A stretch of DNA of 50,440 nt. Origin: Minisyncoccota bacterium (lineage in GTDB: Bacteria > Patescibacteriota > Minisyncoccia > Phycocordibacterales > Phycocordibacteraceae). Location of the stretch: the NCBI GenBank assembly GCA_041660025.1, contig JBAZXD010000001.1:106059-156498 (forward strand), in the 5' to 3' direction. This document shows positions 1 to 50,440 of the stretch, in pieces. The translations under genes and the position numbers were made by a program. Numbering within the stretch: the stretch's first letter is position 1; the number at the start of each line of letters is the position of its first letter. The notes below the pieces were generated by a model that worked only from the letters and a program-made list of their open reading frames with translations, was not told where the DNA came from and searched no databases.

Positions 1-11
1 TCGCGCTCGTT

Positions 12-464
12 ATGCTCCTCGCTTCGGGAGCGTATCTTATGATGATCGGCCTGAACCGACACGCACAGAGCATCGCCACCGGCATCAATAACCTCTCCTT
101 CGCCGTCGAGACTATGACGCGTACCATCCGCACCGGCTCCCTCTACGATTGCGGAGGACTCGGCGATTGTCCAGGCGGCGCCGGCAGTTTCTCATTCAGG
201 AGCGTCGGCGGGGCAACCATTTCATACAGCCTCGCCGGATCGACGATACAAGAGACGATCGACGGTTCCGTACGGACACTTACTGACCCGTCGGTGAGCG
301 TCTCCTCGCTCACGTTCTACACCGAGGGCACCGAAAAGCCTCCGGCCGATTACCAGCAACCGCGCGTGACGATGATCATCTCAGGAACGGTCACCTACGG
401 GGCGGGGAAGGTAGAGCCGTTCACTATCGAGACTGGTGCGACGATGCGCGGAAGCGACCTATGA
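12..464 (+). CDS. Minor type IV pilin / pseudopilin-like protein (5' end probably outside the window)
   Basis: Frame is open to the window edge. Pilin-like body with Cys pair; first of three overlapping pilin-like ORFs. Confidence 0.7.
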   Translation: MLLASGAYLMMIGLNRHAQSIATGINNLSFAVETMTRTIRTGSLYDCGGLGDCPGGAGSFSFRSVGGATISYSLAGSTIQETIDGSVRTLTDPSVSVSSLTFYTEGTEKPPADYQQPRVTMIISGTVTYGAGKVEPFTIETGATMRGSDL

Positions 465-1126
465 GTATGAAGCGGTTCACTACCAAGCGAGTGAGTCAAA
501 AGAGAGATTCCGATTTCTCTTTTGCGAACGAGCGCAGGGAGCAAACCCAGCACTTTTCCTATAGTGCTGGGTTTACTCTTATTGAAACGATGGTCGCGGT
601 ATCAATCCTGACGCTCTCGGTCGCCGGCCCATTGTTCACGGCGAATCGTGCGATCGTTGCGGCGATGACCGCACGTGACCAGCTCACCGCCTCGTATCTC
701 GCGCAAGAGGGCATCGAATACGTGCGTGCGATGCGCGATAACGAATTCCTCGCTGCCTATCAGGCGGGTGGCTCAAGTGTTTCAAGTACTGCATGGACCA
801 ATTTCCTTACCGGTGGAGATGTCGCGTCCATAACGCAGTGTCGCGCGACGACCTGTACCCTCGACCCGGCGAGTCCTATGGGTACAGGGAGCGGCTTCTC
901 ACTCCAGCCGTGTACCGAGAGCGCGTGCACGCCTCTGTATTTGGCGAACAGCATTTATACGCAACAGAGCGAGATCGCGGGGGCGGTGAGGACGCCGTTC
1001 ACGCGCGTCATCCAGGCAATCAATGTTTCAGAGAGCGATGAACGCATCGTCTCGACCGTCTCCTGGAGCTATCACGGTATTCCGTATTCGGTAACGGTCT
1101 CCGATCACCTCACACCATGGCAATAA
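461..1126 (+). CDS. Type IV prepilin (PilV-like) with class III signal peptide
   Basis: G|FTLIETMVAVSILTLSV cleavage/methylation motif with E5; ATGA overlap with the upstream ORF. Confidence 0.9.
   Translation: MSMKRFTTKRVSQKRDSDFSFANERREQTQHFSYSAGFTLIETMVAVSILTLSVAGPLFTANRAIVAAMTARDQLTASYLAQEGIEYVRAMRDNEFLAAYQAGGSSVSSTAWTNFLTGGDVASITQCRATTCTLDPASPMGTGSGFSLQPCTESACTPLYLANSIYTQQSEIAGAVRTPFTRVIQAINVSESDERIVSTVSWSYHGIPYSVTVSDHLTPWQ
486..574. repeat. Two-hairpin palindromic insert in the prepilin leader
   Basis: Stems 497-508/513-524 (CAAAAGAGAGAT/ATTTCTCTTTTG, one G-T pair) and 543-554/563-574 (AAACCCAGCACT/AGTGCTGGGTTT). Confidence 0.75.
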
Positions 1127-1608
1127 AAAAAACACAGCGAGGGTTCGCGCTCCTTATCGCCGTCATCTTTATGTCGGTGATGCTCTCGTTCGGTCTCGCG
1201 CTCGGCTCGCTCGGATATAAACAGCAGGTGCTCGCCTCCTCAGCCGTCGAATCGCAATACGCCTTTTATGCCGCCGACGCCGCGCTCGAGTGCGCGCTCT
1301 ACGCCGACCAACAACAGAACCTGTTCTCCTATCCTTCGCCCGCGCCTCCCTCCGCGCCCGCGATGCTCTGCGACGCGGTCGCCCCTGTTTCCGCAGAGAT
1401 CCTTTCGTACACGCCGTCCCGCTGGGTCGTCGCAACGCGCCTCTCGCTCGACGCGGGGAGACGATGTGCGGACGTGACGATCTATAAGCCAGCCCCCGGC
1501 TCGGGGACGACCTACCTTTTCTCGCAGGGATATGACGTCCCCTGCGCTACGGTGAGTAGTCCTGACGGAGCACGATTCGTGTCTCGCGGCTTACGAGCGC
1601 ATTATTAG
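1117..1608 (+). CDS. PilX/GspK-like minor pilin
   Basis: KKTQRG|FALLIAVIFM class III signal lacking E5, as in PilX/GspK-type subunits. Confidence 0.75.
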   Translation: MAIKKTQRGFALLIAVIFMSVMLSFGLALGSLGYKQQVLASSAVESQYAFYAADAALECALYADQQQNLFSYPSPAPPSAPAMLCDAVAPVSAEILSYTPSRWVVATRLSLDAGRRCADVTIYKPAPGSGTTYLFSQGYDVPCATVSSPDGARFVSRGLRAHY

Positions 1609-1645
1609 CTTCGTCCGCGGCCGCAGTTTGGTATAGTGGCGGCAT

Positions 1646-3643
1646 ATGGCGGCTCCGAAGAAAGCGAACGAGCGAGCGGCGAAACTGCGCGATCTGCTCG
1701 CGCACCACGCGCATCGCTACTACACCCTGGATGCCCCGGAGATATCCGACAGCGCCTATGATGCGCTCTATCACGAGCTCCTCGAGCTCGAAGAGCGGTA
1801 CCCCGAACTCTCGCATACCCGTTCGGTCACGAAGCGCATTGTGGGCGACGCGCTCCCGGAACTCAAGAAGGTGCGGCACACGGTGCCGCAATGGTCGTTT
1901 ACTGATGCATTCACCGAAGAAGAGGCGCGCGCATTCGACGAGCGCGTGCGAAAAGTAAGCGGCACCGTACCCGCCTACGACCTTGAACTGAAGATCGACG
2001 GGTTGAAGATCGTCTTCACCTATGAAAAAGGCGTGCTCACCACGGCGGCGACCCGTGGCGACGGCGAGGTCGGCGAAGACGTCACCCACAACATTCGCAC
2101 CATACGGGAGATACCAGAGCGCCTCACGCGACCCGTCGACCTTATCGCCGAAGGCGAGGTGTATCTTACGCGCTCCGGATTTGCGGAGCTGAACGAGCTT
2201 CGCCGGAAGAGGAGTGAGCCGCTATTCGCGAATCCGCGCAACGCTGCCGCCGGTTCTATCCGCCAGCTGGACCCGAAGGTCGCGGCCGCTCGGCCGCTCG
2301 GCGCGTTTCTCTATGACGTCGCGCGCACCTCTGAGCCATCCCCAAAGACGCAGAGCGAGGAACTCGCATATCTCACCGGGCTCGGATTGCCGGTGAATCC
2401 CGAACACCAGCACGCGGATTCTCTCGAAGAAGTCTTCGCTTATTGGCGGAAGTGGCAGGGAAGCGCGAGAGAGAAGGTTGATTACCAGATCGACGGCATC
2501 GTGCTGAAGGTCGAAAGCCGCCTCGCACAGGAAACGCTCGGCTACACCGGCAAGGCGCCGCGCTTCGCTATCGCGTATAAGTTCCCGCCGGAGCAGGTGC
2601 AGACGATACTTGAAGACATCACGCTTCAGGTAGGGCGCACAGGGAAGCTCACGCCGGTCGCGCACCTGCGAAGCGTCGCGGTCGCGGGCTCTATCGTTTC
2701 TCGCGCGACCCTGCACAACGAGGATTTCATCAAGGAAAAAGACATTCGCATTGGCGATACGGTCATCCTCCAGAAGGCGGGCGACGTCATCCCCGAGATC
2801 GTCGCGGTCATACCAGAGTTGCGCTCGAAGGGTGCAAAAGCGTGGAAGTTTCCGACACACTCGCCTCTGTGCGGCGGCGACGGGAGCGTCGAGCGCGTTC
2901 CCGGCGAAGCGGCGCATTGCTGTTCGGTCGCCGGCTCCTTCGAGCAACAGGCGCGCAAGCTCATTCACTTCGCGGGGAAGCACGCGCTCGATATCGGCGG
3001 GATGGGGAAGGAGACAGTGCGGCTTCTGATGGAACAGAATCTCATTTCGGATTTTGACGATATTTTCGAACTGACGAAGGACGAACTGCTCGCACTCGAG
3101 GGATTCGAAGAAACGAAAGCGAACAAACTCATACGGGCGATTACGACGGCGAAGAAAGTTCCGTTCGACCGGCTCTTGATAGGCCTCGGTATTCCGCATG
3201 TCGGCGGCGAGACGGCGTATCTCCTCGCAACGCGTTTCGGGACGCTCGCCGCGCTTCGCGCGGCGAAAGAGGAGCTTCTTTCAAACATAGACGGTATCGG
3301 TCCTATCATCGGACACTCAGTGTCAGCGTGGTTTACCGACGCGGATAACCGCGCGCTTTTGGCTCGGCTCGGTAAGCACCTGAAGGTACAAAAGGTCGTT
3401 GCCCCGTCGAAAGGTCCCCTGACCGATCAGACGGTGGTCATTACCGGCACCTTGCCGACGCTCTCGCGCGAAGAGGCGGAAGCAATGGTGCGAAGAGCGG
3501 GAGGGAAGCCCGCGAGCACGGTCTCGGCGAAGACCTCATTCGTCGTCGCGGGCGAGAACCCGGGCAGTAAGTTCGACACGGCGAAAAAACTCGGGGTCCG
3601 CGTCCTCACCGAAGCCGAATTCCTCAAAAAACTGGGGGCGTGA
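1646..3643 (+). CDS. ligA: NAD-dependent DNA ligase
   Basis: ELKIDG adenylation motif, TRGDG, C-terminal BRCT (VVITGTL...SAKTSFVVAGENPGSK). Confidence 0.98.
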   Translation: MAAPKKANERAAKLRDLLAHHAHRYYTLDAPEISDSAYDALYHELLELEERYPELSHTRSVTKRIVGDALPELKKVRHTVPQWSFTDAFTEEEARAFDERVRKVSGTVPAYDLELKIDGLKIVFTYEKGVLTTAATRGDGEVGEDVTHNIRTIREIPERLTRPVDLIAEGEVYLTRSGFAELNELRRKRSEPLFANPRNAAAGSIRQLDPKVAAARPLGAFLYDVARTSEPSPKTQSEELAYLTGLGLPVNPEHQHADSLEEVFAYWRKWQGSAREKVDYQIDGIVLKVESRLAQETLGYTGKAPRFAIAYKFPPEQVQTILEDITLQVGRTGKLTPVAHLRSVAVAGSIVSRATLHNEDFIKEKDIRIGDTVILQKAGDVIPEIVAVIPELRSKGAKAWKFPTHSPLCGGDGSVERVPGEAAHCCSVAGSFEQQARKLIHFAGKHALDIGGMGKETVRLLMEQNLISDFDDIFELTKDELLALEGFEETKANKLIRAITTAKKVPFDRLLIGLGIPHVGGETAYLLATRFGTLAALRAAKEELLSNIDGIGPIIGHSVSAWFTDADNRALLARLGKHLKVQKVVAPSKGPLTDQTVVITGTLPTLSREEAEAMVRRAGGKPASTVSAKTSFVVAGENPGSKFDTAKKLGVRVLTEAEFLKKLGA

Positions 3644-3656
3644 TAGAGTTTAAGGA

Positions 3657-3947
3657 ATGGCGACGACAGAAGAAGTGAAGAAGCTCGCGGCGCTCGCGCG
3701 CATCAGGATAGACGACGCGGAACTCGCGAAGTTCACGAGTGAATTCGACGCGATACTCGCGTACGTCGGACAGCTAGAGAAGCTGGAGGTGCCGGGCGGC
3801 GATAAGGCGAAGCCCGCACTGCGTAATGTCCTGCGCGCGGACGGCGAACCGCACGCGGCGGGGAGGCATACCGAGAAGCTCGCGGAACAATTTCCCGCGC
3901 GTGAGGGCGACGCGCTCTCGGTGAAGCAGATTATTTCTCATGAGTAA
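3657..3947 (+). CDS. gatC: Asp/Glu-tRNA amidotransferase subunit C
   Basis: EVKKLAALARI N-terminus, 96 aa, overlaps the gatA start. Confidence 0.92.
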   Translation: MATTEEVKKLAALARIRIDDAELAKFTSEFDAILAYVGQLEKLEVPGGDKAKPALRNVLRADGEPHAAGRHTEKLAEQFPAREGDALSVKQIISHE

Positions 3948-5373
3948 ACCGAATGAGATGACGATTGGAGAGGCCGCCCGCGCCCTGCGGGCGCGGGAAC
4001 TCACGGTACGCGAGCTCTGGGACGCCTGCGTAGCGGCCGCGCAGGCGCGGAATCCAGAACTAAATGCGTATCTGGAGATTTTTCCCGCTGACGATATAGC
4101 GATTGGGTCGGCGCAGAAGCGCATTGATGCAAACGATGCGTCGCTCCTCGTCGGCATCCCGCTCGCCATTAAGGACAATATCTTGATAGAAGGGAAGATT
4201 GCGAGCGCCGCGAGCAAGATGCTCGAGAATTACCGCGCGACGTATGACGCGACCGTGATCTCGAGGTTGAGGGCCGCGGGGGCTCTTTTCATAGGTCGTA
4301 CCAATATGGACGAGTTCGCGATGGGCGGCTCGACCGAGCACTCTGCGTTCGGCAGGACGTTGAATCCACACGACACGTCCCGTGTGCCGGGCGGCTCCTC
4401 CGGCGGCTCCGCCGCTGCGGTCGCAGCTCACCTCTGCATCGCCGCCCTGGGCTCAGACACCGGTGGTTCCATCCGCCAGCCGGCGGCATACACTGGTCTC
4501 GTCGGGTTGAAGCCGACCTACGGCGCCGTCTCGCGCTCGGGGCTCATCGCGATGGGCTCGTCGCTCGACCAGATCGGCCCTTTGGCAAAGACGGTCGAGG
4601 ATGCTCGGATCCTGCAGGAAGCGATTTCCGGCATTGACCAGCTCGACTCGACGACCATCCCCGCCGGTCTTTATCCCGCGCGCGAAGCGGGGACCGCGAT
4701 GCGCATCGGCGTCCCGCGACACCTGCTCGCCGAGGGCGTCACGGCAGAAGTGCGCGCTGCGTTCGACGCTATGCTTGACTCACTCGCGCGCGCCGGGCAC
4801 ACGCTCGTCGATATCGAATTGCCGACGAGTACGTACGCGCTCGCGTCGTATTACGTGGTGATGCCGGCCGAGGTCTCGACGAACCTCGCACGGCTCGACG
4901 GTATGCGCTACGGCCTCTTTAAGCGCGGCGACACCCTGCTCGACGATTATCTGCTTTCTCGTACCGAAGGCTTCGGCCCCGAGACGCGCCGCCGCATCCT
5001 GCTCGGCACTTTCGTGCTCTCCTCGGGCTACATTGATGCGTATTATCGGAAGGCTACCCGGGTACGCGATGTACTACGGAACGAATATAACGAAGCGTTT
5101 CAGGCGTGCGACGTTGTCGCCTTCCCGACGACGCCCGCGCCGGCATTCGTTCTCGGTGAGAAGAGTGACCCGCTCTCGATGTATCTTGAAGACGTGTTTA
5201 CCGTTACTGCGAACCTTACCGGTATGCCGGCACTTTCCGTCCCGATGGGTTTTGTGGAACGGGAAGGTAAAAAGCTTCCCGTCGGCATTCACTTCACTGC
5301 GCCGCACCAAGCAGAGAATATTCTTTTCGCTATTGGGGACACAGTAGAGCGCACTACTAAGTCCGCGGCATAA
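3940..5373 (+). CDS. gatA: Asp/Glu-tRNA amidotransferase subunit A
   Basis: Amidase signature GGSSGGSAAAV, DTGGSIRQPA, TNMDEFAMG. Confidence 0.97.
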   Translation: MSKPNEMTIGEAARALRARELTVRELWDACVAAAQARNPELNAYLEIFPADDIAIGSAQKRIDANDASLLVGIPLAIKDNILIEGKIASAASKMLENYRATYDATVISRLRAAGALFIGRTNMDEFAMGGSTEHSAFGRTLNPHDTSRVPGGSSGGSAAAVAAHLCIAALGSDTGGSIRQPAAYTGLVGLKPTYGAVSRSGLIAMGSSLDQIGPLAKTVEDARILQEAISGIDQLDSTTIPAGLYPAREAGTAMRIGVPRHLLAEGVTAEVRAAFDAMLDSLARAGHTLVDIELPTSTYALASYYVVMPAEVSTNLARLDGMRYGLFKRGDTLLDDYLLSRTEGFGPETRRRILLGTFVLSSGYIDAYYRKATRVRDVLRNEYNEAFQACDVVAFPTTPAPAFVLGEKSDPLSMYLEDVFTVTANLTGMPALSVPMGFVEREGKKLPVGIHFTAPHQAENILFAIGDTVERTTKSAA

Positions 5374-5398
5374 CTTTTTTCGTTTATACTAGGTGCAT

Positions 5399-5968
5399 AT
5401 GCAGGCAAACGTCGAATACTGGTTTCGCCTCCTCTATGAATGCATCTACGGCGCCTGCTACGGCTCGGTCGACACCGCCGGATTCGCCGCGTGGCTCGCG
5501 CATCTCTGGCTCTGGATCATCGCCGTCGGCTACATCCTCGCGATCCTCGGGCTCTTTGTCATCGTGTACTGCACAATGCGCCTCTTCGAACTGCGCAAGC
5601 GCGAGGAGGAGTTCTATAAGACCCTCATCATACCGCCCGAAGCGCCGGGCGGTATGCACCCGCGCTGGGAACACATCCAGATGCTCGTGGAGGGGAATAG
5701 CCCGAGCGAGTGGCGCGAGGCGAGCATCGAGGCGGACATTATGCTCGACGACGTGCTCGCGAAGCGGGGATACGTCGGCGTCGGCGTTGGTGAAAAGTTG
5801 AAGAGCGTCGACGAGGCGGAACTCGCGACGCTTCAGGACGCGTGGGAGGCGCACAAGGTGCGCAATCAGATAGCGCATCAAGGTTCCACGTTCGATCTCT
5901 CCGAGACGCTCGCGCGCCGCACCATCGCGCACTACGACGCCGTCTTCCGCGAATTGAAAGTGATATAG
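5399..5968 (+). CDS. Membrane-anchored hypothetical protein with C-terminal RxxxxH (HEPN-like) motif
   Basis: One hydrophobic segment, then WEAHKVRNQIAH. ATG 5399 chosen over GTG 5393 because TATACT lies at 5385-5390. Confidence 0.7.
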   Translation: MQANVEYWFRLLYECIYGACYGSVDTAGFAAWLAHLWLWIIAVGYILAILGLFVIVYCTMRLFELRKREEEFYKTLIIPPEAPGGMHPRWEHIQMLVEGNSPSEWREASIEADIMLDDVLAKRGYVGVGVGEKLKSVDEAELATLQDAWEAHKVRNQIAHQGSTFDLSETLARRTIAHYDAVFRELKVI

Positions 5969-6037
5969 GAACAAATTGTTTTCTCGCTTTTGGAATGCGT
6001 TTGCCTCCTGTATTTTGTTGGAGTATAGTGTCGTAAT

Positions 6038-6108
6038 AGCGGGGTAGAGGAGAGGTACCTCGGGAGGCTCATAACCTCCAGACGCCGGTTCGATTCCGGC
6101 CCCCGCAA
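6038..6108 (+). tRNA. tRNA-Met(CAT), probable initiator
   Basis: Cloverleaf: GCGGGG/CCCCGC acceptor with unpaired A1-A72, anticodon stem GGAGG/CCTCC with loop CTCATAA, T arm GCCGG-TTCGATT-CCGGC. Promoter TTGCCT-17-TATAGT at 6001-6029. Confidence 0.93.
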
Positions 6109-6115
6109 CAAGCAA

Positions 6116-6145
6116 GCAAAAGTCCGGCGTACGCCGGACTTTTGC
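6116..6145. terminator. Perfect 30-bp palindrome, probable terminator after the tRNA
   Basis: GCAAAAGTCCGGCGT|ACGCCGGACTTTTGC. Confidence 0.8.
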
Positions 6146-6190
6146 GTTGTGTAGCAGTTTCTATAAAACCCTTTTAAATGGCGGTTATTG

Positions 6191-6217
6191 AACGGCTCAG
6201 ACGGGGTCTGAGCCGTT
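6191..6217. repeat. REP-like palindrome family 1, copy 1
   Basis: AACGGCTCAGAC-GGG-GTCTGAGCCGTT; recurs at 34182-34216 and 42405-42449. Confidence 0.9.
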
Positions 6218-6233
6218 TGGTACACTACCCGGT

Positions 6234-6620
6234 ATGAACCGCGAGGAGTTTGAAAAATTAGTAGAGGAGGGGTTTTTGCTTATTCCGGAGCAGTTCCGCG
6301 CGAAGATACGGAACGTCGCGCTTCTGGTCGAGGACGAGCCGTCGCGGGAGGTGCGGGAGCGGGAAGGGCTCTCAGGCGATGAGACACTGCTCGGCTTGTA
6401 TCAGGGCATCCCGAATACGGCGCGCGGCGACTCCTATGGTGTTGGCCCCACGCTCCCCGATACCATCACGCTCTACCAGTTGCCGATAGAGGAGGCGGCT
6501 CGCGAAGACGGGGAGGATGTTCGGAAGGTTATCGCCGAGACCATTTGGCACGAATATGCCCACTACTTCGGTATGGACGAAGAGGAGGTGCGATTCCGCG
6601 AGGATTTGCGCGAGTCGTGA
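6234..6620 (+). CDS. Minimal zincin-like metallopeptidase family protein
   Basis: HEYAH zinc motif, LLGLYQG, PDTITLY. Confidence 0.85.
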   Translation: MNREEFEKLVEEGFLLIPEQFRAKIRNVALLVEDEPSREVREREGLSGDETLLGLYQGIPNTARGDSYGVGPTLPDTITLYQLPIEEAAREDGEDVRKVIAETIWHEYAHYFGMDEEEVRFREDLRES

Positions 6621-6621
6621 T

Positions 6622-7623
6622 TTACGCGACGACGTTCGCGGGCGTTCCGGCGGCGAACTTCTGGATGTTCTCGATCGTCGCGTTGAGGATGCGTTCGACG
6701 GCCTCCTGCGTATTGAAAGCGAGGTGCGGCGTGACGATGACGCGCGGGTGCTCGATGAGGTAGTGATTCTCGAGGGTGACCTTCAGCGCCTCTGCATTCG
6801 GGTGCGGGGCGGTGAGGAGCTTCATCTCGTCGTTCAGCTCGCCCTCTTCTTCGAGTACGTCGAGCGCGGCGCCGGCGAGACTGCCGCTTGTGAGCGCATC
6901 GACGAGTGCCTGCGTCTCGACGACCGCGCCGCGGGCGGTGTTGATGAGGTACGCGCCTTTCTTGAGACTGCCGATATTCTCACGATTAATAAGATGATGC
7001 GTCTGCGGGTTGTACGGGACGTGGAGCGTGACGATGTCGGAGGCCGCAAGCAACTCCGGCAGGGAGACGTAGGAGAAGTCGAGCGTGTGAGAGAGCTCGG
7101 CATTCGGGAAGGCGTCGAACCCGACGACCTGCATACCGAATCCTTTGCTCATACGAATAACGTGCGCACCGATGTGCCCGGTGCCGACGACGCCGATGGT
7201 CTTACCGGCGAGGTCGAAGCCGCGGAGCCCGGCGGGCGAGAACGCGCCGCCCCTCACGCGTTCATCGGCGTCGATGATGCGGCGCGAGAGCGCCAAGAGG
7301 AGCGCGAAGGCGAACTCGGCGACCGTGTTCTCGCCGTAGAACGGGACGTTCGCGACCGCGATGCCGCGTGCCTTCGCAGCGGCAAGGTCGATATGGTCGA
7401 AGCCGGTCGAGCGGGTGGCGATGAGCTTCAATGCCGGGAATCGCTGCATCTCCGCCTCGCCGATAGGGGATTCTATGAAAGCGCAGAGCACCTCTGCTTG
7501 CGGGTCGGCGAAGTCGGGGGATGCGGCAACGGTCTCCGAGTGGAACGTGATGTCGTGTCCGGTGAGCCTCGTGCGCACAAACTCCTCTTCCCACGCCTCG
7601 CCCGAAAAGTAATGGATATGCAT
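6622..7623 (-). CDS. D-isomer-specific 2-hydroxyacid dehydrogenase (LdhA-like)
   Basis: RSTGFDHID, GTGHIG Rossmann motif, INTARG, TPHLAF; second Met of the ORF taken as start. Confidence 0.93.
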   Translation of the reverse strand: MHIHYFSGEAWEEEFVRTRLTGHDITFHSETVAASPDFADPQAEVLCAFIESPIGEAEMQRFPALKLIATRSTGFDHIDLAAAKARGIAVANVPFYGENTVAEFAFALLLALSRRIIDADERVRGGAFSPAGLRGFDLAGKTIGVVGTGHIGAHVIRMSKGFGMQVVGFDAFPNAELSHTLDFSYVSLPELLAASDIVTLHVPYNPQTHHLINRENIGSLKKGAYLINTARGAVVETQALVDALTSGSLAGAALDVLEEEGELNDEMKLLTAPHPNAEALKVTLENHYLIEHPRVIVTPHLAFNTQEAVERILNATIENIQKFAAGTPANVVA

Positions 7624-7674
7624 AAAAGGTATAGTACAATATATCACTATAGAACCGCATAGTAAGTAAAAATT

Positions 7675-9096
7675 TTGGAAATGGAAAAGTACGCATTCGA
7701 CGGCAAGATCCTTATCGTAGGATTCGGGAGTATCGGGCAGGGCGTGTTACCGCTCCTGCTCCGACATTTCAGCACGCCGCCCGAGAATATCACCATCGTT
7801 ACCGCCGACACGCGGGGCGAGGAGGTCGCCCGTGAATACGGCGTCCGCTTCGTCGTCGATCCTCTCGTCCCCGAGAATTACGAAGGAATCGTGGGACGGC
7901 ACATCGGAAGGGGTGATTTCCTCCTGAACGTCTCGGTGGACGTCTCCTCGGCCACGCTTATCGAATACTGCCAGAAGAACGGTATTCTCTACCTCGATAC
8001 CGTCGTCGAGCCGTGGGTCGGCTATTACACCGACCCGTCGCTCTCGGTCTCACAGCGTTCGAATTATGCGCTCCGCGAAGAGGCGCTCGCGCTCCGTTCG
8101 CTCTCCCTAGAGGGACCGCGCCCGACCGCGGTAATCGCACACGGCGCGAACCCGGGTCTTGTTTCTCACTTCGTCAAACAGGCGCTCCTCAATATCGCGG
8201 AAGACACCGGAGTAAAAACGGACATGCCGAAGACGCGCGAGGAATGGGCACGACTCGCGATGGAACTCGGCGTGAAGGTCATCCACATCGCCGAACGGGA
8301 TACGCAGGAGTCATCAGTACCGAAGAAAATAGGCGAGTTCGTCAATACCTGGTCCATTGACGGGTTTTATTCAGAAGGCAGTCAGCCGTCGGAGATGGGC
8401 TGGGGCACGCACGAAAAGACCATTCCCGCGGATGGTCGAGAACACGATTTCGGCTCGCGCTGTGCCATCTATCTGGAACGTCCGAGCTTTATGACGAAAG
8501 CGCGGAGCTGGACCCCTACCTCAAAAGCTCAGCAGGGGTGGGTCATCACGCACCACGAATCCATCTCTATCGCCGATTACCTGACGGTACTGGAGGGCGG
8601 CAAAGCCGTGTATCGGCCAACGGTACATTATGCGTATCACCCGTGCGACGGCGCCGTACTCTCGCTCGACGAGCTCGCGGCTAATAACGGCATCCTACAG
8701 GAAGAACAGCGACTCATCGGCGACGATATCCTCCCCGGCGGGGTCGACGAGCTCGGCGTTCTCCTTATGGGACACGCGAAGGGCGCGTACTGGTACGGCT
8801 CGCGCCTCTCCATCGACGACGCACGTCGGCTCGCGCCGCACAACAACGCGACCGGACTCCAGGTAACATCGAGCATCATCGGCGCGATGGTCTGGGCGAT
8901 CGAGAACCCGACTTCGGGCATCGTGGACGCCGACGAGATGGATCACGAGCTCCTGATGAAGATCGCGCGGCCGTATCTCGGCGAAGTGTTCGGCGAGTAC
9001 ACCGACTGGACGCCGATAGAAGGTCGCGGGAAGTTGTTCCCCGAGCACTTTGACGCTGAAGACCCGTGGCAGTTCGAAAATTTCAGAGTGTCCTGA
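7675..9096 (+). CDS. hss: Homospermidine synthase
   Basis: GFGSIG Rossmann motif, HGANPGLVSHFVKQAL, FVNTWSIDG, YWYGSRLSI, NATGLQV. Start may be 7681. Confidence 0.92.
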   Translation: MEMEKYAFDGKILIVGFGSIGQGVLPLLLRHFSTPPENITIVTADTRGEEVAREYGVRFVVDPLVPENYEGIVGRHIGRGDFLLNVSVDVSSATLIEYCQKNGILYLDTVVEPWVGYYTDPSLSVSQRSNYALREEALALRSLSLEGPRPTAVIAHGANPGLVSHFVKQALLNIAEDTGVKTDMPKTREEWARLAMELGVKVIHIAERDTQESSVPKKIGEFVNTWSIDGFYSEGSQPSEMGWGTHEKTIPADGREHDFGSRCAIYLERPSFMTKARSWTPTSKAQQGWVITHHESISIADYLTVLEGGKAVYRPTVHYAYHPCDGAVLSLDELAANNGILQEEQRLIGDDILPGGVDELGVLLMGHAKGAYWYGSRLSIDDARRLAPHNNATGLQVTSSIIGAMVWAIENPTSGIVDADEMDHELLMKIARPYLGEVFGEYTDWTPIEGRGKLFPEHFDAEDPWQFENFRVS

Positions 9097-9633
9097 TCAG
9101 AGCGTGCGGTGGCGGAAGGTGCGGCGGAGGTAGGGCATCGCATAGCGGTCGAGACCCCAGTGTCCCGCGACGCGGTGTGCGAGCATTATGCCGAGCGCGA
9201 GCACGAGAAGGATAGGATTCACGCTCACCGTGCCGGCGAGCAGGAAGTTGAGGTTCATAAAGAAGCCGAAGAACGCGGCAATGGCGGTGAAGAGCCCGAC
9301 GATAAGCCCGAGTCCGACGAGCACCTCGCCGACCGCGATGGCGTTCGCCCAGGCGTTCGCGTGGGGGAGTACGGCGCTCTGGAGGAAGTTTGCATACCAC
9401 ATCTGGACATCCGGGTGGAGACCGCCGGTCTTCCCGAGCGCCCCTTGGACGAACCCCTGGACTGCGGCGCCCGCTTCGCTCCCGAACCACGCCGGGTTCA
9501 CGACCTTATCCCAACCGGCGATGAGCCACTCGTAGCCGAGGTAGAGACGGACGACGAACCAGAGCGGCGCGCTTACCGTACTGGTGGTCAAAACGTGTGC
9601 AAGTGCCGACTGCTGGACAGTGTAGGTATTCAT
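9097..9633 (-). CDS. DoxX/DoxD (TQO-like) family membrane protein
   Basis: VRLYLGYEWLIAGWDK, GEVLVGLGLIVGLFT, MNLNFLLAGTVSVNP. Confidence 0.85.
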   Translation of the reverse strand: MNTYTVQQSALAHVLTTSTVSAPLWFVVRLYLGYEWLIAGWDKVVNPAWFGSEAGAAVQGFVQGALGKTGGLHPDVQMWYANFLQSAVLPHANAWANAIAVGEVLVGLGLIVGLFTAIAAFFGFFMNLNFLLAGTVSVNPILLVLALGIMLAHRVAGHWGLDRYAMPYLRRTFRHRTL

Positions 9634-9721
9634 ATTTTCATTCTAAGGTACGGAGCACAGAATGAAAGCCGTGCCTGTGGAGTACGAGAGAGATGTGTGC
9701 ATGCGGTGCTACAGTGTCCGT

Positions 9722-10249
9722 ATGACGGATAGTCAGCCGACTCGCCTGCACAAGAGGATCGGCATTTTAATACTCGGGCATCTAGGCAATTTTTTGATGG
9801 TGTACGGATATGACTTTGTCGTCTATCCCTACCTCCTCGTGACTTTCGGATTTCTCCTCGGGTGGCTGTACGCGGTGATCGGGTCAATTGTCCTCTGTCT
9901 CGGGACGCTCTGGTTCTACGACGTGACGAAACAAGATTGGCTCGGCATCGAGACCATCAAGCTTCTTCGAGACGAACAGGCGGTGGGGAGGGCCAGGAAG
10001 CTTTTTCAACGCATCATTACGAAAAGCGACGTGCTGGCCTTTCTGCTCCTCAGCATCAAGTACGACCCGTTCATTGTCACGGTGTATATGCGGCGCGGGA
10101 GCGGGAATCACGTGATGTCCGCCCGAGACTGGAAAGTCTTTTGGGCAAGCATCGTCGTCACGAACGTGTGGTGGGGGCTGGCCATCTTCGGCGTCATTGA
10201 GATCTTCGAGAGGTGGCTGATGCCGTGGTACTCTGTTTTTTCGAGCTGA
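9722..10249 (+). CDS. Hypothetical membrane protein
   Basis: Several hydrophobic segments. ATG 9722 follows TG-C-TACAGT by 6 nt; stop is 1 nt before the next ORF. Confidence 0.7.
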   Translation: MTDSQPTRLHKRIGILILGHLGNFLMVYGYDFVVYPYLLVTFGFLLGWLYAVIGSIVLCLGTLWFYDVTKQDWLGIETIKLLRDEQAVGRARKLFQRIITKSDVLAFLLLSIKYDPFIVTVYMRRGSGNHVMSARDWKVFWASIVVTNVWWGLAIFGVIEIFERWLMPWYSVFSS

Positions 10250-10250
10250 T

Positions 10251-11084
10251 ATGAACAGCATACGCGAGATCTTTTCTCCGCTTTTTTTCTGGAAGAACAG
10301 AGCTGGCGATATGTCCGATATGACGACCGCTCCTCTTGAAGCGACGCAAGAGCTTGAGAGACGCAGACGAGACCCGGCATTGCAGAGGGCGGTTGAAGAG
10401 TATCTCCAGGGAGATATCCCCGAGTACTTCAATAACGGCCCGATCTTGTACCTGGCCCGGCATATCGCAACTCCCAATTTCGAAACGCTCCGGTTCAAAT
10501 ATTTAATGGAGCCGCTCGGGATGAAGGCTGTCGTGGGTCAGGACACCAAAGACCTGTTCGTTTCGAACAATCAGGCGAAACGAGCGCTCGGCAAGCTCTC
10601 CATCTGCCGCGGCATTTCGCAGAGCGGCACCCGCCTGAACGAACGATTCGAAAATATCTCGATCATTGATTTCAACACAGCGAATGGCAAGCGCTTTGAT
10701 GCCATCACGACGCTGTGGGGAGAACGGTTGGTCGATTTTCATGCACACTTGTTCTCGAAGTTCACACAGAAGAATACCGAAAGTCCGGATGATGCCGAGT
10801 GGATCGACCGGCACCATCGCGGGGACCTGCTCCAGCACTATAAGGAACTGATGTCCCTGTTCGTGGTCCACGGCATCTTCTTTGAGGACTACCTTATGAA
10901 GGATGCGTACGAAGCTTCCTTCGTCAGACATATCTTGCGTCCCGCGTGTCGCTTTATAGAACAACGTTTCGGTTTTCGTCCGATCATCGTGCCCCTGGTC
11001 CCGAAGACATTCGAGAGTGATCGTTTCTGGGTCAGTTATCCTGAAGAGGTTCTGGATATCGTACGCGAGCGTATGCATACCTAG
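10251..11084 (+). CDS. Hypothetical cytoplasmic protein
   Basis: 277-aa ORF operonic with the upstream gene; no motif recognised. Confidence 0.75.
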   Translation: MNSIREIFSPLFFWKNRAGDMSDMTTAPLEATQELERRRRDPALQRAVEEYLQGDIPEYFNNGPILYLARHIATPNFETLRFKYLMEPLGMKAVVGQDTKDLFVSNNQAKRALGKLSICRGISQSGTRLNERFENISIIDFNTANGKRFDAITTLWGERLVDFHAHLFSKFTQKNTESPDDAEWIDRHHRGDLLQHYKELMSLFVVHGIFFEDYLMKDAYEASFVRHILRPACRFIEQRFGFRPIIVPLVPKTFESDRFWVSYPEEVLDIVRERMHT

Positions 11085-11121
11085 CGTTTGCATACCGCGA
11101 GGATTCATTTACTATTCCTGT

Positions 11122-11265
11122 ATGAAATTCGTTCGTTTGACGAAACTCCCTTTAATCACGCTCATCGTGTGCTTTTTTGCTGCAATCGGGGCGTGCTATT
11201 ACGTGACCATCTACGAAGGATCGGTCTCGGTGGTGTTGCCGGATGAGACGCTATCCCCCCTATGA
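11122..11265 (+). CDS. Small 47-aa signal-peptide-like ORF
   Basis: MKFVRLTKLPLITLIVCFFAAIGACYYVTIYEGSVSVVLPDETLSPL; stop overlaps the kinase start (ATGA). Confidence 0.45.
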   Translation: MKFVRLTKLPLITLIVCFFAAIGACYYVTIYEGSVSVVLPDETLSPL

Positions 11266-12920
11266 TCGAGCGCTTTGCTGACCTCGGCGGAATAGGCCTC
11301 ATTTGTTCCGACTCGATCCCGACCGTGTTCGGGCTCTTGGACCCATCGATCGCTCCGCCCTTTCTCTATTACTCGTACATTCCCATCATCGTCATCGCGC
11401 TCCTCTTCGGCCTGTTCGTTCTCATCGTCAGTCGGGAAACGCTCTCGGGCCGCCTCCTTTTATGGATAGCGATCGTTTTCTCGCTCCTGCTCGCGAGCGA
11501 ACTATTCCTCTGGATCGCCGTGTCGGCGCCGATGGTGCATTTTGTCTGGCAAACCATCATCCTTTTCCATGCGGTGCTTTCGTTCCTGCTCATCTACTTC
11601 ACCCACACATTTCTCACCGGCGGGCCTATGCAAGTCCGTTGGCAATGGCTGATACTCCTTTTCCTCCTTCCGATATTCGTTCTTGCCCCCACGACGCTCA
11701 ACCTCAGCGCGTTCGATCTCGCGAATTGCGAGAGCGTCCAGGGGCCTCTGTGGCTCTATATGTATGCTCTAGAGATCGGTGCGCTCGTCATTTCATTCCT
11801 CCTGTGCATGCGGAAGGGTAAGCAGAGGAAGAATCAGGAAGAATATAAAAAAGCTTTGACCTTGGGGATCGGCATCATCATATTTTTCGGCATTTTTATC
11901 CTGTCGAATATGCTTGGCGACATTACGCTGATCTACAATATAAATCTCTTCGGGCCGCTTGGCATGGTCGCGTTCATCGCGTTCATCGCCTACCTCATAG
12001 TCAAGTATCACGCATTCCATATGCGCGTGCTCGGCGCACAGGCGCTGGTGGGGGCGCTGATAGCGCTCATCTTCGCGGCTTTGTTCGTGCGGACGATCGA
12101 ACACGTCAGGTACATTCTGATAGGCACTCTTGTTTTTGTGATCATCCTCGGCATCTTACTGATACGAAGCGTGAAGCGGGAGGTAGAACAGCGGGAACGG
12201 ATCGAGAAGCTCGCCGGAGAGTTGCAGACGACCAATGAGCGGCAGAATACGCTCCTCCACTTTATCGGACATGAGGTGAAAGGATTCCTGACCAAGGATG
12301 CGGGAGTCTTCGCTTCGCTCTCCGAGAGCGATTTCGGCGCGTTATCGGAAGCGCAGAAGACGTTTATCGATCGCGCGCTCGTGGAGACGCGCCACGGCGT
12401 CGACTCGGTGGAGAATATCCTCAAAGCCTCGAACCTGAAGAAGGGAACCGTGACCTACACGAAGGCACCCTTCGACCTTAAGGCGCTTGCGGCGGAGGCG
12501 GTCGAGAAGGCGCGTCCGGCGGCGAAGCTGAAGGGGCTCGAGCTTACCTTTACCGCCGACGAGTCGTCGTATCAGATGACCGGAGACAGAGCACAGATCA
12601 ACGACCACGTACTCCGCAACATCATCGACAATTCCATCAATTACACCCCTGCGGGCTCGGTCGCCGTCGCGCTCAAGAAGGATGCCGGGAAGTTGATATT
12701 CAGCGTCAAGGATACCGGCATCGGCATCACCGACGAAGACAAAAAGCGGCTCTTTACCGAGGGTGGCCACGGCAAGGATTCGCAGAGAGTGAACGTCCAT
12801 TCCACCGGCTACGGCCTCTACATCGCGAAGCAGATCGCAGAGGCCAATGAAGGCACTATCCGCGCCGAATCAGGAGGGGAGGGCAAGGGTTCGACTTTCA
12901 TCGTAGAATTTTCGGTCTAA
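11262..12920 (+). CDS. Sensor histidine kinase with 7TM-type N-terminal region
   Basis: Multiple TM helices; H-box FIGHEVKGF, N-box NIIDNSINY, DTGIG and GYGL G-boxes. Confidence 0.93.
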   Translation: MIERFADLGGIGLICSDSIPTVFGLLDPSIAPPFLYYSYIPIIVIALLFGLFVLIVSRETLSGRLLLWIAIVFSLLLASELFLWIAVSAPMVHFVWQTIILFHAVLSFLLIYFTHTFLTGGPMQVRWQWLILLFLLPIFVLAPTTLNLSAFDLANCESVQGPLWLYMYALEIGALVISFLLCMRKGKQRKNQEEYKKALTLGIGIIIFFGIFILSNMLGDITLIYNINLFGPLGMVAFIAFIAYLIVKYHAFHMRVLGAQALVGALIALIFAALFVRTIEHVRYILIGTLVFVIILGILLIRSVKREVEQRERIEKLAGELQTTNERQNTLLHFIGHEVKGFLTKDAGVFASLSESDFGALSEAQKTFIDRALVETRHGVDSVENILKASNLKKGTVTYTKAPFDLKALAAEAVEKARPAAKLKGLELTFTADESSYQMTGDRAQINDHVLRNIIDNSINYTPAGSVAVALKKDAGKLIFSVKDTGIGITDEDKKRLFTEGGHGKDSQRVNVHSTGYGLYIAKQIAEANEGTIRAESGGEGKGSTFIVEFSV

Positions 12921-12947
12921 ATACAAAGGATGATAGGATGAATTCCT

Positions 12948-14732
12948 ATGCTTCCTGAGAAGAAAAAACCGGCGCGCGTGAGAGCGGTGCTTCGCGCGTA
13001 CGGCAGGGCCGCGCTCGCGTACCCCTGGGCGCTGGGCGCGGCAGTTATTGCCGCGATAACGATCGAGGCGGCGGGAGTCGTCGCGCCGCTGTTCCTGCGC
13101 CAGTTCATTAACCTGCTTTCGGGCGGCACGCCGACCGCGGAGGTTGTCAGGGCGATTTTTCTGGCGCTCCTGTTCTTCTCGGCGGTCAATCTGGTCGGGT
13201 GGCTCGGCCAGAGGCTGCGCCTCTACGCGGTTAACCGTCTCGAATCGAGGACGATGGTCGACCTCTACCAAAGCTCCTTCGAGTATCTGCTCGGACACGC
13301 GCACGAATTCTTCATTTCGAATTTTACCGGTACGCTGACCCGCCGTGTGACGCGGTATGCACGCTCGTTCGAACAGGTGTTCGATAATTTCCTGTTCAAT
13401 TTCTTTCCCGCATTCATATTCGCCATCGGTATCATCGGCGTGCTCTCTCTGCGCAGCCCGCTCCTCGGGGCGGGGCTCCTGGTGTGGACGATAGTGTTCG
13501 TCTATCTGCAATTCAAGATGATGCTCCGGCGCCAGCCCTTGCGCATCGCACGCACCGAGGAGGACAGTCGCGTGACCGGTTTCCTTTCTGACGCGGTGCT
13601 CAATCATTCGACTATCACCACCTTTGCCGCCCTAGAGTTCGAGCGTACGCGCTTCGCGGAGACGATCAAGCGGTGGTACCGGGCGCTGATGCGCGTGTGG
13701 AATGCCGACGTCTGGGTCTACGGCATCCAAGGGCTCCTCGCTATTGGCATCGAATTCGCCCTTCTTGCCGGCGCGATAGTGCTCTGGCAGAAGGGTCTCG
13801 TGACGGTCGGCGACTTCGTGCTCATCCAGATCTATATTCTCGGTCTTTTCAATCGTATCTGGAGTATCGGACAGAATATGCGCCAGCTCTACGACGCCTT
13901 CGCCGACGCGACCGAGATGCTCGACATTATGGAACTGCCGCACGGGATCCAGGACGCGCCGGGCGCTCCGTCGCTTCAGGCGCGCGAGGGAGCGATCGTC
14001 TTCGACCGCGTGCGCTTCGAATACCACGACGGCCACGAAGTGCTCAGGGATTTCAGCCTTACGATACAACCGCGCGAGAAAGTGGCGCTTATCGGCTCCT
14101 CTGGCGCGGGCAAGACGACCATCGCGAAGCTCCTCCTGCGCCTCTATGACGTGAGTAGCGGCACTATCAGCATCGACGGCCAGGATATATCGCGCGTGAC
14201 GCAGGAGAGCCTGCGCTCTTCGATCGCGTTCGTCCCGCAGGAGCCGATGCTCTTCCATCGTTCGCTCCTCGATAACATCCGCTACGGTCGGCAGGATGCC
14301 ACCGACGACGAGGTCATCGAGGCGGCGCGGGAAGCGCACTGCCACGAGTTCATCAGTCAGTACCCCGAAGGGTTCCATACGATGGTCGGCGAGCGCGGCG
14401 TGAAGCTCTCGGGCGGCGAACGCCAGCGGGTCGCCATCGCGCGCGCCATCCTGAAGGACGCGCCCATCCTCGTCTTGGATGAGGCGACCTCGAGCCTCGA
14501 TTCCGAATCCGAACGGCTCATCCAGGACGCGCTCCTGCGGCTGATGAAAGGGAAGACGGTCATCGCTATCGCGCACCGGCTCTCGACCGTGATGCATATG
14601 GACCGCCTCATCGTGATGGAGAAGGGCGCTGTCGTCCTCTCCGGTACGCACGACGAACTGCTCGCGCACGAGAGTAATCTCTACAAGAAGCTCTGGGAGA
14701 TCCAGGCGGGCGGCTTCATCCGGAAGGATTGA
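12948..14732 (+). CDS. ABC exporter, fused permease/ATP-binding (MdlB/MsbA-like)
   Basis: TM domain plus [30 protein letters not shown]. Confidence 0.95.
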   Translation: MLPEKKKPARVRAVLRAYGRAALAYPWALGAAVIAAITIEAAGVVAPLFLRQFINLLSGGTPTAEVVRAIFLALLFFSAVNLVGWLGQRLRLYAVNRLESRTMVDLYQSSFEYLLGHAHEFFISNFTGTLTRRVTRYARSFEQVFDNFLFNFFPAFIFAIGIIGVLSLRSPLLGAGLLVWTIVFVYLQFKMMLRRQPLRIARTEEDSRVTGFLSDAVLNHSTITTFAALEFERTRFAETIKRWYRALMRVWNADVWVYGIQGLLAIGIEFALLAGAIVLWQKGLVTVGDFVLIQIYILGLFNRIWSIGQNMRQLYDAFADATEMLDIMELPHGIQDAPGAPSLQAREGAIVFDRVRFEYHDGHEVLRDFSLTIQPREKVALIGSSGAGKTTIAKLLLRLYDVSSGTISIDGQDISRVTQESLRSSIAFVPQEPMLFHRSLLDNIRYGRQDATDDEVIEAAREAHCHEFISQYPEGFHTMVGERGVKLSGGERQRVAIARAILKDAPILVLDEATSSLDSESERLIQDALLRLMKGKTVIAIAHRLSTVMHMDRLIVMEKGAVVLSGTHDELLAHESNLYKKLWEIQAGGFIRKD

Positions 14733-14744
14733 TTGTCTGAATGA

Positions 14745-14873
14745 GGTGCGTTTGATAGTGTGTCGAGAGTGCCGGGCGGATTGCCGCTGTAAGCGTTGCT
14801 TGCACGCTTCCACCCGGCTCGTTCGGAGAGTGTGGGAATGAGTGCAGACACTCGTTCCCACACTTCCTCACTC
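14745..14873 (+). ncRNA. Structured tRNA-leader element A
   Basis: Hairpins AAGCGT-TGCTTGC-ACGCTT and GTGTGGGAATGAGTG/CACTCGTTCCCACAC; homologous to 19661-19783; abuts tRNA +1. Confidence 0.65.
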
Positions 14874-14948
14874 GCCGGTGTAGTTCAAGAGTTAGAACGA
14901 GGGACTCATAAACCCTAGACGGTGGCGCGACTCCACCCACCGGCACCA
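14874..14948 (+). tRNA. tRNA with CAT anticodon (elongator Met, or Ile2), CCA encoded
   Basis: GCCGGTG/CACCGGC acceptor, GTTC/GAAC D stem, loop CTCATAA, GGTGG/CCACC T stem with atypical loop CGCGACT, ends ACCA. Confidence 0.88.
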
Positions 14949-14970
14949 TAAGAGTCGTACACGACATTTT

Positions 14971-15092
14971 CGGGAGAGTTTGATAGGATGGCGGAACGAG
15001 GTCTTCGGGTGTCCACGGTCGTAATCCTAAGAAGGATTGCGCCCGCTGCGCTCGGAAAAAGTGAAAGCAGAATCTCACTTTGTTCCTCGCTT
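14971..15092 (+). ncRNA. Structured tRNA-leader element B (divergent)
   Basis: Shares GTTTGATAG and terminal TTCCTCRCT with element A; hairpins GTAATCCT/AGGATTGC and AAAGTGA/TCACTTT. Confidence 0.5.
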
Positions 15093-15166
15093 GCGGTCGT
15101 AGCTCAACTGGTTAGAGCATCCGCCTGTCACGCGGAAGGTTGCCGGTTCAAGTCCGGTCGACCGCG
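15093..15166 (+). tRNA. tRNA-Asp(GTC)
   Basis: GCGGTCG/CGACCGC acceptor, CCGC-CTGTCAC-GCGG anticodon arm, GGTTCAAGTCC T arm. Confidence 0.96.
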
Positions 15167-15172
15167 CATCAA

Positions 15173-15207
15173 TAAAAACCGACGGTCCCCGGGACCGTCG
15201 GTTTTTA
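15173..15207. terminator. Intrinsic terminator
   Basis: TAAAAACCGACGGTCCC-C-GGGACCGTCGGTTTTTA. Confidence 0.88.
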
Positions 15208-15217
15208 TATCCCCAGG

Positions 15218-15248
15218 TTGACGAGAATACCCCCTAGGGGTATTCTCG
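15218..15248 (+). promoter_or_regulatory. Sigma70-type promoter with CsoR operator
   Basis: TTGACG-17-TATTCT overlapped by palindrome CGAGAATACCCC-CTA-GGGGTATTCTCG, a C-tract/G-tract pattern typical of CsoR operators. Confidence 0.85.
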
Positions 15249-15253
15249 GGGGT

Positions 15254-15517
15254 ATGACCGTACCCAAAGCAAAATTGGTCCGCCGGCTCAAGATCATCGA
15301 GGGCCAGGTGCGCGGACTGCAGGAACTGATCGAGAAAGACACGTACTGCATCGACGTTATTACCCAGACCTCCGCGGTGAAGCAGGCGCTCTCCGGCATT
15401 GAGGATGTGCTGATGGAGAACCATCTCGGCACCTGCGTCGTCCACCAGATGAAAAAGGGGAAGGAGCGCACCGCCATCGGCGAGATACTGAAGGTATATA
15501 ACCTCAAGCGCAGATAA
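15254..15517 (+). CDS. csoR: Copper-sensing repressor, CsoR family
   Basis: RLKIIEGQVRGL, YCIDV, ENHLGTC (Cys-His-Cys ligands). Confidence 0.92.
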   Translation: MTVPKAKLVRRLKIIEGQVRGLQELIEKDTYCIDVITQTSAVKQALSGIEDVLMENHLGTCVVHQMKKGKERTAIGEILKVYNLKRR

Positions 15518-15521
15518 TCGT

Positions 15522-17816
15522 ATGCAGACTCGCACGTACCGGGTACGAGGAATGCACTGCGCGTCCTGTGCGAGTATTATCGAGAAATCGTTGAAAAAGG
15601 TGGCGGGCGTGCATGCAATCGAAGTGAATCCCGGCACCGAGGCGGCAAAAATTTCATACGATGAAACGACAACGAGTCCGGAACAACTGTCGAAGATTAT
15701 CGAACCGCTTGGGTATTCGCTCGTGGTTGCAAAGGAGCGGTCTGCAACAGAAATGGGGATGTCGGCCGATGCGCATGCGGCGCATCTCGGGCTGAATCAG
15801 ACGAAAGAAGAGAAATTGGCCGAGCTCGCGGATATGAAATGGAAAGTTATTTCCGCTCTGCCGCTCGCCGTGTTCAGCGCCATCATTTTAGGATGGGATA
15901 TGTCCGTGCAATTCGAGCTGGTACCGGACATGCCGTACGTGTGGAGCGAATTTTTCCATCATCTTTTGCCGCTTTTCGCGACCTATATGCTGTTCGTGGT
16001 CGGGAAGCCGTACCTGCTCGGCCTGTACCGGTTCTTGCGTCACGGGACCGCGAATATGGATACGCTCATCGGACTCGGCACCTTGGCCGCGTATCTGTAC
16101 AGCTTCGCCGTGACCGCCTTTGAAGGAACGCTGCGTCCGTTCATCGATGTCGACCAGACATACTACGACGTGACGATCATCGTTATCGCGTTCATCGCGC
16201 TCGGCAAATATCTTGAAACGCGCTCCAAATTGAAAACCGGCGATGCTATCGAGAAGCTTTTGAATCTGCAGGCAAAGACCGCGCTCGTCCTGCGAGATGG
16301 AAAAGAAGTCGAGATCCCCATTACCGATGTCGTGCACGGCGACCTGATCATCGTGAAGCCGGCCGGGAAGATCCCGGTCGACGGCGTCGTTACCGAAGGA
16401 GAGTCATACGTCGACGAATCGATGATCTCCGGCGAGCCGATGCCGGTAGAGAAGAAGGAAGGGGAGACGGTCGTCGCCGGAACGCTCAATACGAGCGGTT
16501 CGTTCACGTTTCGGGCGACGAAGGTCGGTTCCGAAACGCTCTTGGCGAACATCATTACTATGGTCGAAGAGGCTCAGGGGAGTAAGGCGCCCATTCAGGC
16601 GCTCGCGGATAGGATATCAAGCGTCTTCGTGCCGACCGTATTAGTCATCGCTTTCCTTTCACTCGGTCTTTGGCTCCTCATCGGGTCGGGGTCGCTCGGA
16701 TTCGCACAGGCGCTCTCTTACGGGCTCGTCTCGTTCGTCGGCGTGCTCGTCATCGCGTGTCCCTGTGCCCTCGGGCTCGCCACGCCGACCGCCATCATCG
16801 TCGGTGTCGGCAAGGGAGCTGGCGAAGGAATACTGGTCAAAGACGCTGCGACGCTCGAGAAACTTCATCAGGTGGACGTCGTGGTGGTGGATAAGACGGG
16901 GACCTTGACCCGCGGCAAGCCGGAGATGGTCGCACTGAAAAATTTTTCAGATAAAAGCGATGCCGATATTATTGCGATCCTCGCATCACTTGAAAATAAA
17001 TCGGAGCATCCGATCGCGCACGCTGTTGTCGCATATGCGAAGGAGAAACATATTCCACTCGTACCCGTCGAGCAGTTCGCGATGCTACAAGGGAAGGGTA
17101 TTACCGGCATCGTCGGCGGGGTCCAGTACCACATCGGGAGCGCCCGGCTCGCGGGAGAACTCGGCGGGAACCTCGCGTCGCTCGAAACAGAGACGAGAGA
17201 GGGGAAGACGCCGGTCATCCTCGCCGCGAGCGGGAACGTGCTTGCCGTCGCGATGGTTGCCGACGCGATAAAGCCGGAAGCGGTCGAGGCGGTCAGGGAT
17301 CTCCACAGGCTAGGCATCAAAGTGGTTATGCTGACCGGAGACGACAAGAACACGGCGCTCGCGATAGCGAAACAAATCGGCATAGACGATGTGGTCGCTG
17401 AGGTTCTGCCGGCAGACAAATTGAATAAAATTAAAGAGTTGCAAGCGGAAGGGAAGGTGGTCGCGATGGCCGGCGACGGCGTGAATGACGCACCGGCGCT
17501 CGCGCAGGCGGACGTGGGAATCGCGATGGCGACCGGTACCGATGTAGCGATAGAGAGCGCGGGCATCACGCTCCTCCACGGCGATATCTCCAAGCTGGTC
17601 AAAGCCATCTCGCTTTCCAAGATGACGATGCGCGGCATCAAGCAAAACCTGTTTTGGGCATTCGTCTATAACATCGTCGGCATTCCGCTCGCGAGCGGGA
17701 TATTCTATCCGTTTTTCGGTTGGCTGCTCTCTCCGGTGTTCGCGGGGCTCGCGATGGCGGCCTCGAGCGTGTCGGTCGTAGGCAACTCGCTTCGGCTTAA
17801 AACCAAGAAATTGTAA
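15522..17816 (+). CDS. copA: Cu(I)-exporting P1B-type ATPase
   Basis: GMHCASC HMA domain, CPCALG, DKTGT, SEHP, GDGVND, YN and MAASS motifs. Confidence 0.96.
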   Translation: MQTRTYRVRGMHCASCASIIEKSLKKVAGVHAIEVNPGTEAAKISYDETTTSPEQLSKIIEPLGYSLVVAKERSATEMGMSADAHAAHLGLNQTKEEKLAELADMKWKVISALPLAVFSAIILGWDMSVQFELVPDMPYVWSEFFHHLLPLFATYMLFVVGKPYLLGLYRFLRHGTANMDTLIGLGTLAAYLYSFAVTAFEGTLRPFIDVDQTYYDVTIIVIAFIALGKYLETRSKLKTGDAIEKLLNLQAKTALVLRDGKEVEIPITDVVHGDLIIVKPAGKIPVDGVVTEGESYVDESMISGEPMPVEKKEGETVVAGTLNTSGSFTFRATKVGSETLLANIITMVEEAQGSKAPIQALADRISSVFVPTVLVIAFLSLGLWLLIGSGSLGFAQALSYGLVSFVGVLVIACPCALGLATPTAIIVGVGKGAGEGILVKDAATLEKLHQVDVVVVDKTGTLTRGKPEMVALKNFSDKSDADIIAILASLENKSEHPIAHAVVAYAKEKHIPLVPVEQFAMLQGKGITGIVGGVQYHIGSARLAGELGGNLASLETETREGKTPVILAASGNVLAVAMVADAIKPEAVEAVRDLHRLGIKVVMLTGDDKNTALAIAKQIGIDDVVAEVLPADKLNKIKELQAEGKVVAMAGDGVNDAPALAQADVGIAMATGTDVAIESAGITLLHGDISKLVKAISLSKMTMRGIKQNLFWAFVYNIVGIPLASGIFYPFFGWLLSPVFAGLAMAASSVSVVGNSLRLKTKKL

Positions 17817-17819
17817 ATT

Positions 17820-18854
17820 ATGGAAAACAAACCGCACCAGACACACACGTTTCATATACAGGGTATGCACTGTCAGGCGTGCATCCTACTGACCGAGAGC
17901 GAGTTACGGGAGGTCGACTACGTTTCGCGCGCGACCTCGAGTCTTACCACACGTACCGTCGAAGTGTGCGGCGACTTCGGCGATCGAAGCCCTGCAGAAA
18001 TCGCACACGAGCTCTCACAGGTGCTGAAGAAGCACGGATACTCGCTTTCGATAGAGCGACAACAGCACGCCGCGAATTGGGCGGACTTCGCTGTTGCGGT
18101 ACCGATCGCACTCGGATTTGCGGTGCTCTTTGTGCTTCTTCAGAAGCTTGGCATCGTGAATGTGATAAACACCAGCTCGGTTTCGTATGGCACGGCATTC
18201 CTCATCGGCATCGTCGCCTCGCTCTCGACCTGTATGGCGGTGGTAGGCGGTCTCGTGCTCTCGATGTCCGCCACCTTCGCCCGGGAAGGGGATCGGGTGC
18301 GTCCGCAGGTCCTCTTCCACGCGGGACGCATCGCGGCGTTCTTCGTCCTTGGCGGAGCCATCGGCGCGCTTGGTGCGTCGTTTACTCTCGGCACGACCGG
18401 GATGTTCGCCCTGAGTCTACTGGTCGGCGTCGTGATGCTCGTGCTTGGTCTTAATTTGCTCGACGTGTTCCCGTGGGTAAAGCGGCTTCAGCCGGCAATG
18501 CCGAAATTCCTCGCGACTCGCGCGCTTGGCGCCTCAAGAATGAGTCACACGCTCACACCGCTCATTGTGGGCGTCGCGACGTTCTTCCTGCCGTGCGGAT
18601 TCACGCAGGCGATGCAGTTTTACAGTCTCACGACCGGCGGCTTCCTCGTCGGAGGCCTCACGATGCTCGCCTTCGCGCTCGGGACCCTGCCGGTCTTGGC
18701 GCTTATCGGCTTCAGCTCGTTCAGTATTAAGAACAACGCCAAGGCGGGCATTTTCTTCAAGTCTGCGGGGCTCATCGTGATACTGTTCGCGCTCTTTAAT
18801 ATCATAAACAGTCTGGTGGTCATCGGCCTCATTTCCCCTGTGTTCAATTTCTAG
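17820..18854 (+). CDS. HMA-domain sulfite exporter TauE/SafE (DsbD_2-like) membrane protein
   Basis: GMHCQAC, SLSTCMAVVGG, FLPCGFTQ; a usual copA neighbour. Confidence 0.88.
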   Translation: MENKPHQTHTFHIQGMHCQACILLTESELREVDYVSRATSSLTTRTVEVCGDFGDRSPAEIAHELSQVLKKHGYSLSIERQQHAANWADFAVAVPIALGFAVLFVLLQKLGIVNVINTSSVSYGTAFLIGIVASLSTCMAVVGGLVLSMSATFAREGDRVRPQVLFHAGRIAAFFVLGGAIGALGASFTLGTTGMFALSLLVGVVMLVLGLNLLDVFPWVKRLQPAMPKFLATRALGASRMSHTLTPLIVGVATFFLPCGFTQAMQFYSLTTGGFLVGGLTMLAFALGTLPVLALIGFSSFSIKNNAKAGIFFKSAGLIVILFALFNIINSLVVIGLISPVFNF

Positions 18855-18871
18855 GTATCATTCCCTTACCT

Positions 18872-19261
18872 ATGAAGCCCTTGCACCTCGCCCTCGTTGT
18901 CGCCGCCACCCTCATCGGTGGCTCACTTATGATTTCGCTCAACAGACCGAGCGTGCAAGAGGAGGTTCCGGCAAATAACGTTACCATCGTCGACGGTCAG
19001 CAGGTCATCGAGATAGAGGCGAAGGGCGGTTATACGCCGCGCACGAGTACGGCGAAGGCCGGCATTCCGACGATTTTGCGTTTTCGCACTGACGGTACGT
19101 TCGATTGCTCGTCCTACATCCGCATCCCGAGTATGAACGTCAGCAAAAACCTTCCCTCAACGGGCACCGTCGACATCCCCATAACCGATCCAAAGGCCGG
19201 GTCGCTCATCGGTATGTGTGGTATGGGTATGTACCCGTTCCAGGTGAACTTCGAGAGCTAG
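18872..19261 (+). CDS. Cupredoxin-domain protein
   Basis: N-terminal anchor, GGYTP, FDCSS, CGMGM. Confidence 0.85.
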   Translation: MKPLHLALVVAATLIGGSLMISLNRPSVQEEVPANNVTIVDGQQVIEIEAKGGYTPRTSTAKAGIPTILRFRTDGTFDCSSYIRIPSMNVSKNLPSTGTVDIPITDPKAGSLIGMCGMGMYPFQVNFES

Positions 19262-19301
19262 CGTCAGGCATGGTATAAGTACACCAAGCTTTTTATATCC
19301 T

Positions 19302-19631
19302 ATGCTTGGCTTCCATCATCTACGCTCTCGAGCGCTCGTCGCGCAGGGTCTCGAACCGTTCCCGGCACGAAGCACGTGGAAACGTTTCCTCGACCGCCTT
19401 ATGTACAGCGTCGGAATTCTCGCACCGCTTGCACTTATGCCGCAGGTTATTTCTATCTACGTAGATCATGAGAAACAAGGCGTCTCTCTCGAAACGTGGG
19501 TTCTGCTCGCAGTATTCAACATCCTCTGGGTGGTCTACGGCATCGTACATAAGGACAAACCGATCATTATCACGCACGCGCTGTTTACGGTTCTCGACGT
19601 CTCGATTGTCGCCGGCGTACTCCTGTTGTAA
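19302..19631 (+). CDS. SemiSWEET / PQ-loop family small transporter
   Basis: LMPQV PQ motif, WVVYGIVHKDKPII, three TM segments. Confidence 0.75.
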   Translation: MLGFHHLRSRALVAQGLEPFPARSTWKRFLDRLMYSVGILAPLALMPQVISIYVDHEKQGVSLETWVLLAVFNILWVVYGIVHKDKPIIITHALFTVLDVSIVAGVLLL

Positions 19632-19660
19632 TTAGAAATTGAAAGAATGCGGGAATTCAG

Positions 19661-19783
19661 TTAGGATGCACGAGTGCGAGAAATCCGAGTCGCCGCGATA
19701 AGCGTTGCTTGCACGCTTTTCTTTCGGCTCGTTCGGGCGGTGAGGGAATGTATGAGGACACACATTCCCTCACACCTTCACTC
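19661..19783 (+). ncRNA. Structured tRNA-leader element C
   Basis: Identical TAAGCGTTGCTTGCACGCTT and CGGCTCGTTCGG to element A; second hairpin with compensatory changes; abuts tRNA +1. Confidence 0.65.
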
Positions 19784-19856
19784 GCCGAGATAGCTCAGTT
19801 GGTAGAGCACGTCCATGGTAAGGACGAGGTCGTCGGTTCAATCCCGACTCTCGGCT
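19784..19856 (+). tRNA. tRNA-Thr(GGT)
   Basis: GCCGAGA/TCTCGGC acceptor, CGTCC-ATGGTAA-GGACG anticodon arm, GGTTCAATCCC T arm. Confidence 0.96.
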
Positions 19857-20074
19857 CAAAGATCAAAAATAGCGAAGTTCTCTCGAGAAACCAGCGTTTC
19901 TCGGGGTATTTTGAGCTTGCTATCAACAAGAGGGATATTGACAACACAAGAACTATCGAGAAGGTGGTATACTAAACACAGCGTTCTGTTCGTGTGCTGA
20001 CTTAGATGCGCACGGCAATCTGACTCTAGTAAGGTAGGTAGAAGGAAGGTCTTACACATAATAAATAATTAGGT

Positions 20075-21334
20075 ATGAAAACAGCTATAAGCGTTTCTAT
20101 CGCCGCATCTGTTTTTTCCTTAGCACTCGTTCTTACGGGGCCCTTTGTCGCGCTTGCGGCCGGTCCGTCAGCAGTGAATCTCGGCACAGCCGGTGGATAT
20201 ACAATCTTGGCAAAAACGGGTGTCTCAACGACCGGAGCCACCTCCATCTCCGGAGACGTCGGCCTTAGTCCGGCGGCCGCGAGCTATCTGACCGGATTTG
20301 CGCTAACGCTTCCTTCGGCGAGCGCGTTCGCTACGTCGGTCATAGTCTCTGGGAAAGTATATGCGCCCGGATATGCGGATCCGACACCTACAGCTCTCAC
20401 CACCGCGGTACTCGATATGCAAAACGCTTACACCGATGCCGCCGGAAGAACCAACCCAACCGCGACTGAGCTCGGTGCCGGGAATATCGGTGGTATGACG
20501 CTTGCTCCGGGTCTCTACAAATGGAGTACCGGTGTCACCATACCGACGGACGTTACGCTCTCGGGTGGCGCGCAAGACGTTTGGATCTTCCAGATAGCGC
20601 AGAATCTTACAGTAAGTTCCGGTGCGCGCGTCGTTCTCTCCGGCGGTGCACAGGCCTCCAACATCTTCTGGCAGGTCGCGGGGCAGACGACTCTCGGGAC
20701 GACCGCTGTCATGAACGGAAACGTACTGGACCAAACGTCGATCGTACTGAATACTGGCGCCGTACTGAACGGCCGAGCACTCGCGCAGGCCGCGGTTACG
20801 CTTGATGCGAATACCGTTACCGCGCCAACCACAACCGCCGCTACTCCCGCTACGCCGGCAACGACAACGACAACGCCGACCACTCCCGCTACGCCGGCTA
20901 CCCCCGCTACTCCGGCAACGCCTTCGACACAGACGACAGTGGCACCATCGGCTTCAGGACTCTCGACCTCACAGGTTCAGGCAATTCTTGACGTACTTGC
21001 GTCGTTCAACGCCGACGCCTCAGTCATTGCGAACGTGAAAGCCTCGCTCGGAGGTACGACCACCGGCTCGGTGACGAGTGCGGCCGTGGCCGTGTTCAAG
21101 GCGAATCTCACGGTCGGTTCTCTCGGGAGCGAGGTAAAAGCTCTCCAAGAGTTCCTGAACGCGCGTGGCTATACTGTTGCCGCGAGCGGCGCGGGTTCTC
21201 CGGGGAACGAAACGACTCGATTCGGAGTGGCGACGAAAGCGGCCCTCGTGAAATATCAGAAGGCTAAGGGTATCACTCCGGCAAGCGGATATTTCGGTCC
21301 GCTGACGCGTGCGGCAATCAACGCCGAAAAATAA
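20075..21334 (+). CDS. Secreted DUF3494 (ice-binding-like) protein with Thr/Pro/Ala linker and C-terminal peptidoglycan-binding domain
   Basis: Signal peptide, VNLGTAGGYTILAK, PGLYKW, WIFQIA, NIFWQV, GRALAQAAVTL; C-terminal GSEVKALQEFLN...GYFGPLTRAAIN. Confidence 0.92.
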   Translation: MKTAISVSIAASVFSLALVLTGPFVALAAGPSAVNLGTAGGYTILAKTGVSTTGATSISGDVGLSPAAASYLTGFALTLPSASAFATSVIVSGKVYAPGYADPTPTALTTAVLDMQNAYTDAAGRTNPTATELGAGNIGGMTLAPGLYKWSTGVTIPTDVTLSGGAQDVWIFQIAQNLTVSSGARVVLSGGAQASNIFWQVAGQTTLGTTAVMNGNVLDQTSIVLNTGAVLNGRALAQAAVTLDANTVTAPTTTAATPATPATTTTTPTTPATPATPATPATPSTQTTVAPSASGLSTSQVQAILDVLASFNADASVIANVKASLGGTTTGSVTSAAVAVFKANLTVGSLGSEVKALQEFLNARGYTVAASGAGSPGNETTRFGVATKAALVKYQKAKGITPASGYFGPLTRAAINAEK

Positions 21335-21363
21335 TATAACCTCTCGACTTAATATAATTACGT

Positions 21364-23178
21364 ATGAAACTATCTCACAAAATCGTAATACGCGCGTTCA
21401 TCGTTTCTTTGGTGTTCGTTCTAGCCGGACCAACGACTGCCTTCGCAACAGTGGCGGTAGCGCCAAATCTCGGAACAGCGGCGAGTTTCTCAGTCTTTGC
21501 TGGCTCGGCGATGACCGCCGACGCCCTGGGCGCCACGGTCTCCGGTGACCTTGGCGTCAATCCAGGTCTCTCGGTAAGCGGACCCTGGACCGTGGGAGGT
21601 ACAAGCTATTTTGGCACCGGCGGTCTGTCGGGAACTGCCAAGACTGACGCTACGGCCGCGTGGACTAGTATGAATCCCACGAACCAGCCACTCGGCACTA
21701 CCTGGGATCCCGCCTCTCCCCCCGATATGACTCCGGTACCGGGTCTGTACACCCGCTCCGGCGACGCTACGATCAGCACCACTCTTACGCTGAACGGCGA
21801 TGCCTCGTCGGTCTGGATCTTCCAAATCAATAACGACCTTACGTTCACGAATGCCGCCACAGTCGTCTTAGGTGCCGGAGTGAGCGCCTGCAACGTCTAT
21901 TGGCAGATTGACCGAGACGCCACCATCAACGGAAGTCCCGGCAAGCAATTTGTCGGAACGCTTATTGCAAACAACAACGTATCTCTGGTATCCGGCGCAA
22001 CGGTTGTCGGACGAATGATGGCACTCACCGGAACTTTGTCAGCGGCCGGTATTACCAATATCTCCGGATGTGCGACCGGGACTACGGTACCGGGAAGCAA
22101 CCCGCAGCAGGGGACGATCAATGTCGTAAAGACGGTCATCAACGATAGTGGAGGGACGAAGACCGTTACCGACTTTCCGCTCTTCGTGAACGGCAACCCG
22201 GTCGTCTCAGGCGTGACCAACACGTTCCCAGCGCCCGCGTCTGTGTACACCGTGACTGAAACGGGGAATGCCAACTACACACGGACGTTCTCCGGCGCGT
22301 GCGATAGCAATGGTCGCCTGACGCTCTCTCCGGGCGACAACAAAGTCTGTATCGTCACGAACAACGACATCGGTGTGCCCGCGCCTGTTGTGCCGCCCCT
22401 TATCGACGTGGTGAAGACGGCGAATCCTCTCGCGCTTCCCGGCGGCCCTGGACCGGTAGCCTACACCTATACGCTCCGCAATATCGGAACGGTTCCGGTA
22501 ACTAACATCACGATGGTCGGCGATACGTGCAGTCCGCTCGTACTCGCTTCCGGCGACGCAAACGCGAACAGTAAACTTGAAGTGAACGAGACCTGGGTAT
22601 ACCGGTGCTCTACAACACTCTCCGCAACGCACACGAACACGGTCACTGCGACCGGATGGGCCAATGGCATCAGCGCGATCGATATCGCGAGTGCCACGGT
22701 CATCGTCGGCGCATCAGTCGTGCCTCCGCTCATCCACGTGGAGAAGGTGCCGAGCGTACTGACACTCTCCGCTCCCGGCGCGGTTACCTACCGGTACATC
22801 GTGAGCAACCCCGGCACCGCGGCCCTACAGAACGTCAGCATCACGGACGATAAGTGTACCGGCCTGCCCGGACGCGTCTCGGGTCATCCGGGAGACCTGA
22901 ACAACAACAATTTACTCGAAAGCAATGAATCGTGGGTGTTCTCCTGTAAAACGAATCTGACGCAAACGACAACGAACATCGTAACGGTCTCAGGAAGCGC
23001 GAATGGGTTGACCGCAACCGACTTCGCGTTCGCTACGGTCGTCGTCGCCTCGCCGAAACTGCCGAACACAGGACTCCCTCCTCAGGCGACAACTCCCTGG
23101 AGCGCCGTCCTTCTCGTCGGCATTCTCGGGTTTATCGCAACAGTGCTCAACGTCACGCTGAAGAAACGCACTGTATAA
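21364..23178 (+). CDS. Secreted DUF3494 (ice-binding-like) protein with Ig-like repeats and LPxTG sorting signal
   Basis: LGTAASFSVFAG, WIFQI, NVYWQI; two repeated YTY..N.G...L.N..+..D..C modules; LPNTG (23059-23073), then TM and KKR tail. Confidence 0.88.
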   Translation: MKLSHKIVIRAFIVSLVFVLAGPTTAFATVAVAPNLGTAASFSVFAGSAMTADALGATVSGDLGVNPGLSVSGPWTVGGTSYFGTGGLSGTAKTDATAAWTSMNPTNQPLGTTWDPASPPDMTPVPGLYTRSGDATISTTLTLNGDASSVWIFQINNDLTFTNAATVVLGAGVSACNVYWQIDRDATINGSPGKQFVGTLIANNNVSLVSGATVVGRMMALTGTLSAAGITNISGCATGTTVPGSNPQQGTINVVKTVINDSGGTKTVTDFPLFVNGNPVVSGVTNTFPAPASVYTVTETGNANYTRTFSGACDSNGRLTLSPGDNKVCIVTNNDIGVPAPVVPPLIDVVKTANPLALPGGPGPVAYTYTLRNIGTVPVTNITMVGDTCSPLVLASGDANANSKLEVNETWVYRCSTTLSATHTNTVTATGWANGISAIDIASATVIVGASVVPPLIHVEKVPSVLTLSAPGAVTYRYIVSNPGTAALQNVSITDDKCTGLPGRVSGHPGDLNNNNLLESNESWVFSCKTNLTQTTTNIVTVSGSANGLTATDFAFATVVVASPKLPNTGLPPQATTPWSAVLLVGILGFIATVLNVTLKKRTV

Positions 23179-23209
23179 TCTCGGCAGTACCCGCGGCCAG
23201 AACGAACGT

Positions 23210-23467
23210 ATGACTACCCTGATGCAATCAGAGATATTCTTCTTCATCTCCTCGATAGGATTCATCATCCTAGGAGCGCTGGTCGCCGCCGTCCTGGTCT
23301 ATATCCTGCGCGCGTTTCGCTCGTTCTCGAGGATATTGGAAAAAGCAGAAAAGGATATAGACGCCATCGGCGACACGACGAAAGAAATGCTCGACGATAT
23401 GCGAGAGAGCAGTGTCTTCCAGTTCCTATTCCGCCGCAAGAGAAAACAGAAAAGTCGCACTCATTAA
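23210..23467 (+). CDS. Small membrane-anchored hypothetical protein
   Basis: One TM segment followed by a coiled-coil-like tail. Confidence 0.7.
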   Translation: MTTLMQSEIFFFISSIGFIILGALVAAVLVYILRAFRSFSRILEKAEKDIDAIGDTTKEMLDDMRESSVFQFLFRRKRKQKSRTH

Positions 23468-23488
23468 TCTCAATTACGTACCCCTCCT

Positions 23489-23842
23489 ATGACAAAGAAA
23501 AAAGTTGTGAAAAAGAAGAAGAGCGGAATGTCGGTAGGCACAGCGGCGGCGATCGGTGCTGGCGTAGCGGCCGTGAGCGCCGGGGCGTATTACTTTCTCG
23601 GACCGAAAGGAAAACAGCACCGGGGGAGAGCGAAGGTCTGGATGACGAAGATGGAAACGGATATCGAGAAGAAGTTGCAGAAGGCAAAGAGCGTTACCCA
23701 GCCGCTATATCGGGACGCCGTCGACACCATTGCCGCAACCTATAGTAAACGATATAAGGAGCACGCGCCGGAAATAAAAGCACTCGCGAAGAAACTCAAG
23801 GCAGGATGGAAAAACACGCGAAACAAAATCCACAGCTCGTAG
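23489..23842 (+). CDS. Basic hypothetical protein (YtxH-like architecture)
   Basis: Lys-rich N-terminus, AAAIGAGVAAVSAGAYYF hydrophobic stretch, helical tail. Confidence 0.6.
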   Translation: MTKKKVVKKKKSGMSVGTAAAIGAGVAAVSAGAYYFLGPKGKQHRGRAKVWMTKMETDIEKKLQKAKSVTQPLYRDAVDTIAATYSKRYKEHAPEIKALAKKLKAGWKNTRNKIHSS

Positions 23843-24390
23843 TCATCCTTACCGGGTGTGCGCTCGTTCTGATATTTCTCTTCTTCGGCCTGAAAAGCTC
23901 AGGGGAGAGTAGCTTATTGCCGCTTCTTGGAGAGGAAGAAATGCGTTCCGGATTACCGGTACGTCTGACGATACCGCGCATCGGCGTCGACGCGGCTCTG
24001 GAGTCTGTAGGGCTCACTCCCGAGGGAGCAATGGATGTGCCGACAGGACCCGCGAACGCGGCGTGGTTCTCCCCTGGTCCGCGCCCCGGCGAGGAGGGCA
24101 GTGCGGTCATCGCCGGACACTATGGATGGAAAGACGGCTTGCCGGCAGTATTTGACGATCTGTCTGCCTTACAGAAAGGGGACAAAATATATATCGAAGA
24201 CGAGAACGGAGTACTGACTGCATTTGTGGTACGCGAGCTCCGAAGCTACGGGGAATACGAAGATGCTCCGGAGGTGTTCGGCTCGATCGACGGGAAGGCG
24301 CACCTGAATCTCGTCACGTGCGGGGGAGTGTGGAATAAGGATTCCAAGAGCTATGCAAAGCGTCTCGTGGTATTCGCGGATGAGGTATAA
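23806..24390 (+). CDS. Class F sortase
   Basis: PVRLTIPRIGVDA, IAGH, LNLVTC, downstream R (His/Cys/Arg triad). Confidence 0.93.
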   Translation: MEKHAKQNPQLVVILTGCALVLIFLFFGLKSSGESSLLPLLGEEEMRSGLPVRLTIPRIGVDAALESVGLTPEGAMDVPTGPANAAWFSPGPRPGEEGSAVIAGHYGWKDGLPAVFDDLSALQKGDKIYIEDENGVLTAFVVRELRSYGEYEDAPEVFGSIDGKAHLNLVTCGGVWNKDSKSYAKRLVVFADEV

Positions 24391-24437
24391 GGAATACTTT
24401 TTCAGAAAGGGATTTTATGGTAGAAATGGAAGGCATT

Positions 24438-24510
24438 GCCGCCTTAGCTCAGTTGGTAGAGCAACCCCTTCGTAAGGGGTAGGTCCTCAGTTCAAATCTG
24501 AGAGGCGGCT
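24438..24510 (+). tRNA. tRNA-Thr(CGT)
   Basis: GCCGCCT/AGGCGGC acceptor, ACCCC-TTCGTAA-GGGGT anticodon arm, CTCAG-TTCAAAT-CTGAG T arm. Confidence 0.95.
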
Positions 24511-24560
24511 CAAAAAAGGAACGCCCAGCATTTGCCGGGCGTCTGCGCTCAAAGGTTTCG

Positions 24561-24917
24561 TCATGCGGGCGCAAGTTTTTGTGCGGCCGCATACGCCATG
24601 ACCTCGTCGAGGTATCTGGACGCCATTTGCAGCTGGGGAAGCATCCGGTAATACACACTCGGCTTATCCACGTCTTCCGTCACGGTAAGCAGTTGGATAG
24701 CGGTGTCATATTCCAGTTGTGCGATAGACCTTTTAAGTTCTATCTCGTACCCGCGCGGAAGATCGATCGCATGCGCCATTCTGAGACGTTGCGGCAATCT
24801 TGCCAGCAACTCCCTTGCTTCTTTAATGGCATGATTCGAACTGATCGTACCGAGCCGTATGCCAATGAACAGTGCGACCACTATGATCAGCATGACCAAA
24901 ACGACGATTGCGCCCAT
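24561..24917 (-). CDS. Hypothetical single-TM protein
   Basis: N-terminal hydrophobic helix, 118 aa. Confidence 0.55.
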   Translation of the reverse strand: MGAIVVLVMLIIVVALFIGIRLGTISSNHAIKEARELLARLPQRLRMAHAIDLPRGYEIELKRSIAQLEYDTAIQLLTVTEDVDKPSVYYRMLPQLQMASRYLDEVMAYAAAQKLAPA

Positions 24918-25048
24918 ATTTCCTCCATTCAGAAGTTATGATGTGGCCCAGATGGATAATGCTCCTATTTGCGCCCAAGTCAATGTGATAGAAATATGGA
25001 TCGCTGCATCTTTGCAACTCGCCCATCGGGGAGTAGAATAAGGGGCAT

Positions 25049-25411
25049 ATGACTATGGAAAATGCCGAGGGGGCACGACGTACGGGGCCGCCATCAAGGG
25101 CGGCGATGGAGCGAGCCGCCGATTATAATATCGAACGCACGGAAACGGAGAAACGGCTTAGCGACCGGTATATCGCCGTGCAAAAACGGCTCAATGAGTT
25201 GCAAGCGAATAAACAGAGAGGCGCCGAAGCTGTTGTAGAACACAAGGACCCGAGATTAGAGGACCTAGCCATAGTTCTGCGCACCGCCACCGTGGAAGAA
25301 ATAAATAAATTCGAAGTTGAGAAAGAGGCACTCGAGGCAGAAATGGAGGGGAAAGGTATCGATCCTGCAAAGTACGCCATCTCTGTTTCAGAAGCTGAAG
25401 TCATCCAGTGA
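25049..25411 (+). CDS. Hypothetical charged helical protein
   Basis: 120-aa ORF directly upstream of prfB. Confidence 0.55.
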   Translation: MTMENAEGARRTGPPSRAAMERAADYNIERTETEKRLSDRYIAVQKRLNELQANKQRGAEAVVEHKDPRLEDLAIVLRTATVEEINKFEVEKEALEAEMEGKGIDPAKYAISVSEAEVIQ

Positions 25412-25423
25412 TTTTTTCGCATA

Positions 25424-26302
25424 ATGGCTGACGAGAGAGAAACGCGGCTTGCACAGCTCGAGGCGATGATGGCATCGCCTGATTTCTGGACGGACAAGGG
25501 GAAGGCGCAAGAACTCGTACAGGAATACCAAACTCTGAAAGAGGGCGGCGACGGCGACCCGCACGATGCGGGGAATGCGACCTTGGCTATCCTCGCGGGC
25601 GCGGGCGGCGACGACGCCGAAGACTTCGCACGTATGCTCCGCCGGATGTACGAGGGGTACGCTACGAAGAAGGGTTGGCGCGTTCGCGAGCTCCACGCGA
25701 ACGAGAACGACCACGGCGGCTACCGCAACGTGATGCTGGAGATTACCGGCAGTGGTGCCTATGGGCGCCTGAAGTACGAAGCGGGTGTGCATCGGCTCGT
25801 GCGCCAGTCGCCCTTCAACGCGAACGCGAAGCGGCAGACCTCTTTTGCGCTTGTCGAAGTGCTCCCGACACTGGTTGCGACCGACAAGGTCGAGCTCCGA
25901 AGCGACGACCTTGAGATACAGTTCGCCCGCGCCGGAGGCGCGGGCGGCCAGAACGTGAACAAGCGCGAGACGGCCGTGCGCATCTTGCATACGCCGACCA
26001 ACATTTCAGTACATATCTCGAGCGAGCGCAGCCAGCTCGCGAACCGCGAGAAGGCAATGGAACTCCTGAAGGCGAAAATATTTGCGAAAGAAGAGGCCGA
26101 GCGCGAGGCGGCGGCGAAGGGCCGTTCCATCGCCGCTACGACCGCCAACGAGTGGGGGAGCCAGATCCGCTCCTACGTCCTCCACCCGTACAAGATGGTC
26201 AAGGACCATCGCACCGAGTACGAATCCTCTAATCCGGATAAGGTGCTTGAGGGCGACCTCGACGGGTTTATAGACGCCGCAGAGGCAGGTGCGGTACAAT
26301 AG
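25424..26302 (+). CDS. prfB: Peptide chain release factor 2 (N-terminally reduced)
   Basis: SPF anticodon motif, [30 protein letters not shown]. Confidence 0.93.
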
Positions 26303-26312
26303 GGAACGAAGC

Positions 26313-26990
26313 ATGATTTATTTCGACCAGGTGACGAAACGGTATGGGGATATGGCGGCACTCGAAGGAGTTACGCTCTCCGTCGCCCCCAAGGAGTTCG
26401 TCTCCATCGTCGGCCACTCGGGCGCGGGTAAGACGACCTTGCTGAAGCTCCTCCTCGCCGAAGAGCGCCCTACCGACGGCAACGTCTTTTTCGAATCTAT
26501 CGATGTGAACGACCTCCCGAGCTCGGCCTTGCACCACTACCGCCGCAAGATAGGGATGGTGTTCCAGGATTTCCGCCTTATCCCGAACAAGACCGCCTAC
26601 GAGAATATCGCGTTCGCGATGGAGGCGGCGGGGCGCTCCGACGACGAGATCGCGAGCGACGTGCCCTACATCCTCGAGCTGGTCAATCTCGCCGACAAGG
26701 CGAAGCATTTCCCCGACCAGCTCTCGGGCGGCGAGAAACAGCGTATCGCCATCGGCCGCGCCATCATCAACCAGCCGGACCTTATCGTCGCCGACGAGCC
26801 GACCGGCAATCTCGACCCCATCAATACCTACGAGATCGTCGAGATACTCAAGAAGATCAACGAGCTCGGGACAACTATCATCATCACGACCCATAACAAG
26901 GGCGTGGTCGACGCCATCGGCAAGCGCGTCATCACCATCGACCGCGGACGTGTCGTCCGCGACGATGCGAAAGGGAAGTACATCCTATGA
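26313..26990 (+). CDS. ftsE: Cell division ATP-binding protein FtsE
   Basis: [34 protein letters not shown]; precedes ftsX. Confidence 0.93.
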
Positions 26991-27009
26991 AAATGAGGAC
27001 TGATATACT

Positions 27010-27942
27010 ATGACTATGGATTGGATGATCATCAAGCGGGTGCTCGTGAGCGGCTGGAAGAGCTTCGTCCGCGGCGGCGCCGTCTCGGCGGCGACGGTAC
27101 TCATTATGACCGTGACGCTCGCTATCATAGGCTCCCTCATCTTCGTCTCCGCGCTCCTCTCCTTCACGCTTGCGACTATCAGCGACAAAGTCGACGTGTC
27201 CGTCTACTTCGTTACCACCTCGAGCGAACAGGAGATATTCGCCGTGAAGGACCAGCTCGAGAAGTTGCCGCAGGTCGCAAGCGTCGGCTACACCTCAGCG
27301 GAGGAGGCGCTCGCCGCCTTCCGGGAGCGTCACGCGAATGATCAGCTCACGCTCCAGGCGCTGAACGAGCTCGGCGGCAACCCGCTCGACGCGTCGCTTG
27401 AGATACGCGCGAAGGACCCGTCGCAGTACGAGAGTATCGTGAACTTCCTCGAGGCGTCGCCGGCGCTCTCGGCGGGCGGTGCCTCCATCGTCGACCGCAT
27501 CAACTACGCGCAGAACAAAGACGTCATCGACCGGCTCTCGCTCGCGATACGCGCGACACGAGAGATCGGCTTCGCGGTCGTTATTCTCTTCGCGATAGCG
27601 TCGATACTCATCGCCTTCGCGACCGTCCGGCTCGCCATCTATACCGCCAAGGACGAGATAGCCGTGATGCGACTCGTGGGAGCGAGCAACGCGTACATCC
27701 AGGGACCATTCATCGTTACCGGCGTCGTTACCGGCGTTACCGCAGCCGCCCTTGTCCTGTTCCTTTTGTGGCCGGCGACGTGGTACGCGGGAACGAAGAC
27801 CGTGGGGTGGTTCGGCGGATTCAACCTCGCGAGCTATTATGCGGACCACTTCGTCCTCATCTTTTTCATACTCATACTCTCGGGCCTCGCGCTCGGCGCG
27901 GTGGCATCCGTGTTCGCTATTCGTAAGTATCTGAATATTTAG
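27010..27942 (+). CDS. ftsX: Cell division permease FtsX
   Basis: Four-TM layout, NPLDASL, EIAVMRLVGASNAYIQGPF. Confidence 0.92.
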   Translation: MTMDWMIIKRVLVSGWKSFVRGGAVSAATVLIMTVTLAIIGSLIFVSALLSFTLATISDKVDVSVYFVTTSSEQEIFAVKDQLEKLPQVASVGYTSAEEALAAFRERHANDQLTLQALNELGGNPLDASLEIRAKDPSQYESIVNFLEASPALSAGGASIVDRINYAQNKDVIDRLSLAIRATREIGFAVVILFAIASILIAFATVRLAIYTAKDEIAVMRLVGASNAYIQGPFIVTGVVTGVTAAALVLFLLWPATWYAGTKTVGWFGGFNLASYYADHFVLIFFILILSGLALGAVASVFAIRKYLNI

Positions 27943-27948
27943 TCCGGT

Positions 27949-29628
27949 ATGGCGAAAGAAGGTCACAAATACATATTCGTCCTCGGCGGGGTGATGAGCG
28001 GCGTCGGGAAGGGCGTCGTCACGAGTTCGCTCGGTCTCCTGCTCCAGCAGAAAGGGTATCCCGTGAACCTGGTAAAGGTCGACCCGTACCTGAACGTCGA
28101 CGCAGGAACGATGAATCCGACCGAGCACGGCGAGGTGTTCGTGCTCCGGAGCGGTATGGAGACCGACCAGGATATGGGCAACTATGAGCGCTTCCTCGGC
28201 CGCGATCTCACCAACGAGGATTATATGACGAGCGGGATGGTGTACCAGTCGGTCATCGCGCGCGAACGCTCCCTCGGCTACGGCGGCAAGTGCGTCGAGG
28301 CTGTGCCGCACGTACGCGACGAGATCCTTCGGCGCATCGAGGCCGCGGCTTCCTACAACGGAAGCCGCGTTTCGGTTATCGAGATCGGCGGCACCATCGG
28401 CGACTTCCAGAATGCGCTCTTCATCGAGGCGGCGCGCGTGCTCAAGATGCAGCACCCCGAGGATGTGCTCTTCGTGATGGTCTCCTATCTACCGACACCG
28501 GGTACCTTGGGCGAGATGAAGACGAAGCCGACTCAGATGGCAGTGCGCGACCTCAATTCCTACGGCGTCCAACCGGACTTCATCGTCGCGCGCTCGAAGG
28601 AGCCGGTCGACGAGAAGCGCAAGGAGAAGCTCGCTATCTGGTGCAACGTGCGCAAGGACCGTATCATCAGCGCGCCGGATATCTCGAGCATCTACGAGGC
28701 ACCGCTCAACTTCGAGAAGGATGCACTCGGCGACGCGGTACTTGATGCGCTGAAGCTCCCCGCGAAGAAGAAGGCGTCCTTGGCCGCCTGGAAGAAGTTT
28801 GCGCGCTCCGCCACCAATACGAAAGCGCCGGAGATCACCATAGCCATCGTCGGGAAATATTTTGATACAGGAAGCTTCGTGCTCTCCGACGCCTACCTCT
28901 CAGTCATCGAAGCTATCAAGTTCTCTGCGGCGAAGCTCGGTCGCCGCGTGAGCATTACCTGGGTGAATTCGAAAGATCTTGAAAAAGGCCTGCCTGCCGG
29001 TAGGCAGGGGGGAGGCCGGGCGGTCGCCGCGCTCGGGAAGTATCACGGCATCATCGTGCCCGGCGGCTTCGGCGAAAGCGGCATCGAGGGGAAGCTACGG
29101 GCGATACAGTTCGCGCGCGAACACAAGATCCCGTACTTCGGCCTCTGCTACGGTATGCAACTGATGGTCATCGAGTATGCGCGGAACGTCCTGAAGCTCA
29201 AGAACGCCCACACGACCGAGATACAGAAGAATTCCGAAGACCCGGTGGTTGATGTGATGCTCGAACAGAAGAAGCATCTCGCCGATAATAAATACGGCGG
29301 CACGATGCGTCTCGGCTCCTACCCCTGCTACCTGAAGAAGAACACGCTCGCGCGCGCCGCGTATAAGAAAGAGCTGGTGGATGAGCGTCATCGCCACCGC
29401 TACGAGATAAATTCAAGCTACGTGAAGCCGCTCGAAGAGGCCGGACTTGTCTTCTCGGGCACGAGTCCCGACGGCGTCCTGATGGAGATCGCGGAGCTCC
29501 CGCGCTCGACACATCCCTTTATGCTCGGGACGCAGTTCCACCCGGAGTTCCAGGCGCGCCCGCTTGCGCCGCACCCTTTGTTTACCGAGTTCCTCCGCGC
29601 CGCCATTTCCCGCAAAAGGAAGAAATAA
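27949..29628 (+). CDS. pyrG: CTP synthase
   Basis: GGVMSGVGKG, DPYLNVDAGTMNP, GLCYGMQ, HRHRYE, QFHPE. Confidence 0.98.
   Translation: MAKEGHKYIFVLGGVMSGVGKGVVTSSLGLLLQQKGYPVNLVKVDPYLNVDAGTMNPTEHGEVFVLRSGMETDQDMGNYERFLGRDLTNEDYMTSGMVYQSVIARERSLGYGGKCVEAVPHVRDEILRRIEAAASYNGSRVSVIEIGGTIGDFQNALFIEAARVLKMQHPEDVLFVMVSYLPTPGTLGEMKTKPTQMAVRDLNSYGVQPDFIVARSKEPVDEKRKEKLAIWCNVRKDRIISAPDISSIYEAPLNFEKDALGDAVLDALKLPAKKKASLAAWKKFARSATNTKAPEITIAIVGKYFDTGSFVLSDAYLSVIEAIKFSAAKLGRRVSITWVNSKDLEKGLPAGRQGGGRAVAALGKYHGIIVPGGFGESGIEGKLRAIQFAREHKIPYFGLCYGMQLMVIEYARNVLKLKNAHTTEIQKNSEDPVVDVMLEQKKHLADNKYGGTMRLGSYPCYLKKNTLARAAYKKELVDERHRHRYEINSSYVKPLEEAGLVFSGTSPDGVLMEIAELPRSTHPFMLGTQFHPEFQARPLAPHPLFTEFLRAAISRKRKK
28989..29008. 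repeat. Small palindrome CCTGCCT-GCCGGT-AGGCAGG in frame in pyrG (encodes LPAGRQ)
   Basis: 7-bp perfect arms inside a surface-loop-like stretch KGLPAGRQGGG. Confidence 0.75.
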
Positions 29629-29634
29629 TTTTGC

Positions 29635-30411
29635 TTACTGCTTCAGCCCAAGACCTTTCTTAAGGAAGTACACATTCACACCGAGGAGGACGAGCATCAG
29701 TGCGAGGAGAACGAGAAAGCAGGTGAGAAGCGGGACGTCGCTTGTGCCGAGGAATCCGTAGCGGAAGCCGTTGATGATATAGAATACGGGATTGAACAGC
29801 GACACTGTCTGCCAGACGGGTGGGAGCGAGTGTATCGAGTAGAACACGCCACCGAGATAGACGAGCGGAGTGAGCACAAAGGTCGGAACGATAGAGACAC
29901 CATCGAAGCTCTTCGCATAGATGCCGTTAATGAGTCCGCCGAGTGCGAAGACGAGGCTCGAGAGAAGGAGGAAGAGTAGTACGACGAGCGGATGGGCGAC
30001 GGAGGGGAGTGCGAAGAAGAGCGAGACGAGCATCACCAGAGCGCCGACCAGCATCCCGCGGACGACGCCGCTCGCGATGAAGCCGGCGATGATAACGCTC
30101 GGCGGCGTGGGCGAGACGAGTATCTCATCGATGTTGCGCGAGAAGAACTTAGAAACGAAGAAGGTCGTCGCCACATCCATATATGAGTTTGTAATGACCG
30201 CGAGCATCACGAGGCCCGGCACGACGAAGAGAATGTAGGGAACGCCATTCAACTCTCCGATCCGCGAGCCGAGGATACTGCCGAAGACGGCGAAGTAGAG
30301 CACCGAGGTAACCACAGAGGGGAGGAGTGTCTGCGGCCAGATGCGCAGGATGCGCACGACGCCCTTGCGCAGGATGGTATAGAAGGAGATGAATTGTTTT
30401 TCTATCGGCAT
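29635..30411 (-). CDS. ABC-2 transporter permease (YadH-like)
   Basis: RIWPQTLLP, FVVPGLVMLAVITNSY, PLVYLGGVFYSI. Confidence 0.92.
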   Translation of the reverse strand: MPIEKQFISFYTILRKGVVRILRIWPQTLLPSVVTSVLYFAVFGSILGSRIGELNGVPYILFVVPGLVMLAVITNSYMDVATTFFVSKFFSRNIDEILVSPTPPSVIIAGFIASGVVRGMLVGALVMLVSLFFALPSVAHPLVVLLFLLLSSLVFALGGLINGIYAKSFDGVSIVPTFVLTPLVYLGGVFYSIHSLPPVWQTVSLFNPVFYIINGFRYGFLGTSDVPLLTCFLVLLALMLVLLGVNVYFLKKGLGLKQ

Positions 30412-30414
30412 AGT

Positions 30415-31182
30415 TTAGGCGTCGCTGGTGAGCTGAACGAACACCTCTTCGAGCCGCCCGCCGCCATAGCCGCTTACGGGCGCGGTCTTGTCATGGAGCG
30501 CGAGGATCTCTTCCATCGTGCCCTGCGCGACAATTTCGCCTTTGTTGATGATGGCGACGTGCTTTGCAAGGCGCTCCGCCTCCTCGAGATAGTGCGTGGT
30601 GAGGAGTATCGTGATGCCTTCTTTCGTGAGGGAGGTGAGGTAGTCCCACATACTCCGGCGGAGCTCGACATCGACGCCGGCGGTGGGCTCATCGAGGATG
30701 AGGAACTTCGGCTCGTGAATGAGCGCCCGAGCGATCATCAGCCGGCGCTTCATCCCGCCCGAGAGCTTCCAGCCTATCTGGTCGTTCTTGTCTGCGAGGC
30801 CGAGGTCCTCGAGGAGCCTCTTCGCGCGCGGGAGAGCGACAGAGCGCGGGATGCCGTAATAGCCCGCCTGGTTCACGAGCACATCAAGCGGCTTCATCCA
30901 CGGGTCGAAGTTTATCTCCTGCCCGCAGAGCCCGATGAGCGCTCGGGCGCGCTCGGGCTCCCGGTCGATATTAATGCCGAACACTTCCGCGGTTCCTCCG
31001 GTCTTGGTCACAAGGCCGGTGATGATGCCGATGAGAGTTGTCTTGCCCGCGCCGTTGGGGCCAAGCAGGGCGAAGAGCTCTCCCGTGGGTATCGTGAGCG
31101 AGACGCCCTTGAGCGCCTCAGTACCGCCCGCGTAGCGCTTCATCAGGTCGGTCACGACGAGTGCGTCTGTAGCCTTCTGCAT
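30415..31182 (-). CDS. ABC transporter ATP-binding protein (YadG-like)
   Basis: GPNGAGKTT, LSGGMKRR, LDEPTAG. True start MQKATD at 31182; the listed 504-aa ORF is an upstream run-on. Confidence 0.92.
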   Translation of the reverse strand: MQKATDALVVTDLMKRYAGGTEALKGVSLTIPTGELFALLGPNGAGKTTLIGIITGLVTKTGGTAEVFGINIDREPERARALIGLCGQEINFDPWMKPLDVLVNQAGYYGIPRSVALPRAKRLLEDLGLADKNDQIGWKLSGGMKRRLMIARALIHEPKFLILDEPTAGVDVELRRSMWDYLTSLTKEGITILLTTHYLEEAERLAKHVAIINKGEIVAQGTMEEILALHDKTAPVSGYGGGRLEEVFVQLTSDA

Positions 31183-31236
31183 AGTTGATGGAGTATAACA
31201 AACTTCCGTATCTAGAGTCTGCGGTATACTGAGCGT

Positions 31237-31773
31237 ATGAATATCCACCCTTTGTTCGTGCATTTCCCGATAGGGCTTCTCGTCGCGTATTCGGTGCTTG
31301 AGCTCGGCGCATACCTCTTTCCGGCGCTTCGCCGACAGGCCTGGCTCTTCCCGGTAAACGCGTTCCTCCTCTTCGTCGGCATCCTGGCCGCGTTCGCGAC
31401 ACTTGTCACGGGCGATATGGCCGAGGAGCTTATCGAGACGGCGGGGGACCCGAACGGCGCGCTCGTCGAGACCCATTCCTCGTTCGCCGCGACAACGACG
31501 CTTCTCTACCTCGTCCTTGCGGCGGCGTATCTCAATCGTATATTCGACAGAAAGGGATGGTTTACTCTCGTCATCGGGACAAACCGTTTCCTCGCGTGGG
31601 GATGGAACGTGAAAAAATACCTCGCACACCTCATTCTCGACACGTGGCTTCTGCCCGTGCTCGCGCTTATCGCGCTTATCGGAATGACGATTACGGGCGG
31701 TCTCGGCGCGGCCATCGTCTACGGCCCGAATGTCGATCCTCTCGTCTCGTTCATCTACCAACTCTTCTTCTAG
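31237..31773 (+). CDS. DUF2231-like membrane protein
   Basis: HPLFVHFPIGLL N-terminus, TGGLGAAIVYG C-terminus. Confidence 0.8.
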   Translation: MNIHPLFVHFPIGLLVAYSVLELGAYLFPALRRQAWLFPVNAFLLFVGILAAFATLVTGDMAEELIETAGDPNGALVETHSSFAATTTLLYLVLAAAYLNRIFDRKGWFTLVIGTNRFLAWGWNVKKYLAHLILDTWLLPVLALIALIGMTITGGLGAAIVYGPNVDPLVSFIYQLFF

Positions 31774-31783
31774 TTTTATTCGG

Positions 31784-31949
31784 GCTGCCAGACTTGGACT
31801 ACGAGTACGTTTTTCGAAACGTACCGTTTCAGTACACCTTGTGGATTTTCTGTTCGCTTCGCTCCATAAAATGCTCACAAGGTCTTCGAATCCAAGCCGC
31901 AGGCGTCCCACACCTGCTTCTGGCAGCAAAAACGCTGCGCTTATTTTTG
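31784..31949 (-). repeat. Inverted and direct copies of the tRNA-Gln 3' end around a multi-hairpin element
   Basis: 31919-31932 pairs with 31944-31957; 31885-31896 pairs with 31958-31969; 31784-31798 is a direct copy of 31949-31963. Confidence 0.85.
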
Positions 31950-32020
31950 CTGCCAGACTTGGATTCGAACCAAGATACTCAGATTCAGAGTCTGAGGTCC
32001 TACCATTAGACGATCTGGCA
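31950..32020 (-). tRNA. tRNA-Gln(CTG)
   Basis: TGCCAGA/TCTGGCA acceptor, TCAGA-CTCTGAA-TCTGA anticodon arm, CTTGG-TTCGAAT-CCAAG T arm. Confidence 0.96.
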
Positions 32021-32171
32021 ATAAGAACACTTTATTCTTGCCAATCGTCTTTTGGGAGGACGTGTCCTACTAGCAAGTGAGCCGAGCCAAATACGAAAGT
32101 CTTCTTTTGTATTTGTGAGGCGAACGCAGCTAGAAAGCCCGGAGGGCTTACCATTAGACGATCTGGCAATA
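32021..32171 (-). repeat. Inverted and direct copies of the tRNA-Gln 5' end around a multi-hairpin element
   Basis: 32149-32171 is an exact 23-bp copy of 32001-32023; 32038-32050 is an inverted copy of 32008-32021 with a 1-nt gap. Confidence 0.85.
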
Positions 32172-32245
32172 GCACGGCACTCCGGTGCCGTGCTCCTTAG
32201 ACGATACGTTAAAAGCCCGGTTTATTCAATATATTCAGGGGGTCT

Positions 32246-32274
32246 TGACTTTAAAACCCCCTCTGTGTAGTATC
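32246..32274 (+). promoter_or_regulatory. Sigma70-type promoter
   Basis: TTGACT-17-TAGTAT; the -35 sits inside a GGGGGT/ACCCCC inverted repeat. Confidence 0.6.
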
Positions 32275-32374
32275 TCCCAGTCGACCCTTTCGGGCCGATT
32301 TCGCGTTTTGTCCCCGACCTATGGGAGGAGGCAAGACTTTTGCACATTCACTCATCAAAAAGAAGGAGTTACCC

Positions 32375-32674
32375 ATGCCCAGGAATCAACGCAATAAAAC
32401 CGCCCATCTGGTCTCAGTTGCCATCGGCGGCATTTCGTTCAAGATGGTACCGAACAGCATCGACAAGAAGCTGCGCGAACCGCTCCACGGCGAATTCAAA
32501 GGCGAGAAGGTCAACAGTCCCGCGATGCTCAAGCTCGGCACCAAGCCCAGCGATAGCGTCATCGTGTGGCCCGATGAGAACAAGCCCCAGGCCTATGCGA
32601 TGAGCATCGCCGCCGCCGGCGTGTTCTCGACCAAGTTCCTCGAATCCGAAGGCAAGTCTCTCGCCGCGACCTAA
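32375..32674 (+). CDS. Hypothetical basic protein (99 aa)
   Basis: AAGGAG SD before ATG 32375; followed by two hairpins. Confidence 0.75.
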   Translation: MPRNQRNKTAHLVSVAIGGISFKMVPNSIDKKLREPLHGEFKGEKVNSPAMLKLGTKPSDSVIVWPDENKPQAYAMSIAAAGVFSTKFLESEGKSLAAT

Positions 32675-32731
32675 CCGGGCACCGGCGCGCGGCCAGCAGC
32701 AAACCGGCGGGCACGAGCCCGCCGGCCAACC

Positions 32732-32772
32732 ACAGGCAGTTTCCCTCCGGGGGAACTGCCTGTTAACTTTTT
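32732..32772 (+). terminator. Palindrome family 2, copy 1 (terminator-like)
   Basis: ACAGGCAGTTTCCC-TCCG-GGGGAACTGCCTGT-TAACTTTTT. Confidence 0.75.
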
Positions 32773-32879
32773 CTATCAGACCATTTACATCCTGGGAGCG
32801 AGGTATAGGATGTGCGAGGAATCTAGCCAGTTACTGCGAGCGCAGTAACTTTTCACTAACGAGCATGAGGAGGAGGGCG

Positions 32880-33566
32880 ATGTCAAAGCTATCTGAATTA
32901 CCGACAAGAAGCGTCGCTGGGACCGCGTACGGAGGGGCAGCACAAAAGAGTAATCCGCAGTTCTATAGCGGAAGCAACAAACAGACGCCCGGGCGACAAA
33001 GGAAGCTTCCCACAGAGGACTTCACGTGGCGCGGTCCTGAGAGAACTATCGCCAAGGCCGAAAAGAGTGCGACCCCCGCAGTCGTTACTAAGGCCAAAGA
33101 GAGCAGGGCTCCTGTCGTGAAGACAAAGCCCGTTGTCGAAGTAAAGAAAGAACCGGAAGCCGTTGCGGCTCCTGCGGTTGTCGAGGATGTGCATATCGCC
33201 GGAGTTCCTCTCACTGTCGATACGGGGCTCATTCCATGGGTACCAAAAAGGAGGACGTATTACGTTACCTCCAATCATCGGCGGCTCCTGGGTACCGTGA
33301 AAGAGCTCTTGCTCGATCCGCTCCTGGACTTCAGTCTTCTCTATGAAGTTCTGTATGACTATCTGCAGAGCCACAAGCCCGAAGAAAGGTATGTGCGGTT
33401 TTTCCTCATCGCAACGGGCGTTGTCTCGGGGCGGAAAAGGGAACTGGGTACCTTCATCAAGCTCAGACAGCAAGGGCGAGAAACTGACCTCGTCCTGCCG
33501 CACTCCTTTTTAAAGAGTTGCAAGCAGACAGTCCGGAGTACGAATCTCAGCTCCAAGTTCTTCTGA
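32880..33566 (+). CDS. Hypothetical protein with low-complexity basic N-terminus
   Basis: AGGAGGAGG SD; terminator follows the stop. Confidence 0.7.
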   Translation: MSKLSELPTRSVAGTAYGGAAQKSNPQFYSGSNKQTPGRQRKLPTEDFTWRGPERTIAKAEKSATPAVVTKAKESRAPVVKTKPVVEVKKEPEAVAAPAVVEDVHIAGVPLTVDTGLIPWVPKRRTYYVTSNHRRLLGTVKELLLDPLLDFSLLYEVLYDYLQSHKPEERYVRFFLIATGVVSGRKRELGTFIKLRQQGRETDLVLPHSFLKSCKQTVRSTNLSSKFF

Positions 33567-33580
33567 TCCGTTGTCAGACC

Positions 33581-33607
33581 GAAGCCCCGCCCGGGGCTTC
33601 TCTTTTT
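33581..33607 (+). terminator. Intrinsic terminator
   Basis: GAAGCCCC-GCCC-GGGGCTTC-TCTTTTT. Confidence 0.8.
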
Positions 33608-33644
33608 ACTGTAGCTGGCGCGGCATAAGTGATATAGTTCCCGG

Positions 33645-34160
33645 ATGAAGAAAATTATTACGATAGTGGTGCTTGTTGCAGTGGTCGCCGGCGGAGCGTG
33701 GTACTGGATAAGCAGGGAGCCAGCGGCTCCGACTTTCCTCATCGAGGGTCAGCCGATACTGCTCGTGGACGGTCGGGCAGAGACCGACGCCGCGCCCGGC
33801 GCGGCGTCGAAGACGGTAACGCAATATTTCGGCAATGTCGCGACCGGGGACCTCAGCGGCGACGGCGCGCCTGACATCGCGTTCCTCCTCACACAGAATA
33901 GCGGCGGGAGCGGGACCTTCTACTACGTCGTCGCGACGCTCGTCGCCGCAGACGGTAGCTATCAGGGCACGAACGCTATTTTGCTCGGCGACCGCATCGC
34001 GCCACAGACGACCGAGATACGAGACGGGATGCTGATAGTGAATTATGCGGAGCGCAGACCGAGCGAGCCGATGACTACTCAGCCGTCCTTGGGCGTGAGC
34101 AAATATCTGAGGGTAGAGGGCACGACGCTCGTCGAAGTCTCGCCCCCGGCTCTGAACTAA
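33645..34160 (+). CDS. Membrane-anchored extracellular protein with FG-GAP-like motif
   Basis: N-terminal anchor, GDLSGDGAPD, SGGSGTFYY, LGDRIAP. Confidence 0.75.
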   Translation: MKKIITIVVLVAVVAGGAWYWISREPAAPTFLIEGQPILLVDGRAETDAAPGAASKTVTQYFGNVATGDLSGDGAPDIAFLLTQNSGGSGTFYYVVATLVAADGSYQGTNAILLGDRIAPQTTEIRDGMLIVNYAERRPSEPMTTQPSLGVSKYLRVEGTTLVEVSPPALN

Positions 34161-34181
34161 ATCCACGAGGCTCCGCCTCGC

Positions 34182-34216
34182 GCCAAACGGCTCAGACGGG
34201 GTCTGAGCCGTTTGGC
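34182..34216. repeat. REP-like palindrome family 1, copy 2
   Basis: GCCAAACGGCTCAGAC-GGG-GTCTGAGCCGTTTGGC. Confidence 0.9.
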
Positions 34217-34303
34217 TGGAATTTAGAGCTCGACATTTCTCGGCACCCGCTGTACCTTTCTGCCTAGGTAGCCCAATCACCCCCCTATGAAAGGAGAAAA
34301 GTC

Positions 34304-35125
34304 ATGGGACAGGTCTTTACATGGGATTCCATCCAAGCCGGAAGGGTCCCGAAATTAGAAAGCTTCCATCGTGTTGCGGCGGACTTGCGCGAGACACTCT
34401 CGAACGAGTCATCTGTAGTGAGCGCCCTCCTCTTCGGTTCCGTCGTGCGCGGCGACTTCAACATCCGAAGCGATGTCGACTGCATCGTTCTATATGAGAC
34501 AGGAGGGCAGAATTCGGCTGTGGGGGCCATGCACCACGTCGACCGGATGGCGCACGCACTACACGTGCCTATCAACTACACGCCGTGCGATACGGCGCTG
34601 GCGAGAACTCGCCTCCATGTCGTCGGAACATCGTTCGTTCGGCACTTACAATGTGCGATAGACGCTGGCGGGCTCATCAAGGGCAACCTTGCCGATTTGC
34701 TCGCACCGACGGTACCCGTGGCGCAGGAGCTCGAGTCGTACATCTCGAGGAAAATGTACAGCCTGCAGGCGGCGCTGGCGCAGATGGCCTCTTTCGATGA
34801 AAAGGAGCTCGCAAGGTTCTTCAGAAAGGCGCTTGAAGCTCCGATGCATATAGCACGTAAGATGCTCATCTACGAAGGCACTCTGGAAGGCGATTCCAAG
34901 CAGGATGTCCGAACGCGTTATCGGGAGACGATGCCGACGTATCTCGGAGAGCAGTTCGATTATCTGCTCAGCGTGGATTCCCACTACAGCCTGGAGCTCG
35001 GGCTCCAACTGGAAATCCAGGATCAGGAGCAGTACTCCGACGCGCTCGTCTCGCTTCAATCGGAACTACCGAAAGTGCTCGAGTTCCTCCGCGCGAACAT
35101 TCTCCGGCTCAATGATGCTCGCTAA
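34304..35125 (+). CDS. Pol-beta superfamily nucleotidyltransferase with helical C-terminal domain
   Basis: FGSVVRGDFNIRSDVD motif; AAGGAG SD. Confidence 0.85.
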   Translation: MGQVFTWDSIQAGRVPKLESFHRVAADLRETLSNESSVVSALLFGSVVRGDFNIRSDVDCIVLYETGGQNSAVGAMHHVDRMAHALHVPINYTPCDTALARTRLHVVGTSFVRHLQCAIDAGGLIKGNLADLLAPTVPVAQELESYISRKMYSLQAALAQMASFDEKELARFFRKALEAPMHIARKMLIYEGTLEGDSKQDVRTRYRETMPTYLGEQFDYLLSVDSHYSLELGLQLEIQDQEQYSDALVSLQSELPKVLEFLRANILRLNDAR

Positions 35126-35144
35126 CCGGCGGCATCAAACAATC

Positions 35145-35212
35145 ACAGGCGGTTTCCCCGAAGGGGAAACCGCCTGTTAACTTTTGTGAGCAAGGGCTAC
35201 CCTTGCTCACAA
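35145..35212. terminator. Palindrome family 2, copy 2, plus a second hairpin, between convergent genes
   Basis: ACAGGCGGTTTCCCC-GAA-GGGGAAACCGCCTGT-TAACT, then TTGTGAGCAAGGG-CTA-CCCTTGCTCACAA. Confidence 0.8.
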
Positions 35213-35236
35213 TGGAAAGAAATAGGAAGTCGGTAC

Positions 35237-35644
35237 TTAGAATTTGATGACCGGGTACGCGGCTATAAGTTTTTCCGCATCGGCGGCTCTGCCCTCTATG
35301 CGAAGCACTTCAGCGAGTATCTGCTGGTCGCCTCGCAATAGCTCGGAGGAGATATCACGGTCGCTTCGAAGAACGGAATACAGAATGAGCGATTCAGGCG
35401 ATAGCGTTATCTCCGCCTGTCTCGCATACGTTGTGGCATTTGTGGCATAGACCTCATTGACCTTCACACTCGGGTCTTCTGCGGCATTCTTGATTCGCTC
35501 AAATTCCTCTCTCTTCAGGTGTCCGCCCGGCAGGGCGGAGTATGCGGCAAAATCATTAATATAGACTACCTCCGCGCTTTCCTGCGCTTCAGGTTTCCTA
35601 GGTTCATTCGACTCTGGCTGAATCCTTTCGGCGCCTTCTTTCAT
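35237..35644 (-). CDS. Hypothetical protein
   Basis: 135-aa ORF with AAGGAG-like internal composition and plausible start; no motif recognised. Confidence 0.6.
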   Translation of the reverse strand: MKEGAERIQPESNEPRKPEAQESAEVVYINDFAAYSALPGGHLKREEFERIKNAAEDPSVKVNEVYATNATTYARQAEITLSPESLILYSVLRSDRDISSELLRGDQQILAEVLRIEGRAADAEKLIAAYPVIKF

Positions 35645-35683
35645 ATGATTTTTTGCTATGTAATTAGCGTACGTCTAGTATAT

Positions 35684-35724
35684 CACCGGCGGTTTCCCCC
35701 TCGGGGAAACCGCCCTTTAACTTT
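35684..35724 (+). repeat. Palindrome family 2, copy 3
   Basis: CACCGGCGGTTTCCCC-CTC-GGGGAAACCGCC-CTTTAACTTT. Confidence 0.75.
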
Positions 35725-35758
35725 GAATGGCTCGGACGCCACGTTGATTGTGTACAAA

Positions 35759-35781
35759 TATTTTGCAAAAGACTGCAATAG
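35759..35781 (+). promoter_or_regulatory. 23-bp operator-like direct repeat, also present at 36056-36078
   Basis: TATTTTGCAAAAGACTGCAATAG, identical in both places; contains TTGCA-N6-TGCAA. Confidence 0.7.
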
Positions 35782-35799
35782 CGGTGGTAGAATGGGGGT

Positions 35800-36078
35800 A
35801 TGACGGAAAAGGTTTCGTACCGCCGGATGGAACGGATCGTGAAAGGGTTCGCGAATCATCGCCGCTTGGAGATACTCGACCTGCTCAAGCGGGAACCGGA
35901 GCTCTCGGTGGACGATATTTCTGAACGGCTCGGTATCGGATACGAGAACGCCTCCGACCATGTGCGTAAATTGGCGATCGCCGGTCTCGTGTTGAAGCGC
36001 AACGACGGCAACGCGGTGCGCCACAAGCTCACTCCCCGCGCTGAATCTGTTCTAGTATTTTGCAAAAGACTGCAATAG
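35800..36078 (+). CDS. ArsR/SmtB-like winged-helix transcriptional regulator
   Basis: KGFANHRRLEILDLL, SVDDI, ASDHVRKLAIAGLV. Confidence 0.88.
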   Translation: MTEKVSYRRMERIVKGFANHRRLEILDLLKREPELSVDDISERLGIGYENASDHVRKLAIAGLVLKRNDGNAVRHKLTPRAESVLVFCKRLQ

Positions 36079-36128
36079 ATAGAGCGGGGTGTGCGGCGAT
36101 TGATAAAATTAAAATTGCATGCGGGAGA

Positions 36129-36156
36129 AAAACGCCGCGGTAATCCGCGGCGTTTT
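36129..36156. terminator. Hairpin after the arsR-like gene
   Basis: AAAACGCCGCGG-TAAT-CCGCGGCGTTTT. Confidence 0.7.
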
Positions 36157-36173
36157 ATTGATATACTTTGTTC

Positions 36174-36569
36174 ATGGACTCCTACACTTCATATCAGGCG
36201 CTCATCAAGCCGAGCTGGTCGCCGCCCGCGTGGGTCTTCGGTCCCGTGTGGACAGTGCTGTACGCCATCATCGCCGTTACGTTCGGCACAGTGTTCTATA
36301 AGGCGTTCACCAGGGAAGTCCCCTGGGCGGTTGCGCTCCCGTTTGCACTCAACCTCGTCTTTAATTTTTCTTTCACGTATTTCCAGTTCGGCCTGCAGAA
36401 TAATGCGCTTGCCTCAATCGACATCCTGCTCGTCCTCGGCACCCTCGTCTGGGCGCTCATTGTCGTCTGGCCCCACGCCCGCTGGGTCGCCCTCGCCAAC
36501 ATCCCCTACCTCCTCTGGGTCTCCTTCGCGACCGTCCTGCAACTTACGGTTACGTATTTGAATCGATAG
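36174..36569 (+). CDS. tspO: TspO/MBR tryptophan-rich sensory protein
   Basis: LIKPSWSPPAWVFGPVWTVLY, PYLLWVSFA. Confidence 0.95.
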   Translation: MDSYTSYQALIKPSWSPPAWVFGPVWTVLYAIIAVTFGTVFYKAFTREVPWAVALPFALNLVFNFSFTYFQFGLQNNALASIDILLVLGTLVWALIVVWPHARWVALANIPYLLWVSFATVLQLTVTYLNR

Positions 36570-36596
36570 GAATGGGTGCTTTAATTGGTGGAAGTC

Positions 36597-37757
36597 ATGA
36601 CAACTCTAAATCTACAGCCAAATGGAGAAGTAATTCGGTGGGCAAGAGAAACAAGTCGCAAATCTATCGCCGAGATTGCGGCGGATTTGGATGCAACACC
36701 AAGCGAAATTCGTTCGTGGGAAGCCAATTCTGCTCCGGTTCGTCTCACTCAACTTAAGAAACTGGGATCTTTGTACCAGAGACCCATCGCTTTTTTCTTC
36801 GCGCCTGTTCCTCCAACAGAGGAGTTAATTACTCCAGCTTTTAGAACATTTGATTCAGTCAAATTAGATTCCCTTTCAGAAAAGACCCTTATTGCACTTC
36901 GGAAGTCAAAAGAAAATAGAGACCTGTATAAGTTTCTTCTAGAGGAACTTGAAGAGAAATACAGCTTCAATTTTCCCATCACCTCTATTAACGATGATGC
37001 CGATCAATTCGCAGATAAAGTCAGAAAGTATCTCGGTATTTCAGACAACATTCATGAGAGATTCAAAGATAAATATGTTGCCTTAAAATTTTGGATAGCT
37101 CTTGTTGAACAACACGGGCTATTAGTCTTCCAATATTCTCTTCCAGAAAGGGGGTTTTGTTTAAGTGGCAATGAGGACCTTCCTCCCACCATCGTCATGA
37201 ATTCGGGAGAATACCCTGCCGGCAGAATATTCACCATATTCCACGAGCTTTGCCATCTTTTGCTGAAAGAAAAATCAGAATCTATATCTCACACAAGATT
37301 GGAAGAGTACTGCAATCACTTTGCTGGGGCGTTTCTTGTATCCAAAAGAAAGTTGATGGAAAGCAAAAACAGGGAGAAATTCCTGCTTGAAATGTCCGAT
37401 TTCTGGTTAGGAAGGTTGGCCGGTGAGTTCAAAGTTAGTCATGAAGTCGTTTTACGAAGGCTATTGATTCTTAAGGATATCACCCAATCATTTTACAATC
37501 AGAAAATAGCAGAACTGAAGAAAATTCAACAGAGAAGAAAGGAAGAATCTGAAACAAGCGAGAATTCGGGGTTCATAGCTCCTGCTCGCAAAGCCCTAAT
37601 GAACGTGGGCGTCACTATGGCCTCGAAGCTCTTTCAAGCACGAGATGCCGGTGTTATTAGTACAGCAACGCTCGTTAGAAGTTTTGACACCACCTCGCAT
37701 TCTTTGAAAAACGTTGGTACCGAATTAGCGTCCGCAAAGAACCTAAAGCTCGAATGA
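36597..37757 (+). CDS. XRE-HTH plus ImmA/IrrE zinc metallopeptidase fusion
   Basis: N-terminal HTH (IRWARE...IAEIA...IRSWEA), FTIFHELCH, EEYCNHFAGAFL; AT-rich. Confidence 0.92.
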   Translation: MTTLNLQPNGEVIRWARETSRKSIAEIAADLDATPSEIRSWEANSAPVRLTQLKKLGSLYQRPIAFFFAPVPPTEELITPAFRTFDSVKLDSLSEKTLIALRKSKENRDLYKFLLEELEEKYSFNFPITSINDDADQFADKVRKYLGISDNIHERFKDKYVALKFWIALVEQHGLLVFQYSLPERGFCLSGNEDLPPTIVMNSGEYPAGRIFTIFHELCHLLLKEKSESISHTRLEEYCNHFAGAFLVSKRKLMESKNREKFLLEMSDFWLGRLAGEFKVSHEVVLRRLLILKDITQSFYNQKIAELKKIQQRRKEESETSENSGFIAPARKALMNVGVTMASKLFQARDAGVISTATLVRSFDTTSHSLKNVGTELASAKNLKLE

Positions 37758-38293
37758 TGGCCAACATGACTTCGACGCGAATATACATTATTGATACAAG
37801 TGCTTTTGTAGTGCTTGATACGTTATTCCCCTTCGCACAATGGCAACCAATATGGGATTTTCTTGGGGTAAAGGTGACAGAGGGTGTTCTGAAAACCATC
37901 GATGAGGTAGAGGAAGAGTTAAAAAGGAAATTTTATGATCTACCGATTACGGATTGGGTAAAAATGCGAAGGTCAGAGATAAACTACCCGTATATTCCAG
38001 AGCATTTTCAATATCTGAGACAGGAGGTTTACCCACGATGTAATGGGCTCATAAATCCAAACAGTACGTCGACTTTATACGCTGACCCGATGCTGTTAGC
38101 GATAGCTGGGCATGATAACCACACGTTGGTCACCGACGAAGTGCTTAAAGAAATTCATGCAAACACAAATCCTCTGAAAATTAAGCTTCCTAACCACTGC
38201 AGCACTCTTGGTGTCAATTGTATCTGGGGAAGGTATGCATGGACCCAGTTACTAAATGAGCTTGGGTTACAAATTACAGGATTTAAAACTTAA
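37754..38293 (+). CDS. DUF4411-like PIN-domain protein
   Basis: YIIDTS, EVEEEL, ADPMLLAIA, LVTDE, KIKLPNHC; overlaps the IrrE stop. Confidence 0.82.
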   Translation: MMANMTSTRIYIIDTSAFVVLDTLFPFAQWQPIWDFLGVKVTEGVLKTIDEVEEELKRKFYDLPITDWVKMRRSEINYPYIPEHFQYLRQEVYPRCNGLINPNSTSTLYADPMLLAIAGHDNHTLVTDEVLKEIHANTNPLKIKLPNHCSTLGVNCIWGRYAWTQLLNELGLQITGFKT

Positions 38294-38352
38294 ATACCAC
38301 TGGACATAGCACGGATTTAAATAAGGAGTAGACTTAAGCGGTATAGATAGGT

Positions 38353-38700
38353 ATGAAGAAAATAGACGAATTTACAAAGAGAATAGTTGCCTTCAGGAAC
38401 GCCCGGGACTGGAAGCAATTTCATAATCCCAAGGATCTCTCACTCTCTCTCGTTCTCGAGGCCACCGAGGTCATGGAGCATTTCCAGTGGAAGAATAAAG
38501 AAGAAATAGAGAAGTACGTTATTGAAGCAAAAGGAGAAATAGGGGAGGAGCTCGCAGATGTCTTGTATTGGGTTCTTTTGATGAGCCACGACCTAAAAAT
38601 AGATGTACTCAATGCGCTCGATAAAAAGATGAAGAAAAACGAAAAGAAGTATCCCATCAAAAAAGCAAAAGGGAAACATACGAAGTACAACAAACTTTAA
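38353..38700 (+). CDS. MazG-like nucleotide pyrophosphohydrolase
   Basis: FRNARDWKQFHNPKDL, EATEVMEHFQW, EELADV, KYP. Confidence 0.93.
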   Translation: MKKIDEFTKRIVAFRNARDWKQFHNPKDLSLSLVLEATEVMEHFQWKNKEEIEKYVIEAKGEIGEELADVLYWVLLMSHDLKIDVLNALDKKMKKNEKKYPIKKAKGKHTKYNKL

Positions 38701-38703
38701 TTT

Positions 38704-41013
38704 ATGATTGTTTATCAATCTACGAAACTAGGGTTTTTGAAAGATGCATCAAATGGAATCGAAGACATAGTTAGAGAACAGGTAAAAGAAAGGCTCAATA
38801 TCGATATTAAAGTCGGGAGCAGTGAATATAACTCCTGGAAAAACTCCTTGGGAGATGCGATGTACAAGGTAATGCAAACGGATAAGATCCCAGATGATTC
38901 TGGCGTTGCAATAGAATACTCAATACCTCGCACGAAAAACCGTATTGATTTTGTCATTACAGGTGAGGATGATAATGGTAAAGAGAAAGTTATTATCATT
39001 GAGCTCAAACAATGGACCGATATTCAAAAGACGGATAAAGATGCAATCGTCACCACCCGCTTTAAAAGCGGCTTAAGCGAAGAACTCCATCCCTCGTATC
39101 AGGCATGGTCGTACTCCACTCTTCTTTATGGGTTCAACGCTACAGTATACGAGGAGAAAATTGGTCTAGAACCCTGTGCATATTTGCATAATCATGTGGA
39201 TGAAGACGTCATATTGAGTCCTTTTTATGCTGATTATCTTCAAAAAGCACCTGCTTTTTGCAAGGGGGACAAAGAAAAACTTCAGGACTTCATTGCGAGA
39301 TTTGTTAAACACGGAGAAAAGAAAAACACGCTTTATCGGATCGATCATGGCGAGATTCGTCCATCAAAGAATCTCGCGGATAGTCTGGCTTCAATGCTCA
39401 AAGGTAATGACGAGTTTGTCATGATAGATGAACAAAAGATTGTGTATGAGACAGCGCTTTCTCTCACGAAGAAATCTTCAAAAACCAATAAAAACGTATT
39501 GATTGTCGAAGGCGGTCCGGGTACTGGCAAGTCGGTAGTAGCGATAAATCTTCTGGTAGCAATTACTAAGCTGGGGCTCAATACGCAATATGTAACCAAA
39601 AATGCAGCGCCACGTGGCGTGTTTGAGGCAAAGCTTGTGGGGTCATTTAAGAAGTCGCAAATATCGAATTTCTTCACTGGATCGGGGTCATTTGTTGGAG
39701 AGGAAGAAAATATCTTCGATGCTCTTATTGTCGACGAAGCACATCGGCTTAATGAAAAATCTGGAATGTTCAAAAATCTTGGTGAGAACCAAATCAAGGA
39801 GATTATTGATTCTGCAAAGTGCTCGATATTTTTCATAGATGAAGATCAAAAAGTGACATGGCACGATATCGGGAGGAAAGAGGAAATTGAGAAGTGGGCA
39901 AATAAAATTGGTGCAAAGGTTCATGGTCTCAAACTTGAATCGCAGTTTCGCTGCAATGGTTCTGACGGATATCTATCATGGCTTGATAATGCCCTTGGTA
40001 TAGAAGAAACAGCAAATACAACCCTGGAGGGGATAAATTATGATTTTAAGATTGTTGAATCGCCGAATGAATTGCGGGACATAATTTTCGAGAAAAATAA
40101 AATTGCCAATAAAGCACGATTAGTTGCTGGGTATTGTTGGAATTGGGTAAGCAAAAAAGATAAGAATTTAAATGACATCGTAATTCCAGAATATGACTTT
40201 GGGATGAAGTGGAATCTTGCAAGCGATGGAAACGTTTGGATAATATCACCGAAGTCTGTAAACGAAGTAGGTTGCATTCATACGTGCCAGGGTCTTGAAG
40301 TTGATTATGTTGGGGTTATTGTTGGAAATGATTTTGTTGTCCGAAACGGCGAAATAGTGATTAATCCTGATAAACGCGCGAAGACCGATGCATCACTAAA
40401 AGGATACAAAAAGGAATTTAAAGAAAACCCAAAGGCTGCAGCCGAGAAAGCTGATGCAATCATCAAAAATACCTACAGGACCCTCATGACCCGAGGAATG
40501 AAAGGATGTTATGTCTATTTTGTAGACAAGGAAACGGAAAATTATTTTAAGAATAGAATCGGAAAAGAGATAGACTATCAAAAATATTTCGCACCGGTAT
40601 TGTCGCCGATTACCCGGGACATGATTCGTGTTCCGCTCGTCGGATCGGCCCCATGTGGTAACCCATTAGTAGGAGAACAGAATATCGAAGAGTATATTTT
40701 AGTCGAGAAAGCAAAAATCAAGCCCGGGTTTAAATATTTCATCCTCAGGGCCGAAGGAGACTCAATGAATCTCGCAGGTATAAATGATGGGAACCTTGTC
40801 TTATGCCGCCTGCAAGAAAAAGCTGACACAGGTGATCGAGTCGTGGCTCTTTTAGGAGGTGAAAACGTCACTATCAAAGAGTATGGCCCACGAGAAGACG
40901 GTGTCCGTCTGTTACTCCCTAAGAGTACAAATAAAGAACACCTGCCGATTACTCCCGACGAGGGTGACAGTGTGCAAGGTGTTGTTCAGGAAGTTATTAA
41001 ACCGACAGAATAA
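38704..41013 (+). CDS. DUF2075-type nuclease/SF1-like helicase fused to C-terminal LexA/UmuD S24 peptidase domain
   Basis: RIDF...IELKQW (PD-D/ExK-like), GGPGTGKS, VDEAHRL, HTCQGLE, TYRTLMTRG; then VPLVGSAPCG, EGDSM, TIK. Confidence 0.9.
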   Translation: MIVYQSTKLGFLKDASNGIEDIVREQVKERLNIDIKVGSSEYNSWKNSLGDAMYKVMQTDKIPDDSGVAIEYSIPRTKNRIDFVITGEDDNGKEKVIIIELKQWTDIQKTDKDAIVTTRFKSGLSEELHPSYQAWSYSTLLYGFNATVYEEKIGLEPCAYLHNHVDEDVILSPFYADYLQKAPAFCKGDKEKLQDFIARFVKHGEKKNTLYRIDHGEIRPSKNLADSLASMLKGNDEFVMIDEQKIVYETALSLTKKSSKTNKNVLIVEGGPGTGKSVVAINLLVAITKLGLNTQYVTKNAAPRGVFEAKLVGSFKKSQISNFFTGSGSFVGEEENIFDALIVDEAHRLNEKSGMFKNLGENQIKEIIDSAKCSIFFIDEDQKVTWHDIGRKEEIEKWANKIGAKVHGLKLESQFRCNGSDGYLSWLDNALGIEETANTTLEGINYDFKIVESPNELRDIIFEKNKIANKARLVAGYCWNWVSKKDKNLNDIVIPEYDFGMKWNLASDGNVWIISPKSVNEVGCIHTCQGLEVDYVGVIVGNDFVVRNGEIVINPDKRAKTDASLKGYKKEFKENPKAAAEKADAIIKNTYRTLMTRGMKGCYVYFVDKETENYFKNRIGKEIDYQKYFAPVLSPITRDMIRVPLVGSAPCGNPLVGEQNIEEYILVEKAKIKPGFKYFILRAEGDSMNLAGINDGNLVLCRLQEKADTGDRVVALLGGENVTIKEYGPREDGVRLLLPKSTNKEHLPITPDEGDSVQGVVQEVIKPTE

Positions 41014-41051
41014 TAAACCCCGCGAGATCGAATTTCGTGGAGTAAGAAACT

Positions 41052-41189
41052 CTAGTTTGTTGGTTTCGGTTGGTTCGTAATTTTGGCTGGTGCGCTTTTA
41101 GGTAAGTTGGTCAACTTAACGGGAAGGCTTTTCGGCTGGTTCGTAATTTTGGCAGGCGGATTCTTTTTTTGATTGGTGAGTTTTGTCAT
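41052..41189 (-). CDS. Unannotated 45-aa Lys/Pro-rich peptide made of four 11-aa repeats
   Basis: MTKLTNQKKNP-PAKITNQPKSL-PVKLTNLPKSA-PAKITNQPKPTN; the nucleotide differences between the PAKITNQPK segments of repeats 2 and 4 are synonymous. Confidence 0.65.
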   Translation of the reverse strand: MTKLTNQKKNPPAKITNQPKSLPVKLTNLPKSAPAKITNQPKPTN

Positions 41190-41343
41190 AGATTATGCGT
41201 TGGTTAATATTGTTCGGTTTGACTAGGCCGATACCATACATTTTACTCCTGTCTATGAAATACGCCCTGTGGAGATCATGTGGAGAGCGAAATCCTAAAT
41301 CCAGTAGCTTTTGGGAGGAAATTCGATGAGGTACAATACCCTC

Positions 41344-42066
41344 ATGAGGATTATCTTTTTTGATACGGAGACGACGGGGAATGGCGACAAGGACAGACTC
41401 TGCCAGCTCGCGGTGAAGGAGCGGTTCGTGGACGAACCGCTGGTGAACGCGACGTACAAGCCGCCCGTGCCGATATCCATCGAGTCGATGGCGATTCATC
41501 ACATCACCGAGCGGATGGTCGCCGGCCGGCCGGCGTTTCAGGACGCGCCGGAGTATGGGAGTGTGAAGGACCTCTTCGAAAACGAGGAGACAGTCGCGGT
41601 CGCGCATAATGCGGCCTTTGACGTGGCGATGTTCGCACGCGAGGGCATTGTGCCGCGCCGGACCATCTGTACCTACAAGCTCGCCTACGCGCTCGACCCG
41701 GACGACGCCGTGCCGAACTATCGGCTCCAATATCTGCGCTACTTGCTCGATCTCGATATCGAAGCCGAGGCGCACGACGCCTGGGGCGATGTGCTCGTGC
41801 TCGAAGCGCTCTTCGAACGGCTCCTCGAGAAGATGAAGGAGCGGCACGGGACCGAGGAGGCCGCGCTCGAGGCGATGCTCGCCATCTCAGCGCGCCCGAT
41901 GCTCTTTACCACGCTCCGCTTCGGCAAATATAACGGCAAGAAGATAGAAGAGGTCGTCCGCCTCGATAAGAGCTATCTGGAATGGCTCCTGAAGGAGAAA
42001 GAGAAGGATCCGACGGGAGAGGCAGACTGGATATATACACTCAAGCATTATCTAGGCGCGGTTTGA
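41344..42066 (+). CDS. DEDDh 3'-5' exonuclease (ExoX-like)
   Basis: FDTETTG, AHNAAFD, AHDAWGD, C-terminal FGKYNG motif. Confidence 0.92.
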   Translation: MRIIFFDTETTGNGDKDRLCQLAVKERFVDEPLVNATYKPPVPISIESMAIHHITERMVAGRPAFQDAPEYGSVKDLFENEETVAVAHNAAFDVAMFAREGIVPRRTICTYKLAYALDPDDAVPNYRLQYLRYLLDLDIEAEAHDAWGDVLVLEALFERLLEKMKERHGTEEAALEAMLAISARPMLFTTLRFGKYNGKKIEEVVRLDKSYLEWLLKEKEKDPTGEADWIYTLKHYLGAV

Positions 42067-42079
42067 TACAATACTCGGT

Positions 42080-42403
42080 ATGAACTATTTCATTTTGATT
42101 ATTATCGGAGTGGCGGGAGTCGCACTCGGAGTGTATATGGCGAAGAGAGGCGTGCGGGCGCCGCAGGGTGGAAACACGCAAAGCGCGGTGAACGAGGGGC
42201 GCGTTGTCGCGAAGCAGATGGCGCTGGAGAGGGTGTTTTCTGAAATACAAAAGAAGGGGAGTATCACGAACGACGAAGTGCAGGCCCTGCTTAGCGTCTC
42301 CGACGCGACCGCCGAGCGGTACCTGCAGGAGCTCGAGGCCGCGGGCGGCATCTCGCAGGTAGGCGCGGGCGGGAAGGGGGTGTCGTATAGAATCAAGGAA
42401 TGA
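42080..42403 (+). CDS. Membrane-anchored small protein with C-terminal DeoR-like winged HTH
   Basis: N-terminal TM; ITNDEVQALLSVSDATAERYLQELE. Confidence 0.75.
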   Translation: MNYFILIIIGVAGVALGVYMAKRGVRAPQGGNTQSAVNEGRVVAKQMALERVFSEIQKKGSITNDEVQALLSVSDATAERYLQELEAAGGISQVGAGGKGVSYRIKE

Positions 42404-42404
42404 G

Positions 42405-42449
42405 GCCGCGTTAAACGGCTCAGACCCCGTCTGAGCCGTTTAACGCGGC
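42405..42449. repeat. REP-like palindrome family 1, copy 3 (opposite orientation)
   Basis: 21-bp arms GCCGCGTTAAACGGCTCAGAC-CCC-GTCTGAGCCGTTTAACGCGGC. Confidence 0.9.
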
Positions 42450-42468
42450 GTGGTATACTCGCCGCACT

Positions 42469-43488
42469 ATGACAGAAAGTGCGCATTCAACGTTCCGTTT
42501 TTTCCTCATTCCCGGATTAGTCTCTCTCCTGATACTCGCGGGAGTAGGCGCGGTGTATGGTTCGCTCGCGCTCTTTACCGCGATACTGCTCACGATACTC
42601 GAGATAACGCTCTCCTTCGACAATGCGGTAGTCAACGCGCGCGTGCTCCAGAAGATGAGCCCCCTCTGGCAACGGCGCTTCCTCACCTGGGGGATATTTG
42701 TCGCAGTATTCCTCACGCGCGCGGTGCTCCCGATAGTCATCGTCTCTGCGTCAGTCATGCTGTCGCCCGCGCTCGTTGCCGCCCTCGCGCTCTTCGACCC
42801 GGTACAGTATGCCGAACTGCTCCACGGTTCCAAACATATCATCGCCGCGTTCGGAGGGATCTTCCTCACGATGGTGGGGCTCAAATATTTCTTCGACGAA
42901 GAAAAGGAGACGCACTGGATCCACCACATCGAACACAGGCTCTCGCAGTGGGGGAGCATAGAGGCGCTCGAGATCGCCATAACGCTTATCATCCTCGCAA
43001 ATCTCGCTTTCTTCGCTCCGAGCGACAGCGCCGGAATCCTCCTCGCCGGCATTGTCGCGATAATACTCTTTATCGTCGTGCAGGGAGTGGCGAATTCCTT
43101 TGCCGCGTCGACGAAACGTGCGGCGGCGGCGGCGGGCCTCGCGCTATTCGTCTATCTCAACGTTCTCGACGCGGCGTTCTCGCTCGACAGCGTCGTGGGA
43201 GCGTTCGCGCTCTCGACGAGCATCCCGATCATCGTCGTCGGTCTCGGCATCGGTGCATATTTCGTACGCGCCCTTACGGTCTATATGGTGCATCACGGCA
43301 CGCTCGCGCGGATTATATACATAGAACATGGCGCCCACTGGGCCATCCTCGGCCTCGCCGGAGCGATGTTCGCGGGCATCTTCGTGGACGTACCCGAACC
43401 GATCACCGGCCTTATCGGGCTCCTCTTCGTCGGGAGCGCGTATCTCTCGTCCATCCGTTCCGTCCCCGCCCGCATAGAGGGCGAGTAG
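42469..43488 (+). CDS. DUF475 / TerC-like integral membrane protein
   Basis: ILEITLSFDNAVVNA, FLTWGI, LDAAFSLDSVVGAFA, EHGAHWAI. Confidence 0.9.
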   Translation: MTESAHSTFRFFLIPGLVSLLILAGVGAVYGSLALFTAILLTILEITLSFDNAVVNARVLQKMSPLWQRRFLTWGIFVAVFLTRAVLPIVIVSASVMLSPALVAALALFDPVQYAELLHGSKHIIAAFGGIFLTMVGLKYFFDEEKETHWIHHIEHRLSQWGSIEALEIAITLIILANLAFFAPSDSAGILLAGIVAIILFIVVQGVANSFAASTKRAAAAAGLALFVYLNVLDAAFSLDSVVGAFALSTSIPIIVVGLGIGAYFVRALTVYMVHHGTLARIIYIEHGAHWAILGLAGAMFAGIFVDVPEPITGLIGLLFVGSAYLSSIRSVPARIEGE

Positions 43489-43508
43489 AGGGTATATACT
43501 GTACGTAT

Positions 43509-43907
43509 ATGAAAGGATTCGTAACCAATATCGAAAAAGAGTCGCTTGAGAACGAGTACTTCAGGAAGGTGCTCTACACCGATGCTCGCGTCCAGCTGGT
43601 GGTGATGAGCTTGAAACCGGGCGAGGATATCGGCGAAGAGGTGCATCAGCTCGACCAGTTCATCCGCGTCGAGGCAGGCGAGGGGCGCGCAGTCTTAGAC
43701 GGCGTCGCGCACGAACTTAAGAACGGCTTCGCGATAGTCGTGCCGCAGGGCGCGCGACACAATATCATCAACACCTCCTCCACCGAGCCGATGAAGCTCT
43801 ACACCGTCTACGCCCCGCCAAACCACAAGGACGGCACGATACACAAGACAAAGGCAGAAGCACAGGCCGACGAGAGCGAGCACTTCGACGGGACGACGAC
43901 TGAATGA
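43509..43907 (+). CDS. Cupin-domain protein
   Basis: FRKVLYT, IGEEVH, DQFIRVEAG, HNIIN, YAPPNH. Confidence 0.9.
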   Translation: MKGFVTNIEKESLENEYFRKVLYTDARVQLVVMSLKPGEDIGEEVHQLDQFIRVEAGEGRAVLDGVAHELKNGFAIVVPQGARHNIINTSSTEPMKLYTVYAPPNHKDGTIHKTKAEAQADESEHFDGTTTE

Positions 43908-43916
43908 CGCGAGAGT

Positions 43917-44744
43917 CTAATCCCGCACGGTAACGGGAGTGCCGAGATCGGCCCACTCGTAGAGCTTCTTCGCCTGCTCCGGCGGCATATTCACACACCC
44001 GTGCGACCACGGCTGACCGAAGTTGTTGTGCCAGTACGCGCCGTGTATCGCTCCGCCCTGATAGGTGAAATAGAGGTCCCACGGCACGCCGGGGAGGTCG
44101 TAGTACTGATCCGATATGTCCGGTATGGGCCCCTGCATATAGCTGTCAGGCATTTTTCCATACACCCAGAACAATCCGCGCGGCGTGGGCGTGAACTCCA
44201 GACCGGTAGAAATGGGTTCTTTCATAAAAAGCGTGTCGCCCTCGTATGCGTACAGCATATTCTCGGTGCGGCGTATCACGATGCGCTTCGTGCTCGTCGC
44301 GTTTATGCCGCTCGTCGTTTCGCGCGGGCCGGCGTCCTCAAACAGGCGCACATAATCTGCCGCCACGTACCAGTCGCCGACCACGCGTTCCGGATAGCGC
44401 ACCCATCCGTCAAAGCCGATTTGGTACCACGTGCGCCCGTCCCCTCCGACGGTAGTAGACGCCACCTTCAGCACTACTCCCGTGCGAAGCGGCATCACTA
44501 CCGGGAACTCTGTCCCCGGTCCGGAGCGCATATTCACGCAGGTCCCTTCGTAGTACGGCCCGCACCCGTCCACTACTTCTATGTATTTAAGGAGGAGCGG
44601 CTTCGCGGGGGCGGGAAGCGGCACGACTATGGCCGCCGGCAGGGCGGAGGGCGCCATCGCTTCCCACGCCACGAAGCCGTATGAAGCGGTAATTGCTACT
44701 GTGGCTACTCCAACGAGCGATTTGAAATTGAGGAACTTCTCCAT
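43917..44744 (-). CDS. L,D-transpeptidase with SH3-like domain
   Basis: VNMRSGPGTEFPVV (SH3b-like), IHGAYWH...SHGCVN catalytic motif. Confidence 0.9.
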   Translation of the reverse strand: MEKFLNFKSLVGVATVAITASYGFVAWEAMAPSALPAAIVVPLPAPAKPLLLKYIEVVDGCGPYYEGTCVNMRSGPGTEFPVVMPLRTGVVLKVASTTVGGDGRTWYQIGFDGWVRYPERVVGDWYVAADYVRLFEDAGPRETTSGINATSTKRIVIRRTENMLYAYEGDTLFMKEPISTGLEFTPTPRGLFWVYGKMPDSYMQGPIPDISDQYYDLPGVPWDLYFTYQGGAIHGAYWHNNFGQPWSHGCVNMPPEQAKKLYEWADLGTPVTVRD

Positions 44745-44749
44745 AGCGG

Positions 44750-45472
44750 TTATTTCATCCCGATCTGGGCGAGGAATGTCTTGAGCTCCTCGCCAAGGAT
44801 GGGGCGCCACGCGCCCGGCTTCAAATCCTCAAGCCGCACATTCAGTATGCGCACGCGCTCAAGTTCGATGACCGTGTTGTAGAGCGCTGCGACCATCCGG
44901 CGTATCTGGTGCTTCTTGCCCTCAGTGAGCGTGATATTAAAACTCTTCGGGCCGGTCTTGCGCACGGCACAAGACTTCGTCAGGTAGCCCTCGATGTCGA
45001 CGCCCGCTTCCATCGTCTTCTTAAAGCTCTCGCGGAGATTCTCGCCCACACGCACGCGGTATTCCTTGTCGTGATCGTAGCCCGGGTTGAGCAGACGATC
45101 GGTCACACGGCCGTCGTTGGTAAGGATGATGAGCCCGCTCGAGTCCTTGTCGAGACGGCCGACGGGGAAGACGTCCATCGGGACGCTCGTCTTAATATCC
45201 TTCTCGCCCAGCTGGGGCGAATGGGTGATGACGCCGACCGGCTTATTGTAGGCGTAGTAGAGGAACTGCTTCGAGGAGCTCTTGCCGCGCAACTCGACCT
45301 TGTCGCCCTTGTTGACCTTCTCGCCGATGAGTGCGACACGGCCGTTCACCAGCACTTTTCCGCGTGCGATAAGCTCGTCCGCGCCGCGGCGCGTGGAAAT
45401 GCCCTCGTGCGCGAGGTATTTGTTGATGCGCATCGGGTACTCGTCGGGCGCGGGCGTAGGAGTCTGTACCAT
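44750..45472 (-). CDS. RsuA/RluB/RluF-family pseudouridine synthase
   Basis: S4 domain RINKYLA...SRRGADELI, GRLDKDSSGL, EGKKHQIRRM. Start may be 45496. Confidence 0.93.
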   Translation of the reverse strand: MVQTPTPAPDEYPMRINKYLAHEGISTRRGADELIARGKVLVNGRVALIGEKVNKGDKVELRGKSSSKQFLYYAYNKPVGVITHSPQLGEKDIKTSVPMDVFPVGRLDKDSSGLIILTNDGRVTDRLLNPGYDHDKEYRVRVGENLRESFKKTMEAGVDIEGYLTKSCAVRKTGPKSFNITLTEGKKHQIRRMVAALYNTVIELERVRILNVRLEDLKPGAWRPILGEELKTFLAQIGMK

Positions 45473-45525
45473 AGGGGCACTATACAGTTTTTCCATTTTA
45501 ATGCGAAGTGAGGTATGGTTGGCTG

Positions 45526-46986
45526 ATGGCAAGAGAAGAAAGCGTCATACGCTTTGAAGGCGTATCGTTTGAATACGGGCACAACAAGCCGATCCTCGAT
45601 GAGGTGGATTTCGCGCTGCGCCGGGGGATGAAGATGGCGGTGATGGGCCAGAACGGCGCCGGGAAGTCCACGCTCTTCTCCCTTATGACCAGCGAGCTTG
45701 CGCCCGAGAGCGGCGAGATACACGTGTCGCACGGCATGAAGGTCGCCACTGCGGCGCAGGTCATCCCGCGCGACCGTCTCGACCTCACGGTCCGCGAATT
45801 CTTCCTGAAATGCTTCAGCTCTCCGGTGTACGACATCGACCCCAGGATCGACGACGTGCTCGAGGTGGTGAACCTCAAACATCATGAGAAGATGCACGAC
45901 CGCATCGTGAAGAGTTTCTCCGGCGGCCAACAGGCGCGCCTCCTCCTCGCCTCGGCGCTCATCCAGAACCCCGACCTGCTCCTGCTTGACGAGCCGACGA
46001 ACAATCTCGACACGGCTGGCATCGAACACCTCACAAAGTTCCTCGTCGAATACCCGAAGACGGTCGTCGTCATTTCACACGACGCCGAATTCCTCAACGC
46101 ATTCACGACCGGCGTCCTCTATCTCGACGTCTTCACGCGCAAGATCGAGCAGTACAACGGGAATTATCATGACGTGCAGCGCGATATCCTGATGCGCATC
46201 GACAAGGAGAATCGGAAGAACGCGCAGCTCGAGAAGAAGATCCAGGAGAATAAGGATAAAGCGAACTTCTTCGCGCAGAAGGGCGGGAAGATGCGCCTCG
46301 TCGCGAAGAAGATGCGCACCGAGGTCGAAGAGATGGAAGAGGCGAAGGTGGATGTGCGCAAAGAGGATCGGACTATCCGACCTTTCACGATACCCGCACA
46401 AGAAAAATTGGGCGGCACCGTGCTTTCACTGACCTCCTACACCGTCCTGAAGGGCAGGAAGCCTCTCGTGAAGAAAGCGGACCTCTCGCTCCGGAAGAAT
46501 CAGCATCTCCTTCTCAAGGGTCCGAACGGCATCGGCAAGAGTACCCTGCTTGAGGCGATCGCGCGTGGCGTCGCGGAGGGGACGACTATTACCGAGGGCG
46601 TGAAGGTCGGCTACTACCGCCAAGATTTCTCCACACTCGATTTCGATCAGACCGTGTTGGAAGCGCTCCGGCACGCGATGGGTCAGCCGGACGAGGAGCG
46701 GCTCCGTGCGATTGCCGCCGGATTCCTCCTCACCGCCGACGTGATGCAGACGAAAATCGGGAATCTCTCCGAAGGGCAGAAGGGTCTCGTCGCCTTCGCC
46801 TCGCTCGTACTCGAGCGCCCAGGACTTCTCATCCTCGACGAGCCGACGAACCACATCAACTTCCGCCACCTGCCCGTCATTGCAAAAGCGCTCGACCAGT
46901 ACGCGGGCGCGATGATACTCGTCTCGCACGTGCCCGAATTTGTCTCCCAGATACGCATCGACGAGATACTCGATTTGGAGAAATGA
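45526..46986 (+). CDS. ABC-F family ATP-binding protein
   Basis: Two NBDs (GQNGAGKST/FSGGQ/LDEPTN and GPNGIGKST/LSEGQ/LDEPTN), no TM domain. Confidence 0.92.
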   Translation: MAREESVIRFEGVSFEYGHNKPILDEVDFALRRGMKMAVMGQNGAGKSTLFSLMTSELAPESGEIHVSHGMKVATAAQVIPRDRLDLTVREFFLKCFSSPVYDIDPRIDDVLEVVNLKHHEKMHDRIVKSFSGGQQARLLLASALIQNPDLLLLDEPTNNLDTAGIEHLTKFLVEYPKTVVVISHDAEFLNAFTTGVLYLDVFTRKIEQYNGNYHDVQRDILMRIDKENRKNAQLEKKIQENKDKANFFAQKGGKMRLVAKKMRTEVEEMEEAKVDVRKEDRTIRPFTIPAQEKLGGTVLSLTSYTVLKGRKPLVKKADLSLRKNQHLLLKGPNGIGKSTLLEAIARGVAEGTTITEGVKVGYYRQDFSTLDFDQTVLEALRHAMGQPDEERLRAIAAGFLLTADVMQTKIGNLSEGQKGLVAFASLVLERPGLLILDEPTNHINFRHLPVIAKALDQYAGAMILVSHVPEFVSQIRIDEILDLEK

Positions 46987-47909
46987 AAACTCGAGCTATC
47001 GCCGCGACATTCAAAGCGAAAGATACGCTCGAGGGCGCGGGCGTCCACCTCAAGCGCGGCTTCTCGAATGTCGAAGCCGCGCAGTTCGACCCATTCCTGC
47101 TTTTTGACGATTTCAGTTCGACTATTCCCGAACACTACCTCGCCGGATTCCCCTGGCACCCGCATCGGGGGATGGAGACCGTGACCTACATTCTCGACGG
47201 GGCGGTGCGGCACAAGGACAGTCTCGGCAACGAGGGTGTCATCGAGAGCGGCGCCATCCAGTGGATGACGGCAGGGAGCGGCATCATTCACGAAGAGATG
47301 CCCGAGAGCGCGAATGGTATCCGCGGCTTCCAGCTCTGGATAAACCTGCCGAAGAAGGAGAAGATGACGCCGCCTCGGTATCAGGATCTCAAATCCGCGA
47401 CCGTGCCGGAGATTGCACTCGGTAAAGAGGCGCGGGCGCGTGTTATCGCTGGCGAGCTCGCGGGAGCACAGGGGCCGCTCCGATCGATCGCCGGGAATCC
47501 GCTCTACGCGGATATCACGCTTGATGCGAATGGCTCGGTCTCTATCCCGCTCCCCGTCGGACACACCGTGTTCGCGTATGTGGTCGATGGCGCGCTCGGC
47601 GCTGAGATTTTTAATGAGCGAAGCGATTATAAAAATCCAAGTGGGGTTGTGTACCCACAAGCCCCCGCTGGCGCAGGCGGCGAGCGCTACGCGCCGGGTA
47701 CCATCCTGCTCTTCGAACGCGCGGGCGACGAGGTGTCGCTCCACTCCGGGACCTTCGGCGCGCGGTTCCTGCTCATCGCCGGCGCGTCACTGAATGAACC
47801 GATAGCCTGGCACGGCCCCATCGTGATGAATACCGACGAAGAGTTGCGCGAAGCGTTCCGCGATCTGCAGGAAGGCACGTTCATCCGCGCGCACGGTCTC
47901 GCAAAATAA
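46983..47909 (+). CDS. Pirin family protein
   Basis: DPFLLFD, HPHRGMETVTY, WMTAGSGIIHEE, FQLWINLP, GPIVMN. Confidence 0.95.
   Translation: MKTRAIAATFKAKDTLEGAGVHLKRGFSNVEAAQFDPFLLFDDFSSTIPEHYLAGFPWHPHRGMETVTYILDGAVRHKDSLGNEGVIESGAIQWMTAGSGIIHEEMPESANGIRGFQLWINLPKKEKMTPPRYQDLKSATVPEIALGKEARARVIAGELAGAQGPLRSIAGNPLYADITLDANGSVSIPLPVGHTVFAYVVDGALGAEIFNERSDYKNPSGVVYPQAPAGAGGERYAPGTILLFERAGDEVSLHSGTFGARFLLIAGASLNEPIAWHGPIVMNTDEELREAFRDLQEGTFIRAHGLAK
47606..47680. repeat. In-frame palindromic insert in pirin (GAGCGAAGCGA-centred hairpin plus small hairpins)
   Basis: GATTTTTAAT-GAGCGAAGCG-ATTATAAAAATC, then GTGGG/CCCAC; same core as the minus-strand element at about 31845-31872. Confidence 0.65.
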
Positions 47910-47945
47910 AACTTTTTAGGCGGACGGTGTGTTATATAAGTAGAC

Positions 47946-48629
47946 ATGCAAGCAGTCATTCTCGCGGGAGGAGAGGGGAAACGTATGCGGCCGCTCACTC
48001 TTGAGCGGCCGAAACCGCTCGTTCTTGTGGCGGGCCGTCCCATCCTCGAACACATCATCGACGCGCTTCCGAAAGAGGTAAATGAGATTATTCTCGTCGT
48101 CGGCTACAAGGCCGAGATGATTAAACAGCACTTCGGCGACTCGTATAAAGACCGGCGTGTCAGCTATGTGCACCAGTGGATGCCGGCCGGGACGGCGCAC
48201 GCACTCTCGATGGCCGAACCGTTGCTGAATGAGGGGCGCTTCGTCCTCCTCTGCGCCGACGACCTGCACGGAGCGCGCGCGTTCGAAGAAGCGCTCGCGC
48301 ATCCGCTCGCGATACTCGCCGCGCGGCACTCGAATCCGTCCCTCTTCGGCGTCCTCGAGCTCACAGCAGAAGGGACGCTCGCGAGCATCGTCGAGAAGCC
48401 GGAAGTGCCGGCGACCGACCTTATCTCCACCGGCGCGATGGTGCTCGATACGCGCATCTTCCAGTACGAGACGGTGCGCCACGAGAACGGCGAATACTAT
48501 ATGACCCATCCGCTCGGGCTCTTTGCCAAAGAACATCCCATTATGGTTGTCAAACAGGATTTCTGGATACCGATCGGTTATCCGGGAGATATCAAAATGG
48601 CGGAAGAGAAGCTTATGCACTCGCGGTAA
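47946..48629 (+). CDS. Sugar-phosphate nucleotidyltransferase family protein
   Basis: VILAGGEGKRMRPLT...PKPL, AGTAHAL, IVEKP. Confidence 0.92.
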   Translation: MQAVILAGGEGKRMRPLTLERPKPLVLVAGRPILEHIIDALPKEVNEIILVVGYKAEMIKQHFGDSYKDRRVSYVHQWMPAGTAHALSMAEPLLNEGRFVLLCADDLHGARAFEEALAHPLAILAARHSNPSLFGVLELTAEGTLASIVEKPEVPATDLISTGAMVLDTRIFQYETVRHENGEYYMTHPLGLFAKEHPIMVVKQDFWIPIGYPGDIKMAEEKLMHSR

Positions 48630-48671
48630 ATTCCGACATTCCGACGGCAAAAATCGCGTATACTTTATAGT

Positions 48672-49451
48672 ATGGAACACAAACCGATTTCAGAACTTAT
48701 GGATCTCTCGGGGAAGGTCGCTATCGTTACCGGCGGAGGTATGGGCATCGGCTTCGCGATAGCGAGCCGACTCGCTGAGGCGGGCGCGAAGGTGCTGGTC
48801 GCGGACAGGGACGCGGCCGCCGCAGCGGCGGCCGCGGAGAAGATCGGCGGGCTCGCGTGCACTACAGATGTATCAGAGGAGGCACAGGTCTCTGCGATGG
48901 TCGCGAAGGCGGTCGCGGAGCTGGGGGGCGTGGATATCCTCGTCAACAACGCCGGCATCTATCCGACGAAGCTGGTGCTCGACTCGACGAAGGAAGATTT
49001 CGAGAAGATCATCCACATCAACCTTATGGGGGTGTTCTTCGCGAGCAAAGCGGCGGCCGCTCAGATGATCGCGCAGGGTAGGGGCGGCAAGATAATCAAC
49101 ATCACCTCTATCGACGCGCTCCACCCCTCCTCCGCCGGTCTCGCATTCTACGACGCGAGCAAGCACGGGCTCTGGGGCTTCACCAAGAACCTCGCGCTCG
49201 AGCTCGCGCCGCACAACATCAGCGTGAACGCGATTGCTCCCGGTGGCGTGGCGACACCCGGTACCGGTATGGGCGAATCGACGAACCCAACGATCGCGAA
49301 GATCATGGAATCCTTTGTCGCGAAGATTCCCCTGCATCGTATGGCCGACGCCGACGAGATCGGCAAGGTCGCGCTCTTCCTCGCCTCCGACCTCTCCTCG
49401 TATATGACCGGCTCACAGGTCGTGGTCGACGGCGGCACCCTGCTTGCGTAG
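48672..49451 (+). CDS. Short-chain dehydrogenase/reductase
   Basis: TGGGMGIG, NNAG, YDASK, VNAIAPG. Confidence 0.95.
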   Translation: MEHKPISELMDLSGKVAIVTGGGMGIGFAIASRLAEAGAKVLVADRDAAAAAAAAEKIGGLACTTDVSEEAQVSAMVAKAVAELGGVDILVNNAGIYPTKLVLDSTKEDFEKIIHINLMGVFFASKAAAAQMIAQGRGGKIINITSIDALHPSSAGLAFYDASKHGLWGFTKNLALELAPHNISVNAIAPGGVATPGTGMGESTNPTIAKIMESFVAKIPLHRMADADEIGKVALFLASDLSSYMTGSQVVVDGGTLLA

Positions 49452-49470
49452 AGGCCTTTTACCGGGGCTA

Positions 49471-49499
49471 TTGACAAAATAGCCAACCTATGCTAGACT
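49471..49499 (+). promoter_or_regulatory. Near-consensus sigma70 promoter with extended -10
   Basis: TTGACA-17-TAGACT with TG at -15/-14; the -35 lies inside GGCTATT/AATAGCC inverted repeat. Confidence 0.8.
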
Positions 49500-49502
49500 T
49501 GT

Positions 49503-49725
49503 CTTGCTGGTCTTTTATGGAGGATTACACCGGTGCAGTAGGTCTAACCGACTTCACCCAAACCACGCTCCCTTGTGGAAACCTTTAAATAGGCGACGCG
49601 TATAGGGAGCGACGAAAAAGTCCTCGTCCGCCGGACGAGACGGGCAGCTCGCGATAAGCGCACTTGATTCCCGAAATGACTCCACATTGGAGGCAGGTGA
49701 GAGGGTCAAACAGCACGCCAGCAGG
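49503..49725 (+). ncRNA. Structured ncRNA, raiA-motif-like
   Basis: Closed by CTTGCTGG/CCAGCAGG; contains AAGTC-hairpin(CTCGTCC/GGACGAG)-A, GCAGGTGAG..GGTCAAA and CGCTCCC/GGGAGCG; bounded by a promoter and a terminator. Confidence 0.7.
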
Positions 49726-49732
49726 CCTAGAA

Positions 49733-49770
49733 GCCCGTTCCCTCAATCGACACGAGGGAGCGGGTTTTCA
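49733..49770 (+). terminator. Intrinsic terminator
   Basis: GCCCGTTCCCTC-N9-GAGGGAGCGGGT-TTT. Confidence 0.8.
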
Positions 49771-49847
49771 CTTTCCAGATAGTGGTTTTGCATTAAACAC
49801 ATTATTGTTATATAGTAATCAGACGCCCACGGGCCTTTTTTATTTTT

Positions 49848-50440
49848 ATGGAAATTCGCAATATTGCTATCATCGCGCACGTCGACCACGGGAAGACCGC
49901 GCTCACTGACGCTATCCTGAAGCAGACCGGCGCGGCAAAGGAGGGCACCACGATGGACACGAACGCAATCGAACAGGAGCGCGGCATCACCATTTACGCC
50001 AAGAATGCGGCGGTCGAGTACAAGGGCACGAAGATAAACATCGTGGACACGCCCGGCCACGCAGACTTCGGCTCTGAAGTGGAGCGCGTCCTGCGTTCTA
50101 TCGACTCAGTCTTGCTTATCGTGGATGCGCAGGAGGGTCCGATGCCGCAGACGCGGTTCGTGCTGAAGAAGTCCTTGGAGCTCGGCCTGAAGCCCATCGT
50201 CGTTTTGAATAAAATAGACAAGCCGGCGGCCGACCCGGCACGTTCGCACGACCAGGTACTGGAACTTTTTATGGAACTCGGCGCTACCGACGAGCAGTGC
50301 GATTTCCCGGTGGTATACGCTATCGGCCGCGACGGACGCGCCGCACTCACGCCCGACGAGCTCTTGGTGGGCGACGAGAAAGACCTCTCGCCACTCCTCG
50401 ACCTCATCCTCGAGAAGGTCCCCGCCGCAAACGCCACCGC
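49848..50440 (+). CDS. typA: Translational GTPase TypA/BipA (5' part, runs off the window; absent from the ORF track)
   Basis: [58 protein letters not shown]; own promoter TTGCAT-17-TATAGT at 49788-49816. Confidence 0.95.

Follow-up and report, generated by a model that had tools for sequence, protein, structure and literature searches.

Leaders of the tRNA-Met and tRNA-Thr genes

The stretch of DNA analysed here (the window, 50,440 nucleotides of a Minisyncoccota bacterium) contains a tRNA-Met (CAT) gene and a tRNA-Thr (GGT) gene, each of which is directly preceded by a conserved folded leader of about 90 bases. Such leaders, or units, are found upstream of many tRNA genes of CPR bacteria (Patescibacteria), and the two described here, leader A (14783-14873) and leader C (19692-19783), are strong members of this RNA family (Table 1). 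A leader contains imperfect copies of both acceptor-stem strands of its own tRNA. From 5′ to 3′, the module consists of a copy of tRNA bases 1-9 (the 5′ mimic), the 19-base hairpin P2, an anti-acceptor strand (the 3′ mimic), the box UCGYUCGG, and the hairpin P3.

In leader A, GCCGCTGTA at 14783 corresponds to GCCGGTGTA of the tRNA and CACCCGGC at 14811 to the tRNA 3′ strand CACCGGC, and, apart from one bulge, the 3′ mimic is the complement of tRNA bases 1-7. The respective segments of leader C are GCCGCGATA at 19692 for tRNA GCCGAGATA and TTTCGGC at 19722 for tRNA TCTCGGC; its anti-acceptor strand pairs with tRNA GCCGAGA at seven of seven positions, G-U counted. The P3 hairpin of leader A has the tetraloop CAGA with a G-C closing pair. 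Both 5′ copies begin 91-92 nt upstream of tRNA +1, and both leaders terminate with TCACTC. The sequence TAAGCGTTGCTTGCACGCTT has exactly two copies in the window (14790 and 19699), where 0.01 are expected, and two matches were obtained in 0 of 100 shuffles. CGGCTCGTTCGG is found as an exact match only at 14815 and 19725 of the window; since its matches with one or two mismatches are not above chance (18 seen, 12 expected), only the exact pair counts. All sequences quoted in the original prediction of these leaders are present where it had placed them, and so are the two compensatory exchanges that it described between the long hairpins of A and C.

Leader A has an additional acceptor-like segment further upstream, GCCGGGCGG, which is a third copy of the 5′-strand motif. 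Eight of the 9 positions of this segment are complementary to the 3′ mimic, and in minimum-energy folds of leader A it pairs with 14810-14818. Segments of the GTCGGATGA type are present in other Met leaders, with compensatory changes relative to their 3′ mimics. A TTTGGTAGTGT box is common to all aligned tRNA-Met leaders and also to a relative that lacks the unit. In leader A this -10 box is below the threshold of the consensus scan, so that conservation is the basis of this promoter candidate. The Thr-GGT leaders have in common TTGAAA, as is found upstream of leader C, together with a TAGTCT/TAGTAT box.

Table 1. Leader units, candidate promoters and tRNA genes in the window
Feature	Position	Strand	Basis or remark
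Candidate extended -10 promoter box, leader A (GTTTGATAGTGT)	14750..14765	+	conservation
Upstream acceptor-like segment, leader A (GCCGGGCGG)	14771..14779	+	minimum-energy folds
5′ mimic, leader A: GCCGCTG+T, copy of tRNA bases 1-8 (GCCGGTGT)	14783..14790	+	base 5 G to C
Hairpin P2, leader A (AAGCGT-TGCTTGC-ACGCTT)	14791..14809	+	same in leader C
3′ mimic/anti-acceptor strand, leader A (CCACCCGGC)	14810..14818	+	CACCGGC plus one extra C
Box TCGTTCGG, P3 hairpin and closing CCTCACTC, leader A	14819..14873	+	P3 pairing test
tRNA-Met (CAT), cargo of leader A	14874..14948	+	ARAGORN and Rfam tRNA model
Leader B, divergent unit before tRNA-Asp	15015..15092	+	model match 23.5 bits, E ~1e-4
tRNA-Asp (GTC), cargo of leader B	15093..15167	+	ARAGORN and Rfam tRNA model
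Promoter-like site TTGAAA-17-TAGGAT, 5′ of leader C	19639..19667	+	promoter scan
5′ mimic, leader C: GCCGCGA+T (tRNA GCCGAGAT)	19692..19699	+	base 5 A to C
Hairpin P2, leader C, same as in leader A	19700..19718	+	sequence identity
3′ mimic/anti-acceptor strand, leader C (TTCTTTCGGC)	19719..19728	+	pairs with tRNA GCCGAGA
Box TCGTTCGG, P3 hairpin (loop AGGA) and closing CTTCACTC, leader C	19729..19783	+	covariance model, P3 test
tRNA-Thr (GGT), cargo of leader C	19784..19857	+	ARAGORN and Rfam tRNA model
tRNA-Gln (CTG), cargo of leader D	31949..32020	-	ARAGORN and Rfam tRNA model
Leader D, before tRNA-Gln	32021..32169	-	model match 32157-32075, 22.4 bits, E ~2e-4
Weak candidate fifth unit, no adjoining tRNA	489..551	-	model match 18 bits, E ~0.0035

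The leaders of tRNA-Asp and tRNA-Gln are two weaker members of the family. Leader B carries the 5′ mimic ACGGTCGTA for tRNA GCGGTCGTA, a hairpin with the arms AATCCT/AGGATT, the 3′ mimic GCGCCCGC for tRNA CGACCGC, and the box TGCGCTCGG, which is followed by a P3 hairpin and CCTCGCTT. Orthologous Asp units are present at the related loci L005, L014, L028, L047, and L059. Leader D contains an exact 21-base copy of the tRNA 5′ end (TTGCCAGATCGTCTAATGGTA, 32169-32149), which is split by the unit after GGTA. The unit itself consists of a hairpin AAGCCC/GGGCTT, the box GCGTTCGCC, and a P3 with a GAAGAC apex, after which TAGTAGGAC and, further on, GACGATTGGCAA are found. Membership of the candidate fifth unit is uncertain. 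It has a box GCGCTCGTTCG, a P3 hairpin, ACTCACTC, and then GCTTGGTAGTGAAC, and both flanking pilin-like genes are on the other strand.

Distribution of the leader family

A covariance model was built from 43 related units that had been found with the 19-mer of P2; in the window, leaders A and C score 92.6 and 84.3 bits, respectively. With this model, about 85 distinct units were identified in Patescibacteria (CPR) genomes and metagenomes. Sixty-one of the 85 are located immediately 5′ of a tRNA or in tandem there: 49 end 0-1 nt from the tRNA 5′ end, seven are tandem units, and five precede intron-containing or partial tRNAs. The association of the element with tRNA 5′ ends is tight. The 19-mer hairpin was matched in the assemblies of 16 CPR genomes and in dozens of contigs from metagenomes. 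The tRNAs with units are those for Met, Thr (GGT, CGT, TGT), Arg (CCT, TCT), Asp, Phe, Ile, Gln, and Asn, and the family is, as far as sampled, confined to CPR/Patescibacteria.

No Rfam 15 family matches the leader, and in the window no models other than those for tRNA attain the gathering score. A search at E <= 10 over 14700-15200 gave no meaningful overlap with the leaders, and matches on related loci are restricted to tRNA and group I intron models. Full-text literature searches revealed no description of the element, in agreement with its earlier designation as undescribed.

Conservation of the leader structure

P2 is identical in all 43 aligned units, which is by construction because the 19-mer was the search query. 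Units found without the 19-mer have compensatory variants of P2 in relatives (AAGAGT/ACTCTT and AGGCGT/ACGCCT). For P3, 94.9% of cells are paired and 118 double changes are observed, a result reached by 0 of 500 shuffles; slid controls are at most 62% paired. At the base of P3, UCGYUCGG pairs with CCUCRCUC through G-C and Y-R pairs between the boxes, with UC/UC internal loops, and the helix ends two unpaired bases short of tRNA +1. Y41 of the box covaries with R91, with CG in 18 units and UA in 16.

In folding, the reverse complement is more stable in 53 of 65 units, and the counts of G-U versus A-C (24 versus 15) favour the plus strand only weakly. The structure by itself therefore leaves the functional strand unfixed. 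Conserved -10-like boxes lie 5′ of the Met, Thr, and Asp leaders.

Matching of the leaders to their tRNAs

The copied strands track the sequence of the neighbouring tRNA across isotypes. This had been proposed from leaders A and C and holds in the larger set, where the leader-tRNA matching was attained in 0 of 2000 and 0 of 5000 permutations. Even among tRNA-Asp leaders alone, acceptors with TCG, GGG, GAG, and CTG each have a matching leader. The complementarity of the anti-acceptor strand to the tRNA 5′ strand usually includes one bulge.

The match between the 5′ copy and the tRNA is least at base 5, identities at tRNA bases 1-9 being.94,.96,.94,.89,.53,.81,.87,.94, and.98. The mismatch at pair 5 seen in the two original leaders is a rule of the whole family, since 29 of the 37 distinct cases lack this pair in the mimic helix. 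Base 5 of the tRNA pairs with the anti-acceptor strand in 77% of units, compared to 21% for base 5 of the copy. Pair 5 is formed in 25 of 37 cases in the anti-acceptor:tRNA helix versus 8 of 37 in the mimic helix, and 90.3% versus 76.8% of all cells are paired, respectively. Pair 3 covaries in both helices. In 32 of 38 informative units, the anti-acceptor strand forms its more stable duplex with the real tRNA 5′ strand and not with the leader copy (0 of 2000 permutations); this preference gives the postulated ability to swap strands support from the sequences.

Divergence that is centred on base 5, while the complementary match is kept, points to continuing selection and not to decay after insertion. 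Selection at the DNA level could also account for the mismatch at the centre of the copy, because such a mismatch suppresses slippage deletion between the two 9-base repeats. The element, its tracking of the tRNA, and the mismatch at pair 5 stand as first described. The original fold of acceptor 5′ strand, TA, hairpin, and acceptor 3′ strand is too tidy as a clean mini-acceptor helix: the defect is systematic, and in Met leaders the upstream segment competes for the same strand.

Proposed function in cis and alternative explanations

The leader probably influences the folding or trimming of the 5′ end of its tRNA. As in cis-acting leaders with alternative pairings, mutually exclusive helices with covariation are present. 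On the observed anatomy, conservation, covariation, tRNA matching, and asymmetry at pair 5, we tentatively prefer, at somewhat less than an even chance, a leader that would exchange partners with the acceptor stem while the RNA folds and its 5′ end is processed. The module would be co-transcribed with its tRNA from a putative promoter 15-40 nt upstream. The anti-acceptor strand would at first pair weakly with the defective leader copy, or in Met leaders with the copy further upstream, and would then bind the nascent tRNA 5′ strand more tightly. This helix and P3 would form a continuous rod that holds or hides the tRNA 5′ strand and the cleavage site, until the tRNA's own, perfectly matching 3′ strand displaces the anti-acceptor strand. 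In this way the leader may guide or gate the formation of the acceptor stem and 5′ maturation, with P3 predicted to end 2 nt upstream of the RNase P cleavage site. A partner, either protein or RNA, would likely dock at P2, which is invariant, and at the internal loops, which are rich in pyrimidines.

For full Thr and Met leaders, RNAalifold chooses a helix of anti-acceptor strand and tRNA that runs on into P3. If the tRNA is limited to bases 1-9, the rod is the minimum-energy fold of leader C (-49.7 versus -45.8 kcal/mol); with the tRNA 3′ strand present, the cloverleaf wins (-78.5 versus -71.7 kcal/mol). For leader A the rod is at no stage the preferred fold (-74.8 versus -87.1 kcal/mol) because the upstream segment holds the anti-acceptor strand, and the hand-off described above is therefore not applicable to all members as stated. 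The dispensability of units also speaks against the proposal: a syntenic Kaiserbacteria relative (L014) has the same tRNA-Met without the unit. In the window, tRNA-Thr(CGT) and a second tRNA-Met lack a unit. A number of units point at a tRNA 3′ end on the other strand or are located away from tRNAs, and for these an action as 5′ leader is impossible.

The main rival explanation, raised in the original prediction as the record of a duplication mechanism, is a duplicative or mobile DNA element with tRNA gene ends as its landing sites. We consider this unlikely, but it is a live alternative. A module of about 82 bases would enter after GTA in a GTAG step, either at tRNA bases 7-10, in the D-loop after GGTA of GGTAG, or at the motif inward from an opposite-strand 3′ end. 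Its target duplication of 9-13 bases would leave the tRNA intact, and the 5′ mimic would therefore be the old copy. The conserved hairpins would serve recognition by mobility machinery and the complementary strand the choice of target, whereas the position as a leader would be a by-product, compatible with a later domesticated RNA role. In line with this, the unit is cleanly present or absent at homologous sites of related genomes, with boundaries exactly at the repeat. In L014, ...ctATT is directly followed by GCCGGTGTAG, versus ...ggATT, GCCGCTGTA, the unit, and GCCGGTGTAG in the window; tRNA-Thr(CGT) of the window has no unit, and at L042 the same promoter is followed by GCCGTGGTA, the unit, and GCCGGGGTAG. 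However, precise loss by slippage between the two repeats explains these cases equally well. Direct repeats can exceed the acceptor, as in L024 (GGCTCCGCGGGTA, 13/13, three copies) and L016 (GAGTGCGGGATA, 12/12), both being antisense to a tRNA 3′ end including its flank, but repeat length is variable. An insertion would also fit the copies directed towards tRNA 3′ ends from the other strand, the tandem arrays of two to three units, in which the perfect repeat is often on the unit nearest to the tRNA, the tRNA-like copies split by units in the D-loop (leader D and L017), the units distant from tRNAs that are followed by decayed GTTGCTGTA remnants, and the Met and Thr units of L004, which share 86% of P3 and differ in their acceptor-like strands. 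On the other hand, terminal inverted repeats are absent (the unit ends are AAGCG... and ...CCTCRCTC), no transposase, integrase, or reverse transcriptase is associated in the regions viewed, and no known mechanism fits an internal strand complementary to each new target. Copies that share a locus show no marked excess in likeness over those at the same tRNA type elsewhere (0.63 versus 0.60, baseline 0.59). Furthermore, divergence of the 5′ copy is not spread over its length, and the complementary strand still matches the tRNA.

An improbable, though conceivable, alternative is that the leader works as a separate small RNA, resembling a mini-tRNA or tRNA top half, with P1 (7 bp) stacked on P2 (6 bp, 7-nt loop) and followed by P3. 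Such an RNA would use the tRNA promoter, obtain an exact 3′ end from RNase P cleavage at tRNA +1, and act as decoy or partner of an acceptor-reading factor or pair in trans with acceptor strands. P1 and P2 together have 13 bp and a 7-nt loop, close to the 12-bp stack of acceptor and T-arm; the P2 loop UGCUUGC, however, departs from the T-loop consensus, and the 3′ mimic lacks a following NCCA. Units adjoining tRNA-Asn resemble independent genes with their own -10-like box and a P3 that doubles as intrinsic terminator, and units without a downstream tRNA retain a paired P1 of their own sequence (e.g., GAGGAAG/CTTCCTC at L072). That P2 is invariant suggests a factor that binds it specifically. 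Yet the systematic break at pair 5 in the mimic helix of tRNA-linked units would be strange in a mimic, and a decoy of a synthetase-like enzyme need not track acceptor bases 5-7, which vary between lineages for one tRNA. Least probable by far are functionless, decaying partial duplicates of tRNA genes. Fragments of tRNAs are indeed abundant in these regions (the Gln pseudo-copy of the window, L017, and a downstream fragment at L059), and units are gained and lost between relatives. Neutral debris is nevertheless hard to reconcile with a 19-base hairpin that is identical across CPR classes next to a P3 varying by compensatory substitutions, with conserved boxes and their Y-R covariation, with a position-specific mismatch, and with the tight tie to tRNA +1 at a constant 2-nt spacing.

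Comparison with known systems

Like T-boxes, the CPR element is a structured leader that would recognise a specific tRNA through base pairing. T-boxes, in contrast, regulate aminoacylation-related mRNAs, read the anticodon and NCCA in trans, and are represented in Rfam; a T-box was rejected because RF00230 has no match and the element precedes tRNA genes, not mRNAs. It is also not a tRNA or tRNA pseudogene, since ARAGORN and the Rfam tRNA model call the downstream tRNAs only, and in the unit, acceptor-like strands flank one hairpin instead of belonging to a cloverleaf. With tRNA-like structures (the tRNA-like domain of tmRNA, bacterial Y RNA modules, viral TLS) it shares an acceptor-like helix stacked on a hairpin of 5-6 bp whose loop has 7 nt. 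The approximately 12-bp stack and 7-nt loop of a minihelix are present, although P1 is defective at pair 5; the T-loop UUCRANY and a 3′ NCCA are not, the loop being UGCUUGC and the 3′ mimic being followed by UCGYUCGG. Unlike these structures, the leader lies in cis before the tRNA that it copies, and its sequence changes with that tRNA.

Intrinsic terminators were also considered. Leader A has no terminator-like site; the only site flagged in leader C is P2 with the U-rich 3′ mimic, not P3. In tRNA-Asn arrays of relatives, P3 bears U runs.

Integrative elements likewise duplicate tRNA ends (attL/attR) and leave an intact tRNA with short direct repeats flanking an insert. The CPR unit differs in that the repeat is usually of the 5′ end, the insert has about 82 bases and no genes or integrase, and an internal segment is complementary to the repeat. 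An integrase-made duplication was rejected since the repeat is mostly of the 5′ end and the insert lacks ORFs. Inverted repeats as in MITE or IS-type elements are not found; the direct repeats of 9-13 bases are of variable length, and copies are not near-identical and occur almost only at tRNA ends.

An engineered precedent for control in a pre-tRNA leader is a designed RNase P riboswitch, in which hiding or exposing the 5′ leader controls RNase P cleavage (PMC7897497). There, too, a cis element in the leader uses alternative pairings that set access to the cleavage region. That riboswitch is synthetic and ligand-driven and sequesters leader bases, not an acceptor strand, whereas the CPR element is natural, matched to the acceptor of each tRNA, and has no known ligand, its effect on RNase P being predicted only. 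Group I introns were rejected, as the RF00028 matches in relatives are within tRNA bodies and not within units, and the window has none. In E. coli, the rrn leader pairs transiently with the 5′ part of 16S rRNA and thereby assists folding. As proposed for the CPR leader, a transcribed upstream segment pairs with a mature 5′ end and is later displaced and removed; the rrn leader, however, serves an rRNA and has neither a copy of a mature helix nor an invariant hairpin repeated at many genes.

Leader units in the window

The sequences quoted in the original prediction for leaders A and C, which precede tRNA-Met(CAT) and tRNA-Thr(GGT), respectively, were all recovered at their positions, and its observation on these two leaders was confirmed. 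In both, a copy of tRNA bases 1-9 (the 5' mimic) begins 91-92 nt upstream of tRNA position +1, a hairpin (P2) is followed by a near-copy of the 3' acceptor strand (the 3' mimic), and the leader ends with TCACTC at +1. The 20-mer TAAGCGTTGCTTGCACGCTT has exactly two copies in the window (14790 and 19699), with a chance expectation of 0.01, and exact copies of CGGCTCGTTCGG are found there only at 14815 and 19725; with one to two mismatches, matches to CGGCTCGTTCGG in the window were not above chance.

Leader B, in the spacer before tRNA-Asp, carries ACGGTCGTA, a different hairpin, and GCGCCCGC, the tRNA itself having GCGGTCGTA and CGACCGC. In leader D, upstream of tRNA-Gln on the minus strand, the tRNA 5' end is repeated exactly over 21 bases, after which come a related hairpin and box. 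A covariance model (R1), built on 43 aligned distinct units, gives 92.6 bits for leader A, 84.3 bits for leader C, 23.5 bits for leader B (E ~1e-4), and 22.4 bits for leader D (E ~2e-4). A weak fifth match without an adjoining tRNA (E ~0.0035) is a unit-like element with a pilin-like gene on either side, both genes being on the other strand; the element ends with ACTCACTC directly followed by GCTTGGTAGTGAAC. Its ending, ...CTCRCTYGGTAGTAAC, is also present in loci L010, L027, and L059 of other genomes and metagenomes and in the Gln leader of the window. This type looks like a second unit class followed by a D-arm-like remnant.

The window tRNAs beginning at 6038 and 24438 lack a unit; their -10-like boxes (TATAGT and TATGGTAGAAAT) are only about 8-15 bases upstream, so that leaders there would be very short. 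Between leaders B and C lies an apparent copper-resistance cluster in which a small ORF is CsoR-like; the others look like a P-type ATPase whose N-terminus is of the heavy-metal-binding type, a membrane protein containing another metal-binding domain, and a small secreted protein.

Positions of the features discussed, in the window and in related loci
Feature	Sequence	Positions	Strand	Basis or remark
Leader A	window	14783-14873
Leader B	window	15015-15092
Leader C	window	19692-19783
Leader D	window	32157-32075	-	R1 match
tRNA-Met(CAT), adjoining leader A	window	14874-14948	+	ARAGORN and Rfam tRNA model
tRNA-Thr(GGT), adjoining leader C	window	19784-19857	+	ARAGORN and Rfam tRNA model
Third acceptor-like segment of leader A, GCCGGGCGG	window	14771-14779		pairs with the anti-acceptor strand at 8/9 positions
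Promoter-like site TTGAAA-17-TAGGAT	window	upstream of leader C	+	sequence scan
Terminator-like site in leader C	window	19700-19728		consensus scan
Unit-like element between pilin-like genes	window	489-551	-	R1 match
tRNA, no unit	window	6038-6109
tRNA, no unit	window	24438-24511
Apparent copper-resistance cluster	window	15218-19261		read from ORFs and sequence
Met and Thr units of one genome	L004	496-582 and 3154-3240
Opposite-strand unit facing a tRNA 3' end	L024	10990-11190
Opposite-strand unit facing a tRNA 3' end	L008	4877-5104
Opposite-strand unit facing a tRNA 3' end	L009	5839-5928
Opposite-strand unit facing a tRNA 3' end	L016	7472-7553
Group I intron	L008	5148-5415		RF00028
Group I intron	L024	11231-11461		RF00028
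Group I intron	L071	1450-1685		RF00028
Abutting tRNA genes (Arg, Leu, Val)	L010	7693-7922		zero spacer
Unit without downstream tRNA	L049	156-243
Unit without downstream tRNA	L072	7339-7426

Distribution and family search

An exact search for the 19-base P2 hairpin in a one-genome-per-species collection yielded 19 loci, 16 of them in assemblies of Patescibacteria (CPR), namely Paceibacterota, Kaiserbacteria, Saccharibacteria, and Minisyncoccia. A further 53 loci were matched in metagenomes, and no copy was found among viral contigs. The non-CPR matches (L001, L003, L006, L021, L026, L039, L045, L046, L048, and L053), which have no flanking features, were taken as chance. Searching with R1 gave 89 matches distributed over 59 loci; many of these matches have a hairpin variant that is invisible to the 19-mer search. 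After duplicate removal, the set comprised 85 units, window included: 49 end 0-1 nt upstream of an ARAGORN-called tRNA 5' end, seven are directly followed by another unit, five precede tRNAs missed by ARAGORN (intron-interrupted or partial), and 24 are classified as other, about half of these still lying in arrays adjoining tRNAs. Units are found at tRNAs for Met, Thr (three anticodons), Arg (two anticodons), Asp, Phe, Ile, Gln, and Asn, among others.

The element had originally been taken as undescribed. In agreement with this, searches of the window and related loci against Rfam 15 at gathering and permissive thresholds returned tRNAs and group I introns only and no matching family, and a full-text literature search that included the hairpin sequence itself found no description of the element. 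Group I introns interrupt tRNA-Asn and tRNA-Thr(GGT) in relatives, and such tRNAs are missed by ARAGORN; besides the three RF00028 matches, introns were seen by eye after the anticodon downstream of units in L011, L012, and L018.

Architecture of the unit

The unit starts with the 5' mimic (seven bases) and a U, followed by P2 (AAGCGU-UGCUUGC-ACGCUU) and one to two pyrimidines. Subsequently, the 3' mimic (seven bases, usually with one inserted base) leads via UC into the box G-Y-UC-GGA..., and a long hairpin (P3), whose loop is in most cases an NRGA tetraloop with a G-C closing pair, is followed by ...UCC-UC-R-C-UC and tRNA +1. This structure was obtained both with RNAalifold and by direct pair counting. 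P2 does not vary in the aligned set, which was selected with the 19-mer; units found with the model only have compensatory P2 variants (AAGAGT/ACTCTT, AGGCGT/ACGCCT) or an entirely different hairpin. In P3, 94.9% of cells are paired with 118 double changes, a level reached in 0 of 500 shuffles and far above that of slid controls. One G-C and one Y-R pair at the base of P3 (CG in 18, UA in 16) join the two conserved boxes, so that two UC/UC internal loops remain and just two bases are left unpaired ahead of the RNase P site.

In leader C, a consensus scan flagged P2 together with the U-rich 3' mimic as resembling a terminator (6-bp stem, then UUUUCUUUC). The U run is present because the acceptor ends in AGA; other leaders have none.

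Match and predicted pairing with the adjoining tRNA

It had further been proposed that the variable positions of each leader follow its own tRNA, and both identity rates and a permutation test bear this out in the larger set. Among 47 tRNA-abutting units, the identities of the 5' mimic with tRNA bases 1-9 are.94,.96,.94,.89,.53,.81,.87,.94, and.98, and the observed 5.4/7 identities compare with 4.4/7 for permuted partners (reached in 0 of 5000 permutations). Since many tRNAs in the set start with GCCG, the informative cases are the non-GCCG acceptors. A matching leader was found for each of the Met acceptors GCTGGCG, GCTGACA, and GCTGGTG and the Asp acceptors GCGGTCG, GCGGGGG, GCGGGAG, and GCGGCTG, as well as for GCTTGGA (Phe), TCCGCGG (Asn), and GCAAGCG (Ile; leader GCAATCG). 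In orthologous Asp and Thr(GGT) leaders, acceptor-stem changes are accompanied by changes in both mimic strands.

The 5' mimic diverges mainly at base 5; identity at this base is.39 for the canonical class, a pyrimidine being the usual replacement. Counted from its fixed 3' end, the 3' mimic pairs with tRNA base 5 in 77% of units, compared to 21% for base 5 of the 5' mimic; its positions 1-4 pair with both strands, and pair 3 covaries in both helices. Within the mimic helix, 76.8% of cells are paired and pair 5 is formed in 8/37 distinct combinations, compared to 90.3% and 25/37 for the helix of the 3' mimic with the tRNA 5' strand, and duplex energies prefer the real tRNA strand in 32/38 informative units. 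From these comparisons, the 3' mimic is better called an anti-acceptor strand. Its complementarity to the real tRNA 5' strand is maintained, with the leader's own partner kept slightly worse. The Met and Thr units of L004 have 86% of P3 in common and quite different acceptor-like strands, as if the module body had been copied or homogenised between tRNA genes and the two strands re-matched.

Predicted folding of the precursors

With 17 Thr and 15 Met leaders plus adjoining tRNA sequence as input, RNAalifold picks the helix between anti-acceptor strand and tRNA, which runs on via the UC/UC loops into P3 and forms a continuous rod. In leader C with tRNA bases 1-9 only, this rod is the minimum-energy fold (-49.7 vs -45.8 kcal/mol), whereas in the complete precursor the cloverleaf together with the leader's own fold is best (-78.5 vs -71.7 kcal/mol). 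According to these predicted energies, the switch is what an ordered hand-off would require. In leader A, where a third acceptor-like segment upstream (GCCGGGCGG) pairs with the anti-acceptor strand at 8 of 9 positions, the rod is never favoured, and the energetics of leader C are not reproduced.

The layout with a third, upstream acceptor-like segment is shared by other tRNA-Met leaders (GTCGGATGA vs TCATCCGGC), with several compensatory changes seen by eye. In the window as in these relatives (L005, L015, L020, L041, L047, L054, and L065), the segment is complementary to the anti-acceptor strand, extra base included. RNAalifold does not choose this helix in the Met leaders, and it is therefore taken as probable. 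If it is the true one, the 5' mimic of Met leaders would be unpaired in an internal loop. An outer helix from the leader 5' end to CACUC, predicted in leader C, was rejected as not general across Thr leaders.

In addition to the promoter-like site of leader C, the conserved promoter-like boxes TTTGGTAGTGT and TTTGGTAGGAT are located upstream of Met and Asp leaders. Because the units are placed between such boxes and the tRNA, they are probably transcribed as leaders. When both strands were folded, the plus strand had been expected to win, but the reverse complement was more stable in 53 of 65 units because its UC/UC loops turn into tandem G-A mismatches; counts of G-U versus A-C (24 vs 15) favour the plus strand only weakly. 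Structure alone does not fix the functional strand.

Interpretation and competing explanations

In the usual view of tRNA 5' maturation, RNase P simply cuts off a leader that has no structure, and we know of no natural leader that recognises its own tRNA. Our best reading, held with rather less than even confidence, is that the units are structured leaders of CPR pre-tRNAs that act in cis and make up a new family. The anti-acceptor strand would pair by turns with the weakened internal copy and with the 5' strand of the tRNA itself; most plausibly, such an exchange would guide or gate acceptor-stem formation and RNase P cleavage, and the invariant P2 with the pyrimidine loops would be a docking site. 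More tentatively still, natural leaders across the superphylum might read their own acceptor stem by pairing, the weakened copy driving ordered strand exchange, and the module may also spread, re-tailoring both strands. If strand exchange is true, this would be the first natural cis element chaperoning or gating acceptor-stem formation and RNase P cleavage, and the leader reading would add a new layer to the making of tRNAs, be it guided folding, processing that is timed or regulated, or the release of a tRNA-like RNA. The nearest concepts are leader-assisted rRNA folding, tRNA top-half mimics, and the designed RNase P riboswitch (PMC7897497), of which the CPR leader is a possible natural counterpart; it is a member of none of them. 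In CPR, the RNA of RNase P is unusually reduced (PMC8172020), so that a connection between the leaders and 5' processing deserves testing; the leader may make up for this reduction or interact with the reduced RNA.

Alternatively, the unit could be a DNA module, duplicative or mobile, located at the ends of tRNA genes and possibly with a coexisting RNA role, which we regard as less likely; several features point to a DNA-level process. In the syntenic Kaiserbacteria locus L014, the end of the ABC-transporter gene, the promoter box, and tRNA-Met are as in the window but without a unit: ...ctATT is followed by GCCGGTGTAG, compared to ...ggATT, GCCGCTGTA, unit, and GCCGGTGTAG in the window. Conversely, the window tRNA-Thr(CGT) has no unit, and in L042 a homologous promoter is followed by GCCGTGGTA, unit, and GCCGGGGTAG. 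Both comparisons differ by exactly one unit and one copy of a 9-base repeat. In units or arrays of L008, L009, L024, and L016 that are on the opposite strand and face the 3' end of tRNAs (Asn, Gly), the '5' mimic' reproduces this tRNA end, together with flanking bases, in antisense (GGCTCCGCGGGTA, 13/13 in three copies; GAGTGCGGGATA, 12/12). Tandem arrays of two to three units occur, one truncated unit resembling a deletion between two CTCGCTC boxes, and in leader D and L017 tRNA-like copies are interrupted by units after GGTA in the D-loop. Units away from tRNAs are followed by GTTGCTGTA-like remnants and have their own well-paired P1, e.g. GAGGAAG/CTTCCTC. These features fit target-duplicating insertion as well as units being readily gained and lost through slippage at the built-in repeats. 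Terminal inverted repeats and a linked enzyme gene were looked for at the units and not found, and no mechanism was found by which the internal complementary strand would be tailored to a new target. P3 similarity, compared by genome (mobile) and by tRNA type (vertical), was 0.63 within a locus, 0.60 for the same tRNA type in other loci, and 0.59 at baseline, without clear clustering. If the DNA-level reading is true, the unit would be a new kind of tRNA-end-seeking repeat, in which the target duplication made by an inserted module is complementary to a segment within that module. That the unit is a released mini-tRNA-like small RNA appears distinctly improbable, and neutral debris is scarcely credible. 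As leader or as DNA module, the element is a new RNA family for annotation and a useful CPR genome marker, and it explains why 'partial tRNA' signals appear ahead of tRNA genes in CPR.

Several other identities were rejected. Core motifs and Rfam matches of hammerhead or other self-cleaving ribozymes are lacking, external-guide-sequence-like recruitment of RNase P is contradicted by the lack of NCCA after the complementary strand, and the bases upstream of the 5' copy are not complementary to N73-CCA as in a primer-binding site. A boxA/boxB antitermination leader is faintly resembled by one member only. Conservation of the loop and Y-R covariation, which argues for pairing, speak against a DNA operator palindrome, and the complete downstream tRNA against an intron.

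In the opposite-strand units or arrays at tRNA 3' ends, P3 resembles a two-way intrinsic terminator. The units of L049 and L072 that lack a downstream tRNA lie after a gene ending ...KLGKIDPAAKKTRKGGKR and are followed by GTTGCTGT-type remnants. The ORF beyond the unit in L049 was read by eye from its translation as YbeY endoribonuclease-like; the L072 contig ends before that ORF.

What the first reader, a model, noticed from the sequence alone, without database searches (positions are those of the whole stretch)
14971..15101. Divergent third leader before tRNA-Asp keeps the mimic architecture with a different sequence
Seen: the spacer between the two tRNAs shares little sequence with A and C but has the same layout. 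ACGGTCGTA (15015-15023) matches tRNA-Asp GCGGTCGTA at 8 of 9 nt. It is followed by hairpin ATCCT/AGGAT, then CGCCCGC (15040-15046) versus 3' strand CGACCGC (again mismatched at pair 5), then a second hairpin and TTCCTCGCTT before +1. Inference: independent support that architecture and tRNA tracking, not primary sequence, are conserved.
Basis: partly seen in the sequence, partly recalled or inferred. Interest (0 to 1): 0.65.

Follow-up and report, generated by a model that had tools for sequence, protein, structure and literature searches.

The report
Target-copying hairpin cassette before tRNA-Asp
The spacer in front of tRNA-Asp is a worn copy of an apparently undescribed ~80-base two-hairpin cassette that sits exactly at the start of many tRNA genes in these ultra-small (Patescibacteria) bacteria and carries a spare copy of each tRNA's first 8-9 bases folded against its complement.

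Summary
Every motif is at the stated coordinates. The 78 nt at 15015-15092 belong to a family found before 12 of this genome's 48 tRNA genes. The layout is hairpin H1, then CTCGYTCGG, then a covarying hairpin H2, then CCTCRCTY, then tRNA +1. The 5' arm of H1 copies tRNA nt 1-8/9.

The 8/9 match alone is weak (p about 0.025). Three results make membership secure:
- A covariance model built without this leader finds it, ending exactly at tRNA +1.
- tRNA-Asp is the single best of 48 tRNAs at the model-defined arm.
- A same-genus relative has the orthologous leader, with its arm changed in step with its own tRNA-Asp (GCGGGAG instead of GCGGTCG).

ATCCT/AGGAT is the tip of H1, and CGCCCGC is H1's 3' arm, the complement of the copy. 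Primary sequence is also shared.

The "mimic" function is not supported. Filled and empty tRNA-Trp loci, patchy presence among orthologues, and the same logic at non-tRNA sites point instead to a small protein-less insertion cassette that duplicates the target's 5' end. How it moves is unknown. I found no Rfam family or paper describing it.

The parts
14980..14989 (+). Promoter-like extended -10 (TTGATAGGAT) in the tRNA-Met/tRNA-Asp spacer. Inferred only.
   Evidence: Read. The homologous TTTTGGTAGGAT precedes tRNA-Asp in G017, G008, G019 and G007. The simple sigma-70 scan, which requires a -35 element, did not report it.
14990..15014 (+). 5' flank of the cassette (GGCGGAACGAGGTCTTCGGGTGTCC). 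It may pair with the tail just before the tRNA.
   Evidence: Homologous to the G017 flank ggcgaaatgaggtttcgg. RNAfold pairs it with 15078-15092; the whole leader has z = -3.1. This pairing is not established.
15015..15023 (+). X1: spare copy of tRNA-Asp nt 1-9 (ACGGTCGTA, 8/9). It forms the 5' arm of hairpin H1.
   Evidence: tRNA-Asp is the unique best match among the 48 tRNAs.
15023..15038 (+). Apical palindromic module of H1 (AATCCT-aaga-AGGATT).
   Evidence: Other family members carry other A...T palindromic modules at the same place.
15039..15046 (+). X': 3' arm of H1 (GCGCCCGC), a degenerate complement of X1. 5 of 7 acceptor-equivalent pairs remain.
   Evidence: The model alignment marks two non-standard pairs. 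The ortholog in G019 has TGCTCCCGC, complementary to GCGGGAGCA.
15047..15055 (+). Junction motif TGCGCTCGG (family consensus CTCGYTCGG).
   Evidence: The identical TGCGCTCGG occurs in the G019 tRNA-Asp leader.
15056..15084 (+). Hairpin H2 (stem AAAGTGA 15058-15064 / TCACTTT 15075-15081, loop AAGCAGAATC).
   Evidence: Across the family, H2 shows double compensatory changes in all 11 modelled pairs of H2 (helices 2-3).
15085..15092 (+). Conserved tail CCTCGCTT, ending at position -1 of the tRNA (the presumed RNase P site lies at 15092/15093).
   Evidence: RNase P RNA is present in the genome.
15093..15167 (+). tRNA-Asp(GTC), with no encoded CCA. Its nt 1-9 form the second, functional copy (X2).
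14783..14873 (+). Sister cassette 'A' before tRNA-Met(CAT).
   Evidence: Model R1, 33 bits, E about 1e-6.
19692..19783 (+). Sister cassette 'C' before tRNA-Thr(GGT).
   Evidence: Model R1, 23.5 bits, E about 3e-4.

Best explanation
Positions 15015-15092 are an old, partly decayed copy of a small protein-less insertion cassette (70-100 nt). In this Kaiserbacteria-like genus of Patescibacteria, the cassette sits exactly at the 5' end of tRNA genes.

What is shown:
- The cassette always has the order X1, palindromic module, X', CTCGYTCGG, hairpin H2, CCTCRCTY, then the intact tRNA.
- X1 is a direct copy of the tRNA's first 8-9 nt. It sits where the tRNA start would sit relative to the promoter.
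- X' is the Watson-Crick complement of X1.
- Both hairpins covary.
- The cassette is present or absent at orthologous tRNA loci within the genus.

What is inferred:
- The cassette entered the gene with a duplication of the target's first 8 nt, so 'tracking' is a by-product of how it is made.
- It is transcribed as the tRNA's 5' leader and removed by RNase P at 15092/15093, so the tRNA stays functional.
- X1 and X' are kept paired because each one alone would compete with the real acceptor stem. This would explain the compensatory changes and the co-variation with tRNA-Asp among relatives.

The enzyme or mechanism that makes the inverted copy and moves the cassette is unknown.
For: Family and membership:
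- 12 of 48 tRNA genes carry the layout.
- Model R1, built from 12 leaders (five from this genome, seven from relatives) without the Met, Thr or Asp ones, finds the Asp leader full length at 15015-15093. It scores 17.1 bits, E 0.011 in the window, and ranks fourth after cassette A, cassette C and one related element.
- Genome-wide, 12 of the 18 hits at or above 17.1 bits end at a tRNA start.

Tracking:
- in this genome.
- In relatives, 17 of 21 leaders match their own tRNA at 8-9 of 9 bases.

Relatives of the Asp leader:
- G019 has the same TGCGCTCGG junction and CCTCGCTT tail, and X1 = GCGGGAGTA matches its own tRNA 9/9.
- G016 has two tandem units.
- G017 and G008 have the leader.
- Eight other genomes of the genus lack it.

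Insertion signature at tRNA-Trp:
- The promoter ...ctatctgctatcgtgcacacac abuts X1 in filled sites (G000, G007). The same promoter precedes X1 after extra bases in G005 and G045.
- A similar or the same promoter abuts tRNA +1 in empty sites (G046, G015, G010, G023).

Structure: all 22 modelled pairs show changes on both sides; 86.9% of cells are paired against 58.5% in shuffles and 39-54% when partners are slid.

The same X / X' / core / X logic occurs at non-tRNA sites in other genera: before the ssb start codon in L233, and in L234.

RNase P RNA is present.

In silico, replacing X or X' alone with poly-A collapses the predicted acceptor-stem probability in the best-preserved copies. For Trp, Arg-TCT on contig C4 and Lys-TTT it falls from about 0.95 to 0.40 or less, mostly below 0.07. 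For Asp, replacing X gives 0.98 to 0.03.
Against: - No transposase, reverse transcriptase or Y1 (HUH) transposase was found in this 98.6%-complete genome. Only one tyrosine recombinase was found, far from the cassettes.
- No terminal inverted repeats are present.
- No known mechanism puts a target-derived inverted copy between two element-derived modules.
- An ancient leader that co-evolves with its tRNA and is often lost precisely through the X1/X2 repeat would give a similar presence/absence pattern.
- Equilibrium folding of the wild-type leader plus tRNA predicts an intact acceptor stem in only 5 of 12 copies.
- The model's E-value for the Asp copy is only 0.13 genome-wide.
Confidence: 0.6

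Rival explanations
1. Purpose-built regulatory or processing leader. H1 is an acceptor-stem mimic or anti-sense switch maintained by selection. It could time or gate RNase P cleavage, chaperone folding of CCA-less pre-tRNAs, or act as a decoy minihelix. It would co-evolve with its tRNA.
For: - Strong covariation in both hairpins.
- Co-variation of X1/X' with tRNA-Asp (GGTCG versus GGGAG) and with tRNA-Lys(CTT) between species.
- The cassette ends exactly at the RNase P site in every copy.
- X' could alternatively pair with tRNA nt 1-8, a three-element switch topology.
- RNase P RNAs of these bacteria are reported as divergent, and two-thirds lack the CCA-binding UGG motif (PMC8172020).
Against: - Only a quarter of the tRNAs have the leader, and the set differs between species of one genus.
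- The closest tRNA-Asp genes (G012, G022; 92-95% identical) lack it.
- Orthologous tRNA-Trp genes with an identical sequence exist with and without it.
- The same core with the same copy/complement/copy logic sits at an ssb start codon and, in some copies, after stop codons.
- H1 does not reproduce G-U identity pairs such as G3-U70 of tRNA-Ala.
- Some copies keep H1 paired after it has drifted away from the tRNA sequence (L031).
Confidence: 0.2
2. Guide-bearing self-inserting element. X' is not copied from the target. It is a built-in antisense guide that selects, by base pairing, the 5' end of an abundant RNA or its gene. This would resemble the guide sequences of group I or group II introns. 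X2 at the element's 3' side would be part of the element.
For: - X' lies between two element-derived modules, which is awkward for a simple target-site duplication.
- X' ends exactly at the complement of nt +1 in all copies.
- Earlier unchecked notes of this scan describe analogous 3'-end elements with an antisense stretch reading the insertion point.
Against: - The element is far too small for a group I or group II core, and no ribozyme family matches it.
- There is no reverse transcriptase in the genome.
- A guide would have to be re-written for at least 17 different tRNA species.
- X2 is the native tRNA sequence, also found at empty sites.
Confidence: 0.12
3. Leftover att site of an integrase-mediated integrative element that targeted the tRNA gene and has since been lost.
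For: A direct repeat of a tRNA end flanking inserted DNA is the classical signature of tRNA-targeting integrative elements. One tyrosine recombinase gene exists in the genome.
Against: - The insert is only about 80 nt and carries no cargo.
- The duplicated part is the 5' end (8 nt), and an inverted copy is present.
- The same conserved core occurs at 12 different tRNA genes here and in many relatives.
- The recombinase gene is about 80 kb away from the tRNA-Asp cassette.
Confidence: 0.03
4. Chance resemblance in an ordinary tRNA spacer.
For: The 8/9 match alone has p of about 0.025, and the 3' arm matches the complement at only 6/9.
Against: Model detection ending exactly at +1, the unique-best cognate match, and the orthologous leader with a compensated arm in G019.
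Confidence: 0.01

Closest known systems
Small non-autonomous structured repeat elements of bacteria (MITEs, REP/BIME, Correia/NEMIS, RUP, Rickettsia palindromic elements)
   Same: They are short, protein-less, hairpin-forming and multi-copy, and they lie in transcribed intergenic DNA. Their presence is patchy between close relatives, and a direct repeat of the target flanks the insert.
   Different: This cassette has no terminal inverted repeats. No cognate transposase was found (Y1 transposase and reverse transcriptase absent). The position is exact, at +1 of tRNA genes. The element contains an inverted copy of the target, paired to the displaced copy, which none of these families is known to make (own knowledge).
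tRNA-gene-targeting integrative elements (tyrosine-integrase prophages and islands, tycheposons)
   Same: They insert into a tRNA gene, regenerate the disrupted end so that the gene stays functional, and leave a spare partial copy.
   Different: Those elements are kilobases long, carry an integrase, and usually target the 3' half. Each brings its own fixed copy of one tRNA's end. Here about 80 nt sit at the 5' end of at least 17 tRNA species, with an inverted copy as well.
Ty3 / Dictyostelium TRE retrotransposons (position-specific integration at tRNA gene starts)
   Same: Insertion is confined to within a few nucleotides of the start of tRNA genes of any type.
   Different: Those are eukaryotic, targeted through the Pol III machinery, long and protein-coding, with a short target duplication outside the gene. 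There is no reverse transcriptase in this genome.
Engineered RNase P riboswitch and leader-sequestering designs (PMC7897497); external guide sequences for RNase P (PMC4693268)
   Same: An antisense stretch in or near the 5' leader can pair with the tRNA's 5' region or leader and so control RNase P access. The X1 / X' / X2 arrangement has that three-element topology.
   Different: Those are synthetic constructs. No ligand or condition is known here, and the distribution argues against a dedicated regulator.
Quasi-palindrome template-switch correction and short-inverted-repeat-driven palindrome formation (own knowledge)
   Same: These known DNA-level processes create or perfect an inverted copy next to a short palindrome. 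They could explain how X' comes to match X1 next to the palindromic module.
   Different: They are described as mutational processes, not as part of a recurrent element. Neither was tested here.

Membership tests
Patescibacteria tRNA 5' 'target-copy' two-hairpin cassette (defined here; not in Rfam) | Ends exactly at position -1 of a tRNA gene | tested here: met
   The model hit runs 15015-15093 and the tRNA starts at 15093.
Patescibacteria tRNA 5' 'target-copy' two-hairpin cassette (defined here; not in Rfam) | The 5' arm of the first hairpin copies nt 1-8/9 of the following tRNA | tested here: met
   ACGGTCGTA against GCGGTCGTA, 8/9. tRNA-Asp is the unique best of the 48 tRNAs at the model-defined position (6/7 against at most 4/7).
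Patescibacteria tRNA 5' 'target-copy' two-hairpin cassette (defined here; not in Rfam) | The 3' arm is the Watson-Crick complement of the 5' arm, directly followed by the junction CTCGYTCGG | tested here: inconclusive
   The arm GCGCCCGC pairs at 5 of 7 acceptor-equivalent positions. The junction is TGCGCTCGG, 7 of 9 to the consensus, and is identical to that of the G019 Asp leader. This copy is degenerate.
Patescibacteria tRNA 5' 'target-copy' two-hairpin cassette (defined here; not in Rfam) | A second hairpin H2 followed by the tail CCTCRCTY | tested here: met
   AAAGTGA/TCACTTT followed by CCTCGCTT.
Patescibacteria tRNA 5' 'target-copy' two-hairpin cassette (defined here; not in Rfam) | Significant score against a covariance model built without the candidate | tested here: inconclusive
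   17.1 bits. E is 0.011 in the 50-kb window (rank 4) but 0.13 genome-wide (rank 18 of 24), and the calibration is rough. The ortholog in G019 scores 25.3 bits, E 5e-4.
Any Rfam 15 family (T-box, tRNA-like elements, self-cleaving ribozymes and others) | Match at or near the family's gathering score | tested here: not met
   Only the tRNAs match. The best other hit in 14700-15200 is a microRNA model at E 0.8.
MITE | Terminal inverted repeats at both ends of the insert | tested here: not met
   The left end (palindromic module or X') and the right end (CCTCRCTTC) are not inverted repeats of each other, read.
MITE | A direct duplication of the target flanks the insert | tested here: met
   X1 and X2 (tRNA nt 1-8). 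Filled and empty tRNA-Trp sites share the same promoter.
MITE / REP | A cognate transposase in the genome (IS200/IS605 Y1 or RAYT were the ones tested) | tested here: not met
   PF01797 is absent. DDE transposase families were not searched.
Integrase att-site remnant | An adjacent integrase or cargo, and a fixed tRNA specificity | tested here: not met
   There is no cargo. 12 different tRNA genes are occupied here. The single PF00589 gene lies at C1:39677-40207.

The most novel reading that the evidence does not exclude
The cassettes are a new class of mobile or self-propagating structured nucleic-acid element. On this reading they recognise the exact 5' end of abundant RNAs or their genes (tRNAs, leaderless mRNAs such as ssb) by base pairing. 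They would then write both a direct and an inverted copy of that end into the genome, using a mechanism that needs no element-encoded protein. The tRNA-Asp copy and its 3'-UTR derivatives, which share TTGCTCCC(GC)TGCGCTCG, would be successive products of that process.
Probability: 0.25. Interest if true: 0.85.

Novelty: new variant of a known kind. Interest (0 to 1): 0.62.

Why it matters
Practical consequences:
- A quarter of the tRNA genes of this reduced genome start with an 80-nt structured insert. Annotation, promoter inference and tRNA-processing models for Patescibacteria need to take this into account.
- The cassettes are strain-variable markers and likely recombination points.

Conceptual consequences:
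- An element that rebuilds the gene end it disrupts and neutralises the displaced copy with a templated complement is a tidy way for selfish DNA to live inside essential genes.
- The way the inverted target copy is produced has no described precedent that I could find.
- If the leader instead proves to be functional, it would be a natural antisense switch acting on RNase P substrates.

Tried and rejected
- **Rfam.** Gathering thresholds on the whole window and permissive E-values on 14700-15200 gave nothing except tRNAs.
- **Literature.** Five full-text searches found no description. PMC8172020 only gives context on divergent RNase P RNAs in these bacteria.
- **RNase-P-less genome.** Rejected, because a type A RNase P RNA is present.
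- **REP/RAYT or IS200/IS605-type mobilisation.** No Y1 transposase.
- **Retro-mobilisation.** No RVT_1 domain.
- **Collection-wide pattern scan.** Only a handful of Patescibacteria loci were real, so it says little about distribution.
- **MAFFT alignment of all 12 leaders (A1).** Structurally poor. I used a 12-sequence seed of equal-length leaders with a hand-written structure instead.
- **A possible third helix.** It would pair the flank upstream of X1 with the CCTCRCTT tail (own CGAGG/CCTCG; G017 TGAGG/CCTCA). It was seen but was not tested systematically and is not claimed.
- **Equilibrium folding as a test of the 'mutual neutralisation' idea.** Clear results in well-preserved copies and mixed results in others.
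- **Simple sigma-70 scan.** It found no promoter in the spacer. The extended -10 assignment rests on conservation only.

Full report
**1. What is in the sequence**

The window lies on contig C1 (106059-156498) of a 600-kb, 57% G+C, 98.6%-complete genome. Contig titles of same-genus relatives name 'Candidatus Kaiserbacteria' and 'Patescibacteria group' MAGs. tRNA-Met(CAT) occupies 14874-14948 and tRNA-Asp(GTC) occupies 15093-15167.

- ACGGTCGTA at 15015-15023, matching 8/9 of the tRNA's GCGGTCGTA.
- AATCCT/AGGATT at 15023-28 and 15033-38.
- CGCCCGC at 15040-46.
- AAAGTGA/TCACTTT at 15058-64 and 15075-81.
- TTCCTCGCTT, ending at 15092.

Folding shows that the first three items form one hairpin, H1. 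The 'mimic' is its 5' arm, CGCCCGC is its 3' arm (with mismatches at pairs 1 and 5), and ATCCT/AGGAT is its tip.

**2. It belongs to a family**

I extracted the 170 nt upstream of all 48 tRNA genes. Twelve share one layout, in this order:
- A hairpin H1 whose 5' arm (X1) repeats the first 8-9 nt of the tRNA that follows, and whose 3' arm (X') is the Watson-Crick complement.
- The junction CTCGYTCGG.
- A second hairpin, H2, of variable sequence.
- The tail CCTCRCT(T)C.
- tRNA +1.

The twelve are Met, Asp, Thr-GGT, Arg-CCT, Lys-CTT, Trp, Pro-GGG, Ala-CGC, two Arg-TCT, Arg-CCG and Lys-TTT.

The tracking is statistically clear. Cognate identity averages 8.17/9 against 5.83/9 for non-cognate leader/tRNA pairs, and 0 of 100,000 permutations reached this.

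Where the tRNA has a G-U pair in its acceptor stem (Arg-TCT on C3, Trp, Ala G3-U70), X' carries the Watson-Crick partner of X1 rather than the base of the tRNA's 3' strand. H1 is therefore 'copy of the 5' strand plus its complement', not a copy of the acceptor helix.

**3. Is the Asp spacer really a member?**

The 8/9 match alone is weak. It occurs in 2.5% of dinucleotide-preserving shuffles of the spacer. Three independent tests settle the question.

(a) A covariance model (R1) was built from 12 leaders with equal-length first hairpins, from this genome and relatives. None of the three leaders in this window was used.
- With filters off, it finds cassette A (33 bits), cassette C (23.5 bits), one related element at 488-553(-), and then the Asp leader. 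The Asp hit is full length at 15015-15093, with 17.1 bits and E 0.011.
- Genome-wide the E-value is only 0.13, rank 18.
- However, 12 of the 18 hits at or above that score end at a tRNA start, and the other six are a sister family.

(b) At the arm position fixed by the model, ACGGTCG matches tRNA-Asp at 6/7. The best of the other 47 tRNAs scores 4/7.

(c) tRNA-Asp loci of 24 relatives were compared.
- G019 has ttttGGTAGGATgggaaaact-GCGGGAGTAAGTaggCTTGCTCCCGC-TGCGCTCGG-hairpin-CCTCGCTT-GCGGGAGTAGCT.
- The junction and tail are the same as here, but both arms have changed in step with that species' tRNA-Asp acceptor (GGGAG instead of GGTCG). R1 scores it at 25.3 bits.
- G017 and G008 carry the leader behind a homologous promoter and 5' flank.
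- G016 has two tandem units.
- G012, G022, G018, G004, G007, G002, G003 and G024 lack it.

**4. Structure is under constraint**

An alignment of 54 model hits from this genome and relatives gives 86.9% paired cells. Column shuffles give 58.5%, and sliding the partners gives 39-54%. All 22 modelled pairs show changes on both sides. One caveat: the alignment was fitted to the model.

**5. Distribution**

- A strict pattern finds the core in 17 of 24 same-genus genomes and in none of 16 other families of the order. A few single hits look like chance matches inside ORFs.
- The hits sit directly 5' of Pro, Met, Phe, Arg, Thr, Leu, Lys, Val and Ile tRNAs, and 17 of 21 match their own tRNA at 8-9 of 9 bases.
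- A 300-genome sample of the phylum gave only two further hits with R1.
- Scattered copies occur in MAGs labelled Paceibacterota, Minisyncoccia and Saccharibacteria.
- No Rfam family matches. Five literature searches found nothing.

**6. Mimic or insertion?**

Several observations argue that the tracking reflects how the cassette arises rather than selection for mimicry.

(i) Filled and empty sites at tRNA-Trp. In G000 and G007 the conserved promoter ...ctatctgctatcgtgcacacac is followed at once by X1 (GGGTCCAT). In G005 and G045 the same promoter precedes X1 after 34 and 13 extra bases. In G046, G015 and G010 the same promoter is followed at once by tRNA +1. G023, whose tRNA-Trp is 100% identical to this genome's, is also empty, behind a different upstream flank. 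The filled site therefore equals the empty site plus about 80 nt and a duplication of tRNA nt 1-8.

(ii) The set of occupied tRNAs differs between species. For example, Phe is occupied in G015 but not here. The tRNA-Asp genes most similar to this one lack the cassette.

(iii) Tandem units occur (G016 Asp; L151).

(iv) Modules reassort. Arg-CCT and Trp share an almost identical H2, while Trp and Arg-CCG share an H1 tip.

(v) The X / X' / core / X logic is not specific to tRNA.
- In G117 the cassette sits before the ssb start codon, with X = GCATATATG / GCATATGGA. G280 has a similar case.
- In this genome at least 11 copies of a sister family lie mostly just after stop codons and, in the two copies read through (L013, L027), before the terminator. 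In several copies the first hairpin arm resembles the sequence just after the element.
- That sister family shares TTGCTCCC(GC)TGCGCTCG and the H2 loop type (AGAATC) with the Asp cassette. The Asp lineage and the 3'-UTR family are therefore close relatives.

(vi) Some copies keep H1 paired although it has drifted away from the tRNA sequence. L031 has CCCACCG/CGGTGGG against the tRNA's GCCCCTG.

**7. How it most likely works**

Shown: the anatomy, tracking, covariation, insertion polymorphism and the presence of RNase P RNA.

Inferred:
- The cassette is transcribed from the promoter that originally served the tRNA. Here that is an extended -10-like TTGATAGGAT at 14980-89, conserved in relatives, plus read-through from tRNA-Met.
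- RNase P removes it at 15092/15093, so the insertion is nearly neutral.
- X1 could pair with the tRNA's 3' acceptor strand, and X' could pair with the tRNA's 5' strand. Paired to each other, they are harmless.

Partition-function folding supports this for well-preserved copies. The acceptor-stem probability is about 0.95 with the wild-type leader. It falls to 0.40 or less, mostly below 0.07, when X or X' alone is replaced by poly-A (Trp, Arg-TCT on C4, Lys-TTT). For Asp it is 0.98 in the wild type and 0.03 without X1. The prediction is mixed for other copies, because equilibrium folding ignores co-transcriptional order and tertiary structure. This 'mutual neutralisation' would explain the compensatory evolution of H1 and its co-variation with tRNA-Asp without any positive function.

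What generates X' and moves the cassette is unknown:
- The genome has no Y1 transposase and no reverse transcriptase.
- It has one tyrosine recombinase, far from the cassettes.
- DDE transposase families were not searched.
- Untested candidate processes are staggered-cut insertion plus quasi-palindrome template switching at the palindromic module, or a guide-based mechanism.

**8. Rivals**

- A dedicated regulatory or processing leader remains possible (about 0.2). The three-element X1 / X' / X2 topology is that of an antisense switch on an RNase P substrate, and RNase P RNAs of these bacteria are unusual (PMC8172020). The patchy distribution and the non-tRNA copies argue against it.
- A guide-bearing self-inserting element is rated about 0.12.
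- An integrase att-site remnant is rated 0.03.
- Chance is rated 0.01 or less.

**9. Relation to earlier notes of this scan**

These are unchecked leads. Other agents described the same kind of cassette in other Patescibacteria genomes, together with analogous elements behind tRNA 3' ends. My analysis reached the same reading from this genome's own data. Those notes are not used as evidence.

**10. Verdict**

The evidence favours a target-copying insertion cassette over an evolved mimic. The family appears to be undescribed and its mechanism is open.

Noticed in passing
window 488-553 (-), and genome C1:31995, 95192, 175782, 226140, 373478, 46174; C2:37555, 41143, 79700, 115666: A sister family ('type ii', at least 11 copies) has this layout: a variable hairpin starting at or near a TAA stop codon, then (K)CTCCCTRCG-CTCGYTCGG, hairpin, CCTCRCTCG-YTTGGTAGTRA. 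In the two copies read through (L013, L027) it lies between the stop codon and the terminator. In several copies the first hairpin arm resembles the sequence just after the element. The window copy lies antisense over the 5' end of a pilin-like ORF (461-1126, N-terminal GFTLIE motif).
   Followed up: partly
window 32021-32180 (-), upstream of tRNA-Gln(CTG) at 31949-32020: A 21-nt copy of the tRNA-Gln 5' end (TTGCCAGATCGTCTAATGGTA) is followed by a GTAAGCCC/GGGCTT hairpin, a decayed core, and TTGCTAGTAGGAC, which resembles the tRNA's D-loop region. G013 has an intact type-ii core at the same place (L002). Model R1 also gives a weak hit at 31899-31961 (+), overlapping the tRNA's 3' end.
   Followed up: partly
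L162 (G016), upstream of tRNA-Asp; L151 (Minisyncoccia MAG); L185 (G005 tRNA-Trp): These loci carry tandem or nested cassette units. The conserved tail (CCTCACTT / CCTCTCTTC) also precedes X1, which suggests repeated insertion or unit duplication through the X repeats.
   Followed up: no
L233 (G117:C7, around 9845-9924) and L234 (G280:C14): In two other Patescibacteria genera the same core is flanked by copy / complement / copy of a non-tRNA sequence. In L233 the copy spans the start codon of an ssb gene (GCATATGGATTTAAATAAAG..., translating to MDLNKVMIIGRLTRDPELR).
   Followed up: partly
L153 (G012), tRNA-Met/tRNA-Asp spacer: The closest tRNA-Asp (95% identical) has only a 57-nt spacer. It ends ...aagtCGGTCGcgcaagcgGCTTCT|GCGGTCG. 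This may be an internally deleted remnant of the cassette (an X1-like CGGTCG plus the tail).
   Followed up: no
genome C3:440-825 and C4:33-189: Two contig ends carry tRNA-Arg(TCT) next to a tRNA-Leu(CAG) whose ends are identical in both copies. The two Arg-TCT genes differ in the acceptor stem (GCCCCTG versus GCCCCGA), and each has a perfectly matching cassette with a different H2. They could be paralogues or strain variants collapsed in the assembly.
   Followed up: no
upstream of most tRNA genes of the genome: An extended -10-like TGGTAnnnT lies 7-11 nt before tRNA +1 at genes without a cassette. This implies very short native 5' leaders of about 1-5 nt.
   Followed up: no

Follow-up and report, generated by a model that had tools for sequence, protein, structure and literature searches.

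Phages and genomic islands that target tRNA genes insert at a tRNA loop, leave the gene intact, and place a partial copy on the far side, and the repeat at such att sites starts where the element inserted and continues as far as the gene end. Williams is said to have formulated, in 2002, a sublocation rule for integration within tRNA genes. In tycheposons, repeated integration gives arrays of partial tRNAs (10.1101/2020.12.28.424599). In CTXphi attP(+) and integron attC, an inverted repeat in one strand folds and imitates the double-stranded target; structure is conserved over sequence, the two strands are used asymmetrically, and the single-strand integration is resolved by replication (PMC3442271, PMC4792948). 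The disrupted tRNA genes of Archaea carry inserts at the D, anticodon, and T loops, have complementary leaders, and share inserts between tRNAs (PMC10714607).

We describe a tRNA-Gln locus of a Minisyncoccota bacterium that recalls tRNA-targeting phages and islands in its loop position, its intact gene, its partial copies on the far sides, and the extent of its repeats. Direct repeats of a tRNA segment (15 nt at the 3' end, 23 nt at the 5' end) flank the inserts, as in Campbell-type integration. Unlike tRNA integrative elements, however, the elements here measure 148 to 187 bp and carry neither integrase nor cargo, one homologous body serves at least 17 tRNAs, and an exact antisense copy of the att segment is joined to a covarying structure. 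The downstream body combines conserved structure, variable sequence, and strand bias, as a folded att hairpin does and as an RNA would equally well. By analogy, the downstream element may be likened to a folded att site, although its target, unlike that of CTXphi or attC, differs from copy to copy. An integron attC or dif core was considered and rejected: the junction reads GTTCGAA rather than GTTRRRY, we found no Xer/dif or IntI core, and no recombinase lies nearby.

Being small, ORF-less, hairpin-rich, multi-copy, located behind genes or terminators, and sometimes tandem, the elements also resemble MITEs and REP/BIME sequences. They differ from these in that the inverted arms derive from the local tRNA and are not element-specific, the direct repeat of 15 to 21 nt ends at the gene boundary, and the association is strictly with tRNA 3' ends in the same orientation. 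The element-specific TIR and short fixed duplication of a MITE are lacking, since the arms vary with the tRNA and the repeat, of 14 to 21 nt, is bounded by the gene end; an IS200/IS605-type PATE or TnpB omega-RNA remnant was rejected on account of the long cognate direct repeat and a left end made of tRNA sequence. As in attenuators, antiterminators, and the T-box (1:2 versus 2:3), there are three segments of which the middle one pairs either way, with a terminator-like hairpin in one alternative, and mutually exclusive pairings (antisense arms with the tRNA or within the closing stem) are predicted here. Unlike attenuators, the element lies after the gene, can be missing from close relatives without harm, and is sometimes repeated in tandem, and whereas an attenuator is conserved wherever its gene is, this element is absent from 5 of 9 genomes with the identical tRNA; unlike the T-box, it has no specifier or tRNA-sensing logic and no Rfam match. 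We know of no resemblance to ribozymes, box C/D RNAs, or the T-box that has Rfam support. With archaeal disrupted tRNAs the locus shares loop insertions, tRNA fragments with complementary flanks, and inserts common to different tRNAs, whereas the hosts here are bacterial and an intact tRNA is always present, and therefore splicing is not needed. We found no description of these elements in the literature searched, and the downstream family is apparently undescribed.

The tRNA-Gln gene and its two flanks

Within the window, by which we mean the whole 50,440-nt stretch of DNA analysed, ARAGORN called tRNA-Gln(ctg) at 31949-32020 on the minus strand, the strand of every feature located below. Rfam placed a tRNA match (RF00005) at 31950-32020 with 62.1 bits against a threshold of 29. 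The gene at 31950-32020, a tRNA-Gln(CUG) with a U1-A72 pair, a 4-nt variable loop, discriminator G, and unencoded CCA, is itself intact and ordinary, and its 71-nt sequence recurs without change in eight further assemblies. The 441-nt strand of the locus folds much more stably than its shuffles (z = -9.55). Pfam scans of the neighbouring genes revealed no recombinase, and no recombinase, transposase, or reverse transcriptase was found in or near either flanking element; the units, of 148 to 165 bp, contain no ORF that could encode an integrase or recombinase.

The original prediction described the gene as enclosed by a mirror-symmetric set of direct and inverted copies of its own ends, and both direct copies are exact. 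The distal direct 5' copy (32149-32171), comprising 3 leader nt and tRNA nt 1-20, repeats 32001-32023 over all 23 nt (93% over 30 nt at 32142-32171), and this 23-mer has two matches in the window where shuffles give 0.00 expected. The distal direct 3' copy (31784-31798), comprising the last 15 nt of the tRNA from T60 to the base after the discriminator, repeats 31949-31963 exactly (87% over 23 nt when the trailer is included), with two matches in the window against 0.04 expected. The predicted inverted 3' copy is likewise as described, in two perfectly complementary parts. Antisense arm 1 (31919-31932) is complementary at 14/14 positions to the acceptor 3' strand, the discriminator, and 6 trailer nt (C with A5); antisense arm 2 (31885-31896) is a 12/12 reverse complement of the T-loop and T-stem 3' strand (CTTGGATTCGAA in tRNA sense); and a 22-nt hairpin at 31897-31918 parts the two. 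The antisense 5' copy (32038-32061; AGACGAT-TGGCA, continuing over GGAC...GTCC; 18 nt at 83%) is present in weaker form than described, with 15/18 matches (32044-61 against 31997-32014) or 12/13 with a 1-nt gap, and it is degenerate in the related assembly L184 and absent in L004. The direct 5' copy, the direct 3' copy, and the split antisense 3' copy are unexpected by chance. The mirror symmetry is partly accidental because the flanks are different, separable elements.

The downstream unit measures 165 bp (31784-31948), has no ORF, and begins, in tRNA sense, with a hairpin spacer; then come the acceptor strand in antisense, H1, the T-stem and T-loop in antisense, a body of four hairpins, and the distal 15-nt sense copy. 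Its spacer, the trailer CAAAAA and an 11-nt loop (31933-31949), forms the apex of the hairpin that the tRNA 3' end makes with antisense arm 1; on its own the spacer folds into no stable hairpin, and it is a degenerate form of the terminator-like hairpin found here in most of the family. H1 (31897-31918; AGC-stem-UGGGA-stem-GCG) is inserted exactly where acceptor meets T-stem in the antisense copy. The long hairpin P1 (31837-31882), whose apical loop is the GAGCGAAGCGAA that had been noticed in the predicted multi-hairpin body, shows compensatory changes among the window, L092, L013, and L096, and the P1 variant of the window also occurs in elements at tRNA-Arg, tRNA-Glu, and tRNA-Tyr. It is followed by UGUAC and hairpin H3 (31815-31836; UGAANNN-GUA-NNNUUCG), the signature motif of the downstream family, and by the small hairpin H4 (31801-31810; ACG-UACU-CGU). 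The 13 nt beyond the distal 3' copy (31771-31783; cccgaataaaact in tRNA sense) are the trailer that adjoins the tRNA in the empty allele L101, and the distal 15-nt copy is read as the displaced original 3' end of the gene.

The upstream unit, of 148 bp and likewise without an ORF, consists of an outer 5' fragment (leader and nt 1-25) whose D loop holds a module of ~85 nt, then ~45 nt, then the real tRNA; the proximal leader (32021-32037) lies within the 148-bp insertion, between the antisense 5' copy and the tRNA. The module, here termed U, is an ~84-nt body (32067-32150) made of a GCCC-UCC-GGGC hairpin, UUUCU, and a 12-bp hairpin with an AAGA loop. U occupies the D loop of the outer fragment in the order nt 1-20, U, and GTAGGAC (nt 19-25) at 32064-32070. 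In L244/L245 it stands by itself, with the DUF2231 stop codon on one side and the tRNA-Gln promoter on the other; it is a separate module that is present outside tRNA too. Nothing separates the leader hairpin AGCACGGCAC-CGGA-GUGCCGUGCU (32171-32194) from the tRNA in L092 and L058, the empty alleles on this side, and a promoter-like TTGAAT-17 nt-TATCGT (32201-32229), read from the alignment, keeps its position in the window, L184, L004, L092, and L058, with TTGAAC in L244; a generic promoter scan instead gives a neighbouring site at 32255-32228. This putative promoter lies upstream of the distal 5' copy, and the upstream element would therefore fall within the primary transcript. We take the distal 5' copy for the gene's original 5' end, since the conserved promoter and leader hairpin precede it.

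Empty alleles, which the original prediction had proposed to look for, exist on both sides, and in each the flanks are precisely joined. In L101 the identical tRNA is followed immediately by cccgaataaaact, an empty site for the downstream element, and L092 and L058 lack the upstream element and have the tRNA directly behind that same promoter and leader hairpin. Among the nine assemblies with the identical tRNA, both flanks are present in two and neither in five; L092 has the downstream element alone, and L004 has the upstream element on a contig that stops at the tRNA. Both flanks are insertion/deletion polymorphisms bounded by direct repeats. Neither flank is required for this tRNA-Gln, and the polarity of the change may equally be insertion or deletion between the repeats. 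The two flanks are separable insertions of different kinds rather than one symmetric device.

The downstream family across Patescibacteria

The AAGSTGTACTGAANNNGTANNNTTCGA motif of the downstream element occurs at at least 120 metagenome loci. Among the matches listed, 87 have a tRNA within 400 nt, on the same strand in 87/87 and upstream of the element in 81/87, and the host tRNAs among these matches represent at least 17 amino-acid types. A covariance model, R1, finds 120 + 11 copies and has one match in the window (31783-31927, 132 bits, E = 1.5e-30), that is, one copy among six tRNAs. The downstream element belongs to a large family: over 130 copies that match it occur in metagenomes and in MAGs of Patescibacteria. 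A Gln-specific device is rejected, elements being found behind at least 17 tRNA types.

The copies of tRNA ends follow the cognate tRNA across this family. In 83 tRNA-element pairs from the matches listed, scored against the last ~21 nt of the cognate tRNA, a direct copy of at least 10 nt was found in 61/83 and an inverted copy of at least 10 nt in 50/83. The direct copy begins in the T-loop or at T60 and ends with the base that follows the discriminator, and antisense arm 2 tracks T-loop positions 59-60 of the cognate tRNA. At L244, a locus beside the same gene, the tRNA stems are TGCGGGT/CAGGG and the element arms match them. Where the tRNA has a non-Watson-Crick acceptor pair (n = 30), the arm is the exact complement of the 3' strand in 16 cases and equals the 5' strand in 0; a tRNA duplicate, synthetase mimic, or aminoacylatable minihelix was rejected on this count. 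The spacer is a stable hairpin with a T4+ run in 42/49 members.

In an R1 alignment of 112 distinct sequences, 94.7% of cells are paired, compared with 64.6% when shuffled and 32-44% when slid, and 30 of the 33 pairs show double changes. Aside from one near-invariant U:G, G:U combinations number 94 against 42 A:C. Helix 2 (H1) has 8 pairs with 98.3% of cells paired, and all 8 show double changes; helix 4 (H3) is 98.7% paired, its NNN positions covary, and its U:G closing pair is seen in 104/112 rows; helix 5 (H4) covaries among ACG/CGU, GCG/CGC, GUG/CAC, and GGC/GCC. The secondary structure of the downstream body is conserved and specific to one strand. Pairing is better kept in the internal hairpins (98%) than in the closing arms (89-93%), which suggests that the body is selected in place and may have a host function.

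The elements are variously arranged. Some form tandem arrays, with units of 171-187 nt and with members that are not always cognate, others are orphan copies, and several body types (A, B, and C) use the same arm logic. In one genome (L152) the tRNA-Leu and tRNA-Cys elements share an identical 43-nt P1, a mosaic identity, and P1 variants are common to different tRNA types. The 50-kb window has a single copy, and contigs elsewhere have several, mostly divergent; such divergence between the elements at the various tRNAs of a genome fits old vertical inheritance as well as mobility. For the acceptor part, arms match the inner copy in 18 cases and the outer in 9; for the T part, the outer in 12 and the inner in 9. 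The differences are not significant, and their direction agrees with that predicted by a crossover model. At L218 a separate serine-recombinase island lies between a tRNA and its element. No autonomous parent was seen among the matches far from tRNAs (L154, L218, L188, and L179).

Searches of general collections returned the tRNA. Rfam yielded tRNAs alone at the gathering threshold, and an Rfam 15 cmscan over 31700-32400, with E up to 10, added to the tRNA no more than three chance-level matches of 14-17 bits; blastn of the 441-nt locus against phage and plasmid collections matched the tRNA-Gln part alone; and AAGSTGTACTGAANNNGTANNNTTCGA had 0 matches in viral contigs.

Proposed origin and possible roles of the elements

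The reading that we favour, at roughly even strength, is that two independent, structured, ORF-less insertions each came to lie at a former end of the gene and left a spare partial copy of that end beyond. The downstream unit would be a small Campbell-type insert that carried one copy of a tRNA end together with its exact complement. A single strand of it could fold into a duplex that reproduces the target, in the manner of CTXphi attP(+) or integron attC, and recombination inside the folded segment would duplicate that segment, giving a product in the order sense, hairpin, antisense, body, sense. Since two sense copies now exist, the antisense arm can pair with either, and the 'anti/anti-anti' geometry is best read as a by-product of the duplication. 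The arms might be kept cognate by palindrome-correcting template switching or gene conversion, bodies might be swapped between loci of one genome, and the antisense arm, when paired with the distal copy, might keep the spare fragment from disturbing the tRNA. Ripley and Lovett reportedly described the correction of quasipalindromes by template switching; such correction could explain the exact antisense arm, including its trailer portion, and a distal copy that follows it, as maintenance only, with body and spread left unexplained. Both the movement and the function of the elements are what we infer. Three interleaved arms that fit at least 17 tRNAs count against the insertion reading, which offers no direct account of them; so do the failure to find a recombinase nearby or an autonomous version, the better kept internal hairpins, and the single copy among the six tRNAs of the window. 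Of the two interpretations in the original prediction, one, an element footprint with the target duplicated in both orientations, comes close to the data, given the empty alleles and the cognate copies across the family.

The other interpretation, a folding switch for pre-tRNA maturation, finds no support as a requirement, in view of the five of nine identical-tRNA genomes without either flank, the 42/49 spacer hairpins, the arrays, and the orphans. In its wider form, a cis RNA switch or processing platform, co-transcribed flanks would let the antisense arm alternate between the tRNA 3' half and the distal decoy and thereby gate folding, RNase P, RNase Z, or RNase III processing, or pre-tRNA quality control. 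The co-oriented, fixed place of the elements behind tRNAs and their RNA-like strand-specific structure, with G:U exceeding A:C, suit such a switch, as do the mutually exclusive pairings. On the 3' side these bear out the predicted choice of partners for the antisense copy: in a read-through RNA, the antisense-paired fold is predicted to be 14 kcal/mol better than the cloverleaf. The spacers of the window, L092, and L184 lack a good terminator, and therefore read-through is likely there, and the promoter upstream of the distal 5' copy would put the upstream element inside the primary transcript. We nevertheless consider a cis switch distinctly unlikely, for the terminator-like hairpin precedes the antisense arm in those 42/49 members, one flank is missing in L092 besides the five genomes that lack both, only 1/6 tRNAs of the window has an element, tandem arrays, orphans, and non-cognate array members occur, and decay is faster in the distal copy than in the internal hairpins; the 5' antisense copy, for which the same choice of partners had been claimed, is unconserved. 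Somewhat better placed, though still unlikely, is a domesticated tRNA-linked ncRNA gene, whose body would be a small RNA (e.g., protein-binding or catalytic) with ends clamped by a helix borrowed from the tRNA, made by read-through or from its own promoter and processed like a tRNA-like unit. Conserved single-stranded motifs (UGUACUGAA, the GUA triloop, UACU, and UGGGA or ACUGCUU as the H1 loop) combined with stems that covary, internal hairpins conserved above the arms, and an arm logic shared by body types A, B, and C, would all be expected of it. Its arms, however, are exact 3'-strand complements in which acceptor identity pairs such as G:U are not kept, and therefore the helix is no synthetase-type mimic; the gap between spacer hairpin and arm is too short for a promoter in most copies, the distribution is patchy with loss in close relatives, and there is no Rfam match.

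Scars of integrase-borne islands, in which the interior of a prophage or island was lost and attL and attR remained a few hundred bases apart, would explain why the direct repeats end exactly at the gene end, like att identity blocks. Integration at tRNA 3' ends does occur in these organisms, as the large serine recombinase island at L218 attests, and in tycheposons partial tRNAs flank integrated elements and remain after degenerated ones (10.1101/2020.12.28.424599). Random decay would leave neither a ~145-nt body whose homology, with compensatory changes, extends over more than 130 loci and 17 tRNA types nor an exact antisense copy interrupted by a conserved hairpin, and the family motif is absent from the viral contig collection, so that we judge such scars improbable. 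Very improbable is local replication error alone, two template switches (at the trailer hairpin and the palindromic T-loop TTCGAA) that yield an inverted triplication: the sense-antisense-sense order, the junctions at TTCGA(A), and an antisense arm that takes in the trailer agree with it, but a conserved body and H1 are common to unrelated loci and the inner trailer is unlike the outer one. The family contradicts replication error as the sole origin; template switching may still maintain the arms. An assembly artefact, either chimeric or a collapsed repeat, is scarcely credible. Short inverted and direct repeats can mislead assemblers, and the independent Logan contig L001 stops within the downstream element, at 31855. 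The same contig, however, equals 30355-31855 with 0 mismatches and crosses the left junction, spanning gene, distal 3' copy, and body, and homologous flanks with the same architecture appear in independent assemblies, downstream in L092 (with few substitutions) and upstream in L184 and L004.

On the insertion reading, and if the downstream element is mobile, its recognition of the target might be templated by the target itself (the T-arm and acceptor 3' end), and how one body gains sense and antisense arms for at least 17 tRNAs would be a mechanistic puzzle. If the small-RNA reading is true, a widespread class in Patescibacteria would have a role in tRNA or RNA metabolism, and as functional RNAs the elements would be among the most abundant unknown RNA classes of this radiation. 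Only tentatively do we suggest a broader view, that the downstream elements form a new class of structured ssDNA or RNA of ~150 nt carrying an exact, re-templatable double-stranded image of the target, able to insert programmably and harmlessly behind any tRNA, or else a new class of tRNA-linked small RNAs. Small as the genomes of Patescibacteria are, many tRNA genes in them bear structured elements of 130-190 nt, some in arrays. In annotation pipelines these would surface as unexplained partial tRNAs and long palindromes. Either way, the elements are markers of strain-level indels at tRNA loci and advise caution in island detection based on tRNAs.

Similar flanks, which the original prediction had proposed to look for at other tRNA loci and in related genomes, are present in the relatives L092, L184, and L004 and throughout the family, and are lacking at the other five tRNAs of the window, which have no end copy of at least 10 nt within 500 nt and only two 9-mers of chance size. 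A proposed parallel with leaders at 14.7-19.8 kb did not hold up, since no tRNA-end copies occur there; the tRNA-Met and tRNA-Thr(ggt) of that region share a promoter and leader-hairpin cassette. The closest relative found by way of the neighbouring DUF2231 protein has 79% identity, with none higher. Elsewhere in the window, genes for ImmA/IrrE, DUF4411, and a Schlafen-like helicase lie in a low-GC island at 36.5-41 kb.

Two separable indels around tRNA-Gln

The tRNA-Gln(CUG) gene (31950-32020, minus strand) occupies a 600-bp gap whose neighbors are both on the plus strand, a gene for a DUF2231 membrane protein (31237-31773) and a small ORF (32376-32603). Matches to a 24-mer of this tRNA fall almost entirely in MAGs labeled as Patescibacteria (of the exceptions, four have proteobacterial labels and a few just "bacterium"), and the host of the window is Patescibacteria, Parcubacteria/Kaiserbacteria-like. 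All of the repeats listed in the original prediction are present where it placed them. A 23-mer of the tRNA 5' end occurs twice in the window versus 0.00 expected, and a 15-mer of the 3' end occurs twice versus 0.04 expected, with direct copies at 32149-32171 and 31784-31798. Of the two inverted copies proposed, the antisense copy of the 3' end (31885-31932) is indeed perfect (14 + 12 nt), while that of the 5' end (32038-32050) is imperfect. Because the 3' antisense copy includes six trailer bases, its template was the gene rather than the mature tRNA.

The prediction had treated these flanks as one symmetric device and had proposed a search for empty alleles, which we found by comparing nine assemblies with an identical 71-nt tRNA-Gln. 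In contig L101, the tRNA is directly abutted by cccgaataaaact, the 13 nt that the window has immediately 3' of its distal 3' copy, a junction that marks the 165-bp stretch from one 15-mer to the other as an indel. A conserved promoter (TTGAAT-17-TATCGT) and leader hairpin sit directly against the tRNA in L092 and L058; in the window and in loci L184 and L004, the same promoter and hairpin sit against the distal 5' copy, with a further 148 bp ahead of the real tRNA. These empty sites identify the distal copies as the holders of the ancestral flanks, and, on sequence comparison, the current tRNA gene combines the central part of the old one with ends located inside the inserts. Rather than one symmetric device there are two elements, as L092 has the downstream element and lacks the upstream one, and five of the nine assemblies lack both. 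Each flank is thus an indel bordered by copies of a tRNA end, separable from the other and dispensable, and for neither are insertion and deletion between repeats distinguishable.

The cassette from promoter to downstream element (31771-32260) is flipped relative to DUF2231, being convergent with it in the window versus downstream and codirectional in L184 and L244 (the flip also holds against L245). Between this cassette and the small ORF (32376), two promoter-like sites stand back to back within 32228-32275, a plus-strand TTGACT-17-TAGTAT and a minus-strand TTTAAA-16-TATATT.

A structured family of downstream elements with cognate arms

The layout of the downstream flank recurs in about a quarter of the compared tRNA-Gln loci, which share a conserved hairpin, GAANNN-GUA-NNNUUC, with covarying NNN. 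Scanning metagenomes for this motif recovered at least 120 loci; viral contigs gave no matches to it. Among the matches listed, a tRNA lies within 400 nt in 87, always on the same strand (87/87) and upstream of the motif in 81, and these tRNAs span at least 17 amino-acid types. Also among the matches listed, 61 of 83 tRNA-element pairs carry a direct copy, and 50 of 83 an inverted copy, of at least 10 nt from the last ~21 nt of their own tRNA. The direct copy starts in the T-loop (20 to 21 nt) or at T60 (14 to 16 nt) and ends one base past the discriminator; the inverted copy is typically interrupted, as in the window, by a hairpin at the acceptor/T-stem junction. A covariance model built from nine copies matched 120 + 11 copies among the matches listed and scored the window's copy, its sole match there, at 132 bits. 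We conclude that the downstream element belongs to a large structured family, with cognate arms, found behind tRNAs of all kinds.

Across 112 distinct sequences, 94.7% of cells form pairs (versus 64.6% when shuffled and 32 to 44% in slid controls), and 30 of 33 pairs show double changes. With one near-invariant U:G set aside, G:U combinations outnumber A:C by 94 to 42, an excess which indicates that the folded strand is the tRNA-sense strand, as RNA or single-stranded DNA. Conservation reaches 98% in the internal hairpins and 89 to 93% in the arms, and at differences between the two sense copies, decay seems greater in the distal one. For tRNAs with a non-Watson-Crick acceptor pair, the antisense arm is the exact complement of the 3' strand in 16 cases and equals the 5' strand in none, so that the closing helix reproduces the 3' end of the gene as a perfect duplex; this rules out both a copy of the tRNA 5' half and a synthetase-type mimic. 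Locus L244 adjoins the same DUF2231 gene (protein 70% identical), yet its tRNA-Gln differs from the window's in the acceptor and T stems, and its element arms match its own stems. The spacer between tRNA and arm forms a stable hairpin with a T-run in 42 of 49 copies (31 also have an A-run), of which the window holds a degenerate version.

Candidate origins

We favor, at even confidence, a small Campbell-type insert that carries an image of its target on a folded strand and whose arms are kept cognate. Such a unit would hold one sense copy and its complement, and its folded single strand would recreate the target duplex by analogy with the folded single-strand sites of CTXphi and integron attC (PMC3442271, PMC4792948). 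Integration inside the common segment would duplicate it, giving the order sense, hairpin, antisense, body, sense, and palindrome-correcting template switching or gene conversion could keep the arms cognate. Our confidence goes no higher because no recombinase was found in or near the window's element and no autonomous parent among the far-from-tRNA matches checked, because insertion cannot be told from deletion, and because the downstream body may have a host function. The body could instead be a tRNA-linked small RNA gene, which we regard as unlikely. A cis RNA switch, as originally proposed, is a little more doubtful. Its alternative pairings are real by folding: the read-through RNA of tRNA and downstream element reaches -101.0 kcal/mol, with the tRNA 3' half paired to the antisense arm and the 5' acceptor strand to the distal copy, versus -86.8 kcal/mol with the cloverleaf enforced. 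These modeled pairings are potentially harmful, which fits with the usual terminator-like hairpin before the arm, and a transcript ending at the U-run folds as a cloverleaf.

Plain integrase scars, comparable to the partial tRNAs of tycheposons (10.1101/2020.12.28.424599), would account for sense copies of tRNA ends; we consider them improbable. The nearest known kinds, namely tRNA-targeting integrative elements, folded-strand att sites, and MITEs, all lack the family's exact cognate antisense arms on a common body, and searches of Rfam 15, of collections of phages and plasmids, of viral contigs, and of full-text papers yielded no similar elements. An origin by template switching alone, which would make the inverted arms, is very improbable in view of the body shared across loci. 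An assembly artefact is scarcely credible, and the left junction agrees base for base with an independent Logan contig (L001).

Upstream fragments, arrays, and other features

The ~84-nt upstream body, or U module, consists of two hairpins in which some changes are compensatory. L244/L245 have the module by itself, with the DUF2231 stop codon on one side and the tRNA promoter on the other. In the window, L184, and L004 it is set within the D loop of a 5' fragment lying outside the tRNA (nt 1-20, U module, nt 19-25). Among the matches listed, 23 of 158 tRNAs in metagenome loci have a 5' copy upstream, mostly beginning at nt 1 and finishing in the D or anticodon loop, some in tandem; 5' fragments upstream of tRNAs are general. 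Five tRNA-Gln loci (L006, L011, L031, L054, L059) are nested, with an outer 5' fragment (nt 1-19/31), an intact tRNA, and outer fragments 28/35-51/54 and 51/54-72, and a long leader-trailer stem prolongs the acceptor stem of the intact tRNA. They read like an older tRNA-Gln gene into which an entire tRNA cassette had been put. A further hairpin module (CCCGCCCGCAACGCCUGAGC...GCGAUGGCGGGCGGG), whose UGA/GAU tandem-GA internal loop is k-turn-like, recurs in L051 (~4070-4110), L111 (on both sides of tRNA-Gln), L054, and L002; it is inserted into D loops of tRNA-Gln fragments and is present within type-B downstream bodies as well.

Downstream elements also form tandem arrays (units of 171 to 187 nt), which may combine body types or hold a member with arms for another tRNA-Gln, and orphans occur behind protein genes, after T-arm-like hairpins. 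In contig L051 (5690-5915 and 7270-7515), two 200-aa ORFs without a tRNA have near-identical downstream flanks, each made up, in this order, of a T-arm-like hairpin (GGTTCCGACGTCGAACC), degenerate acceptor strand, terminator, and an element resembling the window's body type (type A) with tRNA-Gln-type arms. At least two further body types share the antisense/sense arm layout behind tRNAs (type B in L002, L040, and L079; type C in L021, L088, L130, L143, and L184), one with gacggaggcg...gccgagtcgggg and the other with gaaaggggtcgggg...ccgtgg. Same-contig copies are mostly divergent. On one contig, however, the tRNA-Leu and tRNA-Cys elements have an identical 43-nt hairpin and differ elsewhere, and elements at tRNA-Arg, tRNA-Glu, and tRNA-Tyr have the same hairpin variant as the window; both observations point to sequence exchange among loci. 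In L218, a 6.6-kb island (532-7130) is integrated between tRNA-Glu(ctc) and its type-A element; besides a 504-aa large serine recombinase, the 3' end of whose gene overlaps the tRNA, it has a Gly-rich repeat protein and a Rep-like ORF.

The suggested parallel with "leader mimics" elsewhere in the window did not hold, as 14764-14873 and 19674-19783 are a common promoter and leader and not tRNA-end copies. These homologous cassettes precede tRNA-Met (14874) and tRNA-Thr(ggt) (19784) and comprise aagcgttgcttgcacgctt, cggctcgttcgg, a 15- to 16-bp hairpin with GGGAATG, and cttcactc. A low-GC stretch at 36500-41100 (0.40 to 0.42 versus ~0.58 elsewhere) encodes an ImmA/IrrE-type M78 peptidase (36585-37757), a DUF4411 protein (37754-38293), and a 769-aa protein (38704-41013) in which a Schlafen-group-3 helicase is joined to an S24 peptidase; the stretch resembles an acquired defence or mobile-element island.

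Follow-up and report, generated by a model that had tools for sequence, protein, structure and literature searches.

What does a self-cleaving domain of the LexA type do at the end of a nuclease-helicase? The question is raised by an open reading frame in a 50,440-nucleotide stretch of DNA of a Minisyncoccota bacterium (contig JBAZXD010000001.1), which was analysed as a whole and is called here the window. An earlier note, made from the sequence alone, had described this frame as a nuclease-helicase carrying an autoproteolysis module, and its writer knew of no characterised example; likewise, we found no publication on the architecture in the searchable full-text literature. Our answer, to which we give somewhat less than an even chance, is that the product is a MazG-associated, Nhi-like defence enzyme that is switched, most likely on, by RecA*-stimulated self-cleavage. 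We infer this whole reading, including the cleavage, the RecA* trigger, the activating direction and the role of the frame in defence.

Architecture of the reading frame and descent of its tail

The features of the locus are collected in Table 1. The earlier note had claimed a DUF2075-type helicase followed in the same frame by an S24 module, and the matches to PF09848 (SLFN-g3_helicase/DUF2075) and PF00717 confirm it. The absence of an HTH that it had also claimed holds as well, with no HTH family matching at E <= 0.01 in the 769 residues in Pfam; in particular, the winged-helix DNA-binding domain of LexA (PF01726) gave no match over that length. The GGPGTGKS and DEAH motifs of the helicase are invariant across the aligned orthologues, and its fold is matched in Foldseek by RecD2, SLFN11, SLFN14, Ighmbp2 and Upf1.

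Table 1. Features of the locus, in window coordinates.
Feature	Position	Strand	Basis or remark
HTH + M78 peptidase gene, RmrA-like	36585-37757	+	Pfam and PADLOC
DUF4411 gene	37754-38293	+	Pfam and PADLOC
Conserved upstream leader/promoter-like stretch 'AAGGAGTAGACT'	38321..38352	+	blastn, shared motif
MazG-like nucleotide pyrophosphohydrolase gene, 115 aa	38353..38700	+	PF12643, E 1.1e-16
Whole ORF: nuclease-like domain, SF1 helicase, linker, S24 domain	38704..41013	+	769 aa plus stop
N-terminal domain, putative PD-(D/E)xK/NERD-like nuclease (aa 1-260)	38704..39483	+	invariant motifs, sub-threshold NERD match
D82	38947-38949	+	putative nuclease residue
E100-L-K102	39001-39009	+	E100-x-K102 motif, putative nuclease
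DUF2075 / Schlafen-group-3 SF1 helicase (aa 263-608)	39490..40527	+	PF09848, E 1.4e-105
Walker A GGPGTGKS	39511-39534	+	in helicase domain
DEAH motif	39733-39744	+	in helicase domain
Flexible linker (about aa 619-642)	40558..40629	+	low pLDDT, high dN
LexA-type S24 autoproteolytic/dimerisation domain (aa 643-769)	40630..41010	+	PF00717, LexA register
C651-G652, predicted scissile pair	40654-40659 (C651 40654-40656; G652 40657-40659)	+	
S687, predicted catalytic Ser in 'EGDSM'	40762-40764	+	
K725, predicted catalytic Lys in 'TIK'	40876-40878	+	

The N-terminal domain is a putative PD-(D/E)xK/NERD-like nuclease. D82, E100 and K102 are invariant in an alignment of 61 sequences, the secondary structure predicted around them is alpha-beta-beta-beta-alpha-beta, and NERD (PF08378) is matched in the same register in three orthologues, but below threshold (E 0.02-0.11). 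The assignment stands at the level of these motifs and of the sub-threshold NERD match because the fold searches were uninformative: a profile of six orthologues matched no sequence in the PDB with the cut-off relaxed to E <= 10, and AlphaFold modelled the isolated N-terminus poorly (pLDDT 50), the Foldseek matches of that model being meaningless. No Schlafen core/AlbA_2 domain (PF04326) was matched by Pfam before the helicase. Between helicase and tail lies a linker of about 22 residues that is predicted to be disordered, with pLDDT <50 for aa 621-637. The predicted model of the full-length protein has a pTM of 0.38, so its domain packing is uninformative and occlusion of the enzyme by the tail is not inferred from it.

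The tail itself is far better defined. PF00717 covers aa 644-760 (E 4.1e-18; 65.6 bits vs a gathering cut-off of 23.3), the region is modelled with a pLDDT of 80-88, and Foldseek superposes this predicted model on LexA C-terminal domains (TM 0.77-0.84, rmsd 2.3-3.5 A). When the sequence is aligned by HMMER with LexA of E. coli (7b5g_A), C651/G652 correspond to A84/G85, S687 to S119 and K725 to K156. The positions that had been claimed for the Cys-Gly pair, the Ser and the Lys proved exact on a coordinate check. At the level of sequence, we regard it as confirmed that the tail is a complete S24 domain with an intact predicted cleavage site and Ser/Lys dyad.

The Cys-Gly pair had been taken for that of UmuD. 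The pair is present, yet it is not specific to UmuD, being shared by true LexA proteins (for instance P0173 and P0183), and in P0173 the site motif 'VPLVGSAPCGNPL' is identical to that of the window's tail. Among free-standing proteins, the tail is most closely related to true LexA proteins (PF01726 + PF00717; 50-58% identity), and its best sequence matches in the PDB are LexA chains. The LexA model TIGR00498 scores 68.8 bits over the C-terminal part only, below its equivalog cut-off of 110.95, and the UmuD family NF007621 scores 42.3 bits vs a threshold of 110. By sequence, then, the tail derives from true LexA; a UmuD-like tail was considered and rejected, LexA being clearly the closer relative. 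Pfam found no Y-family polymerase or UmuC gene among the neighbours at 35.8-42.1 kb. Elsewhere, a 74%-identical stand-alone S24 protein is encoded near a Y-family polymerase gene in a contig of the CPR (Candidate Phyla Radiation, Patescibacteria).

Whether such a tail might respond to RecA can be judged from the contact surface. F203 of RecA enters a LexA pocket formed by V79, V82, F111, L113, V146 and V153 (Cory et al.). In our alignment, the equivalents are V646, A649, F679, L681, V714 and V722, five of them identical and one conservative; the residue equivalent to F111 is kept in 67/67 and that equivalent to V146 in 64/67 of the type-1 sequences, i.e., of the fused relatives that carry this kind of tail. 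LexA K135, a RecA-contact residue, is replaced by L703. The kept pocket is suggestive of a RecA response, and proves no RecA dependence. Moreover, in published experiments RecA*-dependent cleavage was blocked when MBP preceded the C-terminal domain of LexA on a linker of 5 residues, and was partly restored with one of 24. The long linker seen here, with its predicted disorder, fits this need of a bulky N-terminal cargo for a long linker.

Conservation and genomic setting

The search for DUF2075+S24 architectures that the earlier note had recommended was run, and it revealed a widespread fusion. Nuclease-helicases with an S24 tail fall into dozens of 90%-identity clusters, far more than chance would yield; among 80 species loci, 43, from many phyla, have the tail, and the Cys-Gly pair, the Ser and the Lys are intact in all 67 of the close, type-1 relatives. 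Against locus L001, the S24 part has a dN of 0.05; by region, the linker reaches 0.26 vs 0.04-0.07 in the domains, and its identity to L005 and L006 is only 18-27%. Synonymous sites are saturated, so dN by domain is given in place of dN/dS. These values speak strongly for purifying selection on the tail.

A second type of tail is found on other members of the family. It derives from XRE-HTH/S24 repressors (45-55% identity) and is unrelated to the first (BLASTP E 1.5 between them), and both types are fused to orthologous cores; the fusion has therefore arisen twice, by convergent capture. Most type-2 tails keep the dyad (Ser in 16 of 18, Lys in 17 of 18), and about 34 of 43 have hAA/G sites, the slash marking the predicted cut. 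It is quite possible, though we would not call it probable, that the S24 modules which this widespread family of MazG-associated enzymes took over, at least twice, from repressors of the SOS response and of phages serve as portable, covalent RecA*/ssDNA sensors, through which RecA filaments would switch an immune effector directly and post-translationally, with transcription playing no part. Orthologues lacking the S24 domain, up to 90% identical, are interleaved with the fused ones in the tree of the core, so that the predicted cleavage product resembles enzymes that occur naturally on their own. No S24 remnant was found downstream of one of them (P0104, at L009/L010), where the short form ends cleanly.

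The MazG-like gene is the constant companion of the enzyme. The earlier note had overlooked it, as it had the taxonomic breadth of the fusion, the orthologues lacking S24 and the descent of the tail from LexA. Only 3 nt separate the stop codon of the MazG-like gene from the start codon of the helicase, the gene directly adjoins in the six contexts inspected (6/6) and in at least 60 of the 80 species loci, and the EXXE...EXXD motifs are visible in its protein sequence. According to blastn, nucleotide homology to the related locus L002 has its 5' limit at 38321, the first position of the leader, and in L001 and L009 the leader motif likewise precedes the MazG-like gene. A generic promoter and terminator scan of 36.0-41.5 kb gave nothing above shuffles, so a promoter function of the leader is putative.

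The module sits in a low-GC islet beside a RosmerTA-like pair. The RmrA-like and DUF4411 genes of this pair (36585..38293) are a separate, neighbouring two-gene system, and, being absent from the syntenic locus L002, they are an insertion. Downstream in the window there is an ExoX-type exonuclease gene, an adjacency that is not conserved in other contexts. Across loci, AbiE, RhuM/Fic, HNH, PLD/ResIII, methylase, RadC and second DUF2075 genes abound in the immediate vicinity of the module. The contexts are variable, with different genomic sites and a patchy distribution, and the module is also found on plasmids. It is rare in viral contigs, and we rejected a phage-borne module: IMG/VR holds only three distant relatives, all S24-less, and the GenBank phage records one. 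The nearest tRNA in a scan for an integration site is 31.9 kb away, an Rfam scan near the islet for an RNA element had no match, and neither recA nor a separate lexA is present in the window or in those comparison loci that this search covered. The context is, in short, mobile and defence-island-like, and an anti-phage role of the two-gene module (MazG-like protein plus nuclease/SF1-helicase) is the most likely one.

A candidate RecA-responsive switch and its rivals

The nuclease-helicase occupies the position of the DNA-binding domain of LexA, having captured the cleavage-site region of a true LexA together with the catalytic/dimerisation domain. In the mechanism that we propose, the S24 tail would dimerise and keep the enzyme restrained. 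RecA filaments, formed on ssDNA that arises as phages replicate or as DNA is heavily damaged, would then dock on the tail through the F203 pocket and stabilise its cleavable conformation, upon which the C651-G652 bond would be cut by S687/K725. The freed enzyme of 651 residues, essentially colinear with the S24-less orthologues, might finally attack DNA intermediates that contain ssDNA. Sensor, switch and effector would thus all reside in one polypeptide.

The most serious rival, although rather unlikely in our opinion, reverses the direction of the switch. The uncleaved enzyme would be the active one, and RecA*-stimulated cleavage on host damage would strip off the dimerisation domain, expose a C-terminal degron and so disable or degrade the enzyme, sparing repair intermediates. 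Cleavage does inactivate both LexA and CI, and Nhi-type enzymes act on ssDNA-containing intermediates, which are produced by host damage too. Furthermore, S24-less orthologues are common, so the tail is not needed for the enzyme to be tolerated; this weakens the picture of a latent toxic enzyme. The frequent hAA/G sites add to this, since a cut there would leave a type-2 product ending in '-AA', which points to destruction after cleavage: such a C-terminus resembles the latent degron of the LexA N-terminal fragment that is recognised by ClpX. The product predicted for the window, however, ends in '-APC', which to our knowledge is not a known degron, and it is colinear with S24-less orthologues that are presumably active, so its inactivation would require an additional degradation step. 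Besides, phage infection tends to generate RecA*, and the defence would be disabled just when it is needed.

It is improbable that the tail serves mainly for dimerising the helicase and recruiting it to RecA-coated ssDNA, with self-cleavage as mere turnover or release. In LexA, the C-terminal domain does provide the dimer interface as well as the surface that binds RecA*, the F203 pocket is kept here, and Nhi is partly dimeric. Binding alone, however, requires neither the scissile pair nor the dyad, which are kept in all 67 type-1 and in most type-2 sequences; degenerate tails, such as those of L028 and L029, are rare.

A little less probable still is a mobile module for the response to DNA damage, in which the MazG-like protein would clean the nucleotide pool and RecA* would activate a repair or recombination enzyme, as with UmuD. 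MazG-family enzymes are house-cleaning NTPases and the tail is an SOS module, and one may add the ExoX-type gene downstream and the stand-alone S24 protein near a polymerase gene mentioned above. Against this reading stand the patchy and mobile distribution, over different sites, plasmids and, in the window, a low-GC islet; neighbours that are mostly Abi, toxin-antitoxin, restriction and other defence-type genes; an architecture that is that of the anti-phage Nhi; and the ExoX adjacency, which is not conserved. Finally, the chance that the tail is an assembly artefact, a decaying remnant or the one-assembly read-through that the earlier note had considered is negligible: the tails of a few relatives are degenerate (L028, L029) and one relative, L075, is frameshifted, but the in-frame fusion recurs in many independent assemblies, sources and phyla, under strong purifying selection on the tail.

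If RecA* does gate the enzyme, the SOS sensor would govern an effector protein itself, without the detour through a regulon, which would be notable for the small genomes of Patescibacteria. It would represent a new class of immunity with sensor, switch and effector in a single polypeptide, and a third outcome of S24 cleavage beside the inactivation of repressors and the activation of UmuD. Moreover, it would explain what licenses one class of defence nuclease-helicases, with a bearing on how attack on self DNA is avoided. Cultured strains are among the carriers (Phocaeicola barnesiae DSM 18169, Halomonas halocynthiae DSM 14573, Thioalkalivibrio sp. ALE10 and Geomesophilobacter sediminis Red875), so the RecA-gating hypothesis is directly testable; natural controls are at hand in the pairs of orthologues with and without S24 and in the two convergent types of tail. 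As an engineering part, too, a tail that cuts itself and frees its cargo on an ssDNA/RecA signal could be of use. The conserved MazG-like partner is a second unexplained component of the module.

Relation to known systems

The nearest comparison is Nhi (Bari et al., bioRxiv 10.1101/776245; for 'Nhi-like' systems, also Millman et al., 10.1101/2022.05.11.491447). Nhi, too, joins an N-terminal nuclease of the PD-(D/E)xK type to a DUF2075 (PF09848) SF1 helicase in a single polypeptide and occurs in defence islands; moreover, the protein of Staphylococcus epidermidis (SERP2475) is autoinhibited at full length, and its N-terminal fragment on its own has nuclease activity (Bari et al.). In contrast to our frame, Nhi is a single gene, with neither MazG-like partner nor S24 tail, it has not been reported from Patescibacteria, and its detectable similarity to the frame is confined to part of the helicase. 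In PADLOC, the Nhi model matches aa 255-418 only (model 198-331 of 470, E 1.2e-12), i.e., not full-length, and the AbiO model likewise matches only part of the helicase. The eukaryotic group III Schlafens SLFN11 and SLFN14 share the helicase family PF09848 and are among the best structural matches, although the frame lacks their N-terminal Schlafen core (AlbA_2) and they lack an S24 domain; SLFN11 is linked to ssDNA and replication stress. In Hachiman HamAB and AbpAB, a helicase restrains a nuclease or is coupled to it, and signals of DNA integrity set the nuclease free; they belong to other protein families and are not known to have a RecA-responsive proteolytic module or a MazG partner.

With LexA, the tail shares the cleavage-site region, the Ser/Lys dyad, the fold and most of the RecA-F203 pocket, but a nuclease-helicase of about 620 aa takes the place of the winged helix, and the frame encodes no transcription factor. 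UmuD, another S24 protein that lacks a DNA-binding domain, gains an enzyme function when RecA* stimulates its self-cleavage at Cys-Gly, and its conversion to UmuD' is the only classical case of activation through S24 cleavage. UmuD, however, is a Pol V subunit that loses an N-terminal peptide of 24 residues, whereas the 'peptide' removed here would be an enzyme of 651 aa. CapH/CapP of CBASS and RmrA of RosmerTA also set a protease switch tied to damage or infection beside a defence effector. There, regulation is transcriptional, with an M78 metallopeptidase that targets an HTH repressor or antitoxin encoded as a protein apart; the S24 domain of our frame is a serine self-cleaving module covalently fused to its effector, so the control would be post-translational and in cis.

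An S24 module on a putative nuclease-helicase

The 769-residue protein of the window carries a DUF2075 helicase followed by an S24 peptidase domain, and no helix-turn-helix family of Pfam matches it. In a HMMER alignment with E. coli LexA (PDB 7b5g_A), the scissile A84/G85 pairs with C651/G652, the nucleophile S119 with S687 and the general base K156 with K725, the register being identical in a MAFFT alignment of the protein with LexA and UmuD. The AlphaFold model has a mean pLDDT of 72, and its C-terminal 125 residues are confident (pLDDT 80–88) and superpose on LexA C-terminal domains in Foldseek with TM 0.77–0.84. Pfam, the alignments and Foldseek thus confirm the intact S24 module without a helix-turn-helix that the earlier note had read from the sequence, and its positions for Cys-Gly, Ser and Lys proved exact on recheck.

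Features of the module and its surroundings (window positions or residues of the helicase-S24 protein)
Feature	Position	Strand	Remarks
TspO	36168-36569		
HTH + M78 (IrrE/ImmA-type) peptidase gene + DUF4411 gene	36585-38293		PADLOC RmrA E 5e-20; 4-nt overlap
MazG-like NTP pyrophosphohydrolase gene (PF12643)	38353-38700		115 aa; stop 3 nt before helicase start codon
Helicase-S24 ORF	38704-41013	+	769 codons
Schlafen-group-3/DUF2075 helicase (PF09848)	aa 263-608		Pfam E 1.4e-105
Peptidase_S24 (PF00717)	aa 644-760		Pfam E 4.1e-18, 65.6 bits vs gathering score 23.3
Scissile C651-G652	40654-40659		
S687	40762		
K725	40876		
ExoX	41311-42066		

A search over 5.8 billion proteins shows that the fusion is not an artefact: PF09848 + PF00717 recurs in dozens of 90%-identity clusters, 66–92% identical over the full length, which stem from independent assemblies (NCBI, JGI, ENA, Logan) and are mostly named as Patescibacteria (Kaiserbacteria, Parcubacteria, Paceibacterota, Minisyncoccota). 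Cys-Gly, Ser and Lys are all kept in 67 of 67 type-1 proteins, as we call the fused relatives with a LexA-derived tail like that of the window. Compared with the 89%-identical orthologue of the related locus L001, at saturated synonymous sites, dN is 0.05 for the S24 part, 0.04–0.07 for the nuclease-like part and the helicase, and 0.26 for the linker; the tail therefore appears to be a domain with a function, kept by selection, whose tether evolves fast. Very likely, it is a self-cleaving S24 module that works and is maintained by selection.

A methionine three residues ahead of VPLVG (M640, window 40621-40623) is kept in 56 of the 67 type-1 tails and absent from LexA. Two stand-alone S24 ORFs (P0147 and P0149, 74–75% identical) begin exactly at its equivalent ('MVSVPLVGSAPCG'). 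Translation might start internally at this Met and yield the S24 domain by itself, or the residue could have just a structural part; an obvious Shine-Dalgarno sequence is not seen ahead of it.

The helicase retains the invariant motifs GGPGTGKS and DEAH and the TRG arginine finger, and its modelled fold resembles those of the SF1 helicases RecD2, SLFN11, Ighmbp2 and Upf1. The N-terminus is a putative PD-(D/E)xK nuclease: D82 and E100-x-K102 are invariant on a predicted alpha-beta-beta-beta-alpha-beta core, and a weak match to NERD, of the PD-(D/E)xK clan, has a consistent register in three orthologues, whereas the N-terminal 260 residues match no family above threshold.

Origins and occurrence of the tails

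With the window's tail alone as query, the best matches are fragments of the same fusion, followed by true LexA repressors (LexA_DNA_bind PF01726 + PF00717) at 50–58% identity, one of which (P0173) carries a motif identical to the window's, "VPLVGSAPCGNPL". LexA outranks UmuD in PDB and NCBIfam searches too. Therefore, the Cys-Gly pair, which the earlier note had tied to UmuD, is LexA usage in these lineages and no UmuD hallmark. Type-2 relatives, those fused to an unrelated S24 tail, are about 800 residues long, with helicase cores 68–80% identical to the window's. Their tails, marked by AACG or AAG, GxSME/GESMN, YTVK and a long insertion, have no significant similarity to the window's tail (BLASTP E 1.5); among free-standing proteins, they are closest to XRE-HTH + S24 repressors of 255–280 residues (45–55% identity). 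Two repressor lineages have thus each given their self-cleaving half to one enzyme family, and in both types the enzyme stands where the DNA-binding head of the repressor was.

A stand-alone S24 protein of 126 residues on a Patescibacteria contig (L011 5001-5381; also L012) is 74% identical to the window's tail, and the similarity reaches back a few codons beyond the predicted start. Downstream come HNH_5 and DUF4238 genes and, at a distance of about 3 kb, one for a Y-family polymerase (IMS). The protein could be UmuD-like or what remains of a fusion.

In a library of 50%-identity representatives, 771 members of the family reach E <= 1e-30, and an S24 tail is present in about 20 of the best 150. 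Scanning one genome for each GTDB species gave 80 loci at 44–68% identity, distributed over Proteobacteria, Bacteroidota, Verrucomicrobiota, Nitrospirota, Desulfobacterota, Acidobacteriota, Patescibacteria and others, with a tail in 43 (almost all type 2) and none in 37. Cultured carriers of the fusion include Phocaeicola barnesiae DSM 18169, Halomonas halocynthiae DSM 14573, Halomonas sp. G11, Thioalkalivibrio sp. ALE10, Geomesophilobacter sediminis Red875 and Haliea sp. E1-2-M8. In a neighbour-joining tree built on the helicase core, the three kinds of protein (type 1, type 2 and without S24) intermingle, the S24-less P0053 (621 aa) being sister to the window's clade with 90% identity. The S24-less P0104 gene (L009/L010), the one checked, has a clean end with no S24 remnant downstream. 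The interleaved tree and this clean end therefore point to an optional module, gained, lost or swapped many times. To judge from these sequences, the core enzyme works without the S24 tail.

Rare tails among the fused relatives are degenerate or broken. One from Desulfocapsa (L028 1022-3331) is without site, Ser and Lys, one from Acidobacteria (L029 2255-4573) has A-A-D at the site, as in the non-cleavable LexA G85D mutant, and in Vreelandella malpeensis (L075 5983-8391) helicase and S24 tail occupy separate ORFs, probably by frameshift. Instead of S24, the same core bears a second P-loop, PIF1/RecD-like helicase region in P0391 (1068 aa) and other C-terminal tails of about 140–160 residues in P0344 and P0418. 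An S24-less DUF2075 paralogue (634 aa, L008 8502-10406) lies directly 3' of a type-2 fused gene on a Patescibacteria contig.

A two-gene module and its surroundings

The earlier note overlooked a MazG-like partner, whose gene is immediately upstream in every context inspected (type 1, type 2 and S24-less). Of the 80 species loci, at least 60 have it next to the helicase gene (55 on the upstream side, 5 downstream), and it also accompanies an S24-less relative on a Marivirga plasmid. Therefore, the unit is a two-gene module. The downstream arrangement is seen in Halomonas and relatives (L060, L068, L082, L088, L081). A 22-kb GenBank record, 'Microcystis phage Mwe-JY31' (L093, PP438423.1), with all genes annotated hypothetical, holds a 60% identical S24-less orthologue (5657-7863); the 109-aa gene directly upstream is presumably the MazG-like partner.

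The module sits in a 41%-GC islet (window 36570-41013) within a 58%-GC genome. The syntenic groundwater contig L002, ordered as TspO, module, about 4 kb of other small genes and an ExoX remnant, shares nucleotide homology with the window over TspO (36159-36563), the module (38321-41009) and the ExoX C-terminus (41842-42053), and the TspO-ExoX interval holds different cargo in related contigs (L001-L004). The three-stretch homology therefore indicates a variable hotspot. The HTH-M78 and DUF4411 genes, by their similarity a RosmerTA-like pair, are absent from L002 and have therefore been inserted, between TspO and the MazG-like gene with its helicase. In the other contexts inspected, the module occupies unrelated sites, with SLFN_AlbA_2/HATPase_c_4, ParE/Phd, RelB, RadC, Bro-N, NYN, Fic/RhuM or a second DUF2075 gene as neighbours. 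Across the 80 species loci, 137 directly flanking genes were scanned, and the families seen most often are HNH_2, RhuM, ResIII, PLDc_2, AbiEi/AbiEii, Fic, SWI2/SNF2, DUF3427, cytosine methylase, RadC and NERD, and the PADLOC candidate families PDC-S05 and PDC-S23 recur. The module is rare in viral contigs. Islet, hotspot, unrelated sites, defence-type neighbours and viral rarity form the signature of a putative mobile defence gene, and we consider a defence system the likely identity of the module. HNH_2, the top neighbour family (8 of 137), could in some lineages belong to the module as a third member.

Two 27-nt direct repeats (window 41064-41090 and 41130-41156, TTTCGGYTGGTTCGTAATTTTGGCWGG), 93% identical and 66 nt apart, are intergenic and lie where the GC content changes, just past the 3' end of the S24 gene. 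A 52-nt direct repeat (35730-35781 and 36027-36078, 79% identical) brackets a small ArsR/MarR-type HTH gene (35800-36078); TTTTGCAAAAGACTGCAATAG, whose core is palindromic, occurs in both copies, which could be operators.

Proposed trigger and direction of the switch, and known systems

According to Cory et al. (bioRxiv 10.1101/2023.10.30.564768), F203 of RecA enters a LexA pocket of V79, V82, F111, L113, V146 and V153, which LexA has solely when it is cleavable in conformation. At these positions, the HMMER alignment gives V646, A649, F679, L681, V714 and V722 for the window's protein. With MBP in place of the LexA N-terminal domain on the native 5-residue linker, cleavage dependent on RecA* (the RecA filament on ssDNA) is blocked and alkaline cleavage is not, and a 24-residue linker partly rescues the former (bioRxiv 10.1101/2023.10.30.564768). 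In type 1, a cargo of about 620 residues hangs on a linker of about 22 residues (pLDDT < 50), and the type-2 linker, read by eye from the sequences, has about 45. By analogy, both lengths would match the needs of a RecA*-responsive design. There is no recA gene within the window; most Patescibacteria encode RecA. RecA*/ssDNA is probably the physiological trigger.

The weakest step of the proposed mechanism is the direction of the switch. We prefer, tentatively, the reading in which RecA*-stimulated cleavage would free the enzyme from the S24 dimerisation domain and so activate or license it. Residues 1-651, the product of the cut, are colinear with natural enzymes that lack S24 and should therefore be active, and the autoinhibition of Nhi-type enzymes and the precedent of UmuD, activated by cleavage, argue by analogy in the same direction. 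An SOS-triggered off-switch, in which cleavage would inactivate the enzyme, is a less likely but serious rival. In its favour, S24-less forms are evidently tolerated, so the tail would not be needed for containing toxicity, and a cut at hAA/G, the sequence of most type-2 sites, would leave an "-AA" C-terminus resembling the latent ClpX degron of cleaved LexA; the window's product, however, would end in "-APC". A tail mainly for targeting and dimerisation is quite improbable, and a non-immune damage-response role slightly more so. 

In the full-text literature we found Nhi, Nhi-like and many helicase-nuclease defences, and nothing that describes DUF2075 joined to S24, LexA domains on a Schlafen-type helicase or a MazG-like + DUF2075 pair, which agrees with the earlier note in that no characterised example was found. 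Nhi (SERP2475 of Staphylococcus epidermidis; Bari et al., bioRxiv 10.1101/776245; for Nhi-like systems, Millman et al., bioRxiv 10.1101/2022.05.11.491447) is a staphylococcal nuclease-helicase immunity protein. Its full-length form is autoinhibited, and the N-terminal 230 residues on their own have nuclease activity; Nhi curbs the build-up of phage DNA, and a phage ssDNA-binding protein protects against it. Its architecture, an N-terminal nuclease and an SF1 helicase, is that of the window's putative nuclease-helicase, whereas the PADLOC Nhi and AbiO models show only partial sequence similarity to the window's protein, which is therefore Nhi-like in design and not a member of Nhi proper. The helicase-type enzyme and the S24 part are each known, and their combination is new: the implied regulatory logic would set the S24 switch covalently on the effector, replacing the DNA-binding domain.

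Follow-up and report, generated by a model that had tools for sequence, protein, structure and literature searches.

A 340-nt insertion upstream of typA in a Patescibacteria bacterium and a candidate orphan structured RNA gene within it

The spacer between a short-chain dehydrogenase/reductase (SDR) gene and typA in a Patescibacteria genome contains a 340-nt insertion that is absent from all related genomes compared. It carries a sigma-70-type promoter signal and an intrinsic terminator, and it matches no known RNA or protein family. We read it, tentatively and at somewhat less than even odds, as an orphan, lineage-specific and independently transcribed structured RNA gene that was gained by insertion and has no assignable family. 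The locus lies at the end of a window (the whole stretch of DNA that was analysed, 50,440 nucleotides) that is compact; the 396-nt spacer from the SDR gene (48672 to 49451) to the typA ATG (49848) is one of only three gaps in it longer than 250 nt.

Insertion between the SDR gene and typA

The features of the locus, in window coordinates, are as follows.

48672-49451, + strand: SDR gene, short-chain dehydrogenase/reductase (Pfam adh_short_C2, 7e-63)
49459-49461, no strand: left TTA flank, a junction relative to the empty sites of L007, L011, L013, L039, and L041
49462-49801, + strand: insertion, 340 nt
49466-49484, no strand: perfect palindrome GGCTATT-N5-AATAGCC, read from the sequence and enclosing the -35 box
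49471-49499, + strand: sigma-70-type promoter (-35 TTGACA, 17-nt spacer, TG extension, -10 TAGACT)
49517-49588, + strand: 23-codon open reading frame (ORF) MEDYTGAVGLTDFTQTTLPCGNL, with a start context, TTTTATGGA, identical to that of typA
49730-49775, + strand: intrinsic terminator, a 15-bp hairpin (49730-44/49754-68) with a 9-nt loop, then U-tract UUUUCACUUUCC
49787-49816, + strand: typA promoter region (9/12 match)
49802-49804, no strand: right TTA flank, a junction relative to the empty sites of relatives
49824-49847, + strand: short GC hairpin and U-tract abutting the typA ATG, ancestral and outside the insertion
49848-50440, + strand: typA/BipA translational GTPase gene, N-terminal 197 codons, running off the window end

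The closest SDR homologs (84 to 89% identity) lie on Patescibacteria contigs with conserved synteny, and the order (pirin)-NTP-transferase-SDR-typA is kept in five related lineages. At these loci (labelled L), the SDR-typA spacer measures 52 to 53 nt (L007 to L014, L039, and L041) or, through an unrelated 71-nt hairpin insertion, 124 nt (L015). The relatives' spacer, TAA-AAG-YYT-C-TTTATTG-TATATTG…ATG, corresponds to window positions 49449 to 49461 joined to 49802 to 49847, with the insert between them. All nine relatives whose typA upstream regions were compared lack the element; the database-nearest typA relatives have other upstream genes and short spacers. In a tree of typA N termini, the window is sister to L007 (98% amino acid identity) and nested within empty-site taxa, and trees built from SDR and NTP-transferase likewise place it with genomes whose site is empty. 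A single gain is thus far more parsimonious than several precise losses, and as the flanking genes share 81 to 87% nucleotide identity with L007, the gain is younger than a split of about that depth. The initial annotation had described an element retained in a reduced genome, which is contradicted by the empty orthologous sites in five lineages and by the nesting in the typA tree.

The insert was checked for traits of MITEs or transposons. The TTA/TTA flanks may be a 3-bp target duplication or microhomology; terminal inverted repeats are absent, and searches of the 50-kb window and the relatives' loci turned up no further copy.

Two other insertions occur in this spacer region in relatives. 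In L015 (GCA_028866135.1, positions ~920 to 991), the 71-nt insertion forms a 12-bp hairpin (CCCCGTAGTAAA…TTTACTACGGGG) directly before typA and is flanked by a direct repeat, TGTATGGA, that includes the typA start codon; its sequence suggests either a miniature mobile element or a duplication. In L002 (GCA_041660245.1, 1478 to 2903), a genuine retron stands immediately upstream of typA, with a 342-aa reverse transcriptase (RT; PADLOC RT_II-A, 7e-23). The retron RNA region (~280 to 300 nt, before the RT) is closed by a perfect 11-nt inverted repeat, GCCAAGGAGGC/GCCTCCTTGGC (1529-39/1819-29), folds with a z score of -4.4, and has no Rfam match. The retron and the 71-nt element indicate that, in this group, accessory elements repeatedly settle in the spacer ahead of typA.

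Full-length typA relatives contain GTP_EFTU and BipA_C domains. In three loci, typA is called as at least two adjacent ORFs (L003:3001-4805, L004:3001-4787, and L053:29-1812, split into 172 + 428 aa, 194 aa + fragments, and 276 + 318 aa), and all 120 proteins among the matches listed for a typA N-terminus query are truncated (172 to 343 aa); frameshifts, assembly errors, or contig breaks could be responsible.

Transcription signals, predicted fold, and homolog searches

The near-consensus promoter of the initial annotation was located at 49471 to 49499 as TTGACA-17-TGcTAGACT, with the TG extension at 49491-92. In a scan of both strands of the window, it is the best sigma-70 match in 50 kb; only two sites in the whole window match at 10 of 12 positions, and a perfect -35 box with a TG extension occurs only here. 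A similar but weaker sigma-70-like site lies immediately 5' of the tRNA at 6038, which makes it plausible that the host genome uses promoters of this type. Transcription would probably start at about 49505 to 49507. The palindrome around the -35 box is unique within the window and, judged from its letters, operator-like. The terminator that had been called by eye was likewise found, as a 15-bp hairpin and U-tract at 49730 to 49775, with hairpin pair probabilities of 0.62 to 1.0 in partition-function folding. On the minus strand, the CUCGUCC/GGACGAG hairpin (49622 to 49640) is followed by ACTTTTTCGT and was scored in the scan as an opposite-strand intrinsic terminator; no minus-strand gene terminates there.

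Downstream of the insert terminator, typA keeps an ancestral TG-containing -10 block, TTATTGTTATATAGT (49802-16), and the -10-like block TTATTGT(T)ATAT is conserved in all relatives. The ancestral typA -35 box, TTGCGT, overlaps the SDR stop codon and was displaced by the insert, the right end of which offers a substitute -35-like TTTGCA/TTGCAT (49787-93). typA has no Shine-Dalgarno sequence. The GC hairpin before its ATG has counterparts, each with a U-rich tract and at the typA ATG, in L007, L015, L039, L041, and L053 with differing stems (GGCC/GGCC, CGGC/GCCG, CCCGCC/GGCGGG); it may serve to terminate SDR transcription or to help initiate typA translation.

Between promoter and terminator, the following structure is predicted.

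49503-49727, + strand: structured RNA core (base-pair probabilities and MEA structure)
49503-11/49717-25, + strand: P1 terminal stem CUUGCUGGU/GCCAGCAGG, uninterrupted 9 bp (P 0.86 to 0.99)
49512-27 x 49700-16, + strand: large internal loop of the predicted fold
49528-31/49696-99, + strand: inner closure CACC/GGUG, 4 bp (P 0.65)
49532-58, 49567-610, 49611-22, 49623-39, 49641-73, and 49680-92, + strand: six hairpins (most with P >0.75)

The terminal stem and three internal stems reported in the initial annotation are all present in the partition-function fold; pair probabilities are 0.97 to 1.0 for the GCUCCCU/AGGGAGC helix, 0.95 to 0.99 for CUCGUCC/GGACGAG, and 0.59 to 0.90 for CUCCA/UGGAG. 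A long-range pairing of GACTTCAC (49550-57) with GTGAGAGGGTC (GTGA-GAG-GGTC) had also been proposed and did not hold up, with no such helix above P 0.3. A local hairpin (49532-58) forms instead, in which GACUUCACC is placed with P 0.75 to 0.92; the loop of this first hairpin is 3 nt. No pseudoknot or tertiary-motif candidates were found among the unpaired segments of the predicted fold, where the best complementarity is 5 bp including 2 to 3 G-U pairs. We take this modelled fold to be the probable functional form.

A built-in shuffle test gave a z score of -4.6 with the terminator included. A separate shuffle test of the core alone gave -3.1 on the + strand and -1.0 on the - strand; two flanking coding controls scored +0.2 and +0.5 in this second test. 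The strand contrast was weaker in another core run (-2.4 on the + strand versus -1.7 on the - strand). Across 224 background windows of the same genome (mean shuffle z, -0.44; SD, 1.48), 15 folded as low as or lower than the target's -2.4 (7% tail), and a regression on dinucleotide composition over 4,018 windows ranked the target 558th (z = -0.9). The predicted structure is coherent, stronger on the + strand, and statistically only moderately unusual; the case for an RNA gene therefore comes from the combined layout and not from folding energy.

The background windows at the extreme hold long terminator hairpins with perfect pairing. A GC-rich palindrome, ACAGGCGGTTTCCCC-loop-GGGGAAACCGCCTGT followed by TAACTTTT, is present in three near-identical copies (window 32732-32763, 35145-35177, and 35688-35714) that form a REP-like or terminator hairpin family and are the source of the window's most extreme fold z scores. 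A 21-bp perfect hairpin (GGCCGCGTTAAACGGCTCAGAC…GTCTGAGCCGTTTAACGCGGC, 42399 to 42449; fold z = -5.8) lies close to the start of a 485-aa cupin-domain ORF.

Homologs were sought in genome, metagenome, virus, and protein collections. An exact 20-mer had 0 matches in GTDB genomes, and a two-block pattern had 11 chance matches there, all in coding or ribosome-binding contexts and with no further similarity. A pattern scan of JGI metagenomes gave 2 chance matches only (one on the opposite strand in a promoter-like stretch upstream of a pheS-like gene and one within an inverted repeat), six patterns gave chance or zero matches in IMG/VR, and a blastn search with the insert as query had no match in phage or plasmid collections. 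Translated frames, compared with 5.8 and 1.8 billion predicted proteins with the aim of finding spurious ORFs over homologous RNAs, returned nothing meaningful, and Pfam and PHROGs searches of all stop-free frames returned nothing. A single-sequence covariance model of the core, run over ~190 kb of the relatives' loci, found only itself (290 bits). The pattern scans require exact matches and miss orthologs below ~95% identity in the probed blocks (e.g., at ~85%), so a lack of matches in these scans says little about true absence, for which the empty orthologous sites give strong evidence. Separately, L006, a chance metagenome match, carries the 20-mer GGTGAGAGGGTCAAACAGC(A) twice, inverted and ~46 nt apart (1611-1629 and 1676-1696), a layout suggestive of an unrelated element's terminal repeat or hairpin.

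RNA gene or relic

The reading we favour starts from the gain of 340 bp of DNA by this Patescibacteria lineage, inserted after the SDR stop codon and ahead of the typA -10 box. A strong sigma-70-type promoter set in an operator-like palindrome would drive an RNA of ~220 to 265 nt. Its ends would pair in a 9-bp stem around six hairpins and a large internal loop, and transcription would halt at a constitutive intrinsic terminator. The product would be a stable, trans-acting structured noncoding RNA, and typA would be expressed from its own retained -10 box, shielded from the new unit by the terminator. Trans action is our expectation for such a product, as is transcription of the insert. This reading draws on the empty sites (L007 to L014, L015, L039, and L041) and the nested typA position; on the best promoter in 50 kb, the terminator, the robust helices, and the stronger + strand signal; and on the rarity of gaps >250 nt in a compact window. 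Its noncoding nature is argued by the lack of any Pfam or PHROGs match in any frame and of any match among 1.8 to 5.8 billion proteins. Against an RNA gene stand the lack of a homolog, a fold that is not exceptional (15/224; z = -0.9), and the lack of a pseudoknot or tertiary motif.

Orphan bacterial small RNAs offer one likeness, with their own promoter and intrinsic terminator, similar size, an intergenic site, and no homologs beyond a narrow lineage; typical base-pairing small RNAs usually expose a single-stranded seed, whereas the insert RNA is more extensively paired in the predicted fold. Provided that it is expressed and has a function, the insert RNA would count among the rare cases of a newly acquired, highly structured noncoding RNA in an ultra-small symbiotic bacterium with little spare DNA. 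The gain is clean, close relatives having empty sites, and offers a natural presence/absence comparison.

A promoter and a terminator can also ride on a decaying foreign fragment. The main rival, which we consider rather unlikely though a serious contender, is that the insert is a nonfunctional relic: a foreign or mobile 340-bp fragment that landed at a hotspot in front of typA, such as a promoter and terminator left over from a deleted cassette, or a small mobile element in decay. It would be tolerated since typA keeps its promoter, and its apparent structure would be ordinary for its GC content. Consistent with a relic, the fold lies within the 7% tail of background windows and is unremarkable by regression, no homologs were found in any scan and so no covariation, and the TTA flanking repeat fits a mobile insertion mechanism; the same spacer also takes other insertions (the L002 retron and the L015 71-nt hairpin element). 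The layout is nevertheless gene-like, with a perfect -35 box, 17-nt spacing, a TG-extended -10 box, a clean terminator ~230 nt on, and an end-to-end stem. No frame holds a protein remnant, terminal inverted repeats and a second copy in the window are missing, and noncoding DNA is scarce in a compact genome, all of which argue against a relic.

Other readings of the insert

The peptide, cis-regulator, element-associated RNA, and raiA readings discussed below are, even taken jointly, unlikely to hold the explanation. We also give little credence to a horizontally mobile noncoding RNA cassette (promoter, RNA, and terminator) that would be the first member of a new Patescibacteria structured-RNA class, captured at the retron-capturing hotspot upstream of typA.

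That the insert is a small-protein or leader-peptide gene, with the 23-residue peptide as product and the remainder as 3' untranslated region and terminator, seems improbable. The ORF begins 11 to 12 nt past the probable transcription start in the same TTTTATGGA context as typA, and its lack of a Shine-Dalgarno sequence is no counterargument, since typA also has none. A 9-nt repeat within 521 nt is, however, near chance expectation (~0.5), the peptide has no family match (Pfam and PHROGs) and no obvious peptide features, downstream of the stop codon lie ~180 nt of heavily base-paired RNA, and masking the ORF leaves terminator formation unchanged.

A leader that acts in cis, as a riboswitch or attenuator, on read-through into typA would account for a same-strand position upstream of that gene, and AGGGAGCG occurs twice (49604-11 and 49755-62), formally permitting alternative pairing of the 1:2/3:4 type. 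As an 8-mer, this repeat is at chance level in the insert. The terminator keeps a mean pair probability of 0.94 whichever segment is masked (5' region, short ORF, or AGGGAGCG partner), and the only candidate antiterminator, when forced, costs +8 kcal/mol. There is no riboswitch family match, and typA in all relatives manages without the element, with its own conserved -10 block kept 3' of the terminator in the window. A leader is very improbable. The initial annotation had held that the RNA is not simply a typA 5' untranslated region, and the strong promoter of the insert, the constitutive terminator, and the conserved -10 block of typA bear this out. From the stable terminator, the lack of an antiterminator, and the retained -10 block, the insert unit looks autonomous and insulated from typA. 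No special complementarity of the insert RNA to the typA start region was found, and RNAduplex target prediction against the translation starts in the window was uninformative.

Leader-peptide transcription attenuators are known, e.g., upstream of tet(M), which encodes a related translational GTPase. The insert resembles them in having a short 5' ORF and then a terminator before a translational GTPase gene; it differs in having no predicted antiterminator and in its absence from orthologous typA loci, and typA keeps its own promoter.

It is likewise very improbable that the RNA is an orphan of a mobile or defence element, such as a retron msr-msd-type RNA that has lost its RT or another element-guide RNA. 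As in retron a1/a2, the two ends form a closing stem, a terminal inverted repeat closes a multihairpin RNA of ~200 to 300 nt upstream of typA, and a genuine retron occupies that position in L002. The a1/a2-like terminal repeat is a 9-bp stem in the insert and is not a retron-specific feature. Neither next to the insert nor among the annotated genes between ~29.6 kb and the window end is there an RT, transposase, Cas, nuclease, or other RNA-partner gene, and no sequence or covariance-model similarity to the L002 retron RNA was found. Unlike a retron, the insert has no long msd-type hairpin, and a terminator, followed by typA, stands where a retron would carry its RT gene; Rfam gave no match to msr, HEARO, or similar families.

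The initial annotation had identified the RNA as a divergent homolog of the raiA motif, a reading that is effectively refuted. In size, closing stem, and independent transcription the two are similar, and the short strings put forward there as raiA-like (AAGUC, GAGA, GCAGGYGAG, and GGUCAAA) are present in the insert. The raiA motif is part of Rfam as RF03072 (PMC11706538), and the family was thus covered by cmscan. With Rfam 15 at gathering thresholds, the whole window yielded six tRNAs only, and cmscan of 49400 to 49900 at E ≤10 gave noise only (Guanidine-III, 16 bits; a plant snoRNA, 19 bits), which places any raiA score for this interval below roughly 16 to 19 bits, the level of the weakest listed matches. 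The families named for comparison in the initial annotation (raiA, RNase P, tmRNA, 6S, and SRP) had zero matches at gathering thresholds or at E ≤10.

Published raiA RNAs have a long P1 split into P1a/P1b/P1c by GU and GGU bulges that are >97% conserved (PMC12968392); the insert P1 is a plain 9-bp helix with no such bulges. Further hallmarks are a U-GAA-A (GAA(A) tetraloop) fold at the P1c/P3 junction, a kinked A-rich P3 loop, PK1 (6 to 7 bp, P3b loop with PK linker), PK2, and a conserved UUAGACGUAA linker between PK1 and P6 (PMC12968392 and PMC11751092). UGAAA is absent from 49500 to 49730, the best matches to the UUAGACGUAA linker have 4/10 mismatches (chance level), and no PK1-type complementarity of at least 6 bp exists between unpaired segments of the predicted fold. 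In helix order, the inner closing helix precedes the first hairpin in the insert, versus P3 before P4 in raiA. raiA RNAs occur in Bacillota/Actinomycetota, where comFC lies upstream and raiA/PBP genes are close by; the host here is a Patescibacteria bacterium, outside these phyla, and no comFC, raiA, or PBP gene neighbours the insert, the flanking genes being SDR and typA, in agreement with the earlier statement that no raiA gene is adjacent.

The raiA motif RNA, or ModT (RF03072), thus shares with the insert RNA a length of ~200 nt, paired ends closing a multihelix body, an independent promoter and terminator, and the lack of an obvious cis-regulated gene. It differs in its bulged three-part P1, GAA(A) fold, kinked A-rich P3 loop, PK1/PK2, and UUAGACGUAA linker, all missing from the insert RNA, and it is a stable ancient gene with comFC, raiA, or PBP neighbours, in contrast to a recent, lineage-specific gain in Patescibacteria. 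This negative is the more robust result, and the locus does not extend raiA-motif RNAs to Patescibacteria; a promoter, a terminator, and stems spotted by eye are insufficient for claiming a conserved structured-RNA class.

Two housekeeping RNAs were also considered. RNase P RNA, prompted by GAAAAAGUCC and ACAGC strings, was rejected for want of a P4 partner and of a model match, and 6S RNA, prompted by the large internal loop beside the closing stem, was rejected on the short closing stem, the multihairpin apical domain, and the lineage-specific gain. A housekeeping RNA (RNase P, tmRNA, 6S, or SRP) would not be expected to be missing from the orthologous site of relatives.

Elsewhere in the window, a defence-like cluster (34304 to 42066) encodes a nucleotidyltransferase, an M78/IrrE peptidase with DUF4411, a MazG-like protein, a 769-aa Schlafen-type helicase fused to an S24 peptidase domain, and an RNase T/ExoX-like exonuclease.
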